Of a stretch of 64,000 bases of DNA, positions 1-64,000 are shown in pieces. How positions within the stretch are numbered: position 1 is the first letter of the stretch; the number at the start of each line of letters is the position of its first letter. Source of the stretch: Antedon mediterranea. Its lineage: Eukaryota; Animalia; Echinodermata. A program made the position numbers and the translations under genes. The notes beneath the pieces are model-generated. The model was not told where the DNA came from, made no database searches, and worked only from the letters and a program-made list of their open reading frames with translations. The DNA lies in NCBI RefSeq assembly GCF_964355755.1, contig NC_092677.1:27887175-27951174 (forward strand), given 5' to 3'.

Positions 1-1472
1 AACGAACTTGAGCTTTATGATAAACTATAATTATCTATGACATCACCTTAAACACTTCTGTGTCAATTAAGGATTTTGCTAAAGTTGGAAAAACTTTAAA
101 ATAAATCTGTAAAGTAGCAGCTGACAAATTACTTTAAAATTTGTAAACGCTTTCCAAAATGTATTAATGATAAATTTGTAGACTTATTCTTGACATTCAA
201 GTGTGACATTAAAATACATAAAGAACCCCATACTCTTGTTTATATGGAATGTTTACCATTTGCTGTTTGTGGCTCAGTGGCCACTTAACCTCCGCTATAA
301 CTTTTCAAGGAAGCCATCTTCACAGAATATTACATTCCTACAAAATATCCAAACATACAGTAAGTTCATTCTAAATCACCGTAAACTGGTCCAATTTCAC
401 TTTTACCTAACCCATGTTGGATCAAGTATTGAGGTACAAACTAATTATTTGATACTTCCATGTATCAACTGAGTTTTTTATATCTAGATATAGAATTCTG
501 TAACATCTGACATACAACCCTATGACAATTCTATAGCCTTTTCTTGGTCAATATACTGTAGCTGGTGACTCAGTTAATTTTAAGAACAAATAATTAATTC
601 ATCATCTTCTTCATTTTGATCCTGTATTAATATCCTGTACCCATCAACCCACAAATCAGCTGATATTTACAAATTACACAAATTAATCTAAAATATTACA
701 CTTGAAATACAGCGACAATTAAAACAAATATTCCGCAACTTTACGCTGGTTTTTTAATACCTAGCTTAGTTTCTACAGACACTTGCCCCCTCCTGCCACA
801 CAATACCAGGATCTCTCTTTACCTCACGGCCTAAGCCTTGTGTACGTCCTCGGCACAGAAGACATCAGTCTGTTTCTTGGATTTTATAATCACTTGTTAA
901 AATAATTCTCTGCCACAATATACCAGGATTTCGCTCAACCTCATGACCTAAGTCTCGTTCAAAAATCAGTAAGGCATCAGTCTGTTTTCCAAATAGTATA
1001 TCGAGAGTTACAATATAATATTTGTTTTTAGTTGTTGAAAAAGCAGGTTTCACGTCACCATTATATAAACACATATTTCAATCTTTTGAGTCTAAATTAA
1101 TAAATTAATTTCCTTCAATACACAAATATTTCAGTAAACTTTTAAAATAAATTAATTCTGGTAACAATCAAATTCATGGCATACTGTACATACATCAGAA
1201 TATCAAGTTAAATTAGCATCTACAGTAGGCCAGGTGTTTACAAAGATTTACATCATGACATTTTTAATTAATACAGGTGTAGGACAATGGAAGAAATTAC
1301 AAATCTATTTCAGACTGGAATATGAGGAACAGATTAAAGTATAATTTACATATTATTTTGTACAAATATGTAGACACAGTGTAATACTTTAGTATATAAA
1401 GAGACCGGGCCCTCCTGTACAAGAATATCAAGACAAAATATAAGTACCTCAATGACAGATTAGCAACATTAA

Positions 1473-2096
1473 AGACACCTTCCCTACAATTTGTGACGTT
1501 TTGTAAAAATAATACATATATATTACTTTAAAAACATTAAACCAGGTCATTCCTTGTCTTAAATGTACGTTTTATGGTAAATTATGATAAAAAGTGAGAA
1601 ACAATGCACTACCTAAGTAGCTCACGGCGACTGACCTCCCGTGGACGGTCTTTAGGCAGCCTAGCTAGGCTTAGTTTTGTAGGCCTAGCTGGTAAACATC
1701 GGTAACGTACGAACATCGTACGCTAGCTATATACCTAGCCTGACGTTGTATAGTTGCTGCATTAATTGTCTTTCTATTTTCGCCAGACTCCGTTAATACA
1801 AATTGGGGGAAACCCGGTTTTTTCGCTGAAAAGCTAGGAGTCTTCCATTTGTTTTGGCCTCACGATCGATCGAAAAGTGGGTGAATTACAGAAGAAAAAC
1901 AAAAATATCAATCCGCGCGCAATGCATTTTGGGATTTATAGCGGGCCGCTATAATTATTAGAATTGACTTATTTTTCACATTTTTAACCGTTTAAAGACG
2001 AAAAAAGTTATCGCAATAGGACCATATAGTATATTTTTACATTAAATATAGTTTATGATCTTAAATTAGATCTAAAAAAACGTAGGGAAGGTGTCT
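1473..2096. mobile_element. Non-autonomous TTAA-target DNA transposon, Kolobok-like
   Basis: 15-bp perfect TIRs AGACACCTTCCCTAC / GTAGGGAAGGTGTCT, TTAA on both sides (1469-1472, 2097-2100). AG...CT termini fit Kolobok rather than piggyBac (CC...GG). No ORF. Confidence 0.75.
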
Positions 2097-2866
2097 TTAA
2101 CAATATCTTCATTTTGAAAAAGAATCGTCTAAACACACATTTGGACTTTTGTGAATCTTTAAACACAGCCTCTTATTATTTTATAGTATAATAGTTAACT
2201 ATCATATCAAATTAGGATCGCTATTAAATGATATCATTAAATCAGTTTTAAAAATGATTTAAAATCAATATTGGATTCACTTGTGAATTGCATTTATTTA
2301 AAAAGGTATTTAAGACCTAATACAAAAAGTACTTGTGCTATATTTGTTTGCAGTAAACAACTTTATATTTGTACGCAACAACGTACTACAAAACAGAAGC
2401 CAAACTTCTACTATCTGTTCACTCTCGCTCGTCACATAAAAAAAAAACATTTGCTCAAACCAAATGTTTGAACATTAAAGCATAGCATCTTATTTTACAT
2501 TACATTCAGTTCAAAATATTTTTACAAACTTTTTGGATTAAAAAAATCCACATATTTGGTATGGCAGACATTGGCAAACAGCTGCATTGAAAAAAGAAAA
2601 CTGCTCTCAAAACATACTACACAAATTATCATCTACATTTTACATAATTTACATGTAATCTTTTATACATAAAATCATCTCAAATTTCGTTACGTTTCTA
2701 CAAAAAATACTTTTCTTCTTTTCGACATATTTCCTCTAAAGGTTTCGCCAATTCTAAACAATTTTGACTGTACTCTTCATCTACTGTCTTCTGCTGCCAC
2801 TTAGTTCCTTCACATTCTCTTCACAGAAAATTCTTCAAGAACAAAGCTAGACTCTTTAATGTTTTA

Positions 2867-4897
2867 TCAGGTTGATTCATCAAATTCATTTTCATCAACG
2901 TGAACAGCATGAAAGACTAGTTTACGTGATTTTTGGTTCAAGTCCCCTGAATGTTTTAATCGTTTGTGATCTTCTAACTCGGACGCTGTTTTAAATCGCC
3001 GTTTCTTGCACAGTTCACATTTATATGCTTTCCACCCTGTCAGTGTAAAGTAATCAAAGCTTCCATCAGCGTTATAACTCTTTTTTATCTTCTCCTCCTC
3101 AACTCTATCAAGCTTACGTTTCCTCTCCGGAATTTCCCGATAAATATTGAACGTGCTTTTCCTACTGCGTTTCCGACCGTCGTCAGATCTGCTTTCTTCG
3201 TCGTCAACATCGTAGTCGTTGCCGCCATCATCTACATTTTGTTCAGTATAAAATCCTCCGGTGCTACGAATGGCACTGTTCACTTGTCTAGTGATGTCAT
3301 CAACCTGAGCTAAATCTTGAGTTCCTTCGCTGCTCGTCTGGTCTGAATTGTTTGATTGGTTACCTTCTTTCCGCTCTATATCTGCTAAATATTCCCCAAA
3401 TCTGTTTGGTGAAACTTGACTACCGTGTTTTGCGATTGAATTAGGTGAATGCACCTTATCCCCAAGTCCATACCCATGCATAAACCCTGGTATTGTACCC
3501 CATGGCATGTGAGTTTGTGCTACAGGTCCAAATCTTGCGACCATCTCATTCGAAGGTATCTGAGTTGGCCACGGCAGGCTCATTCTGTTTGCTTCTACTG
3601 GATTCATGACTCCGATAGAATTCCTTCGGCGTTTCATGTGAGGATTATTACGCAGGTAGCGGTATAAAACAGACTCTTCCGGTGCCTTTGGTGTGGAAAC
3701 ATTAGCAGAGGTCAGAGATGGATTAACGTTGGGAAAGTGCCCCGGAAAAGGCCAAGGCACCATTCTTGGTATCTTCTCTTGGTCTCGCTCTGGTGGTTGT
3801 TGATGGTAGGGATACCAGAGTGGCATTGCACCGGTCGGAGGACGTCCAGTTTGACCATACTGTTTTAAATCGGTTGAATGTCCATGAAATTCATCCCTTA
3901 ATCCTACTTTAGAATTATCTAAGGTATCAATCTGTTGGTTATGGAAGCTGGGTATTTCTCCTTCTGTGATGCTGTAACTTCTAGGCCTAGTCTTTATAGG
4001 CCCATGGTAATCTACTCCAGGTAACTGTCCTGAGAAATCAACCGATCGTGGAGATGGAATTGGGGCTGGTCGCCGTGCAGTTTCATTATTATGCCGATGT
4101 TTTTCCATAACATGACTAACTATATCTCGTAATGATGATGGTGGTTTATCTCTTTGGTACAATTTTGAGTCGTTTCTTGTATCAAGCTTTGTATTTGTTA
4201 CCAGGTCTGCCCTTGTTCCGAGTTCAAGAGCCGAAACAGCCTTAGGCAGTGTTTGCAACTTTGAAACTGTATCATTAAATGTAAAATCATTTCTTGGTTG
4301 CTGCTGCTGCTCCTCACAAGGTGATGCGGCACCTCTTCTCTCCCGTGTTTCAACTTCCATACCGTCTTGGAATTTATCATTTTTAACATTTTCTGTTGGT
4401 TCTGGTCGGAATGGGATTCCTCTAACAACAGCGACATCCCGTTGAACAGGTAGCGCTATGTGAATTTCGCTTTCATTTGTTTTTAAATCATCAGGACAAG
4501 ATACCATACTGCTTCTAGACGTTGACTCCCTCTCATTGGAATCTGTTAAACTATCTGCTGATGCAATGTCCTTATTTCCAGGTCTGACTTCCTCCCGAGT
4601 AGGAATAGTTGACGATTCTTTTGGGCTGACTGGTTCTGTTTTAACAGCTTTGCCAAAGAAGCCCATTCGCAGCTCCGAAGCAGGATGACTACCACCAAGA
4701 CTGTGTCGTCGCTGTAACATCTTGCGTACACCCAAGCCCATAAGTTGTCCAGAGTTAGATTTATCAGTGTTCCTACCTTTAGTTTCTTGACTGCTACTGG
4801 TACAGTAGTTTGGTGGAGAGTTTTGTGATACGGGTTGCGGCGACGGTGGTCTTCGCAGAACTATCTCATTTTCACCTGGACTTGAAAGTGGACCATC
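2867..4897 (-). CDS. C2H2 zinc-finger protein, last coding exon
   Basis: Open frame extends from acceptor ttttag|GAT at 4897 (phase 0) through the 624-aa ORF to TGA at 2867. Low-complexity S/P/Q-rich middle, basic NLS-like stretch (RKRSRK, RKRK), C-terminal finger YKCELCKKRRFKTASELEDHKRLKH. Confidence 0.85.
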   Translation of the reverse strand, partial: DGPLSSPGENEIVLRRPPSPQPVSQNSPPNYCTSSSQETKGRNTDKSNSGQLMGLGVRKMLQRRHSLGGSHPASELRMGFFGKAVKTEPVSPKESSTIPTREEVRPGNKDIASADSLTDSNERESTSRSSMVSCPDDLKTNESEIHIALPVQRDVAVVRGIPFRPEPTENVKNDKFQDGMEVETRERRGAASPCEEQQQQPRNDFTFNDTVSKLQTLPKAVSALELGTRADLVTNTKLDTRNDSKLYQRDKPPSSLRDIVSHVMEKHRHNNETARRPAPIPSPRSVDFSGQLPGVDYHGPIKTRPRSYSITEGEIPSFHNQQIDTLDNSKVGLRDEFHGHSTDLKQYGQTGRPPTGAMPLWYPYHQQPPERDQEKIPRMVPWPFPGHFPNVNPSLTSANVSTPKAPEESVLYRYLRNNPHMKRRRNSIGVMNPVEANRMSLPWPTQIPSNEMVARFGPVAQTHMPWGTIPGFMHGYGLGDKVHSPNSIAKHGSQVSPNRFGEYLADIERKEGNQSNNSDQTSSEGTQDLAQVDDITRQVNSAIRSTGGFYTEQNVDDGGNDYDVDDEESRSDDGRKRSRKSTFNIYREIPERKRKLDRVEEEKIKKSYNADGSFDYFTLTGWKAYKCELCKKRRFKTASELEDHKRLKHSGDLNQKSRKLVFHAVHVDENEFDEST

Positions 4898-6292
4898 CTA
4901 AAAATAAACATGTGAACAAGTTTTAAAAGAGACAGTAATTCATTTTTTTTTTAAATATTTTGTTATTCGTAGATAAATTAGATTATACTATTTTTTTTTC
5001 AGCAAAAGCTCCTTGTTGTTCACAGAGCAATTGCCTATTCTTGTAGAATTTGGACAATGAAAGTGAAAATAATATTTTATATTATTTCCATTACTACCAT
5101 TTGAAGATCATGATACACTGTAGGTATAAACATTATTCTGTTTTAATCAGGAAACATTGACATTTGTATGTATATTTTATAATGCAAATAACAAGAAATG
5201 GAAGTAATTTTCCACTGATGAATGAATGCAATTACAATACTTAGGAAATATTTATTTCTTATTCAAAGTTTTTCAATTTGCTTTTCAATAAGATTAAATT
5301 TAACCCCAAAATAGTGAACCCCACCTCTGGATAACCTCAAAATGTGGTATTATAAATATTACCTCGCCCACTCTTTTTCACAAATCATTATTATGATTTA
5401 GAAGCTAGTGTCCAATGTCTTTATAACGAGAAGGGTTTGTCATGATTTTTTCACACAATACAAATCAGAAAATGATGTCATGCTTGTATGGGGATAAATG
5501 GGGAATCCCCTTTTAAGGACACAACCTTTGAATGAAAGTAGTAGGTGTACTTTAATTGAAATTAAAGCAATTTGATTTGTTCAGAAAGATATTATAGTGT
5601 AGCTATAGTTCAGGTGTATTAACCATACCAAGGAAAATTAACAAAAGAGATGAATTGCATCATGCTATCTGGATTATAACAAACAAATTTGGAAAAATAC
5701 AATTTGTGATACAGTAGTAAATAAAAACTGAAACCTCTGGTTTAAACAAAATTAATTTAGAATGTTTTGTGAATAATTTCTCTATAGGTAGAGTGTATGT
5801 TCTGGTTTTTCTAAAGCTACAGTAGTTAGGATGATACTATTTGTTGAGATTTTAAGTGTATGTTTTATTTTAAAAAAAAAAACATCTTTTTAAAAATCTA
5901 AATCTATTTTTTATTAAATGAATTTACAATTAAATTTAAACAAAATGTCAGATCTGAAGGACAACATAACATGAGCATTAGGAATGTTGTATGTAAAGCC
6001 TTTTACAGTAAGTCAAACGCTAGACCGCTAATAGCTAGTAAAACTGTTACTATAATGGTCCTGCATTGAATTTACTACTATAGTAACGGTATGCTTAGCC
6101 GCTCTCTCGTGGGATCTAAAGGATTTTACAGTTTGGATGCAAAAAAAAGCATGAAATCACGCTTCACATAAACAGCTACTTAGTTTGCCTCTAAATACTG
6201 TCACACTGCTTCTTCTCTGGGAGACCAGTCTTTGACTGAAGAGGTTACACAGTATTTAATAAATAATTAATTCAAATTCATCTTAAACTCAC

Positions 6293-6772
6293 ATTTTGAT
6301 TTGGTTGATTAGATGTTGCTGCAGACTCATCAGGAATGTTCGCAAGATTGCTTGTACTAGAGGTAACTGATTGTCCGTTAACACCGCCATCATCCAACGA
6401 TCTCTTTCCCGTTCTCTCATCACCTTGATATACACCACTAAGACGCAACGTTTGAGTCGGGCTACCGAGAGGAGTCTGTTCACCAAAACTACAATTCAAT
6501 GTCTGTGTACCGTGCCCGGCTTCAATATGTTCTATCAACTGCTCACGACTCTCGAAAACAAACAAACACTGCTTGCACAGAAAGCATCTTCGAGGGAAGT
6601 GCTCCTTGGACATGTGACTGGTGATGACATGTTCCAGAGGGCTGCAGAACGGACACAGCTTGCATTTGTAAACCCGTATGATGTCAACATAGTCACGGAA
6701 ATGGTTGTATTGGGAGTCGATAACAGTCACCTCCGCAAATGAAGCAGTGTCTTTTTTAGGTGAAGAGGTCAT
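6293..6772 (-). CDS. C2H2 zinc-finger protein, first coding exon (two N-terminal fingers)
   Basis: ATG at 6772 with an in-frame upstream TAA. Fingers YKCKLC..HMSKEH and FLCKQC..HIEAGH. Donor AAT|gtgagt at 6293 is phase 0, matching the 4897 acceptor. Exon acceptor ctcgcag| at 6809 implies upstream non-coding exon(s). Joined protein ~836 aa. Confidence 0.85.
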
Positions 6773-6899
6773 TGTCTTGCGAGGAGGCAGATCATTTTAT
6801 GCTACATTTCTGCGAGAAAAAAAACCAAAATGAGATTTAAATACATCAAGCAATTTAAATAAATCTTGTGTGTACAGTAATTATATTACCTGGGAGAAG

Positions 6900-6913
6900 G
6901 TTGTCATGGTAAC
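6900..6913. promoter_or_regulatory. RFX X-box-like motif GTTGTCATGGTAAC
   Basis: Matches consensus GTTNNCATGGNAAC; intronic, ~90 bp upstream of the first coding exon of the ZnF gene. Confidence 0.4.
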
Positions 6914-8032
6914 ACAAATTATTCATGTAAATACTGTATGTAATATACAGTATACCATTTTTACATTTGTATGAATAATAATGAATAATTCATAAAATAT
7001 GTTTTCTATAAATACATTAAAATTTAACAAGCCTATCAAATGGATTAACTTATAATTAATTATCTTTAACCAGGCGACAGAATAAAAAGGAACAAAATGA
7101 ATGGTTTTCACAAGGAAATGGCAAAAAGAATAAATGGGTTTAAAATGTGTTCTTCGCAATATTAACATTACCTCATTAATATTAATAAATATCTTTTAGT
7201 TTGTATTTGACACTACAAAAATATTGTTAATGACATAACTGACAAAATAATTAAATTATTATCATATCAAATTAAAATCATAAAACAAGGTAATTCTCAC
7301 TCTACTGTATGTCCATGACATTAAGATTAGAAAGGTTCTGTATACTGAGTAAATGTAAACAATTCTATAATCAATGTACTATTAATACTATCAATATTAC
7401 TATATCTCTACTATTGTTGGTTTCTGGTAATATCCCCAATCGCCAAACAAATGTTCACTTTAAAGAAAGTAATTCTATGTTATGCTTTATTCCAATACAA
7501 ATAGCAGGGGTAACCCACCTGAGGATGTAAAACTAAAGTAATTTACATTTTCATGCTCACATAATTTACAAGAGTAGAAGACTAGGTATTATTAGGTTTA
7601 TGGTTCCATTTTGCTCTGTACAAATATAAATTCCCAGCGTATACACACAAAATAATTCCTCCACAGAAGCAGAAGGTTCATAAAAATATACTACAGGGTT
7701 TCCTAGGAAATGTGCTAGTACTGTACTATTATAAGGGGTAGCTGACTCATTTGAGTTACAGTGATGTATTTTGTTTAAGCTGCCCTGCCAAGCATTTTTT
7801 CATCTTTTATTTATATTTATATTGTTCAAATAAATAAATAAAATAAAAACAATAGACTGCTGGTTTTGTTGGCATGGTGCCATTAGAGGCCTTTCATCTT
7901 CCTCAATATGCCCCAGTATTTTAGCTAAAACATTAGACATGATCAGTATCCTAACTATATATTTTTGTTGAAATATTTTTATCTAGCTTGGATTCACTTG
8001 ATTATAAAACAACTTACAGTAGTGTACTACTA

Positions 8033-8190
8033 AAGATACGTCTACACTATCAAACTAGTTTGACAAAAAAAATGTTACTGTATGTGCCCAAATATGGTAG
8101 TGATATGTCACATCACTACCACATTTGGGCATACCTCTACCAACCATATTTGGTTTGTCAAACTAGTTCGATGGTGTAAACAGAGCTTAA
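8033..8190. mobile_element. Palindromic MITE family A (ctctgtctacactatcaaac...gtttgatagtgtagacagag)
   Basis: ~160-bp element with TIRs and internal (ccaaatatggtagtgatatg)n units; about 13 copies or fragments in the window. Confidence 0.75.
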
Positions 8191-8771
8191 GAAAGATGAG
8201 AAAGAGATTCTTTGATTTTTAATTTTATCAATACTTCTGTATAAATTATCAAATGTGGGTTGTATAAAGTATAGAATGTCACTGATAATCTTGTTACTAT
8301 TGTGTAATACAGCCAGATAATGTATTAAATCTGCAAAACAAATAATTTATGGATCTCAGTCTTAAAAGTCAATTAATTAGCTCGTTTAAAGAAAGGTTAA
8401 TTTTTATCCAGAATGCCGCGAGTTGACATTTCACTAATGAGCTGTCGCACAAGGATTTCAAGACTAAAAGAAAATAAATATGTTAATTAGTAAGCTAACA
8501 TTTGCCAGTCTTATTCCAAGAAATATTATTATTATGTACAGTAATGATGTTGTTGCTGCCACAATATTCTTTGTAAAGGCCAATTTACACAGACGGTAAA
8601 CCACATACCACGTAGAATCTGTATCTATCCTGGGCTGAAAAACGCCCGTCCGCTCGGCATTGTGCGTAAATGGTCATAAGGAATATAAACATAGATTCTA
8701 TTTATATTACCGTTACCGCTCATCTGTGTGAATTTTTTGTGTAGCATTTTTCTAAGAGATTGTATGCTGGG

Positions 8772-8889
8772 AAAAATGTTCCCTCCCTCCCTTCCCCACC
8801 CCGCTCTCCAAAAATGTTCCCTCCCTCCCTTCCCCACCCCGCTCTCCAAAAATGTTCCCTCCCTCCCTTCCCCACCCCGCTCTCCAAAA
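8772..8889. repeat. 38-bp tandem repeat x3, G-rich on the minus strand
   Basis: Unit aaaaatgttccctccctcccttccccaccccgctctcc at 8772, 8810, 8848. Confidence 0.9.
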
Positions 8890-9525
8890 ATAACATAAGC
8901 AAACACGCATTTAAAGCATAGGAATAATTATTTTTTAATACAATGTCTCGTAATTTCTGATGTTATGGAAATAATCTAAAGATGCTCTGTGCCATAGAAC
9001 CTTGTGGTAGTACTGTACATTGCATGTTAAAAAATCACAATCAATCGATGGCAAAACATTGCATGCATAATTAATATCATTATTAATAATACTATTACTC
9101 TATACTTAGAATTTTGATTCAATAACAACATACTACTGTACACAGAGCTCATTAAAATTTACCCATCTTTAAACTCTGGTGTAAAGTCCAACCAAAAATC
9201 AACTCATGTTTTCTTACCATTTTAAAAGAAAGATTTTCCCTTGACAAAATGTTTACCACATAATCTGCTTAATACATTATGAACATCCTAAATTAAAACA
9301 TTATTTTGAAAATTTGAAATTTGTTGTTACTACTGTAATGTAAAGAAAGATTTTGATAAAAAGTTTGCACACTTTAATTTGTGAACAAACACATAATAGA
9401 CTCAGCATGTGTTAGTTAAAACATGAACTTTGCACTAAGCTTTAAAAATATAGACTTTGTGCAGCAGGATGTTTAGCACACACATACATACTAACTTAAC
9501 ACCTTTAGTCAAGTACGTACTTTAC

Positions 9526-9714
9526 CTGAACCACAGCGTTTTAGAGATCCATACCTGCAGCCTGCTGCTGTTAGTGGTTTTGATGGTGTGCGTCTGTCGT
9601 AATTCATTCAACTAATAAGTATTGTTGAGATATGACAGTGATACATCAAAGAAAATTTTCCGCTTATCATTCAAGCCACAATCAGAATTCTCAATTGTAT
9701 GATGATGTCAGTAT
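9526..9714 (-). other. Candidate 5'-UTR exon of the ZnF gene with two alternative donors
   Basis: Donors CAG|gtatgg (9555) and CAG|gtaaag (9526); possible acceptor tttatag| at 9714. Splice signals only. Confidence 0.3.
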
Positions 9715-9910
9715 CTATAAATAGTTTTTTGCATTTATAATTGGTGGATTTTCTAAGGGCAATTTGGCTTTCATAATATTAATTGTTTAATGCTTTTAAC
9801 TGTAGGTGTGTTTAAGTCCTGATAAAATGACCACGCAAAATGTCATGCAAGAACCTCTAAACTAGTTTGTGTAAAGTGAAATACTGTATGAATGAACAAT
9901 TTCTTTTTAA

Positions 9911-10066
9911 AGACATCTTCCCTACAATTTGTGACATTTTGTAAAAATAATACATGTATACGTTGTATAGTTGCTGCATTAATTGTCTTTTTTCCATTGA
10001 TACAAATTGGGGAAAACCCGGTATTTTCACTGAAAAGTTAGGAGTCTTCCATTTGTTTTGGCCTCT
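9911..10066 (+). mobile_element. Internally deleted copy of the 1473-2096 Kolobok-like element, followed by a family A MITE remnant (10068-10205)
   Basis: TTAA|AGACATCTTCCCTACAATTTGTGAC matches 1473-1520, then jumps to sequence matching ~1744-1860. Confidence 0.75.
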
Positions 10067-10605
10067 ATGCGACAAAAAAATGTGATATGCCAATAATATG
10101 TGGACATGATGTCATATCACTACCATATTTTGGCATATCACTACCATATTTGGGCACATCACACATTTTTCGTCAAACTAGTTTGATAGTGTAGACAGAT
10201 ATTAAGGCTTTTTTTTAGCTTAAGAAAACAAATTGGCTTTGATTTTGAACAATGTATGAAAATCAGCATCGCATGCTTAAAAGAAAAAAGACAGTTAATC
10301 TAGGGATTCATTATCGCCAGTGTCCATAGTTACAGGTACACATCATTGAGGAAATCAAATTTAAGGAAATTTTCGATCCTACAATTCAATTCAAAGTCCA
10401 CATAATTTGGAATGAGTTGGTGTGAACTATACCCACTTATCACACAGATTCCTTCTTTAAAATGAATTTTTTATAATAACATCTCTACAATTTTTATCTA
10501 TTTTATCTTATTCACAAGAATTTACTATAATTTAAATGTCATGTTTTGTTATATATCTTGTTCATTTGCTGATTTTTCACGTCATACAGTACCCATTGAG
10601 TTTAA

Positions 10606-11523
10606 CGCCCGTATTCTTAAACCGGACTTTAGTTGTAGTTCGAAGTTCGACTTGAAAAAGTCGTAGTTCGAGCTATTACAGTACTTCAAATTCGATTAAA
10701 AAACGAAGTAGTCGAAGTTTGCAGTTCGACTTAATGAAGTCGAGCTTTTAGTCGAGTTGCACACGTCTGGGTAACAAAGGCTATACATTGGCCAATGACA
10801 AGAGAGTATTTGAGGAGCAGCCAAAATTTTGCGCATTGATATCACTTTCCATTTTTTTACAACACTTTTTACGCATCAGGACTATATACATGAAAAATAA
10901 TTGTAATCGTTAATTATTAGAACAAGATGAATAAAATTAAAATTAAAATAAAATAAACACAACAAACAAAATCTTCGAAATATATTTAGGAACCATGGCG
11001 GTACGGTAACTTTCATATTTTTTAGGCCTCCAACAAAGTATGATCGCGACGAACCACGCACTTCATAGCGTGACAAGAAAGCGCTAGGCCCCTAAACATT
11101 CCATCGCGTGGTGAATTTCTCCCAGTGTTGCTATGGCGTGACGTACTGTAGTTCAAGCCGGACTTGCGCGAAGAAAATAATGTAATTTGTATACGGTTGT
11201 AAATAAAGATGATTTTCATTATTATAACATATACCAATGTATATTTAATTAAGCTAATATAAAAATAGATATTTCATTCTTCAATATCTGGCCAATATAA
11301 CAACTCAATGACTGTTACGTTTTTCATAAACATCGTTTAAAATCATTTAGTCGACCATTTTAGCCTGCCCCCTCCAGGACTAAAAAAATCAATCAAAATC
11401 CGTCTCGATTTAGTCGAGGTTGGCCTGAATTAGTCGATTTAGTTGAAGTTCGGTTTATGAATTAAAATGACGTCATTTTTCGAACTACCGGTACGACTAA
11501 AGTCCGGTTTAAGAATACGGGCG
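10606..11523. mobile_element. Non-autonomous PIF/Harbinger-like DNA element
   Basis: 28-bp perfect TIRs CGCCCGTATTCTTAAACCGGACTTTAGT, 3-bp TAA duplication (10603-10605, 11524-11526), subterminal agtcga/agttcga repeats, no ORF. Confidence 0.75.
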
Positions 11524-11857
11524 TAAAATATCCAAACTTGACGTAATTTATTTATACTGATAGAAGGTGAAGTCAAACAAGTTATTTTTTCTAAAGCTTT
11601 AAAAGTAAAACGAATGCTTGGTTTCCACTACTGTAGGATGCAGTGCAAAGTTATTTGACCAATCACAAGCTTAATATGAAGTTACTGAGATAAAGCACTT
11701 GGAATCAGGGAATACTGATAAGTTGTTTTGGTAGTAGTCATTCTCGTACTGTACATTTAAAAGTAACACATCCAAATGCCAACTTTAAGTCAATGGCTAC
11801 CAGATGTCTCTGTGAGACGGTTATTTGAACCAGTACCAGTACCAGAACCAGTATATT

Positions 11858-12178
11858 GAATAATATACAAATAATGAATGTTTATGAGTGCAATGGTACA
11901 AATAATGGCACAAGGTGAATGATGAAAGGTTATATCAACGAGGCAAAGCCGAGTTGATATAACCTTTCATCATTCACCAAGTGCCATTATTTGTACCATT
12001 ACACGAATACAAAACATTCATTATTTGTTTTATATAACATCTAGACGTTTTTTTTTCGTACACAAAAATGTTTCAAAAAGTACTATTTAACGATCGTTGA
12101 ATAGTGCGTACTATTGCACGCCATGTGACCCACATTCGTCCAATCAAATGACAGGAATTTATATAGGTGTTATATAAT
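11858..12178 (+). mobile_element. Long-hairpin element, family C (unclassified DNA element)
   Basis: ~80-bp arms around loop aacgaggcaaagccgagtt, followed by tatataacatcta...taggtgttatataa inverted ends; second copy at 19318-20888. Confidence 0.65.
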
Positions 12179-13067
12179 ATGTACTATGTACTGTAGTAAG
12201 TATATTTTAATTTACAATTCTTGCCTCCTTCTGTGAAATAGGAATGTCCACTATACCACCATTATATAATGGCATAATAGGCAAAAACGCAATACAAACT
12301 TTGTGTGCTACAGTATTAAACTTGAAATTTAGATTTACCAGCAGCCTGAGTCATTGCTCGTTTTTTTTTTAGTGAAAATTCATTTTTTTAGTTTAATATT
12401 GTATGTGTACAATATAGTATGTGTAAAGTCTGTACAACAATTAGTAACAGACTTGTGCAGTACTAATATCAAAATGCTTACATTTTTTCATGGTGGGAAA
12501 AATTTACAATTTATTATAATCCTCAGAGACATTTAACCTGTATCCGACGCAAATCATTTCTCACTGAATAAAAAACTCATCTATTTTTCTAACAAAAGTT
12601 CTCATACTAGAATGTTAATACAGATTGAATTGAACCAAATTGGCTTGAAAAAATATGATGGTTTTTTTTTTATGATTTCATCTAATCAGTTGTACTTTGA
12701 TCAAAAATGATAATTTTATAGATGTCATCTTGGTAAAAATTAATATTTGAACACTATAAATTCTTGGATGACGATGATGGACATTCAGATGAATTGATGT
12801 ACAGTAAGCTTGGAAGTGAGTTGACCAATCATGATGCGATAGATCATTCATTCAAACTGTTGCTTGTGATTGGTCAACTCACTTGTGTCGTACTTACATG
12901 TACGTCGATTCGTTAGAAATTGGGACTCAAACATTGTACTCTCTAGTAATTGTCCACAGTTAACATTAACAGAAAAACTCATTATGTCCTCTCTATTGAC
13001 TACTATATGTTTGCCCACCATAGATATCTGGGTAGCAAATACATTTTTTCCAAGAATTTGAGTTTAA

Positions 13068-13662
13068 AGGCCAGGTGCGGGCAAAAAATTTCTATTGATC
13101 ATACATTCCAATAATTATCGATCTATAGTTTCCCCTATGTTTCATAATTTTTTGGGATTTTATTTGTGTTACACGAGCTTGTTGAAAATAAGCACTTTCA
13201 TATCAGTGGGGGGATAGTTCAACTTACACAGTAAAATCTCTATTCTTTTGTACACAAATTTTGTAAATAGAGAGGCATTTTAAAAAGCTATGAAAAATAA
13301 ATGGTGTGGTAAAAAATGTTAGCAGATGACTAAATATAGGTAATATAACTTGAATATTACATTTCTGATATTTTTATTCAACTTCAGATTTTTATTTTCA
13401 TGCTATAGCAAAAATTATCCACCGTATATCCACCATCTTTTTTCACCGTCTAGGGAGTCACCAGACATCTGATTACATTAGGTTAACTACCTAACTACTG
13501 AAAAAAAGTCTTTCTGGTTTTTATGGAAGAATTTTGCCAAATTTTGTTTTTGACCATATTAAGGGAAATTCATGTTTTTTCGTCTGGATTTCTCTTACAA
13601 ATATTTGATTTATGTACAATTAACAAAATATTATATTTAAAATTTATGCCTGTACCTGAGCT
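13068..13662. mobile_element. Second TTAA-flanked Kolobok-like element (degenerate TIRs)
   Basis: TTAA|AGGCCAGGTGCGGGCAAAAAATT ... AATTTATGCCTGTACCTGAGCT|TTAA. Confidence 0.6.
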
Positions 13663-14011
13663 TTAAAAGGCTTTATGGCTAGTCAGATGAAGTTAGGAAT
13701 TTTAAACCAATTGCTGATGGTACACTACTGTAGCAGTTTGATTTAGATTATTGGTAGTTGAAAATTTAAAATCTAGCTAATATTTGTTTGAGGTGTAATT
13801 TTGGAAAAAATAGATACCGGTACCTTTTATTCAAGAAAAGGTGTGGTACTGTAGTTTTGACCCGAAATTCAACTTCTTGTAGAATTAATTTTTCAAAATA
13901 TAATTACTTTCTATTTTTAAGTAAATTATTTGAATCTCTATAAGTTGCACTTTTTTGTTGTTTTATTTGTTGATGTTTAATTTTGGTCGAAACAAATGTT
14001 TGATTGAATAT

Positions 14012-15545
14012 TTATTAGTTATCCGCATTGAGCGGATAACTCCTTGTAACTGTCCTGTTTCATCATCTTTTTTTTTTTTTTCTGTATTCTTCTTTCTTTC
14101 TGTCATTTTTGTGTCTCGCGTAACTCAAAAACGTGTAAACATAACTTTGTCAACTTGTGGGCATTTATGTGAAATTGTGCACCTCCTATTTTGAATGACG
14201 TCAGAGTTGCGCAACATGACTTACGCGCGTTTTTACGAATTTTGCGTATTTAACATAGATCGAAAACCATATAACAATTTAATATGAAACTTGACAAAAG
14301 TTTAAGTTATATCTTGCGCTAACTGACTATGGGGAAAAAATGGCATGTTTCACACGAAGTTACGCGCGCACGCGTTTCATGTAATTTTAAGCATGTAAAA
14401 AATTCCCACACGCGCGCATTTTTTTACGCGCATGGTGCGAACGTAGCGTTGAAAACAATTTTTTTTGTGTAATTTATGTTTTTTCAGCCTTTTCTAGTAA
14501 TTTTACCAACTTTTAAACAATTTCGACTTAAAATTACGTCATACAGGCACGTTGAATTGGATAATTTACGTGCGTTTTTGATGAAAAAGTTTAAAAATTT
14601 GTCAAAATTCGTCAAAATTATGCCTTTTTTTAAACAGTCATAGATTCTAAACAACGAGGTGAACTTTTTTTAAATTTCATATTCTGGAAGTTGATGAGTT
14701 GTAGATATCGGATCATGAATCAATATGGCTAACCGGACATTTTGACGTCATCGTATGGCCACACGAATGAAAAATATAGGATTTTTGTCTCTTTCGTTAT
14801 TGCTCATCATATTCAATGGAGCACATCACGCCTATCTGTATTCCTTTTTCTCCGAGATTTTAATATTGTCTAGACCGTCAATCAACTATCTTTCGCATGA
14901 GTTAAAAATATTTCAATTTTTATGACGTCATCATGCCTAAAAATTATAATTAACAGGGTTATTAATTTCATCTTTACAGTAAATTTTAATCTGTTATAGC
15001 TCGTAAGAATAAAAAGTGATAATTATGATTAAAACGTTTTCTGGAAGCTATTGGACTGTAGATACAAATTAATGTGAGCATTTTGCCAATCAGATGTTGT
15101 GAAGTCATCATATGGCCAGTTGAATAAAAAAAGTCGTATTTTCATATTTTGCCTCATGGTTCATCATATTTAAACGAGCACGTATCCATATTCTACGTAT
15201 TCAAATTTCTTCTACACGTTAATATGTTGTTGGTGAGATAATGTCCTTCCGAAATTGCTATCTTAGTGTTTAATTTTAATACCGTCGCCATGTTAAAAAT
15301 TGGAATAAACGGTGGGTCCCGTAATTTCACCATTCTACACTGTATGTAATATGTATACAGATTATACTGTATATACTATATGACACAAAATAGACAGAAT
15401 TCAGCACTAACAAGATATGATATTCTTCAGTTCAGGTCATAATGCCATAATCTTTTTCTGTGTGCAATATTCCAACGTATGACGTGCACGTGGCGTTTGT
15501 CGTGCGGATAACTAACTCGTCAAAGTGACGAGTTTCATGTCTAGT
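14012..15545 (+). mobile_element. Helentron/DINE-1-like non-autonomous rolling-circle element
   Basis: 5' subTIR TTAGTTATCCGCA (14015) with adjacent inverted copy GCGGATAACT (14032); 3' subTIR TGCGGATAACTAA (15503), hairpin AACTCGTCA-aag-TGACGAGTT (15514-15533), terminal CTAG (15541-15544); internal ~360-bp degenerate duplication (~14680 vs ~15040). Confidence 0.7.
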
Positions 15546-15939
15546 TGAACTTTTATTTTACTAACAACATCTGCCGAGTGGATACAAATAAATCCTACAT
15601 TTTTACAAAATAAAGTCAAAACATTGACAAAAACAAAAGATTATCATCAGACTTGCAAGTATAAACACAAAGTACACTATGATTTAACAAAATCAAAAGA
15701 TCTTTCTTGATAAATCACACAAAACAAATAAGACTTTAAATAGAATATACACAAAATAACTTTACATACCAAAATAGCACAACACCAAAAACATAATAAA
15801 GCTGATTAACCTTTAAAATAGTCTTCAATGGAATAAGCTGATGATAGCCATGTTTATTTTCTTATTATTTGTACTACTGTAGACTAAGCTTTAAGGTTAT
15901 CAATCAGTTACTTACTGTCATCCGACTGAAGATGCTCAA

Positions 15940-16100
15940 AGTACTGTCTACACTATATTAAACTTTATGTGACAAAAAATATGATGTGCCCATATATGGA
16001 CATGATGATGTCAAATCACTAACAAATTTGGGCATATCACTACCATATTTGATCCCATCTTTTTTGTCAAAATAGTTTGACAAGGTGTAGATAAAGCTTT
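15940..16100. mobile_element. MITE family A copy
   Basis: ctgtctacactat...gtgtagataaagcttta with the family core. Confidence 0.7.
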
Positions 16101-17199
16101 AGTCATATTTGACAAAAAGGAACAGGCCTGTGTTTATTTATCTTATTTTTTTACTACACTATTTATATTTTTAAAAAAAGGTCCCTTAACCCTACAGTAG
16201 CCACTGAACTTTATACTAAAAATATACCAGACTAACTGTTTACTACCCTGAGGATAAATTCTTGATAGTTGAAGCTGATAAATATCCTGTTGTGAAAACT
16301 AGCCAGCGTCTTAACATCTTCAGTGCAATACAAAATCAAATTTTAACCAGGTTAAGTCGGTTATAAATTAGATTTGGTATTTTTAGCAAGAGATAATTTG
16401 AGTGCATGCTGTGCATCACTTTAAGGAGAAAGTCCTACTTTTTTGTGGCTAGAATTGCATGTTGAAATACGTACATTACTTTTAGAGCAATTTTTAAAGG
16501 ATGGATTGGATGCCACAGTGATTCTCAGCCATCAGTCAAACGTTAAACCTACTGCAGCAAGTAGTATATTATTAGTAGTTAATAAGTTCTGACTTTATAA
16601 TTAATTATCCAAATAAAAAAAAATTACTATCAGTATCAGTGTGTCCAGGAGGAAAAGTAAAAATTAACTACTTTATAATATTAATTAGGCTTAGTAGTCA
16701 AGGTCACCTAGCTAAAAACTGGTAAATAACAATATGCAATAATGCCAATGCAAGCAAGGAATACTTACAAATCAAAATGTCAAATGTTTGTGTAAAAAAA
16801 TACAGTGTAGTGATTATCATTTGGTTTCGAGGCAGAAAAGGTTAGTTAGCTTAAAAACGGTACTTAATGTCCGCCTACCTGACATGAACTAGCTAGGCTG
16901 CTAACCTAGACAGTACAATACAGGCTAGGAATATACAGACTAGGCCTAGACCTAGGCTACCCTGGACTATCTGTACACGTTGGACAATGATTCACTCTCT
17001 CTCTAGTAGGCCTGCCTACCACCTCAACGCCGCGCAGCCTAGGTTAGGCTAAAGCTGCAATATATTGGATACAGCATTTACGGAGCCTTGTAATTCATAG
17101 TTTTATTACTTACCATTAAGCAAGACGACTGCCTTATTAGATTGTTGGTGTGCCCAAAAACCAATGATACCCAAAACACTACATTAAAAATACTGGAGT

Positions 17200-17300
17200 T
17201 TTTTGTGACAAATCCAGGCATAGAAGTCGGCGGGGCGGGGGGAGAGAGCTGCTGCGCTAAAAACCAAAACAAGACATGACAAAATGCTTGGTGGCGCTGT
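17200..17300 (-). promoter_or_regulatory. Probable promoter of the ZnF gene
   Basis: GC boxes GGCGGGGCGGGG (17229-17240), locally raised GC/CpG, TAGGCCTA/CCTAGG-rich tract just downstream on the minus strand (16890-17050), candidate first donors at 17081 and 16768. Confidence 0.4.
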
Positions 17301-17849
17301 TCTAGTTAAAACACTCGATTCACACTACAGTACTACATAACAGCATGCAAAGTATAACAAATAATTTGTTGCCTTCGTAGGTACGTGTGAAAGCATCTCT
17401 GTTGTACATCGATGTAAAATCCATAAAGAATACATTGAATTAACATTCTGTAACGTTGTTAAACTCCGAATACGGATAATTAATACAAACACTTAATGAG
17501 TGGATATTCGTTGCAAACTTTTCCCTTTATCGTGTCAATAATTCTGATGCATATTAGGCAATATGTTATTTTAGGGCGGGGTCCAGGAAGCACAAAAAGT
17601 AACATTAATGTTTTCCAGTTTTGTAAATGTCAATTACACACATGCTATTATTAGTACATAAGTGATTCCTGAAATAAACCATGATAGTACAGTTTTTTCT
17701 CAACATCTAAGCATGAAAATAATGAAAACCAAATTGCTATCTTTAGCCATCAAGTGTATTTATTTTTCTCATAAGTTACTGAAAGGAATAAATAATAAAG
17801 ATAAACAATATTGTAGAGAGTATATTAAATACAACATGTTGTGTTAAGT

Positions 17850-17953
17850 TCAAACTAGTTTGACAAAAAGTGTGATGTGCCCAAATATGGTAGTGATATG
17901 ACATCATCATGTCCATATGGGCACATCACATTTTTTGTCACATAAAGTTTGAT
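17850..17953. mobile_element. MITE family A copy (truncated)
   Basis: caaactagtttgacaaaaagtgtgatgtgcccaaatatggtagtgatatg...cataaagtttgat. Confidence 0.7.
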
Positions 17954-18378
17954 TAAGCATTACAGTACTGTATATTCAAAAAGACTTAAATATTGGATTC
18001 GACAGATTAAACAAATCCAAACTGTTAATAATTGATGGCTAATTTTATTCAATATATATATATATATTATTATTATATAACTTACATTAAAACTACAACA
18101 GCAATGTATACACATTTTATTTTGTGTGCTTTTAAACTGGGATAAATACATGAGACACTTGATGCAAGGCTGTCACAAAGGTAGTTCTCATAGCAAGTGT
18201 CTCGAGTACCTCAGTTAAACTAGGCCAGCAAAGCCAAGTGACTCAATAACACGCATAAAATAATGCAAAATAAGTCCAAAGTTGATTTAAATTGTTGTCA
18301 TTTTAGTGTTGACTGAAATGTGAGCCTCAATAAAAGACTCTTCAAGTACTATATACAAAGTCATGCGATTCTTACAAC

Positions 18379-18392
18379 GTTTCCATGGTAAC
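18379..18392. promoter_or_regulatory. RFX X-box GTTTCCATGGTAAC in DYNLRB 3' UTR
   Basis: Near-perfect palindromic X-box starting 8 nt past the stop codon. Confidence 0.45.
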
Positions 18393-18399
18393 AATTTCT

Positions 18400-18446
18400 T
18401 TATCCCTCGGTTGGGTTTTGTATGACTATCAAAAAGTATTCTTTAT
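18400..18446 (-). CDS. DYNLRB: DYNLRB exon 4
   Basis: ttacag|AT AAA GAA TAC...GGA TAA ([15 protein letters not shown]). Confidence 0.95.
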
Positions 18447-21400
18447 CTGTAACAAAACATCACAAACAAAAAAACATGTTATTTTATAAATATTTAAAAA
18501 TAATTTAATCTATTCCTTACGTATGTTAACATTTTCTAATTATTTTAATAAAGTGTGATCTCTTTTAAACAAAATGGTAATAAAATATTGAAGATAATAG
18601 TGATTTAGCCCACTTATATTCTCACCTGCAAAATTTAGGCTAAATCTGAAACCAAGAACTTTATTAATTCAATTTGAGTATAATCACTCTTTAATTTCCA
18701 CCAAATTTCATATGTAGGCCCATGGGACTATACTTGGTTTCTTTAAACAAGACGACTTGTCAAAATTTCACTAATGGACATTATGTAATAGTTTAAATTA
18801 TCAGTATTTACCAGGAGTAGCCATAATTTCATGTTTCTTGGTGCGAACCCTTAAAAAGGTCAGATCATTCTGGGGGTCAATCTCTCGGACAGTACTACGT
18901 GTTTTAGCTATAAGTTGGTGCATCAACCCAGTATACTGGACAGTAGTTGAATTATCCATTGTTGATCTGATAGGAATACCTTTGTAAAAAGTAGAAAAGC
19001 AATAATAACAGATTAGAAAAACATCATTGTTGTACTGTAGAGAAAGATAGGATAAAACAGTATACAGTATATTATACTGATTAATTACTAAATGAGTTAC
19101 TGATGGAACTGACTATCTGAACAGTGTGCCTATAGAAAACATTTAAATTGAGAGAATCTACAGTAATCAGATGTCAATATAATTACTGTTCTCATTACTT
19201 TGCAGTTAAATATGGGCATACTTACTGTAAGACAGATGATATAAAAATAAAATATATAAAAATAAATAGTAATTTGAACGCTTTCTTTAAGTTTAGGAAG
19301 CCATTATCTATTAAGTATTATATAACACCTAAATAAATTCCTGTCATTTGATTGATTTATTTATTTATTCAACCATATTTCACGAGGGTGACCCAGCCAG
19401 CGGAAGCTGATTTTAAGGGGCCCTCAACAATACGACATAAAACATAATAAGTAACAAATGTATTACAATAGTTAAAATTGAATAATGAATAAATATAAAG
19501 GTCAAGAAGATAACAATTTAAAAAGAGTCATTATTAAGCATATAAAATTCTTTAATTTACTTTTAAAATTTAAAATGGTATTGCAATTTCTAATAGAAAC
19601 GTCTAAAGAGTTAAAATATGTAGGTCCTTTATAATTAAAAGAATGTTTAAAAAGTTCACACTGAGGTCTTGGAACAACGAGATCACCCCTGGAAAGTTGC
19701 CGGGTAGCCATTCTTCCATTGGCAGTAATTCTGGCAAGCCCACGGCAGATGTTAGTTGGAGCGAGATTGTTAGAGGCTTGATAGGCAAGACAGCCCGTTT
19801 GATAGTCAGCGCGTTGAGAAACGGTAAGAGTAGAAATGGTGTTAAAAAGTTGACGGGAAGGAACTTGGAGAATAGTTCGGAGAGCTCTATTTTGAAGTTT
19901 CTGAATCTGGCCGTGAGCCCCACACCGTGAGGCAGTAATCGATGTGGGGTAAGAATAAAGAGTTGTAAAGAATAAGGGCAGTGGAAAAATTAAGGAAACA
20001 TCTAGTGCGGGAGAAAAGGAAAATAGAAGAGTTAAGTTTATTGCAAAGGTGGGAGATATGGTTGTTCCAGGTGAGGGTGTTGTCGATAAATACTCCAATT
20101 GGATTGGACGAATGTGGGTCAGCGGATGAAAAAAAATCTAGTATACATAACCCTACATTTTAGATACTGTAATATGGCTCTGTACTGTGAAATACAAAAG
20201 CGCCACCTGTCGTCTGGCCTCAGTTTCGTTTGTAAACACCACCGCGAGCAGCAGATTTTTTTGTATGATTTGGACATATATGTACTAATTTCATTCAAAA
20301 AGGCATTTAAATTAGCTTTAGATCGTTTTTAGGATTTGTATTAATTAATGGGGACATCCCTACAAGACGTGGAATTGTTGGAAAAACCATAATTAGCCTA
20401 GATAAGTTCCAATTGTCTGTCGAAGTTTTGCCTTTCAGCCAAGCTAGGCCTAGAGAGGTCTAGCCTAGGCCATGATAGTATTAAGCTAGGCCTAGCCTAC
20501 GCGTTTTAGCCTTGCTTGCTAGGCCTAGGATTATTTGGTCGTTTGTTGACATAATTAACACAAAAGTAGGTGTGTTTATGAAATCCATATAAATATGACA
20601 TTTAATATAAAATTATTAAAAACCAAATGTTACTGTTTTTAATCAATGTGAATGAAATGTATTAAGCCTTGGCTAGGCCCGGGCTACCTTATTTGATTCA
20701 AATGACAGGAATTTATTTAGATGTTATATAAATCAAATAATGAATGTTTTGTATTCGTGTAATGCCTAATGGTACAAATAATGGCATTGGTGAATGATGA
20801 AAGGTTATATTTCAACTCGGCTATCATTCACCTCGTACCATTATTTGTACCATTACACTCATAAACATTCATTATTTGTATATTATGAATGATTGAATGT
20901 CACATATTGTTTTATACTGTACCTTCATTATTGACAACAATTATACCAACCACTCCCTTGTGGGAATGGATTCTCTTCAAAGTTTCTTCAACCTCAGACT
21001 AAATAAAATACAATAAAAAACATTTACGAATTAAAAGACATTTACTATATAATTTCAATAAAAACATTTAACATATAATAAACTAAAACCATCATGCCAT
21101 CTTTAATTTTTAATGTAAATTGTATAATATTAATATTAATTTACTTTTTAGAATACACAATATCAATCAATGTGGGGCAATGATGACGGATATTCAGATA
21201 ATGAAATAAGGTGTAGCCTTAGGCGGCATTTATTAGTTCAAAATAAATTAAAAACATTAAAAAAAAAGGCTAGGCCTATTATGTAGGCAGTCTCTCGTTC
21301 ACCCGGAAGACAGCAGCAGCAGTTTGGCTAGCGACCGCAAAAGTTTTTAAAAAAATAGACAGACAGGCCTAGCGTCAATACATATTTGCATCTAAAATAA

Positions 21401-21518
21401 TTACATCAGTAGAATGAAAATTATATGTTTGCAACTCTAGATTTTAAAATATATATCTGACGTAAAATAGCGTATATTCAATTTAAAATTTAATAAGAAA
21501 AAGCAGAAAATTTACCAT
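18400..21518 (-). CDS. DYNLRB: Dynein light chain roadblock-type, complete, 97 aa
   Basis: Exons 21516-21518 (ATG|gt), 20923-20998, 18812-18979, 18400-18446, all GT-AG and phase-compatible. Translation [97 protein letters not shown] is a typical roadblock/LC7 sequence. Confidence 0.97.
18812..18979 (-). CDS. DYNLRB: DYNLRB exon 3
   Basis: 168 nt, phase 1-1, [16 protein letters not shown]...[12 protein letters not shown]-type core. Confidence 0.95.
19318..20888 (-). mobile_element. Family C hairpin element, longer copy, hosting a LINE insertion
   Basis: Ends match 11858-12178 in reverse orientation: hairpin at 20730-20888, inverted ends at 19318-19352 and 20697-20730; the motif tgacccacattcgtccaatc|aaatgacagg is split by the LINE. 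Confidence 0.6.
19350..20099 (-). mobile_element. 5'-truncated L2/CR1-group LINE (ORF2 C-terminus, frameshifted, plus 3' tail)
   Basis: Minus-strand frames give [17 protein letters not shown]...[18 protein letters not shown], then after a frameshift [11 protein letters not shown]...[13 protein letters not shown]...FKSKLK; 3' stem gaggg...ccctc and (AATA)n tail. Confidence 0.85.
20923..20998 (-). CDS. DYNLRB: DYNLRB exon 2
   Basis: 76 nt, [25 protein letters not shown](G). Confidence 0.95.
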
Positions 21519-21620
21519 GTTTTTTTTCGATCTGGATCGTTGCTACGGACAAAATACTACAAAGCGCATGCGTCAAATAAGAATTAGACAATTTATTTTG
21601 TACTAGCGCCCTCAACATAG
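21519..21620 (-). promoter_or_regulatory. DYNLRB 5' UTR/promoter with X-box-like and NRF1-like motifs
   Basis: TTGTCCGTAGCAAC (21539-21552, minus) and GCGCATGCGT (21564-21573) directly upstream of the ATG exon. Confidence 0.5.
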
Positions 21621-22313
21621 AGTTTTTTTTCGATGTATAAGAACTACTGTATAATAACTGTAATCTCCAGAATTTAGCCTACTGATTTGATTGTATACAA
21701 ATTAATTCTATATGAATGTCAATGAAATGCATTACTATAGGCCTACATCATAAATCAGAGTTTTTAATTTATCAGGCTCCGCTAACATTATCATAGCACC
21801 ATCCGTGTCGTTATTTCCATCTTTTTAATCCATCCATTTTATTAATAATTCATTTTTCATCACCAAGTCATCATCATCAATTAATCAACATTATAGGCGC
21901 GCATGTAGGCCTCAGAAAAGATATTCAGCATTCAATTTGCTTGCATGATTTATTTTATATCTTATCTTATATGATTTTGTTAATAAATTAATTTCAATTT
22001 TGTTTTGTTTTATCTCTTTGTATTATGCTCAATGTTTATGAATGGAAATAAAGAAAGACATTACTAAAATCATGAAAATAGTTCGGTTCATCTTCTATTT
22101 GTCCTCGACCGAATTTTTCAAATGGTTTGATTACTATAAATGACATTTAATTTCATCAGGTTTATGATTAAAAGCAAACATTTGGGAAGGGAATCGAAGA
22201 AGAGAGAGATATATATATATATTCAGACGTAGACCTACGGACAGCAGCAGCATTTCATTCTAAGGTTGAAAAAATGTCTCAGGTTCATTTTATTTCATGC
22301 CTTTTATTTTTAC

Positions 22314-22479
22314 TAAAGCTGGGGTTCTCACTCAATCCCAAGCGATGGATTATTCAAATTTTAGTCGCTTGTCATGGTCAATGTGTCGTTGCGTTGCGTA
22401 CATCGTTATTGCGTTGCTTTGCGTACGTCGTTATTGCGTTGCGTCCTTGCGTTACATCGCTAGTGGGAACCAAGCTTTG
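22314..22479. mobile_element. Palindromic MITE family B (aagcttggttcccactag...ctagtgggaaccaagctt)
   Basis: Fold-back element with gacgcaacgcaag and gaccaatcacaagcga arms; about 16 copies or fragments in the window. Confidence 0.7.
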
Positions 22480-23797
22480 AACATGCATACATAGAACAGT
22501 GTTATTTTTATACTCTTATTTCTAGACTTCTAAAACACAACACAGTGAATGCTGCCTACAGGTACGTACGGAATGATGGATGCAACCGATTACAAAGTTT
22601 ATGTACAATAACACTTTTAAACAAGTGCCGTGTCTGCAAGCTCATTTCAAGAATAATTATAATTCATTTTAACCTCCTTGATTTATATATATATGAATAG
22701 ACATAGACAATGTATTCTTTTTTGCCTTTAACACGACGAATTCGAATACATTTCCCTCGAAATGTATTACAAAAGGAATCATGAAACGTAATTATGTGAA
22801 AATGAGTGGGGAATTGATTTCAAATTAATATCCATTATTCGTTATATAATTTAAATTATAACTAATAACCCGAAAATGTCATTTTGAAATTAATAAGCTA
22901 AATTTAACGTCTCATCAACTGAATCATTAGGTGTGATCTTATTAAGCGCGTGGCCGGCTATGCATACGGCCGCCGTGTGAACCTGAATAAAGTAAAACGT
23001 ATCCTTAAAATTTGCAACCATTAGTGAACCCATACATTATATAATATTTAATTTTCTGAATTATGCGGAAGTTTTACGTCCGTCATAATTTAAGCTCGGA
23101 TGTCAGCGTCGTGATTGGTCAAATTACTTGCATTTCGCGTACGTCCTTATTGCGTCATATACTTTCTATTGAAGATTCACACACACAAGGGATTATTCTA
23201 TAGTAACTATGTTAATTGTATTATTATAAAGCAATAACTATATGGCAATACAATAACTTTTGTTAATAAATATTTTAATAATAGTAAGCAAAATGAACGA
23301 ACGTTCGGCGACACCTTTAACAGCAACAACACTGCAATTCATTGTGACGATGAACGTTCGCGGCGACACCTTTAACAGCAACAACACTAGCAATACATTG
23401 TGGCGATGTTTGTCTGAAACAACTTATAGTAACATGTACTTAAATGACTACAGTTGATGTATCTTTATAATGAGAGAAAGAGGCAAATTAATAGCCTATG
23501 AGGACAGTTGGGTAAAATGTCAGTGCAATAAAGAAAACGTTATTCTCTCTCTTAGCAAAATAGTAGCAACAAATGCAAAAGGGGCAGCACTGACACACAA
23601 GATGTTTTGAATACTGTGCTGTATCGCCACATCTTCACCAGTATCATAGGATAATTCCGTAATACAGAATCACATGTGTATCACATGTGGCGCTGCATTG
23701 TGTCGTTTAAGGTCTAGATTATGGGCTATGATACTCAGTGTAGGCCCACATTATGAAACACATAATGATGCTGTACTATGATATTATAGGGACAATT

Positions 23798-24069
23798 AAG
23801 CTCGGTTCCCCTTAAAACGCAACGCAGGGACGTAAACGCAACTTAAAGCGTGGTTCCCACTAGCGACGCAAGGCAAGGACGTAACGCAACGCAAGTGAAT
23901 TGACCAATCACAAGCGATGGCTTATTCGCTTGTGATTGCTAACTGTCTATAACTTCGCTTGTAATTGGTTAAAACCAATGACCAATGACAAACTGTCGCT
24001 TGTCATTGGTCAACTCGCTTGCGTTGCGTTACGTCCCTGCGTTTTGTCTCCAGTGGAAACCAAGCTTTA
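23798..24069. mobile_element. MITE family B, compound copy (duplicated left arm)
   Basis: Two left termini (23798, 23846) and one right terminus (24069). Confidence 0.7.
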
Positions 24070-24209
24070 GATACACTTGACCAAGTGTGTGTTATGGAGG
24101 TAAAATAGGCCTACTAATTCATTTTGACCTTCCTTTTCGACATAACGAATAAAAATTACTTTTTTACATTAAAACAACGTGTACACTTACAACAAGAGCT
24201 TGAAAACCA

Positions 24210-24215
24210 TTTATT
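24210..24215 (-). terminator. Candidate polyadenylation signal of the peptide precursor gene
   Basis: AATAAA on the minus strand ~830 nt after the stop; another at ~24365. Confidence 0.35.
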
Positions 24216-25042
24216 GTTCATTTCGATTCTACATTGAAACTAAAGTAAACAAAATAACTCACACACACTTTTCAAATAAATATTATTCATAATAATGAAT
24301 TCTCAGTACAAAGTAATTTAATACTTAAACAAATAAATCCAATACTTTAATAGAAAAATAACCTTTTATTGAATGTATTTATACATAATGGACTATCTGA
24401 TTATATTCCGGTATCAGTGGTCGAATAAATGACGTCACATCAGTTGTCGAATAAATGACGTCACATTAGTGATTACATACCATTTAAAAATAAATCAATA
24501 AACCTCGCGATTTCCAGACATTTCAAGATATGTTATATAATTATTATTAATCTTTTTGACATTTATTTGTCAAAATATGTGTTTACATTAAATGTTCGTT
24601 TCTAGCGTTCTAAAAACGTCAGATACATTTCTTTTAACTTAGCTGCTGTATGTATTCCGTCGTATTGTTATGAGATTACCGACGTAAAGCCTGTAGTCAT
24701 TTAATTATTCTTCAAGACTATACATCAATTTCACTTAGAAAATAAGTAGGTATACTAGCTATTTCATTCTTATTAGTGTGCTGTTTCCTACGGTGAAACA
24801 ATCTCCAATCATTACAAGTTTGACAGTATAGTTTTCTCCACATTTCAAAATATTATGACCTCGATTGTCAAAATGGAACGGATATTGAAGCGATAATTAA
24901 GACGAGGAAAACACAAGACTCTGCTCAATTTAACATCAGTATGCAATCCACAGCTTTCTCTCCTTTTAAAGGTATCTTTTTTATTACATTTTAAATGTTT
25001 TTTTTTTAAATATTTTGTTATTAAATGCGCAAAAGAAAAAAT

Positions 25043-25123
25043 TTAATAGTCCGTGCATGTGTTGAGAAGAATTCTCCTTTCCTTGGCGCTCGACGTTAAC
25101 AGAATTTGCATCAGGCTCATAAG
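25043..25123 (-). CDS. Peptide precursor exon 5 (last)
   Basis: Acceptor atcttttcag|CTT; LMSLMQILLTSSAKERRILLNTCTDY*. Confidence 0.6.
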   Translation of the reverse strand, partial: LMSLMQILLTSSAKERRILLNTCTDY

Positions 25124-28100
25124 CTGAAAAGATAATTAATTCAAGATTAATTTTATTAATCGCTGAAGAACACAACAACCAAATCCTTACACCACAAGTG
25201 AAAGTATTATACACTACGTGACGACGCGTGCGCACAAAACACGATTATTACGTGTAACTAATCGAAACATAAACAAAACACACAATCAACAAGTCTCAAT
25301 ACCGTGTCACAATTGTATCACATGTGAGGTCTGTATTATGATGCTAGTGTTTAGGTAAAGGCGTCACATAGTACTGTACGTGACATTCAAGGATCATAAC
25401 CAAAAACAAGTGCGCTTTTGTATGGAATAATGGTTGGAGAGGGTGAACATTGTTTTCTGCTGTTTTCAGAGTTAGGTCTACTAATATTACTTAGGCAAAG
25501 GTAGATTAGGCTTAAAGATGTATTGTCCCCCCAAAAAACATGAACAAATGAAGCTTAATAAAATCAGACTTTAAATAGGCAATTTTTTTCAGTTTTAATA
25601 AAGTTTAAAAATAATTTCACTTATAAAAAGAGAAAAGAAACGTTTAATTTGAACCAAAAACCATTGTCTGACAGACATTTTTTCAGGTAAATAATTTTAG
25701 AGGGATCTTTAAAACCATGTGATTTGCCTGAAATATTATCGGCATCATTTTAAGAGTTCTTTAAATAAAATAAAAAACTACAGTATGTTTTCAATTCAGT
25801 TATACAGAATTATATTGGTTATCTTAAGTTTCAATTTGACATTATCCAGCAATAAAAACAATATATCACAGTAAGTATCAGGAATGATATACAAATATGA
25901 CATATTATGAAAATAAATGACACGGTACACTACTACTGTAGATTTTAAAAAGCGGCTTAACAGAAATATGATATATCAGGAAAAATAGAAATCAATAAGC
26001 TATAAAAAGCCATTAAGAAATACATCTGTTTTTGTCTATTAAGCTTGGTTCCCACTAGTGACGCAATGCAAGGACGTAGACGCAACGGAAGCGAGTTGAC
26101 TAATCACAACCGACTGTTCGAATAATCCTTGTGATTGGTCAAATCACTTACGTTGCGCTTAAGTCCTTGAGTTGCGTCTTTACGGAGAGCATGTCCATTT
26201 TAATTCAATATTAAACAATGACATAAACTTTCATATTGGATTTATAAAAATTAATTATTAATATTACATTTTTACCTGTTATTCCGACTATGTATTTGTG
26301 GGTTCAACTTTGACGGAGTTGGCAAACACATTTTTTTGACAGCATTTTTATTTTCATAGAAAATGTCAGACAAGGCAGATTGTATAAACATCAATTTCAT
26401 CTTAAAAAATTGATACTGCTCTAGAAATGAATGTCCGAGCAGAAAGATGATGTTCTTGTCAAAAACTAATAATGTCTGGTTTGAACTAAATATTATTCCA
26501 ACAACGTATTTCGAGATGTCAACGATGGATTACATACTATATTTCATAATGCTAAAACGGACATTTTATATGGACATCTTTGCTTTTATTTCAATTTCTA
26601 TCAAATTTCTTTCCATTATTTTTTTCATGATGAAATAATGGTATCTATCACTGTATATTATTTTGATAAATATTTGAGTGAGTTTCTTTTTCTTTCTAGA
26701 AAAAAAGCCTAAAAGTTAACGCGCGCGTACATTATTATGGCAATTGAATTCATACGCATGCGTGTAAAACTCGTATCATTAGTTTCACGCGCGCGTACAA
26801 CCACTTTAATTCTTATGTAAAAGTTATGTGCCTTTCTGTGGTGTATGTACACTTAAAACAATTTAACAAACGTAGAAATATAACTTAACCATCAAAATAT
26901 TATTTTTGTCATTCTCCGTAAATTTTAATTTGCTAATGTCCCAAATGAAACGGATCATTCTACTTTTTGACATGTCTTACGTATGTTTTTAAATAAAAAA
27001 ATGATAAGGCGTCAGACAAGTTACATTAACACCGATTGGCTAGAACATTTCCAGCACTGTTAAGTGACCTCAGAACGACGTATTTTCCCCAGTGTGAACA
27101 GGCCCTAAAGCAATGAACTCGCGTGAAAATCGACTTCACAGCCCATCTAACAAAACAATTACATAAGCATCCAATTATTGTTGAGAAGTATCAGATATGG
27201 TACGCAGTATTGATATTTGACAACATGTCATACTAACATTGTTAACTCGACTCTCATTCATTTTGAACATAAAAACTTGCCTTTTTACACCTTGATAGAT
27301 CTGATGAACTTTCAGTTTGCGTGGGTTCTTGCTCGAGGTGACCCTAAAAAGTAAGGTTGAAATTAATTATACCTATATTAGCAAAATAGTTTCAAGAACA
27401 TTATTAGAAAGCATTTGACGACGGTGAATAACCCCAAGTCGCGTTTGTATAGCCATTATGTTGGCCATTATTGTTTTTATCAAGAATTATTAGAAACGTG
27501 TTGCGTGTCTAGGAGCGTATGAGTAAAATATTTATCTTCATCGTCATCGTCATCATCACAATCATCTTCATCATCATAATTGTCGTCATCATCACCATCG
27601 TCGTCGTCATCATGATCATCCATCATCATCATTATCATCGTCATCGTGATCATCCATCATCATCCATCATCATGATCATTATCATCATTTTCATCGTCAT
27701 CATAATCATCATCCATCATCATCCATCATTTATCATCGTAATCATCTTCATCATCATCATCATTATTTTTAATATAAATGTTATCATAAGCTTTTGCTGC
27801 TGTTGTTGTAGTGATCGTTGCAATGGTATAATTACAACATTGTATTGTTTGTGTTTTTCATTTAAAATTTGAAATTACAAACCACAATTAAAGATGAAAC
27901 TTTACCTGGACACTTTCAGGAAACGATCGTTTTCTACAAAAATTTGCTAAAAAAAAGAAAAACGAAATCAATACGGTCATCGATTCTTTAGAAGGTAAAT
28001 GAAATGCGGAAATGATAAACAATACTAGAAGATGGTACACTACGAAGATCATTGACGTTTGCATTCGCATTGTCCAATAGTAAATTCATAGAGATTTTAT

Positions 28101-31100
28101 TTCTAAGCTCTGTTTACACCAATAAACTACTTTGACAAAAAAGTGTGATGTGCCCAAACATGGTATTGATATTTCCAAATATGGTAGTGATATGACATCA
28201 TCATGTCCATATGTGGGCACATCACATTTATTTTGTCACATTAAATTTGATAGTGTAGACAGAGCTTTAGCAAAAATTAAGCATTCCTTTCTAAAGCTTG
28301 ATTCCCACTTGGTTGGACGCAACACACACACAGAGACATAAGAGCAAGTAATTTGATCAACAACACGGGGAAATGGATCATTCGAACTGTCGCTTTTAAT
28401 TGGTCAACTTACTTGCCTTACACCTACAACGTTGTATTGTTGTTGCATCCAATTGGGAACCAGTCTTAAACTGTCCTCATTTCGATTGGCACGAAGCAAT
28501 AGAGCGTGACAGACACGCGCACACATTAATCTGTGACGTCATGACTAACTCAACTTCAACGATTTAGCGTGGATTGATTTGTCCACATGCGCACTGTCTT
28601 TCCGCTTTATTGCGCAGTGCAATCGTTATAATGGTTTATTTTTAAAGAAATTAAAACATCCATGGGTGATAATGTTGCGACAATCAACAAGAGCGGTCTC
28701 CCTGAAGAGACCATGACCCTCTTGATACGTCACTGAAAGATACACTTACGTAACATTGTTGGGTCTAATGACGCAATTCTGTTCAAACACCTACAGACAC
28801 AAGCTCTCGAATTACAACGAGAACAGGCCAGTTGTGCAGATTCTAAAAAAGGAAGAAAACATTGATTATTGCATAGGTCTAATATCATAACTTTAAGCAA
28901 AGAATAATAACGATCAAGTTAATCAAGTTTAGTTAAGTAAATACTATTTTTTTTAAACTATGAATCTTTTTTCCCTTGTTCTGTTTTCTAAAGCGTGGTT
29001 CCCATTAGAACGCAACGCAACGCAACGCAACGCAAGCGAGTTGACCAATGACACTGATAGTTCAAAATAATCCATCGCTTATCATTGGTCCTTGCGTTGC
29101 GTCCTAGTGGAAACCAAGCTTTAGGCCTAACCATAAATGTCATTAATTTATGCTATATCTTTGGATAGGTTTGAGTAGCCGTGTGGATTTGGAGTGTGGT
29201 GATTGGTCAGTTAAACCGCTATCTTGTCACGTTCCTAACAATACTGAAACATTTTACGAATTTATTCCACGTGCGCGAGATAATAACACCAGACATCATA
29301 TCGTCATAAACAAAATAATGAAATTTATATTTTAATCTACATTTCAGAGAAACATAAAAAAATGTATTAAATAAATTTAAATGTCAATAATTCCCTATTT
29401 TAGCCACGGGCTATTTTGTGGCATTATCCCGTCTCTCATGATAGTTTAAAAGTTTACAAAAACATAAAGTAAATTAAAGATTTTAACAGTAAATTAACTA
29501 CAACATACGTTTTACTTCACACAAAGTAATTAATATAAATACATTGCCAGAGGATAAAATTAAAAGTTAAGGTGGACGGTACGCGGCAATGGTTAAGATA
29601 ATTCATAATTATGAATTCACGTAGCAATCTGAATCATTTCCATTAAACCCCCGTAGTGTCCATTACAGAGATAATTGAACTGAAGATAAAAACATTAAGT
29701 TTTGTCGACCGATGTGGACGATATAAAAAAGACTAAAGATGTATATCGAATCAATTAACAAGTTTCAGTGAAATGCTTCTAATTGGACACGGTATTCGTA
29801 AGAAGATAGATATGAACAATAATTGAAAACATTTCGACGGAGGAATCTGTGTTCACGGAACAAGTGGTTCTCTTCTCTGATGTAGATTGTTATGATTTTT
29901 CTAATGATGTTGATACTTTCATTGTAAATAGTATACAGTACTATATTTTGAGTATCAAGATACAAGATACAAGTCTACTTTATTGTTAAAATCTTACAAT
30001 ATTGTTTTGTACCTTAGAAGAATAATTAAATAATACAAAGTGATAAAACTTAAATAAATGATAATACAATACAAGTTACTATCTTTTAAAGTTTTGATTA
30101 AATACATTGCATGTACAGTGTTGAAGATCTGAAACGGTTTTCACAATTCCTCAATCCTCTATATTTCTGACATAACATAGTCTCTGACTTTTTAAAGAAA
30201 CCTACAATTCATTCGATCGTTAGCAAACAATTGCACATATTCTATTCTTTTGAATGGCTCATACATCATACTGAGGATAATGAGAAAAGGAAACGCGACG
30301 GATAAGTCAAGGAAACGAGGAGAGAAATACAAATACAACAATGATCCTCAATAACAAGATAGAGTTATTTTAGAGTTAAAATGGTATAAAATGTTAATAC
30401 AATTGAAGGAGAAAGGCCGAGGAGATTATAAAAATACTAATTACAAAAGTAATACAATTCATGAAAAGTGGAATTCATAAAACAAGATAAAATGATATTA
30501 AAAACAGATTAGAAAATGTTAAAGTGATAGAAAATGTTGAAGTGATACAAAACCCGGCTAAAATTGAAACAAAATTACCATGAAATAATCATAATTTGAT
30601 GACGAAAAAAGAAGATTGTGAAATGATAAATTTATTTCACAATAAACAAACTATTATACAAATATGTGTAGAGGTTTTTCTTTGAAAGAGAATGAAGAGA
30701 AGCACTAGTTGACGCACATTGTGTTCACAAGGTCTTAGCCTTAAACACACTTATATAATAACTATCAAATAACACACTATCATCTTATAAAAACAAATCT
30801 TTTAATACATGGTTTAAAAATGTATTTATCAAGTTGATGTTTTGCCATCAAAATTGCATTTAGGGCCACATAAACGTCAGCCTAAAGCTAGTAAGTAATT
30901 GGGCCTGATAGTCACCACATTTTAGTCATAATAATTTTCGTTGGAATGTTCTTTTTGGATTAAAAACAAGATTAATTATGAATTTTTGACGTTGGGGTTC
31001 GTTGGTAAATGGTCATAACTTCCGGATGAAGATACAAAACAACTTTGAATGTTGAATATTTTAACATTTTGATGCACGCGCATATTTTATCATTGTGAAA

Positions 31101-34100
31101 TGCACGCACATCATTGTGATACATACGCGCATAAGTGTGATATGTACGCGCATATTTAGTTATATTCTTTTCAAAATGTATGATAACGATACAATTGTAT
31201 CGAATTCTTTTAAAAACTCATAATATTGTCTGACCCTTTTATATGATTTATTAAGAAGCAACGATAGTAAAACTAATTACTATAGGAAATGTTATAATGT
31301 ATCAAAGGAATTACATTTCTGAATTAATATAAAATTGCAGCAACACAAAGGAAAGAACACATTGTCACTTGCAATATAATCTCAAGTATCTAGTTGCAAA
31401 CACTTGTTTATTTAACAAAAAGGAATCATTCATTATTTTGTATTAGAAAAACATATTACGTCAATATTTGATACAATATTAGTTTTGCTTGAAGCGACCA
31501 TAATCTTGTTTTTTTATATTCAAAACGAAATAAATAGTCTTATCATTTAGAATCAAATTTACGAATTAGATTACAGTGATCTGTGTTGTCAGCGATAGCC
31601 CGGATGTAAATCTTTTTAATACCGTATATCAAATATCTAAAGGCATTTTATCTTTTCTTTTTCAATTCAATTAAATTTATTAATTTATAATTCAAAAATA
31701 TTAATATTATTACAAATTAGAAAACAATAATGATATAATATGAATAATTGCCATACAATACCCAGACATCATTAGGGCAATGGTTGATTGCAAAATGAAG
31801 CAGACATATTCTTGGAAAAGAAAAGAAAACTTTAAACTCGTTGTTAGTGCCTTGCAGCAGCTAAAAAAAATTATAAATACCAATTGACGATGTGTGTAAA
31901 CGCAAGGACGTACGCGCAATCACAAGCGACATTTCAGATAATCCATCGTGATTGGTCAAATTACTTGCGTTGCGCTTACGTCCATACGGTGGGAACCAAG
32001 TATATTACAAATTGGTAAATAGAACAAATGCTGCTGGCGTTTTTCTTTTTTTTGTTTGACAAAATCACATACTATTATATTATTGACGAAACTTAACAAC
32101 AAATGCATCAGTTTCGATTGTTTCCTTAGCAGTTTTACTACCGACATCATTAACTATTACTTAATTTAGAACACGTTTTTTTATTATTTTAGAAATCACG
32201 ACCAATATTCATTTGAAAAAATGCCTTATAAATAATCGAATGTCTGTTTTAATTTATTATATAGTAACACTACTTCAACACATTATTCACATTAATTTTC
32301 TAAATGCATCAACCGTAAATAACATTGCATAATATTATAAGAATTGCATGCAAAACCGTTACCAATGTTATCAATGCATTTTAAAACAAAATTTTGATTT
32401 TTAAATCCATTACGAATATGTATAATACATAAATCAAAGAATTGAAATACAGCCTGTATTGGGACTTCACTTCAGAAACAGTTTATGTATTCATCAGTAT
32501 GTATTTGTGTGTGTATTTAAGAAGTTCAAAGTTCATTTTGAAGGATACAATAACCACAATGCATTGAACTTCTTAATTTAAAAACTTTTACACCTGTGTA
32601 ATAAAATTGGCGCAGATTCAAACATTGTTTTTTACTGTCACCGGTGATGCGTTCAATATTTTTTTTCAAACATCTCGAAATCTGTCTACACTATTAAACT
32701 AGTCTGACGACAAAAGTGTGATGTGCCCAAATACAGTAGTGATATGGCTAAATATGGTAGTGATATGACATCATCATGTCCATATATGTTCACATCATAG
32801 TTTGATAGTGTAGACAGATTTCGAGATGTTTGAAAAAAATATTGAACGCATCACCGGTGACAGTAAAAAACAATACATAGACTGCCGAAGTGAAATAGTC
32901 AAAGTTAAGTTTTTTAAACGCCACAACTTAAATATTGCTTTCTGAATTATGGGGTTTAAAAAAAATTTAAACAATAACATTAGATCCTTACGGATCGGCA
33001 GTAAGTTGTGATTAGTCTTTGCGAGTGTGTTGCAAGAACTACGTGAAAACGAACGCTTCATGATGTGTAACGTAATATAATTATTACTGTCACGCGATGG
33101 TCCTCGCAAAGGGTGAACATCTACTACAAAAGCTACATTTGTGACGCCATACTTATAAGATAATGATAGGCATTGATCTATGCATATTATATTATTATGC
33201 ATTTCAAAACTTTAATTAAATATTGTTAGTAGGTTAACGTGATAAGATTTGTTTAGATGAAGTATCCTAATTGTAGGTTTTGATTTCTACAATCAAAAGT
33301 ATTTTATTTTTAAATATCGGTTTGCTGATCAACAAGCTCATTAGTTAACAAAACATTCTCACGTGATAACTCCATTTATGAATTATTTTAACTATTCATC
33401 ATGCTTCATTATTACTATTTTACTAATTGGTTTATTTATAGTTTCGATTAAGCCCATGGGCTGCTCCAGTCTGCGTCACAGCAACCAGCTAAAGCCTGGT
33501 TTCACCCGCAAGCGAATTGACCAATCACAAACGATGGATTTGTCGAATTGTCGGTTGTCATTGGTCAACTCGCTTGCTTACATAGACCCAATGTTGTCCG
33601 AAATGTTATAATTATACAGTATTTTTAAAGGATAAATGAAATTGCTTGTTCCTCTGCTTATACTGCCGATTTTTACAAGAAACTCAGTCAAAGAGACATG
33701 AGAAGTTATAAATAGTTTTCAATGCGAAAGGAGAACAATTTCAATATACATTTATCATTTAAAGTCGTATCACATACATATTTGGCATCAGCAATAGCAA
33801 ATAGGTTTGATGTCGGTTAGCAGTCAAATCAATTACATTTAATTCTGTAGTAAAGTAATGTATGCTTAAATACAAGATTGTTGGTTGATTACAATTTACT
33901 TAATTTATCATTTACTTTAACCATAGTTATTTATATACAGGATTTTCTAACATATTTGATAGATTGAAAAGGAAAAGCGTTGTGGAGACTTGAGTTAGAA
34001 AAATAAAAGTAATCATGCAATACGATTGATATATATCTCACGACAAACTAAGTTCTTTGATAGGATCCTAAAACAGTGAATATTTCCGAAACTTATAATG

Positions 34101-37100
34101 AGCTGGAGTAGTTTAGAGCAGTAATTTGTAGATATGTGGCAGGTTTTGAGGGGGAGTGTGTATAAATTGATACACATTTGTATTTTTATGTTTGTCTGGT
34201 GCTAAGCTAACGGAATAGACAAGTGTGTGTAATACAAAATGAACACCTAACTGTACATTAAGCCACCAATTAACCTATTCAAAATGTGCAAACAGAATTA
34301 ATTACAAGAGCTCACACTACAGTAAGTAAGTTAATGAACTGGACCTAGATATAAGTATCCTTCTAGATTGTAGCTTACACACATCACGTATCACGATAAA
34401 ATACAAAGACAAAAAGATGATGAATAAAAGTGGAAGATACTGTATATAAAATCAATATTTTATATGTTTTATAAAACATAATTCAATTTTAATTTATCAC
34501 CTTATGTGTTACATCGTAAATGCAAATTTTAATATATTTATCAAATACCAAAATAAACCATGTTGAGAAATGAAGCGATCAAAAGCTGATGAAAATGACA
34601 TGCATTTTGTAGGGCGCGCGTCGCGTCCACTTTCTGTGATATCACTATGGCATATTACTGACAGAATGTACGATAAAAGACGTATTGCAATTGCTTCAGA
34701 CAATTTTAAAGTTGATGCTAATTTTGGTAAATCTTAATTCTGCAATGCCGAAGACATCAAATGCCATTGGTTACGTCATATCTAATATTAGCAACCATTA
34801 TTCTTTCAAATACTGCGTTTTTTTAGCGTCAACCACTCGAGTCATCGAGAGTTAATATCCGTAGAAAGAAGTAACTAAGGTTACTTTAAAACATAAGATG
34901 ACAAAGATTATTCAAGTCAAATATGTACATTAAAATGATGTACCGCCAATAAATGCACGTAAGTATAATTAGTATTCGATGTTCTATCTATAATCGTGAA
35001 TGATCAAAAAGAATGCAACTTAAAAAATTTGTCACGTTTACCACATCCAGCCAAGATACCTAACAAAGAGGTATTATGGGTAATTTCTAGGCCTATTAAT
35101 ATTGTCATCGCCTTGTTCAGGTAAACTCAATCCTACATTACAGATTCGAAACATTACTTGTTATCTTTTAAGTTGCAAGAGAACTACTTTATAATGTCCT
35201 CCCTTTTCCATTCAAACAGAAAATAATTTCTACTAACTATTATGTATACATCTGCTTTACTATCATTTTATATGAAATTTCTAAATATTTTTAGATCATC
35301 GTTAATAATTTATATGGAAAATTTTAAGAAATATTTTTAAAGTGTCATTATACTTTTTCTATCAACTATTCATCATGAAGTAAAGCGTGAAAGACAACCT
35401 CTGTTTTCAATTAAATATAGAAATATTCTCTTTAACTTCTCATTTTATTTGTATTATTAAAATGATGATGGCGGTCTTATGAGAATTGATTCCGGTTAAT
35501 CCTGTTACTTGTCTAGGTCATAGAGGTTCAAAATAATTGCATTTCTGTTTACTACGGATTCTCTTTGTAATCACCGGTTTCGTTTGATTCCATGGACACT
35601 ATACATGAGTTTCACAAGAAATAGCTAATGCTGATGGAATGAGGTATGACAGTACTCGTGATAATGGCTAGTAAGTATAATAGCTATATCTAATTGTTTG
35701 TCATCCATTTGTAAGGTTTCTGTTTTCAAGTTCAAATTATATTTACTTAACCATTGATGGGAAATGTGTTGAATATTCGCTTTCATGTTTGAGCGCAGTA
35801 GGCTATCCTCCCACAAACTATTTTAGTTTTATTGTTCCAAATCTGACAATCAAAGCGTAATAAAGATTTCAAGTCTTTCTTTTTTTGGTCTAAATACTAA
35901 AAATAGAAATGTAGATGTTTATCCAAAATCGCAAACACCCTGTGGCAATTATTTAATGTATTTAATTTTAAATATTAATAACAACTATTAACAATTATGC
36001 TTTAGGTAACCGTCTGATTCAAAGATATTATTATGTTGACATTAAAACGTAACATTTAAAAAAAAATGTACATTTTCCAATTCCAAAACTTTCTTAGACA
36101 TTGCTTATGGGGGTAATTGAGATAAATAGGCTCAATTATATCTAAAGAAAAATATGCTTATTCCAAAATTATTGACGTTCAATCAAGATAGATGTTTGTA
36201 TAAGAACAAAAGAAAGACTATTTATTGATTTTGGTCAAACTCACTTTCCAAACAATAACTCAAGAAAAGTGATAAGAACAAGTATCAGCAAAACAAACAA
36301 AAATCATGGCCCTAGAAAAATGTTCCATCATAAGTAGGCCTACGCAAAAGAAAGCCATAAACCACACGAGGGCAAGCGTGTTCTATCATAAGTTAAGTAG
36401 GCCTATGCAAAAGAAAGTCATAAACCACACGAGGGCAAGTTAGCTACAGTTACGCGTGGTTCCCACTAGGACGCAACGCAAGGATGTACGGGCAACGCAA
36501 GCTAGTTAACCAATGACAAGCGACAGTCGAATAAATACATCGTTTGGTTAATTGGTCGAAACCTTTAGTGGTATCTAAAAAAGGAAGAAAATGGTCGTGG
36601 ATGGATAACAAACAAACAAACTGATCTAATAACGTTTTCCTCTTTGGTGTGATTGGAATCATAACTATGTAAAGTATATGAGTGTAGCGTATATCGAATA
36701 ACAATTGAATAACATTACATAGTCTGAACATAAAGCAACAGGATTTCTGTACGAATCTTTAGATAAATAGAAATATTGATGAGATGAAAGATGAATGCAA
36801 TGGATTGTATGTAAGTGCCAAATACACCTTTCCAATTATCTATCTCCTGCCGAGATTCAGCTCAAGTACGCTTTGCGTTTACACATGGCAAGATTTGCCG
36901 ACGACGACACCACAATGAACTTTTGGTAAAAACATTACACGCATGGATTAAAATACAAGGTTAAATCAACAACAAGCGCAAAAGTGGAGATTCGATTGAT
37001 CGCTCCTGAACGTAATCTTGAACATCATCACGTGACATGAAAGTCATATTTTTGCATCAATCATTGCCGTAGTGGACATTTCACTTACTAAGGTAGAAAG

Positions 37101-40100
37101 AAAGCTACAATCTATTCAACTCTGAATCGTTACTCTGATGCAACGATCAATCACTTCAACGTGCCCACTTTCAATACGCGTTTTAAGGCATTTCATTGAT
37201 GACGTCATCATTGGTCGAAATGACTTGTTTTGCTCATCATGGTCGTGTTCTTATAATTTAATAGTACTATTTTAAAATTTTAAATAAATTGTCGGAAATC
37301 ATGTTTATTTTTAGAGTAGAGTTCAAAATAAAAACCATTTAATTGGCTGTAATGAGGTGTTTACGCGCGCGTATAATTGTATTTATGTATTTAAAAATTA
37401 GCTTATTTACTCTTCTTGTAAAATTTGGGTTGTTGTTTGGTGGTTATTGAACTATTTTAAATTGGAAATTGACGAATATTTCTCTTTACTTACTACCAGA
37501 TTACAGCATTTTTTTTTGTTTAAAGGCTGTTTCTTGTAAAAAGACACAAACGAAAAATGTCAGAGAAAATCAAATGCCCGTTTTCAACCATTGTTATGAA
37601 TATTGTCGTTGTAAGCGCAACGCAACGAATTTGACCAATCACAAGCAATCGATTATAATGTCACTTTGTCATTGGTCAACTCGCTTGTTATGCGTTTACA
37701 TCTGCGTTACGTTCTAGTGGGAACCAAGCTTTAAGACGACGGATATGAATCGGATTTAATGTATTCAGAATTATACCTGGGCTTATATTTACGTGGAAAT
37801 AACGTTTCAGAACGCCCCCAACCTGTCCTCCGTCATTTTAATTTCTCTTTCTCCGGATTTAAAATGTCCGTTCCTGTTTATCCTTCGTGTGGGAGTTAAG
37901 ACAACTGTTCGTATTTTTAAGTATGTTCTTAAATTTGGACAATGTTCGTTAAGATGGATTTGTTGTCTAGTGGTTATTCAACTTATTTTTTGGGACTATG
38001 GATAATTTATTCTCTCACAAAGTAGACACTTAATGGTGCTTCAATGTGATGCTAAGTTTCAAACTGATAGTTTAATCTTTAAATGGGACAAATTGATAGT
38101 GTTGGTATGCACGAGAGATTGAAATACGATTACCTGATGAATCCGCTTTATACAATAATATTTAATATACTCTATAAATTTAATTAAACATAAAAACAAA
38201 TAATCTGTTCAATAATATAGACATTTGTATTAAAACGTGATAAAACTAAAATGTTCAATATGACTGAATTGGTCTACTAAAAGTAATTTATATTACTTAA
38301 TACAGTGAATCCACTATGTTATCGGTGGCGGCACGGATGATGACGTATTGGTTGAAGATTAAACCCGACGCTGCTTAGTACCCTCTCCTACTCAAAACCT
38401 TAACAAATGTACACGCGCGTCTAAAAGGCGATAGTGAGAGACGCGCGCCACTCGGCTACGATGTTGAGTATATAATCATTTCGCGCATGATCAGAGATAC
38501 TTTTTACTTGCGTAGTCGTGAGTGGATTCAACGAAAGCTGTTGTAAATTTGAGGACGGAGAAATTACTAAACTAATTCATTAATGATTAAATCACAAACA
38601 AATAGAAAAAAACAAGGAGATCGAAGACAAAATAGGAAAGATGTAGAGGTATGACAAAGATAAAGCAAGTCGAAATTATATTCTATTCATATCAACTAAC
38701 AGGAAAACTTTATTTGTTTTATCAAACAAATAAGGGACCTATTAAGCCAGGGAGTTGTAAAATATTATTATTTTACAACTCCCTGATTAAACTAAATACA
38801 TACCTGCATCTGCATGTTCAAAATGATATGCGCAATTCATATCTATCTGAGAAGCAACCATTTAATGTATATGACGTAATGATTCTCTTAAGATTTGAAC
38901 AGATTGATAGAGTCTGTCATTCCCAGATGAAGCGGCATAAATCACATAAAATGAAGTAGACGACAGAGAATGATAATAGATTGTAACAAAACTACGCTAA
39001 GAAACAATACCTTAAAACCACTAAAGTAAATTGATTTTCGATTAGATGCATAGACATTTCCTAAACGTATGTGACGACAAGGTAAAATATTCATATTTTG
39101 AAGACATTTTCAAGTCTGCAAAATCGTTTTAAACCATTCTTTTTTGGATACGAAATATTTGTATTAGACACTCAAATATTAATAAAAAAAATCCTACAGC
39201 ATTCAACATGAAATAATTGATGATTGAACAACTCTAAAATGTATATAGGAAATGGTTTTTTTTGTATCTATTATGTTGTGTTTATTGTTTTATGTTTTTA
39301 TGTAAAAGGGTCCTGCGAAAACAGAAGTGTAAACTTCTCTATGCAGGATCCTTGCCATCATTTATGCTATGAAACTATATTTATAAAGGATGAGTAAAAT
39401 AAATGTGAATGTGAGAATATCAACAGTTTTTAACTTAAATATAAGGTGGACGTAAATGAGGCATGGTAAAAAAGACAAAGAATGTAGAGAGCCTGATATA
39501 TTATGCATTGGTATAGTAACTGAATATTTAACGCGTTTATATAAGACCTGGTAAAAAGATGTATATTACTTAACCTAACCTATTATATTAGGCCTATTTT
39601 GATAGCAAACATCTTGATGCTGATTGGTAAATGGTCTTAAACAATATTTTGTTTTATAATTTTAATTTCAAACACGAATTATTTGGAACGTATTTATGAC
39701 CGTAAATCATAAATACATAATATATTACCTCTTTCACGTCGCCTAGCGAAACTCTGGAGTTTCCACACACCACCGGGAGTTCCAGAATTTTGCTAGGCGA
39801 CGTGAAAAAAAATGTTAAGGTTCTGTCTACATTATCAAACTTTATGTGCCAAAAAATATGATATATCCATACATAATTTCCCAATTCACATTTATTTACT
39901 CATCCTTTATAAATATAGTTTCATAGCATAAATGATGGCAAGGATCCTGCATAGAGAAGTTTACACTTCTGTTTTCACAAGACCCTTTTACATAAAAAAC
40001 ATAAAAGAATAAACACAACATAATAAATACAAACATGGAATTGATGATGTCGTATTACTACCATATTTAAACATATTACTACCATATTTGGGTATTTGTC

Positions 40101-41679
40101 AAACTACTTTGATAGTGAAGACAGAGCTTAAGAAATGAAATATCAACGGCTTAGTTTGATGAACCTACTGTTACCCTGTCAAATCGTTCTGTTCAACTTA
40201 CAGATGATTTAGTCATTATTTCATTACATTATTAACGAAATCAATAATAGTAATAATTAAATTACACTATGATCGCAATCAATAGGTAGGCTCCAAGTGG
40301 GATTGTAATGGAGACTTTCTTCCATTCCCTAATCAATACACTGCCACACCTGTTTTTCAAGACAGTCTTGTTTAGATTGCTTATGTGTTAATGACGTTTT
40401 ACTTGTTTTATCAAGCAGGACGTTCCAATCTTGATTAAGTCGTGTTTTCTTTTTCAATCTTAGCAGACCTTTCCGAGTTAGAAACTCAATCTTGATTATA
40501 AGTCGTGTTTTCTTTTTCAATCTTAGCAGACCTTTCCGAGTTAGAAACTCAATCTTGATTATAAGTCGTGTTTTCTTTTTCAATCTTAGCAGACCTTTCC
40601 GAGTTAGAAACTCAATCTTGATTATAAGTCGTGTTTTCTTTTTCAATCTTAGCAGACCTTTTCGAGTTAGAAACTCAACCCTGGTTGGGTCGACCCTTTG
40701 TTCACTCTGAGTTCAAATCTCGGTTGGACTATATCTAGAAAACTATACTGCATACTCTTCATGGTTGGACCGATTTGTTTCACTCGCTAGAACTTTTTTT
40801 CGAACGAGTTCAAAAATCGATTTGCACGCTTTTTGAGTTAATCTTAGCAGTTAGAATCTCGGTTTGCACACTTTTGGCAGAATTTCCATCGTTAATATAG
40901 GTTCGACCGATTTTTTTTAATTATAGCAGTTCGAATCTCGGTTGGTTGGGTTTTTTTATCTCCTGAAATTTTTTTCAATTTTTACTTTTTCTCATAGTAG
41001 TCATGAATCTTGTCTTTAAATGTCATATGAGCAGATTGTCACCTTTGGGGAAGTGACATTCTCTGATTTAACCATTTCTAATTGATAGGTCCTAATGCTG
41101 TATTATTTCCTCATTAGATGATCCACACTGGGCGGATCACGTTGTTAGTAACTGTCTGCTTACGCTGATTTTATGTACTATGCGTGCCTTTCAGAAAATA
41201 ATATCTCGTTATATTAATTTCGCGTTGTTGACATTTCTATCAACGAATTAATAAAGCCATGGGACAGCAGACACTTTTGAATGACACCCGCTAACAACAC
41301 CTTTCTTGCAATGTTTTCTTAGTGCTACATTTTAATAGATAAACATTTTACCGAGCTGTCTTGGTAAATTAAAAACACAAGTTGTTGATGTACTTAAGTA
41401 CTTAAAGCATTTAAGTTAATTAATAATGCTAAAGTTCTGGTAATTTTTAAGTGAAAGCTACACTGATTCCATCGAAAAAAAGAACTATTTTCAACATTGT
41501 ATACTTAATCCAATTAAACATTGTCATTGGACTTCGTCCAGGAAATTTTAAACTTACTTAATAACATCAACAATAATTTCAGAATAAAAAAAGATTTAAG
41601 AACAAAACTTACCTATATGTGTTAGCAGCAAACTAAGAACCAAGACAAGTCCTAATTTGGTTGGTGATATTACAAGCAT
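25043..41679 (-). CDS. Secreted cysteine-rich peptide precursor (neuropeptide/hormone/defence-peptide-like), 114 aa, family unassigned
   Basis: Exons 41613-41679, 28750-28842, 27906-27946, 27281-27343, 25043-25123 join in phase (1,1,0,0) to MLVISPTKLGLVLVLSLLLTHIESA-QLACSRCNSRACVCRCLNRIASLDPTMLPNFC-RKR-SFPESVQGHLEQEPTQTESSSDLSRCKKLMSLMQILLTSSAKERRILLNTCTDY*. TATA box upstream of exon 1. Confidence 0.72.
26040..26181. mobile_element. MITE family B copy
   Basis: aagcttggttcccactagtgacgcaatgcaaggacg... Confidence 0.7.
27281..27343 (-). CDS. Peptide precursor exon 4
   Basis: Acceptor ctttttag|GGT; GHLEQEPTQTESSSDLSRCKK; donor AAG|gcaagt (GC-AG). Confidence 0.6.
27535..27765. repeat. Degenerate (CAT)n microsatellite
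   Basis: catcat/cgtcat triplets in intron 3 of the peptide gene. Confidence 0.9.
27906..27946 (-). CDS. Peptide precursor exon 3 (contains RKR cleavage site)
   Basis: Acceptor tttcttttttttag|CA, donor CAG|gtaaag; (P)NFCRKRSFPESVQ. Confidence 0.72.
28104..28269. mobile_element. MITE family A copy, next to a family B copy (28293-28468)
   Basis: aagctctgtttacacc...gtgtagacagagcttta. Confidence 0.75.
28750..28842 (-). CDS. Peptide precursor exon 2 (Cys-rich mature peptide)
   Basis: Acceptor ttcttccttttttag|AA, donor TAC|gtaagt; (E)SAQLACSRCNSRACVCRCLNRIASLDPTML. Confidence 0.75.
28990..29122. mobile_element. MITE family B copy
   Basis: aagcgtggttcccattag...ctagtggaaaccaagcttta. Confidence 0.75.
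32624..32874. repeat. Family A MITE whose inverted repeat extends ~56 bp into flanking DNA
   Basis: attgttttttactgtcaccggtgatgcgttcaatattttttttcaaacatctcgaaatctgtctacacta and its near-exact reverse complement (one T-run differs by a base) at ~32807-32874. Confidence 0.85.
36451..36570. mobile_element. MITE family B fragment, preceded by a ~50-bp direct repeat (36328-36438)
   Basis: gcgtggttcccactaggacgcaacgcaagg...; upstream aagtaggccta.gcaaaagaaag.cataaaccacacgagggcaag x2. Confidence 0.6.
37612..37733. mobile_element. MITE family B copy (left end lost)
   Basis: ...ctagtgggaaccaagctttaa. Confidence 0.65.
39261..40131. repeat. ~150-bp inverted repeat pair (39261-39410 / 39884-40033); second copy interrupts a family A MITE (39818-40131)
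   Basis: Near-identical reverse complements including gggtcctgcgaaaacagaagtgtaaacttctctatgcaggatcct and an aataaa tail, resembling a retroposon 3' end. Confidence 0.8.
39732..39807. repeat. 76-bp hairpin / mini-MITE
   Basis: tttcacgtcgcctagcgaaactctgga ... tccagaattttgctaggcgacgtgaaa. Confidence 0.75.
40426..40679. repeat. 63-bp minisatellite x4, probably inside a Helentron-like remnant ending ~41070
   Basis: Unit caatcttgattataagtcgtgttttctttttcaatcttagcagacctttccgagttagaaact; downstream hairpin tgtcac...gtgaca (~41037-41059). Confidence 0.85.
41613..41679 (-). CDS. Peptide precursor exon 1 (signal peptide)
   Basis: acaataATG CTT GTA...CAT ATA G|gtaagt; MLVISPTKLGLVLVLSLLLTHI, one basic residue then a hydrophobic core. 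Confidence 0.75.
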
Positions 41680-41784
41680 TATTGTTGTATTGTTCAACAA
41701 CACTACACTGAGCCGCCGCGAACCTTAATCACAACTATGGTATCTCTGCTTTATTTCTCAAGTAACTATCAAATGCAGTTCCAC

Positions 41785-41965
41785 CCTATAACTCCGCCGC
41801 CGCATCCCTGCTTTAAATATAAATGTTTTATTCTACATCAAATAGTAGTTTAGCCCAGGGGGCGTGCTTTAGTGATTCCAGCTGAAATGCAACGAACCAA
41901 CCAGTGTCGCCCTTTCTTGCATAATGGGTGTGTTTACTTGGTTTTAGTAACCATGGTAATGTCAC
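41785..41965 (-). promoter_or_regulatory. Core promoter of the peptide gene
   Basis: TATTTAAA (41812-41819, minus) ~25-30 nt before an Inr-like AGTT (~41790) in a GC-rich patch; X-box-like GTAACCATGGTAAT at 41947-41960. Confidence 0.55.
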
Positions 41966-42088
41966 AAGTCAATCATGTATGGGTTTGCGTAAGTAAAGAT
42001 ATAAAGATAAGTGTAAATTATTGGAGAGAAAAAGCAATACATCTTCGATACCTTATTTAAATGTTTATATGTAGGTCTGCGCCTAATA

Positions 42089-42247
42089 AGTTGGTTTTCC
42101 CTAGGACGCAACGTAAGGATCTAAGCGCAACTTGATTTGACCAATCACGGCTCGATGGAACGTCTGAACTATCACTTGTAATTGGTCAACGAATTTGCAC
42201 TGCGCGTACGCTATTAGATTATTGTGTTCAAGTGGAAACCAAGGTTT
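42089..42247. mobile_element. MITE family B copy
   Basis: aagttggttttccctaggacgcaacg...agtggaaaccaaggttta. Confidence 0.65.
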
Positions 42248-43243
42248 AGTGTGCCTAGATTTGTTTTGTATTAAGAGCACGAAACACATTAATATTTCTA
42301 ATTAAATTTAATTTCAAATGTCATTTATGTATTTTATTATATTGCATATATATGTTTACCTAAGTGGATGACTAACTCAAAATCCTTTCATTGACCAACA
42401 ACGTATCTTTATTTTTCAGCTGAAATTTGCATTTTTATGATGGTTAAATTGTCACAATGGATATGGGAGCTTTACTTTGGTACAGTCATTGCTCACACAC
42501 GGTCACTCACGTTTTCCAAGAAAATTAATTAATATTCTGCCATTTTAAAATTTCTTATAAATGTTGACACCGTATGAACCAGGAAAAATAATTCGAATTT
42601 TTTTAATGACGTAACTACGTCGTCAAATCATTGCATCATTTTTCTGCGATGATTTCCAGAGATACATCTGGATGCTATTGAATATGCGCGTTCATTTCTT
42701 GATATAGACAGTTTAATAATATCAATAACAATAACTTACCTTTTTCCAAATTGAATAATATATTTGACTGATGACGTAATAGAGTCTACACTTCATAACT
42801 TCGCTATACACGATACGACGCAAAATGGCGACGAACTCGTGTCTTTGAGATTTGCCGACCGCTCTAAATCTTGATGATTTAAAAAAATACTGAAAATGAA
42901 AACTTTCAGCAGAATTTCAGGTTTTAATACATACTATTGACGTAGACATTTTTGTTTTTTACCAACAAATGAATGCATATTGATTGTTTTATCTGGAGAG
43001 GAAATCAGAAATATAAAATATATTGGTGCAGTAACTTGATAACCTATTTTAATACAAACCACAAACAAACTGTTGGATGCGTGGTTACGTAGACAGTGTA
43101 ATGAAAACAACATAACATGTTCTTGTGTGTACGTCATAATATCAAACACAGTAAATGTTTCAAGAAATGTAATGAAATGAAGAAAAGAACATTTTTATGG
43201 TCACATATTGAAACATTCATATTTAAAAACATAATGGTTGTAA

Positions 43244-43505
43244 AAAGCTGGTTACCTACGACGACGTGATGGATCATCGTCAACACTCCGTCGCTTGTGA
43301 TTGGTAAACTCACTTTGCGCTACGCGTAATGCGTGTAAAGTTGGTTAGCTACGACGACGCGATGGATCATCACTATGTCGCTTGTGATTGGTAAACTCCC
43401 TTTCCGCTACGCGTGATGCGTGTAAAGTTGGTTAACTACAACGCGATGGATCATCATCATTGTCGCTTGTGATTGGTAAACTCACTTTGCGTCGCGTTGC
43501 GCGCA
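43244..43505. repeat. Three tandem ~90-bp units derived from MITE family B
   Basis: aaagttggttagctacgacgacgcgatggatcatc...gtcgcttgtgattggtaaactc repeated three times. Confidence 0.7.
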
Positions 43506-44954
43506 AACATGACATGGCTACATTAAACAATCATATTATAAGAACCGCCGCCGTCTGTTTAAAAACCTTCCCCATTCCTCCCGCATAAAGCGCATGGATA
43601 TCAATTCTTTTGACTTTTAATATATGTAATAATCTATTTATAGATGTCTACAGTATATGGGTTGCTTATAGATTAAAAAGAAATGCTTCTTCTCAGTTAC
43701 TTTTGACATTTGATGTATCATAACTCGTCTCTAAATTGATACCCTAAGAAAAAAATAATAACAAATTGAAAAATTAGCGTCGATATTTTTTCAAAGAAGA
43801 TATTTAACGTACTGTATATATTTTGATGAATGTTAATAAACGGAAATGGACATATATTTCTTAAAGACAAATCAATAAAACCCTGTTTTAATGTTTTCAT
43901 TCCATAGCTTGTGAATGGTCCGATATAATTGTCGATTCTGTACCGTGACTAAGACGGCACTCATCCCTTCCCCAATTATCTCAAATTGACTCATATAATT
44001 GTTGTCAATAAATGATAATTGCTGATAATGTTTTAAAGTGCCAATCAATCACTATTAACAAATGTTAAAATTTACATATAAATTATTATATTTGAAGGTC
44101 TTTTCACCATCATAACATGTTTACAAAATTATTCAATAAAGTCATTTTGCACAATTAACAGCAAGGAATAACAGTCGGTGTTAACATTCACACTAGGACA
44201 CAATGTACGCCAACGCTAGTGACTTGTCCAATCACGAGCGAACGTTCATCGCGCGTCGTGATTGTTGGTTAAATTACAAGCGTTGCGCGTACATCCTTGC
44301 GTTTTGCCATAGTGATGGGAAACATGCTTAAGATCGGTTCCCACTATGAATGTCAACGCCTAATTTATTTCTGTTAATATAAAATATTAATATAAAAAAA
44401 AATGATAATGTAATAATAATATGCACGTTTTACACGGTATTGGATATATACGCTTTGTTCAAAACTACTAAATGTAATTTTAATATCATAATAATCAATA
44501 CGTTGCGTATTGTTCTTAAAATCTATATGAACTTAATATTAGTCTTGTGAAGAACAGTAGCAATATTGAGATAATAAATTGAGCGTAATGGCCTAGTGCT
44601 TTTTAAATTGGCAACAAGAAAACGTCACGGACGTAAAGCAAAACAAAAGGATCGCCAGCAGGGTGTGTTATGATAACAACCATTCGGCAATTACTTCTGC
44701 CATTAATGGCTAATATTACCTCATTGTCATCTCAACCTCTTGCTTATTTTACGAATCAACTTGTGATGCTAACAATACAAAGGTTGTAAATACAAATAGA
44801 CTTAAGTCTCAATTAAACGTCGATACATTTTCTTAAGATCAAACTTAATGAGGCTAAACCATTCTTGTAGACCATTTAATATTGAAAACCTATTACATAA
44901 CGTCAAATCAAAATAACAATAGACAATAGTGAACATGAACAAAAAAATTAGCTT

Positions 44955-45098
44955 AAGTGTGGTTCCTACTAGCGACGCAACGCAAGCGAGTTGACCAATC
45001 ACACGCGAATGTTCGAATAATCCATCGTTTGTGATTGGTCAAATCACTTTGCGTTGCGTTACGTCCTTGCCCTGCGTCCTAATGGGAACCAAGCTTTA
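44955..45098. mobile_element. MITE family B copy
   Basis: aagtgtggttcctactagcgacgcaacgcaag...aatgggaaccaagcttta. Confidence 0.75.
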
Positions 45099-46086
45099 TT
45101 GTCAAACCAAAGGTCTCACCAAAATGTGACACCCGGTTCTCACGACAAATACGCGCGCGTCTCATCTTATCCGGCGGGGTGTGGCCAACATATTAATTAG
45201 TTTTTTATATCGCCCTACAACGAATCCTGGCTGGTATAGACCTAACCCATATCTGCCTCCTAACCACTGACATACAAGTTTACTTTTTAATCATAGTAAT
45301 GTGCTCACGTGCTATGAGGCGTTATTTTCCACATAATACTCTAAACATGCGGCTAATTTAAACAGCTTTTGTTACATATTTCACATTATATGAAGCGCCT
45401 ATTACTAATTGTTAATAGCTTCTATCCAAAGCCCTAACAAGAAAGTTATTTTTACAAACGTTATAACGTCTTATATGTCTAGCCTGCGGAAATATACTAA
45501 TCTGCAATTATTGTACAATTTGGCTAATTTGTGATCACTAATCCTTAATTATTATATGAGTTTGTTAAATTGTCAGGCTCACATTGCTTTTGATATCACA
45601 TATTTTGTCAATAAAACGGTTTCGTAATTAGACCTTTAGGCCTTTTAGGTAAACTCGAAACCTGATACGTGTATGATCAATATTGAGTTTAAAATGTAAC
45701 CAATATCCATACATTGTTAGGCTTATCTATTTATATTAGATGCAATATTATACTAATACAGCAGCAAGGATCGATCGATTACCCAATCCTTCTGTGAGAC
45801 CAATTTCATACATTTATTGCAGCTCAAAAGAAACGCACGTGTTAACAGAACAGCCGCGCGGGTATCCGTTTTTTTAAGATAGACGCATGCGTACCTGCTG
45901 TATAAGCTGACGCTTTCGATTCGCGGGAAAAAAAAACGCCTACAGGAAAATCGGCATAATTTACGACCACCACCAAAGACAACACCACACGTCAACAATA
46001 ATGACGATGTTGACAAATCAAATTTATTAGTATTAAAAGTAAAGAAGGCAACCTCCAACAGCAAATGTTTGTTTTATAGAAAATTA

Positions 46087-46092
46087 TTTATT
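46087..46092 (-). terminator. Candidate distal polyadenylation signal of MEGF8
   Basis: AATAAA on the minus strand; a proximal candidate at 47100-47105. Confidence 0.35.
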
Positions 46093-47536
46093 TGATAAAA
46101 AATACAAATACGTCAATAGTGTACAAATATGTACAATTAGCATTATTTAGCATTATTATTATACAATACAATTTACGTTCCTTATTTATGGTATTATTTA
46201 TATGGATAGATTAATATATAAATCAAAGATTAAATATATATTTTTTGGATACAGTTATTTGTACATCACGAGTGAATAAATTACTAAATTGTCATTGATT
46301 GGCTTTTAATTAAGATTCGTTAGTCCAACCTAAACGCCGGGTTGAATCTACCAGTACACAAAACACGCCTAATACGCGAATACTGCTGTCTGTAAAGTCT
46401 GGTGTTAAACGAAAGAAATGAGACAGAGAGACAACCATGTAAGTTACGATAAGTACAAGTGTTTAATGGCAAAACAACACGTCCTTTATATACAGTAATA
46501 CCTAGCACGCCACCACTCAGGTGTGTATGCAAATTGGGGTCTAGCGCCACCATATTACACTGTCGGCATAAATAATGCCAAAAATAATAAAAACCAAACA
46601 AATCAAGGACAGTAGTTAGATTTCTATATATTGCGCAATTAACGAATCAAGGCAAATGGGCAAACAGCACACAATCACAAAAATGTTAAAACATTTATGG
46701 TTTGAGAAAAAAAAATGTAAAACATTTCAACGTAAACTCATAAACAACTCAAATGCATAGAATTTAATTTAAAAAAACATTCAAAAACGAAAATAAAACA
46801 TGGAAAACCAGCGAAACGTTTAAAAACAAAGGTGTACGACATCGGCGGTATTAAACGGCAACACTGGGTGGAATGTAGGTGCAATATGGATCGCATTATA
46901 CAAAAATATTATTCATTGCATGTCATGTTCATATTTACATATCAACATCAGTTTTTATTTTTTTCTTAAAAACGAAATTTGAATCGATTACCGTATCGAA
47001 ACCGAAACAGAAAAGCATTTATTTAACGCAATAACAAATCATATTAATGTTGTTAATGTTCATCAGCACAAATAACGTATATACATATAATACACAAGGT
47101 TTATTGAAGTCAACACTTTGGACACCATTCCTTTTGGCTGGCTCAAAATGTTTCTTGCCAATTTAAACAGAATATGTAAAACAAAGTTCTTGTTTTACAA
47201 AAACACTAATTGGATAAATTACAATATAAAAGTGGATGGAATGAAATGTGTGATGGCAATAAATTAATGTCAATATGTTTTGTCATTTTGTCACATATTA
47301 ATGACTTCCCGTCCATTCTTGGCGCCACCTCTGAAATAAGACTATTAATCAACATTGGGAAATGATTATATAAATAGGTCTTAAATTTATTAGATTTATT
47401 CAAATTTGGAATGTCTATATAAATGGGCCTATCAATTATTGAGACATAGAAAATGTATTATACTACATCAAGGTGGTGTAAAACGAGACTCCTCCTCTTA
47501 CTTCTATTTATAGCAAGCTTTGCATAAATGTTGTAG

Positions 47537-47812
47537 TTATGTCTGCCAAACCTGTCTAGGCATCTGCCTTGTGTGGCAGCGTCTAGATTCTTCTGGCACA
47601 ATCACTTTCTGATTCACAGATTGTATCTGTGGTACTGGAATCTCTTTTGTATGGTATGATGAGGTGTACTGCTTAACTGTTAACAGTGCTGATCCTAGAC
47701 ATGCTCTAGACGGGATATCAACACCAGGGAGTGTGATAATCAATGTACCAATGTTAGCCATACCGTCATCCACCATCTCAGATGTCATCACTCCTGGATG
47801 GAAATTATACTC
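47537..47812 (-). CDS. MEGF8: MEGF8 last exon (cytoplasmic tail)
   Basis: ctacag|GAG; EYNFHPG...LPG...ACLGSAL...WQT*. Confidence 0.85.
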   Translation of the reverse strand, partial: EYNFHPGVMTSEMVDDGMANIGTLIITLPGVDIPSRACLGSALLTVKQYTSSYHTKEIPVPQIQSVNQKVIVPEESRRCHTRQMPRQVWQT

Positions 47813-50800
47813 CTGTAGAGACATAAAATAGATAATATGAATTTTAAATTATTTATTTTTTACATCCCACAGTGTATAATTATTAACAGGATAAAAATAT
47901 AATAGAAAATTGGATTAACTTAAAAATAGCTACTACTATTGAAAAGAAATATGCACTTACCTCTCGTCTTACTAGAGGTGGAGGAGAACTGTCCTTTTGA
48001 TTCTGTTTTTTAAGCAAAGCCATCTTTGCGATTTCTTCATCTTCATCGATTAAGATCATAACATTCCCGAATGGCCTGCTCGCCATCGTCTCCATTTGTA
48101 TGAGTCGCTCCTGATGATCACGATGCGTCTCAAACCTCGTCTTAGCTTGCCAAACAATGACACACAACGCAAGAAGCAAGAAAAAGCACGCCAAAAACAC
48201 CGAGAAAAACACAAACAAATCGATGTGTAACTGATCCTGGTAATAATACATGATTCCTTGCGTCGTGTTGTCACGTTCCAAACTTTTCCCGAGAAGCGTA
48301 ACAAAAAATTTCCCGGTTTCCAACGGATGGTTCATGTATGGGAATGTAACCACTAAACGATTTTGGACATCAAACACGACAACTATGAACTTGGATGTTT
48401 CAACCGTTAAAAACGTGTTCAACCCACTTGCAGTTATCTCGTAATATTTGTAAGAATCCGAATCAGTGTCACGTCTACGTCTGTAACTCTGTTTTTCAAA
48501 CTCAACGTTACCATCAATATTTACTGTGTGTATTCCGGTGGTTTTATTTACATCAACAGTGAATATACTGTGATTAAAAGCAACGTAAACATCAAGTTTG
48601 CCATATGTGACGTCAATTGTCATTCGGATATCCAAGTTTTTAAACTTTGGTTGAACGGCAAAAAAAGATGATCGGCCATATGGAAGAGGCTCAGAATTAA
48701 TAGGACATTCTGTTAGTAAAAACAAACAACGATTTTAAGTGTTATTTATGTGTTTTTTGTTAGTTAACTAAAAAATAAAATGATCGTGAAAAACAAAAGT
48801 GCAAAAAAAAATGATACAAAAGATTATGAATTATAAAGTGAGGTAATAGCTTGCTGCAGTAAAGTGAAATAGGTACTGCAGCAATTAGTGACAACAGATT
48901 GTGGTTAACTTACGTGTCTGTGACCAGAAGCAGTAGTCTTGTTCCACTCTCATTTCTAAGTAACACTGGTGCCCATTGGTTGGTTCACCCACATACCGCT
49001 CAGTACACTTGGAACACTACAAAGAAATATTTGTGTTGCATTATAATTATATATTCTTTTTAGGTGCAATTTGTGGAGGGGTAGCTTGGTGGTTAATGTG
49101 ATTGCTTTAGAATCTCAAGGTCCAGGGTTCAATCCTGATCTAGTGCCATGGGTGTAACTCATATCCCTGTAAAACTATTTCACTCCCTGAGCTTCAACGG
49201 AGACTTAGTTTATAAGCACATTGTTTATTCATCCAATAATTTGTGGGCAAACTTGCTTTCGATTTGAATAAAAATATTCTTTAAATTACAAAGCATGTCA
49301 TTTTAATACCTGATGTTCATAACAAGGCTCCTGTAAAAGGCTGTCAGGACATTGAGGCGTACGAGTATTGTTAGCACAGTTACAATCAAGACCAGTCTCC
49401 TTGTTACAAGTTGACCAATGACCATTACATTCGCATCTAAAAAAAAATGTTGATGATGAAGGAAAAAGCAAAGTATTAATGAATGAATGTGCTATTTCCA
49501 AAGCATTTATTTGTCCAATATGTATTCATTAGAATTTTGTTTTATATGTACATTATAGGTCCAACCATTAAAAGATTAATGTTTATGCATATTATTTCCT
49601 TCTGGCAAAATGGATTTTACAATTAAATAAAACATACTGCCTGCATATTCCATTTTGTTTAAAGTATTCATCAATACATGTTTCACATCTTTGTCCGCTG
49701 CTATACCCTGAGCAATTAACACACAATGCATTCTCCAAAGGGCCATTTGTGAACGTTTCCTGCACCTAGATAAAAGCAACAATTCCAACAGTGAAAATAA
49801 CATAATATCCAACATTCATGGATATGCTAGAAGGAGGTCAAACTTTAGAAACACCACACCCACCCTACCTAGCCATGTCATAGGGGCAGAGACATTAAAC
49901 CAATTCAAAAACCATTTGGAGAAACAATGGCACTGTCATCCATAGCAGTTCTCGCCGTAATCGCACTGATGGAATTATTCAGAGAGACACACAAGCTTAA
50001 ATCTTAAGAAGTCTTAATATCAAGGTAGAAATCTTATTTTAAAACTTTCTATCCAGTAAATATATCAAATCTGTTCTTTTATTACCGAAGTGTTTTACAG
50101 AATGACAGATAGGTATATATATTGACATTTGACTTACTAATTCTGGAGTCAGACTCAATCCAGCAGTAACTGTTGAATTATATTCTTGTGCTGTTAAACA
50201 TATATCACTGTTACCATGGCAATATATTGTGCAGTTTGTACATGTCCCGCCATCCCGTGGATCTCCTACAAACAATGCTTGGCAATATTCACAATTATTT
50301 CCCTGAAATGAAAAAAAAAACAAATCAAGTCTTAAGCGCCTCGTCTACACTATCATACTTAATGTGACGTGATGTGCTCATATATGGACGTGATGTGCTC
50401 ATATATGGACATAATGTCATATCAATACCATATTTGGGCATATCACTACCATATTTGGGCATACCACTACCATATTTGGGCACATCACACAATGTTTGTC
50501 AAACTAATTTAGTGTAGACAGAGCTTTGGTAGTTTCTTCACTTTAGGATTAGTATTTAGATTAATGGTAATGATAAAAAAAACTATAGAAATGGTGACAT
50601 ACCATGGTGTTATCGGAACAGTGTATACAGTCATTCAATCCAGCCTCGTCATTACCAGAACAATGACTGTGTCCATTGCAATTACAAGCAATGCTACAGT
50701 CGACACCAACATAACCAAATAAACAGTCACAAACGTCAGGGGATATACATGTGCCATGGGCACATTCTGGGCTACACACTGGAACACAGCTTTCAGGGCT

Positions 50801-53800
50801 AATAAAAGATTAAAATAAAACACATATATTTAAATTGATTTTCATAGCTAGATACAAAGGGAAATGTCATTACTCACAAGAAAAGAAGTTTAAAACGCTA
50901 AAATACAAAGAAAGAAGAAAGGAATAACATTAATAAATAATTCTGTCACTGGCAGTTGGAAAGTCCCAGTGATTAGGTTTGCTGTTGGGAGTCCCCGGGG
51001 TTGAGCATGTGTAATAACACTTTTTGTCTATAATCAATAAAATCCACAATGAATTATGTCTAATAGTAATACCTTTTAGCCTCATATCCATATCTACAGG
51101 TACATAAGTAAGCCTCTTGCGTGTCATTGCATATCTGTGTGTCTCCACAAATGGCATGACCATTCAGACACTCATTCTCAGGAGGGCATGCCAAGAAAGA
51201 CCATCTTACACTACTGATGTCTGTGTAGTTGGCCATGTATGCTAAGAAGAGAGAGTATACTGTTACAGTCAATGACAAATGAATACCAAGAAGTGGTGTA
51301 AACTAAGTATCTGAGAATAAGAACTTAAGGTTTTGTGTATGGTCCTGTATGGTCCGGTCCATTCAACAAAACCTTATTCATGGGTTATGGCGGTAAACTA
51401 AGTATTTAGGAATAAGGACATATGTATTGTGTTTTGTGTATAAATTTGTAAAAATTTAAAACTAGTGAATACCACTGATTAGAACATGAAATATACAGCC
51501 TCTGATCAATATATTGAAACATAGAAAGACACTCAATAAATAAAGAATGAATTACCTGGCATTTCTCCAGAAGACAAACTGATCACGTTCCCTTGGCATA
51601 CACCACCAGTAGGGCTAAACAGTCCCCCTTCCATACAAACCCCAATACCATTAGCGTTATCAACAGAACACCAACCACAGCCTGGAGTATTGATGCAGTC
51701 AGCACAGATGGTAAGCATGTAACAAGGGATGGGGCAATAAGCTGATTGGTCAGATATGATGGTACCACACTCTCCTGTTGCACAACGAAGCAGCAGATAG
51801 CTTGGAGACAAACACTGTAATTAAATAAACAAGATGCAGTCATATTGTAATGCTCTGTTCCTAACGCTTTTTGCCCTTAAAGGCTTTTATAGTGAAATTA
51901 TGAACCACAGTAAGATTCAAACAAAGATTTTGTTCAAATATGGTAGCGATATGCCCAAATATGGATATGATGGATATCGATATGACATCATAATGTCTAT
52001 ATATGGGCACATAACATGTTTTTGTCACTTTTATAGTGTAGACAGCACTTTGGTTAAGTTTTCAATACCATCATTATATTATCTTGAACTATGATATTGT
52101 AAATTTCCTGCAAAGGATGAAATAAAGTTGACTTGACAGTCTGACTTACCTCATTCAACCACCTACTCCAGTAACACTCCTTCCAGCCCCCATCTGCACC
52201 ATTACTATCTAGGCATGTGTTACAGTCAATGTGTTGGTGACACCTAGTGGGGCATGCATCGGGTGGGGAACTTTGGAAGACATAGCTGGCAGGAACATAG
52301 TCCTTAAGGGACTCTAGAAAGCATCTCCAGTCTACAGTAGGCTCTGTGTACAACTGGAACGTTAAAACTCCTGCAGAAAAGAATTTTTTAAATTTTATTA
52401 TTCAGAATGGAATCGAATATATTCATACAAAGAAAATATACATATACATTTTTATCTTAAGTTCTGTCTACACTATCAAACTTTATGTGACAAAAAAAAT
52501 TGTGATGTGCCCGATGTCATATCACTACCCTAATTAGGGCAAATCACACTATTTTTGTCAAACTAGTTTGATAGCTTTACATAATGGAATGTATGTATGT
52601 AATTCTCACCTGTTTGTTCATACTGCCTTGTCCACATACATCCCTTTGACAAACATGTTTCACATTTAGATGCTTCACATATTGTACATCTAGCCGTTGA
52701 TGTTACAATCTCTTCACTAGGTTTGTTCAGACTACAGTGCCTTACTAGAGGACATTTCTTATCCCTTTTCACACATGTTGTTTCTGTGCAGTTCCTGCAC
52801 CATCTACAAGGCTACAAGGATGTATGTGTTTATAATTATCTTGAATGAAAGAACTACTTCTAAAGCATTTATTGTCCAATATAACAAGCTACATTAGAAA
52901 TCTGTTTTTGTACAATACAACAAACTAAGGCTCTACTACACTTTCAAACATTATGTGACAAAAAAATGTGATGTGGACATGATGATGTCACTACCAAATT
53001 TAAGCAAATCACTACCATAATAAGGCACATCACATTTTTTTGTCAAAACTAGTTTGATAGTGTAAACAGAGCTTAAAATTTATACATCGACACAAACTTA
53101 TAAATATACAAGAATTGAAGTGATTCAATATAAGGCATTATATACCAACAGAAGGCCACTTAAAAAGTGCAGTACAAATACACTAGAAATAGAGATTCTA
53201 AAGTGTACATTTATTACGCTATAATAGTAAAGTTGTAACATTTGAACACTGTAACAATTTGAAAATGCAAACCTGTTGTCCGTTGGGTAATGAAGGAAAG
53301 ACTGCTAGACACTCACTACACGTCTGAGCGTGCTCACAAACACGATTAACAATACGGTCATAACAGGTCACCTCACCAGGTACAAGTTCATCAAAGGACC
53401 CAGAACAACTAAAAACACAATATTGTTTATGATTAAATTTAATATTATTGTAAAAAGGCAACCAGTGTAACAAATAAATATAAATAAGTTATTACGTTAA
53501 AGTTATTTATATTTGTTACGTACAGATATGCTATGCAAAACCTGGTAACAGCTACAACAGCATCATACCATTTCATAGTAACAGAAGATCTTACAATTTG
53601 AAGTAGGCCTCAACATTACAATTTTACTATTATATAAAGCAATTTATAAAACTAAATACCTTATCTTGCCTGTAGAAGCACATGTTGATGATGTTGTATT
53701 AGTAACACAGGCAGAACATCCTGGTACTTTGACACATTCGTCTGTATTGCCATCATAAATAGCACACAGGTCATTTGGTATGTGTAATCTATAGAGGGCG

Positions 53801-56800
53801 CCACTTGTCATACCATTATAACCACCGTAGACATACGTTGTATTTACATTAAACCCCACAGCAGCTACTGATGATGCTGGTAGAGGTGAACGACCAGTAG
53901 TAAAATCTGGTATGATAACAATGAAAATATCAAGGAAAACAAAAAAAACTTGTTTGTTATGTAATGGTGAAAACAAACTTGCTACAGCTGTCTTTTGCAG
54001 TATTCTATTAAGAAACCTGTGTTCGCAACAGACAACGCAAGTCTTTCTTTATTCAAATAAAAATTAATTAACAAAAAACTTCTTCGTTGAGTAGTAACTT
54101 AATGTTCAAAATATTCAAAACATACTGGTTACTTATTACATTTTTCTAAGTTTGTGCTCAAATACGTTTGAAACTATGAAACTAACTTACTGTTAATTCC
54201 CAGATCATACCAAACATTGCATTGATAAGAGTAAGACATTAAAGTACTAGAAACATTATGTTCCTCAGTGGCACCTCCAATTACCAGCATATAGTCATCC
54301 GTGCTTACAGCCGAGTGAAATACATGCGAGAATGGCTGAAACAAACATTGTAGATTTGATTAAGTAAAGACGCAGAAAGGTCAAGCAAACTGTCATAGGC
54401 GTAGTAAATGGAACTTAAGGTGACCCGGATCCAGGGCCTAAAAAAGTGGTGAAATGAAGGTCGGAGCTTAAATTTGATGTCCTATCTTTTGCGTTACAAT
54501 TTGGGCCCTCTGGATCCGCCACTGAGGTCAAACACTGCCATCACCCGAAGAACACAGTTGATGATGGACCCTTATGATGCAATAGTATACAAATAATGAA
54601 TGTTAAGGAGTTGGATGGTGAGAATATTTTATGATGGAATAGTACAGAATCTATTCAACCTGTTATTGGTGTTTACACATATTTATCAATAGAAAAACTA
54701 TTTAAAAAAAAAGATTTATAATCTTACAGCTTTATTTGACTCTATTGGTAAAATGCTCCAGACACCTTCACTAGGACGAAGGGTGTACAACTGGTTTGAA
54801 GCATACACTAGATCAACGTGAAATCCATATCCTCCGAAAACATAGAGGGCACCTGTCTGTTCATGATACACAGCTGAGTGACCATATAAACCTATTGAAA
54901 AGTACACATTTTTAATTTATATATTAAAAGAAAACTTTACAAATAACGTAAAACTAATTTAAAAAATGAATACTATCACAGTTGTTGTTTTTCTAAATTA
55001 TCTTGATTCTTAACCCAATGTTTTGATTTCTTACCTGTAGGTGGAGAGCCTTGGCTTGTTCTTTCCTCCCATTCATTTGTTGGTATATCAAATACAAAGA
55101 ACTTCTCAAGAAAGCCATTTTCAGGGGAATATCCTCCTATTAAAAACAGCTCATCATCTACAACTGTCAAAGTATGGCCAGCCAGGGGTGTGACAGCCTA
55201 TTGTAAAACGGTAATAATAACATATGTACAGTGATATGATATAGTATCTTTAAAGGTTAAAATTAATTGAATGCTATTAAAAAAACTGACCTGAAGTTCT
55301 GTCCAGCTGTTTAGTTTAAAATCGTAGGCCCAGAAATCGTTTAACACACTAGAGTCTGCAATCCCTCCTGAGATGTAGAGGATATCAGCTGTGTAGGCTG
55401 CAGCGTGGAAATGCCTAGCAGGAGGCTTACTGGCCTGATTACCAACCACCTTACTCCAACTTGAGGTTGTTAGGTTGTACCTTAAAATGAAAACAAAAAT
55501 GCAGGCCACAAAATTAGCTCTGTAAATGATTTGTAAAAACATGCTACGTATAAAATTCCAGAGCTATCTCTGGTTAGAGCAGACATATACCAGAAAAAAA
55601 AATCTATATCTGCTTTACCAATAATAACAAATTAATTATATTCAAAAGGGAAAAACCAATTAGAACTTACTGCCACAGAGAATTAACATTAGAATTTGTT
55701 TGAAATGAGTAGCCTCCAAATACTACCATTGACTCATCTCTCACCACCATTGTGTGACCCATGACCCCTAATGGGAACGCATCAGCAACAACAGTTTGAT
55801 TGTGTGTATCTGAGTTAAACAGCATGGTCCAGATGGCATTGCTTGTGCTCAGTTCTTCTGAACATGATTCCCCACCAAATCCATTGACACAAACACACAA
55901 ACCAAAGTCCTACAATCAAAAGAAACAAGATTTGTAAAGCATTCATTCATAACCACATTGATTAAAAAGTCCACAAAATTAGTTACTAAACAAAATACTT
56001 AACCACACTCATTGTGTGGTAGTATCACACATAGTAGGTAACAGGTACAAATAGTTCACAAAACTATCCCAATAATTTCTTTCAAATAAATTAGTTTGAT
56101 TTATTTAATGTCATAATCTGGAATGTATTTTACAGAATCAAGAGATCTTTCCACCTACCTCATTACAAATCCCTTGTCCTCTGCTATAGCTGCAGTTCAA
56201 AGGGCAAAGTTCAAGTTCACAGGTCACACCACCAAATCCAGTTTGACAAACACATATTCCATTAATACACTCTCTATTACCATTACAACCTGATGGGCAA
56301 TCATGCACAGTAAACATGGCTTTGAAGCCACTGGAAGGTGAGCTGGTACTTGTGTCCGCCTCAAATATGACAGTCATGACACCTAGAAAAGAAAAGCCAA
56401 TCACTATAGTAAGCAATCAATTAAACTATCATTTCGGTTCACTATATGAACAAGAGCTACTGTTTTACTATAAAGCTCTGTCTACACTATCAAACTAATT
56501 GTGCCCAAATATGGTGGTGATATGCTCAAATATGGTAGTGATATGCTCAAATATGGTAGTGATATGACATCATCATGTCCATGGGCACAGAACATTTTTT
56601 GTCACATACTGTAAAGTTTGAAAGTGTAGACAGGGCTTAAGAAGATGGATGTGCCAACTCCAATATACTGACCTGATGTTGCCTGGACAACAGTATGTTT
56701 TTCGAGCGAGTTTGCTTCACAAAAACTTGCAAGATGAACAGAGCCAAAAGTAGAGTTATTTGAAATTGAGCTTGGTAGTCCGTCATACACATATACATAG

Positions 56801-59800
56801 TCACGCTGTAATCAAAAGGAAAAAAAAAATTGATCAATCGATAGATTTATGTTAGAAGAATATCTTTTACAATTGCAACTTTCAAACAAAATATGAAAAA
56901 TAATAAATAAATTAACACCAAAGGACAATTGAATACGATGACAAGAATGATAAATAATAATTTCACTTACCCCACACATCAAAGATATCTCCTCAATAGA
57001 GAGGGATATAGTAGGAACTGGTGTCAAAGGTGAAGGGTGACTAAGGTCATCAAAAACAGTAAGAATCCAACTACACAATGTTTGTTCAGGATTGGTAGCA
57101 CCATCACCCTCATGAGACCCTAATGTTGATGATGTTACATCTGTTATCACAAGTTTCACTTTGCATTCAAGATAGCATTTACCACCATCGCTGTTTACAA
57201 AACAAAACAAATTTTTTATATTTTTATCTTAAAATTAAATTTTTTTATACACCCGTTTTTAAAAACATTTTTTTAATCTCAAAGGTTTAATTTTTGTTTA
57301 CATTTTAATTTTTTAAATTTATTTTTAATTTTTATATTCGTTTAAACACTTTTTTTAAAATTCTTTTATGCTTCACTGTTGTAAAGTAAGTAGGTGTAAA
57401 CTCCAAATACATTATTACTATAGTTATGGTCTTACCGTGGATCACCATAATATCCTTCCTCACACAGTTGGCAGTAATCACCGCCTGTGTTATCTATACA
57501 GAAACAAACACCTGTAATGTTGTCACAATCATCCATGTTTGGGTCGCCATGGTTATTACAAGCACAATCATGGCAGCCATATTGTGTGGTAGCATCACCA
57601 TAGCTACCAGGTACACAGAGTTCACAAAACTCTCCCATCGTCAAATCTGTGTGAATATGAAAAGATTTTCAATCTTGTTAATCTTTTAATAAACAGAAAT
57701 TAATAATAATAATACTAAAAATAAAGGCTTGAATAAACATTAATGCATTACCTTGGCAACTATCACATGACCCAGTACCATTGATGCATGTACTGTGATA
57801 ATTACATCCACAACTAACTGAGCAATTAACATTAGTCCAACCTACATCACAGACACATTCATAATCAGGTGGCCCACTACAATGTCCATGTTCACAATCA
57901 TAGTAGCACCTGTATGCAAATAAGGTTGATAAACATTGTGAATAGACAAGTAAAACAAATTGAAATGGTTTTAAATGTCACTTATATTACTGAAGATTGA
58001 AAAATACTATATCTCAATCAAAATATGATATTTAATATTTTGATTGCTTCTCTCTCCATTAAGAAGACGGCCTAGTATTTCTGTCCTGTCAGTTCCACTG
58101 TCTTGGGCTGCAATCGATGTGTCTGTCCACACTCTGTATCCAAAGTTGTATGTAAATAATACAATACAAAAAGCTATAGTTTAGGCTTACTTACGTTCTG
58201 TTACACTCCAAAGATCCATCGCCTATAAACCCCTGAAGACACTCGCAATAAAACGATTCATCCGTGTCAATACACAAAGCATTCTCATGGCAATTATCTA
58301 AACCTAACCGACACTCTTCTACTGGCGGACATTCTGCATACGACCAATCAGCAGTCTCGTTGATGGTAGTATTGTAATCAATCGCAACAAGAGACTCACA
58401 AGAGAGTTCGCTAGATGGACCAACGAAATCACCTGAATGACAACTGAAGACAAAAAAAACTTTGTAACTTGTAATCATTGGGTTGAGCCTAATTTGATTT
58501 CTAGTCAATAACAAACCTTCTACATCCTGATTACAATGACTATATTTGTTAAAATTAGGTGGTAGGAGTATATAGTCCAAATTTAGGTTGGATTATACTT
58601 GTTTATATACGGTATAAAAGTTTGTACTTACTTTCCAAGCGTTGGGTTATTCTGATTCCCACACCATCCACACCTGAACGATTGCAAGCACTCACTGCAA
58701 CTTGTTAAGAGGCTACAATCAGGGCACTGACCTCTATCAGCATCATGCCAATGTTTACATTGACCATACTTATAGATAGACGTGTAAGCACCGTATGCAA
58801 AGCAATGCTGAGTGTCTTCACACCAGGCACATTCTCTGGATGAGGTCACACACGAAGAGCAATTGGTCCTAGAGTGACATGGACTAGGGCATTGACCACG
58901 GTCAAGCAAGCTGTATTGAAATCTCCCACGGCGTACACATTGCACTTCAGTTGGTAGCCATTCGCAAAACATACTTGATAGACAGTCCAAGCAATTTACA
59001 TACACGCTGCATGCCTCGCAGTAATCAGGGCTTGTGATCAGATAAGATGAGTTTAAGCCGCACTGATCACTGGTAACGTTTCTTAGTAAACATAGGTTAC
59101 GATCTGAGCACCAACTGCAACTGGAATCGCTAAGGCAAGCAAGGCAAGTAACGTGACCATCACAAGAACTACTATGATACGGTTGTAGGAATTCGTCATG
59201 AATCTCAATGGATATATATGGTAAAGATCCTATGCAGCTAATGCAATCCCAATTTATAGCCACCCATGATATGATGGGGGTTGATGCTACTGCTTGTAAT
59301 ACTTCTAGAGAGACATAGTATACACCGTCTACAGGTAGAGTTGGTAACACAGCGTCACCATTGTTTCGAGTTGCTATAGAATCTGAATTCTGTCCATTAT
59401 TAACACTTGCGACAAGTTCCTGAAAATCAATACAAGATTCATTTTAACAAATTGGTTTGTTGAAGCTTGGTTCCCACTTGGATGCAACACAAGGATGTAA
59501 GTGAGTTGACCAATCACAAGTGATATTTAGGATGATCTATTGTGTTCTGATTGGTCAAATTACTTACGGTGGTGCATTGCATCCAAGTGGGGACCAAGCT
59601 TTAAAATAAACATATATACATAAGAAAATATAAATATAAGTATTTTCAGCTACTTACCTTATTTTCTTCTGATGCATCAGTACTGATAGAAAGAGAAGAG
59701 GTTGCAGATGATGATTTTAAAGAAACTTTGACATCACCACCCTCAAGACCAGACACACCAGAAGGATGGATAAATCCACTGAACACAGCCTTCCCTGTTG

Positions 59801-62800
59801 TTATGGCATTTGGTACATCTTGATTTAACTGGAAGCCTACACTAGTACTGGATAGGATAGAAACCTACCAACAAGAATAATAGTAAATCTTATACTGTGC
59901 CCATCATTTTTTCAATCAATTCTCATTATAAATCTTACATTTAGTAACAACAGCCAAGATCTTCCATATTCACACAGCCACTGTCACTCATCAAGAGGGC
60001 CCCTTGATTGTCAGTATACGCTGTTTAGGGTCACCCTCTATAAATAAGGTGTAATAAAACTATAACGATGGAGTTGCCATTCACACAGCCACTGTCACTC
60101 ATCAAGAGGGCCCCTTGATTGTCAGTATACGCTGTTTAGGGTCACCCTCTATAAATAAGGTGTAATAAAACTATAACGATGGAGTTGCCATTCACACAGC
60201 CACTGTCACTCATCAAGAGGGCCCCTTGATTGTCAGCATACACTGTTTAGGGTCACCCTCTATAAATAAGGTGTAATAAAACTATAACGATGGAGTTGCC
60301 ATTCTTTGATTTGATACCAAACCACAACTTCATTTCTATTCATCACATCATAAGCATCATCATAATCAAAACGTCAGCCAGTAGAACTGTCACACTACTG
60401 TATGAATGTTTTATATTGAATAGATACAAAGTAATTGCATCATTTAAACTCTTAAGTTACCTTGTCTGGATGACTTTCATTAACTGGATATCTGAACTCT
60501 TTCCAAGTAATTCCAGGTGGTTTATCCAGGTGTCTGCACTGGTCAAATAAATTCAGTAGTGACCCTGGTGACTCCCACCATGGTGTTGGCGTCTCACTAT
60601 AATTTTCATCACACCGCCCAGAGGTTTCTAACAAAATAAAATGTTTAGATTGTCTCATTTAAAAAGAAAAAAAATATCACATTCACTATAATAATATATA
60701 TACAATATTTTTGTACCTAAATAATTGTTAAATTTAATTTTAAAGTTTTTCAAAATGTATTCTATAAGAAAAGAAAAAAGACTAACCATTGATAAATTGG
60801 CAAGCTCTTTCAAGGACACACCAGCCGCAAGCCCTTCCGTGTGAACTTTGACCCCATATCGTACAACTCTCGCATAAAGTCAACTTTGGGCAAATGCCAG
60901 CACATGTTTCTTGAAAATTTATACAATTCTAAAGAAAAAAATTATGTATTAAAAAGATAATATAATGTTACTCAAAGTGAAACATGTACAGCACTACGGT
61001 GTCTATTTAGGTTAATCATCCATTTAAGTGATTTGTCAAAAAAAAACACCAAAACTTACCGTTTTATCAGTTTTGTCAATGCATAATTGATCAGTTACAC
61101 ACCAACCACATTCAGGATCAACTAAACATGTTTCTTGTCTGAAATTAGAAGTATGTTTATTAATATCTTTCCTTTCAACATGATTTTGCAAATAAAGTTT
61201 GACAAAAAAAGTGTGATATGCCCAAATACGGTAGTGATATGACATCATCATGTCCATATATGGGCACATCACAACTTAAAGTTTGATAGTGTAGACAGAG
61301 CTTTAAAGTTAGTGATTTACATCCTACATCCTTTATGGTATGGGAGTGTTTGCTTACGTTTCATGTCTATAGCACTGTGACATGTTACTTGTAACAGAGC
61401 CAGGCATTTTGATTGCAATCAAGTCTTTGAGAACTGTTCCTCTGTAGCCACCAGTAACTAGCAACACATTATCACGCACTGCTGCAATGTGGCCAAATCG
61501 ACCTGATTCCACCGGAAATGGATTCTCTATGAATGGAAGAAATGGCAATGGTAATAATTCTATTGTACAATACAACATATATCGTATTTATTTGAGGGGT
61601 TTTTTGGGTGTAATACAGTAACATGTATAATCAAATAAATATGAAAAACAAATAGAAATGTGTTGTAATACAATATTGTGTATGCATGTGCCAGGGGCGT
61701 TTATGCGAGCAATAAATAAAGGCCCTAGGGCGTTTATTCACTATTATGGTGGAGGGGGAGGGGGGGAGGGTTATTCGGAAGCATTTATTCAAAGTGCAGC
61801 GTTTATACGAATAAATATGGAAATGCACTTTCAAAATCAAGTTTCAGTTCTATCTGTTTGTTTCGGATTTCGAATTTTGACATTGGTGGCGTAAATATTT
61901 ATTGTTGAACACAGAATTGTCAGCAAGATACAACGCTTACTATCTAATAGTAGATACTGGAATTTTCTTATTTCTGACAGTGATACGTGGGAGTACTACG
62001 TACGTTGTGATACGTGGGAGTACTACGTACGTTATTATAACCTTTAAGTTGTGTTAATGTTCTAGACTTGGATATTAAAATTATTTGTTAGGCTATTTAG
62101 TTCAGTTTTTCGATCGGCTAATTGGCCATAAGCCTGACTAGCCCGCGTGTAGTACTAGTAGTAGTTTGACTGTATGTATCTGCTATGCTGTTTTGCGGGG
62201 TTGTTTGCACACGCAGCTGTGCTGCCTTGTGCGTGTTTTCATTGAGTTTATTTGTGTTTCAGACTTTACCGAAGAATAAAGAACGGTTAAAGGAACTACC
62301 ACGAGTTTGTGTATCATTGTCCGGACTACTGTTCATGACAACAATTCTGATTTTAAAATTACCTGGTAGAAAGTCTTGTAGAATGTCATTCCATGCCACC
62401 CACTGGTAGCAACCGAGGTGGAACAATAATATCTCATTGGAAAAACAAATCTCAGCCTCTGTTACGCTTGAATTCACTGCAACATGATCATGCACATAAC
62501 CACCTGAAATATATGCAAATAAATATGCAAATATCTATTCTGAAAGATGGATCTACAGTACTTCCAAACTAGTCTCTTTAACAAATATTGGTCAATTGTT
62601 GCACATTATATTTTTTAATTGTAGTTTTATAAATACTTTTTTAAACTACTATACTGTATTTGACCAACAATGTAAATTCAATTAGTGAGAACAGTTGAAT
62701 CGTAACTTACCATAAACCACCATAAAATTTCCAATGACATTAGCGGAGTGGAAGGCCCTTTCTCGTGGTTTGTCAGCATCATCTATGTCCAACTTGTACC

Positions 62801-64000
62801 AGTACAACTTGTCCAGATGAAATAAATAAATATCATTGCTTTTGGTGCTTGCCCTAGAAAACAAAATCATAATAAAATGTCATTAAATCTACATTATTGC
62901 ACTATTTTTAATTATAATTTCATAATTAATCCATTTTATTAAAAAAGTATAAATTCATTTACCTCGCTGTAGTTTTGTGAAGCCCTCCAAATACAATAAG
63001 AGAATTAGATTCAGCATCAAACACGCAGGTGTGACCAGTGACCCCTACTTCATGTCCTCCTCTTGGAATGACCTCCTGCCAGCCAGATCGACCCGTTAGA
63101 TCATAGGTGAACATTTTATTTAAGGAATAAAATGTTGAAGTGACTCCTGTGAAAAACAATACAAGCAATTGAAAACAAAACAAGTCCATGCATATTAGGG
63201 TTGTTTTCAATGGTTTAAGTTTTTGGAAATTCATTGATATGTTTTGGCGAGATTTCTTTGATAGTTAATTTATTATTATTATTATTATTATATTTAAAAC
63301 ACTAACCTCCAAATATATACAGAGTAGTGTTATAGACAAGTACTGCCGAGTGGTCTGTAGTCAGTGAAGGAGCTGGTGATTGTGTTGCATCATCTAGAAG
63401 TGTCCATTGTTGTGATGTAATGTTAAATTGCCACAGGTCATTTAGTAGGCTACCGTTATCTAATGATCCTCCAAATACAATTACCGTATCTTGGTATACA
63501 GTCATTGTATGACCATATCTTGCAGCCTGAAAGAAAAAATTAATATATACTTTGCATGGCCTCAGGGAAGAACAACTCTGTGCTGATTTGGACCCCTGAC
63601 GATGAATAAGTTTATCTTAACTTTTAATACCGGATACCTCTGCATTATGTATGGCTACTTACTGGTTGAATGGAATCACTTTGAAATGGAACCGTTTGCC
63701 ATTTATTGCTTGTAAAGTTATAATAATCCATGCTAACTAAAGTTGTATACAAATTAAAACCTGAAAACCAAGTGAAAAGAGTAAAAACATAAAAATGACA
63801 AAATAATTTATTGTATCTGGGGATATCTTGTATATAAAATATTATTAACAATCAAAACATACAGGAAAAAATTATTGTGTTGCTATTGTGAATAATTTAT
63901 GTATTTTTACTGGAATTAGTGATGCATGATTTTTGTCAGTTTACAAATAAATAAAAAAAAACAACAAAATTCTTACCTCCAAAAACCCAGAGAGAGTTAC
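47537..64000 (-). CDS. MEGF8: Multiple EGF-like domains protein 8 (5' part lies outside the window)
   Basis: 36 phase-compatible GT-AG exons: 63977-64000, 63663-63760, 63307-63526, 62963-63146, 62711-62853, 62363-62503, 61358-61526, 61060-61138, 60787-60928, 60461-60627, 59658-59864, 58632-59419, 58195-58443, 57752-57909, 57436-57646, 56971-57190, 56673-56805, 56159-56382, 55671-55909, 55291-55480, 55035-55197, 54728-54891, 54191-54335, 53660-53906, 53273-53408, 52610-52811, 52150-52370, 51556-51814, 51073-51241, 50603-50798, 50138-50302, 49638-49765, 49310-49436, 48914-49016, 47961-48709, 47537-47812. Domain order kelch, PSI, EGF, laminin-EGF, CUB, second kelch set, PSI, EGF, laminin-EGF, TM (DLFVFFSVFLACFFL), cytoplasmic MASRPF. 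Two kelch sets distinguish it from attractin. Confidence 0.95.
47961..48709 (-). CDS. MEGF8: MEGF8 penultimate exon (juxtamembrane, TM, MASRPF)
   Basis: FFAVQPKFKNLDIRMTIDV, QDQLHIDLFVFFSVF, MASRPF. Confidence 0.93.
49075..49275 (+). mobile_element. tRNA-derived SINE (degenerate)
   Basis: Pol III A box TAGCTTGGTGG (49082) and B box GGTTCAATCC (~49126) with tRNA-like spacing; ends in aataaaaa; no complete cloverleaf. Confidence 0.55.
50334..50527. mobile_element. MITE family A copy (MEGF8 intron)
   Basis: gtctacactatca...gtgtagacagagcttt; further intronic copies at ~51925-52050, 52457-52574, 52927-53076, 56472-56640, 61195-61307. Confidence 0.75.
52927..53076. mobile_element. MITE family A copy
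   Basis: Family core and terminus gtttgatagtgtaaacagagcttaa. Confidence 0.7.
56472..56640. mobile_element. MITE family A copy
   Basis: aaagctctgtctacactatcaaac...gtgtagacagggcttaa. Confidence 0.75.
58632..59419 (-). CDS. MEGF8: MEGF8 large PSI-repeat exon
   Basis: CLACLSDSSCSWC, CSSCVTSSRECAWC, CLQSFRCGWCG PSI patterns. Confidence 0.92.
59463..59604. mobile_element. MITE family B copy (CpG-depleted)
   Basis: aagcttggttcccacttggatgcaacacaagg...caagtggggaccaagctttaa. Confidence 0.7.
59968..60304. repeat. 111-bp tandem repeat x3 containing a LINE-type 3' tail
   Basis: Units start at 59968, 60079, 60190, almost identical. Confidence 0.9.
61690..61821. mobile_element. Fragment of a small DNA element (ggcgtttattcg subrepeats)
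   Basis: Repeated ggcgtttat(t)c motifs ending gcgtttatacgaataaatatgg. Confidence 0.35.

What the first reader, a model, noticed from the sequence alone, without database searches (positions are those of the whole stretch)
25043..41679. Hidden 5-exon gene encoding an unassigned six-cysteine secreted peptide precursor
Seen: five micro-exons (67, 93, 41, 63, 81 nt) spread over 16.6 kb of apparent gene desert splice in phase to a 114-aa ORF. It reads signal peptide ending ...HIESA, then QLACSRCNSRACVCRCLNRIASLDPTMLPNFC, RKR, an acidic/Ser-rich spacer and a C-terminal segment bracketed by two Cys (C-x24-C). A TATA box sits upstream of exon 1. Established: signal + peptide + basic convertase site is the prohormone layout; N-terminal Gln is usually cyclised to pyroGlu; a two-Cys associated peptide occurs in AKH-type precursors. 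Inference: a 32-residue, three-disulfide peptide with spacing C-x2-C-x4-C-x-C-x-C-x15-C. I cannot match that spacing from memory to orexin, trissin, insulin/relaxin, calcitonin, eclosion hormone or defensins, so it may be an undescribed neuropeptide, hormone or defence-peptide family.
Basis: partly seen in the sequence, partly recalled or inferred. Interest (0 to 1): 0.88.

Follow-up and report, generated by a model that had tools for sequence, protein, structure and literature searches.

The report
Unnamed six-cysteine feather-star peptide precursor
This is a real, spliced five-exon feather-star gene, held in public annotation only as 'uncharacterized', whose protein is likely cut to release a small six-cysteine signalling peptide that matched no peptide family I could check.

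Summary
The five exons are in the sequence (exon 4 has a GC donor) and splice to 114 aa, identical to RefSeq XP_071958142.1 of Antedon mediterranea, 'uncharacterized'. Contigs of one run join exon 1 to 2 and 2 to 3 directly, at depth 92-162 against 2-4 in the introns; the other two junctions are supported indirectly. So the gene is annotated but unnamed. Its layout (hydrophobic N-terminus, 32-residue six-Cys peptide, RKR, acidic spacer, Cys pair) and all ten listed language-model neighbours (nine named neuropeptide precursors, none above 0.87) fit a prohormone. No homologue turned up in protein databases, Pfam or PDB, and it is absent from the 2022 crinoid catalogue. Orexin, eclosion hormone, insulin and trissin spacings are not met. 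Arthropod trissin is the closest in layout, sharing four of six cysteines loosely. The pyroglutamate start is doubtful. Conservation, processing, tissue and receptor are untested. Best reading: a neuropeptide or peptide-hormone precursor of an undescribed family (0.55). Orphan precursors are common in crinoids, so interest is moderate.

The parts
41812..41823 (-). TATA-like element
   Evidence: sequence; about 20 nt upstream of the end of the exon-1 contig; function not shown
41680..41802 (-). probable 5' UTR, no ATG inside
   Evidence: 187 loose letters of the 217-nt X1 contig, assumed colinear
41613..41679 (-). coding exon 1: residues 1-22, hydrophobic signal-like stretch; phase-1 intron of 12,770 nt follows
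   Evidence: hydropathy peak 2.66 at residues 10-20
28750..28842 (-). coding exon 2: end of signal region and five of the six Cys (Q26 codon starts at 28834)
27906..27946 (-). coding exon 3: sixth Cys, RKR site (27935-27927), start of acidic spacer
27281..27343 (-). coding exon 4: acidic Ser/Thr-rich spacer, C86, KK; GC donor
   Evidence: RefSeq identity; indirect depth support
25043..25123 (-). coding part of exon 5: hydrophobic segment, RR, C111, stop
   Evidence: depth 162 at 25042 in X1
24198..25042 (-). probable 3' UTR of about 845 nt, AATAAA at 24215-24210
   Evidence: X1 contig 24198-24982 at depth 212 ends 12 nt past the hexamer; a hint only, contigs cannot show an end

Best explanation
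The gene is spliced into an mRNA for a 114-residue protein that is likely a neuropeptide or peptide-hormone precursor of a family not yet described, predicted to release a 32- or 33-residue, three-disulfide, non-amidated peptide that would act on a cell-surface receptor. Shown: exons, two splice junctions directly, the protein sequence. Inferred: signal peptidase cuts after S24 or A25; a prohormone convertase cuts at RKR (58-60) and carboxypeptidase trims it, leaving a free C-terminal Cys (no Gly, so no amide); pyroglutamate only if the cut is after A25. The rest (acidic spacer plus C86-x24-C111, with KK and RR inside) would be a co-released associated peptide, perhaps a folding or sorting aid. 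A GPCR is the likeliest target by analogy with other precursors whose peptide follows the signal directly.
For: Spliced, high-depth contigs. Layout signal-peptide-RKR-acidic spacer (pI 4.25 for 61-86). Of the ten ESM Atlas rows listed by features, nine are named neuropeptide precursors (CCAP, GnRH, galanin, neuromedin B, spexin, CCHamide, neuropeptide S) and one is a hypothetical chordate protein, scores 0.84-0.87, with no single family preferred (same picture for residues 24-62, 0.75-0.81; one source of evidence, below the 0.9 bar). Other crinoid precursors also end in a Cys pair: luqin C-x10-C, kisspeptin-2 C-x27-C (counted by eye). No second copy in the window and no paralogue among 33 candidates scored, which fits a hormone gene better than an expanded defence family. 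Peptide model mean pLDDT 75.8, helix 10-23.
Against: No orthologue found, not even from other crinoids, although most named crinoid precursors are conserved across two or three species; so constraint on the peptide versus the spacer is untested. A dedicated 2022 screen of this species did not list it. No amidation signal. Net charge about +2.7 also fits a defence peptide. The five models of the peptide ranged from pLDDT 49.7 to 75.8, and the whole-protein model was poor (47.2). Tissue of expression unknown; one spliced run only.
Confidence: 0.55

Rival explanations
1. It is a diverged member of a known cysteine-rich neuropeptide line: most likely a deuterostome counterpart of arthropod trissin, or a relative of the crinoid orphan PCNP6 or of orexin.
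For: Crab trissin follows the signal peptide directly, is 29 aa with six Cys, begins with a few residues then C-x2-C, and has Asn-Phe at the same distance from its end (PMC8449533, passage); cockroach trissin is non-amidated (PMC12604039, passage). The peptide matches C-x2-C-x3/4-C-x3-C near its start; random placement of six Cys gives this 0.4% of the time, and a loosened PCNP6 pattern likewise 0.4%. A 2018 review legend says trissin receptors do not sort into separate protostome and deuterostome clades (PMC5818035). An orexin cluster is rank 4 for residues 24-62, at only 0.76.
Against: The full trissin spacing with its CC pair is not met; nor are ambulacrarian orexin or eclosion hormone spacings. 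The 0.4% figures are flattered: I loosened the patterns after seeing the peptide and tried seven. A 2024 paper states that no orthologous deuterostome trissin receptor is known (PMC11087051, passage). PCNP6 has four Cys and is amidated; Antedon already has an orexin.
Confidence: 0.17
2. It is a defence (antimicrobial or deterrent) peptide made as a precursor with an acidic pro-piece that neutralises a cationic, disulfide-braced helix until cleavage.
For: Peptide pI 8.7, charge about +2.7, next to a spacer of charge about -4.5; six-Cys antibacterial peptides occur in marine invertebrates (turgencins, PMC7024374, search listing only); lack of detectable homologues fits fast evolution.
Against: Single copy as far as tested; modest charge; language-model neighbours are neuropeptide precursors, not defensins; no Pfam or PDB match.
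Confidence: 0.13
3. It is a small secreted eight-cysteine protein that stays in one piece, or in disulfide-linked chains, and acts as a pheromone, matrix or paracrine factor; the 32-mer is then not the unit.
For: Eight Cys allow pairs across RKR; KK (87-88) and RR (104-105) could yield linked chains as in insulin-type processing (analogy).
Against: RKR followed by Ser is a good convertase site (established knowledge); the spacer is acidic and unstructured in the model (low confidence); six Cys is an even number on its own; the insulin A-chain CC-x3-C-x8-C is absent.
Confidence: 0.1

Closest known systems
Arthropod trissin
   Same: Peptide directly after the signal, about 26-32 aa, six Cys, C-x2-C start, no amide, Asn-Phe just before the last residue.
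   Different: Trissin is C-x2-C-x3-C-x3-C-x7-CC; this is C-x2-C-x4-C-x-C-x-C-x15-C with no CC. Deuterostome trissin receptors are disputed in print.
Crinoid orphan precursors PCNP2-20 (Aleotti 2022, PMC9793003), above all Anneissia PCNP6
   Same: Signal plus basic sites, no known homologue outside crinoids; PCNP6 peptide starts with Gln and has C-x-C-x4-C-x3-C.
   Different: PCNP6 has four Cys, is amidated, is set off from the signal by a basic site and has no C-terminal Cys pair; no listed PCNP is this protein.
Ambulacrarian orexin-type precursors
   Same: Six-Cys peptide next to the signal, followed by a basic site; holds a C-x4/5-C-x-C core (18% by chance).
   Different: Orexins end in Gly for amidation and have a different spacing; Antedon's own orexin is another protein.
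Echinoderm eclosion-hormone-type precursors (np11, np15)
   Same: Six Cys, secreted.
   Different: The peptide lies at the C-terminus after an acidic spacer, is 45-57 aa, and has C-x3-C-x2-C-x11/12-C-x3-C spacing.

Membership tests
Neuropeptide/peptide-hormone precursor (general kind) | N-terminal signal peptide | tested here: met
   Hydropathy peak 2.66 over residues 10-20 after a Lys; no SignalP run, cut site S24 or A25 unresolved
Neuropeptide/peptide-hormone precursor (general kind) | Basic convertase site bounding a short peptide | tested here: met
   RKR 58-60, also KK 87-88 and RR 104-105
Neuropeptide/peptide-hormone precursor (general kind) | Peptide more conserved than spacer across species | tested here: inconclusive
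   No orthologue recovered
Neuropeptide/peptide-hormone precursor (general kind) | Made in neurons or endocrine cells, processed, activates a receptor | not testable with these tools
   Needs in situ hybridisation, peptidomics, receptor assay
Trissin | Six-Cys non-amidated peptide directly after the signal | tested here: met
Trissin | Spacing C-x2-C-x3-C-x3-C-x7/8-CC | tested here: not met
   only the first four positions fit, with one extra residue
Trissin | Activates a trissin-type GPCR | not testable with these tools
   Papers disagree on whether deuterostomes have one
Ambulacrarian orexin | C-terminal Gly for amidation | tested here: not met
   Peptide ends in Cys before RKR; orexin feature
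Ambulacrarian orexin | Spacing C(x)C-x4/7-C-x5-C-x-C-x6-C | tested here: not met
   pattern read
Eclosion-hormone type | C-terminal peptide with C-x3-C-x2-C-x10/13-C-x3-C-x8/14-C | tested here: not met
   sea cucumber sequences
Insulin/relaxin type | B chain C-x11-C and A chain CC-x3-C-x8-C | tested here: not met
   No adjacent Cys pair in the protein; crinoid examples; no Pfam hit
PCNP6-type crinoid orphan | Four-Cys amidated peptide C-x-C-x4-C-x3-C between basic sites | tested here: not met
   Six Cys, no Gly, C-x2-C; only a loosened pattern fits. No direct alignment was run
Defensin-like or other Cys-rich antimicrobial peptide | Sequence or fold match to a known scaffold | tested here: inconclusive
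   No Pfam or PDB sequence hit; fold searches gave no informative match
Defensin-like or other Cys-rich antimicrobial peptide | Antimicrobial activity | not testable with these tools
   Needs a bench assay

The most novel reading that the evidence does not exclude
The peptide is the missing deuterostome counterpart of arthropod trissin, or the ligand of one of the orphan bilaterian peptide receptors, with two of its six cysteines moved so far that sequence searches cannot see the link; it would then date that signalling system to the bilaterian ancestor and name a ligand to test.
Probability: 0.12. Interest if true: 0.75.

Novelty: new variant of a known kind. Interest (0 to 1): 0.42.

Why it matters
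Crinoids are the sister group of all other echinoderms, and echinoderm peptides have supplied missing links between vertebrate and protostome signalling systems (PMC5818035, passages). An expressed precursor with an unmatched three-disulfide pattern gives a concrete peptide to synthesise and screen against orphan receptors, and possibly a new disulfide scaffold. If it proves crinoid-only it is one more orphan beside the 19 of 20 PCNPs for which the 2022 paper found no homologue in other echinoderms, which is modest.

Tried and rejected
No RNA holder is on record as such; X1 is a guess supported by its spliced contigs. One search's joint table was filled by repeats and showed no exon junction. 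Protein searches: 1 of 1 candidate passed, itself; 1 of 33, itself; 0 of 3 among shorter proteins; these need shared exact 5-mers. HMMER over 1.84 billion representatives gave 2 hits: itself and P0002, a 658-aa tandem-repeat sequence that I rejected as a composition match. Metagenome contigs: 0 of 266 pattern matches confirmed. Pfam: no family for the four exon pieces scanned or the whole protein. PDB by sequence: two weak exonuclease hits (E 0.18, 0.61), rejected; none for exon 2 alone. Fold searches with the peptide model: no Foldseek match at E<=0.001, best Z 2.9 to helical repeat proteins, uninformative; Atlas structure rows likewise. Sea cucumber Ajnp14LP (31 aa, six Cys) looked promising but has C-x-C-x2-C-x-C-x2-C-x8-C and no basic site layout. 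Two 63-nt GT-donor candidates for exon 4 were dropped in favour of the GC-donor exon that matches RefSeq. Full-text search for the accession and three peptide strings found no paper; only 'PCNP6' matched. Ophiuroid supplements gave no hit for six short strings, without a positive control; spiralian supplements gave none for three of five terms, and I viewed 2 of 7 'PNFC' places, both neuroparsin. Three look-ups of earlier scan findings returned nothing. No complex prediction was run, as no receptor candidate was in hand.
Full report
Observation. A GT-only search missed exon 4; the GC donor has the otherwise strong context AAG|gcaagt. Joined, the exons give 345 nt and 114 aa with Cys at 29, 32, 37, 39, 41, 57, 86 and 111 and RKR at 58-60; intron phases are 1, 1, 0, 0. 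A search with the open frame over exon 2 returned one protein, labelled uncharacterized protein of Antedon mediterranea; it is XP_071958142.1, alone in its cluster and identical to the joined product. The gene is therefore annotated but unnamed.

Expression. Five runs hold the region; none is on record as RNA and X1 is guessed to be. I laid three runs on 22301-42300 and three on 28520-28990. In X1 a 326-nt contig of depth 162 covers exon 2 and continues with 230 letters whose nearest 30 are the end of exon 3; a 217-nt contig of depth 92 continues from exon 2 with the letters of exon 1; intronic pieces have depth 2-6; X2 and X3 run straight through. The last two junctions are indirect: 230 letters fit exon 3, exon 4 and 126 nt of exon 5, depth 162 recurs at 25042, and the exon 4 bin has depth 17.5 against 15.3 plus background expected. 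A contig at 24198-24982, depth 212, stops 12 nt past an AATAAA, and a TATA-like run lies about 20 nt before the other end; contigs cannot prove ends, so these are hints of a transcript of about 1.3 kb. This is one run from one study, tissue unknown.

Anatomy. Residues 9-19 are hydrophobic. The cut site is uncertain: after A25 the -3 residue is Glu, which the -3/-1 rule disfavours, while after S24 it is Ile (established knowledge, SignalP not available). The pyroglutamate is thus only one option. Residues 26-57 have mass 3560 Da reduced, pI 8.7, charge about +2.7; residues 61-86 have pI 4.25; KK and RR lie at 87-88 and 104-105. There is no Gly before RKR, so no amide. A single-sequence model of the 32-mer has mean pLDDT 75.8 (five models 49.7-75.8) and a helix at 10-23; the whole protein modelled poorly. 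From the helix I infer that C37 and C41 could pair with C29 and C32, and C39 with C57; I could not inspect the coordinates.

Relatives. None was found: 1 of 33 candidates, itself; 0 of 3 shorter ones; among 1.84 billion representatives only itself and a tandem-repeat sequence; nothing in metagenome contigs, Pfam or PDB; fold searches uninformative. The window has no second copy. The ESM Atlas lists ten rows by features, nine of them named neuropeptide precursors from unrelated families at 0.84-0.87; by the tool's own calibration that is a lead for the general kind and names no family. The missing crinoid orthologue counts against the reading, or reflects gaps in annotation and the weak power of short queries; I cannot tell which.

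Literature. Aleotti 2022 (PMC9793003; abstract, passages, sections 7 and 36, supplementary file 2 read in full apart from one cut run, string searches of 7 files with working positive controls) does not list this protein. Chen 2019 (PMC6586643; passages and the overview sheet, two cells cut) has no precursor with this spacing by eye. Semmens 2016 (PMC4772807; passages only) and Zandawala 2017 (PMC5627052; passages and a supplement string search without control) describe none in what I saw. A full-text search for the accession and peptide strings found nothing; nine searches were run in all, over open-licence papers only. So 'not in print' holds only for these searches.

Comparison. Orexin, eclosion hormone, insulin/relaxin, PCNP6 and trissin each fail a defining feature (and membership table). 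Trissin works most like it in layout: crab trissin follows the signal directly, has 29 aa and six Cys (PMC8449533, passages), and cockroach trissin is non-amidated (PMC12604039, passages). Four of six Cys fit with one extra residue; the CC pair does not. Random placement gives the loosened pattern 0.4% of the time, but I loosened it after seeing the peptide and tried seven patterns, and PCNP6 fits equally well. The receptor evidence conflicts: a 2018 legend has trissin receptors mixing protostome and deuterostome sequences (PMC5818035, passages), a 2024 paper says no deuterostome orthologue is known (PMC11087051, passage), and a 2021 paper calls lophotrochozoan trissin receptors orphans (PMC8557429, passages and supplement search). 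All cross-family comparisons were by eye or by spacing pattern; no alignment with those sequences was run.

Verdict. A real, expressed, apparently single-copy gene. Most likely a neuropeptide or peptide-hormone precursor of an undescribed family (0.55); a far-diverged trissin, PCNP6 or orexin relative (0.17); a defence peptide (0.13); an uncut or multi-chain secreted protein (0.10). Processing, disulfides, tissue and receptor are all inferred.

Noticed in passing
window 47883-63616, minus strand: Multi-exon MEGF8 orthologue ending about 6 kb upstream of the peptide gene; the frame at 47886-48734 matches MEGF8 chains in PDB at E 1e-47, PSI repeats at 58631-59443. Useful as a synteny anchor.
   Followed up: partly
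window 2867-6796, minus strand: C2H2 zinc-finger gene with a 676-codon open exon; only weak Pfam zinc-finger hits below cut-off.
   Followed up: partly
window 27280 (intron 4 donor): GC-AG intron in the peptide gene; a GT-only exon finder misses exon 4.
   Followed up: yes
window 19502-20159, minus strand: Frames that look like the C-terminal part of a LINE reverse transcriptase (my recognition; Pfam gave no hit).
   Followed up: partly
window 8030-8194, 10063-10199, 15933-16091, 17850-17953, 28099-28277, 32624-32874, 50366-50526, 56473-56638, 61171-61299: Dispersed family of short, partly palindromic elements built on a 21-bp unit, MITE-like, with very high summed depth in all runs.
   Followed up: no
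window 23844-24071, 26031-26178, 28987-29102, 31917-31983, 36450-36534, 37612-37737, 44972-45106: Second dispersed repeat family containing AACGC runs.
   Followed up: no
window 40426-40678, 59968-60304, 8772-8891, 27538-27763: Tandem repeats (63 bp x4, 111 bp x3, 38 bp x3.2) and a TCA microsatellite in intron 3; they explain several spurious ORFs.
   Followed up: no
window 39261-39417 and 39878-40033: 157-bp inverted repeat pair, 95% alike, 460 bp apart in intron 1: possible non-autonomous DNA transposon.
   Followed up: no
window 41805-41758, minus strand: Short upstream ATG frame of 15 codons starting 3 nt beyond the end of the exon-1 contig; would be an upstream ORF if transcription starts further up.
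   Followed up: no
PMC9793003 supplementary file 2: Anneissia PCNP6 has C-x-C-x4-C-x3-C, recalling the cystine-stabilised helix of endothelins (C-x-C-x7-C-x3-C, recalled); unlinked to any family in that paper.
   Followed up: no
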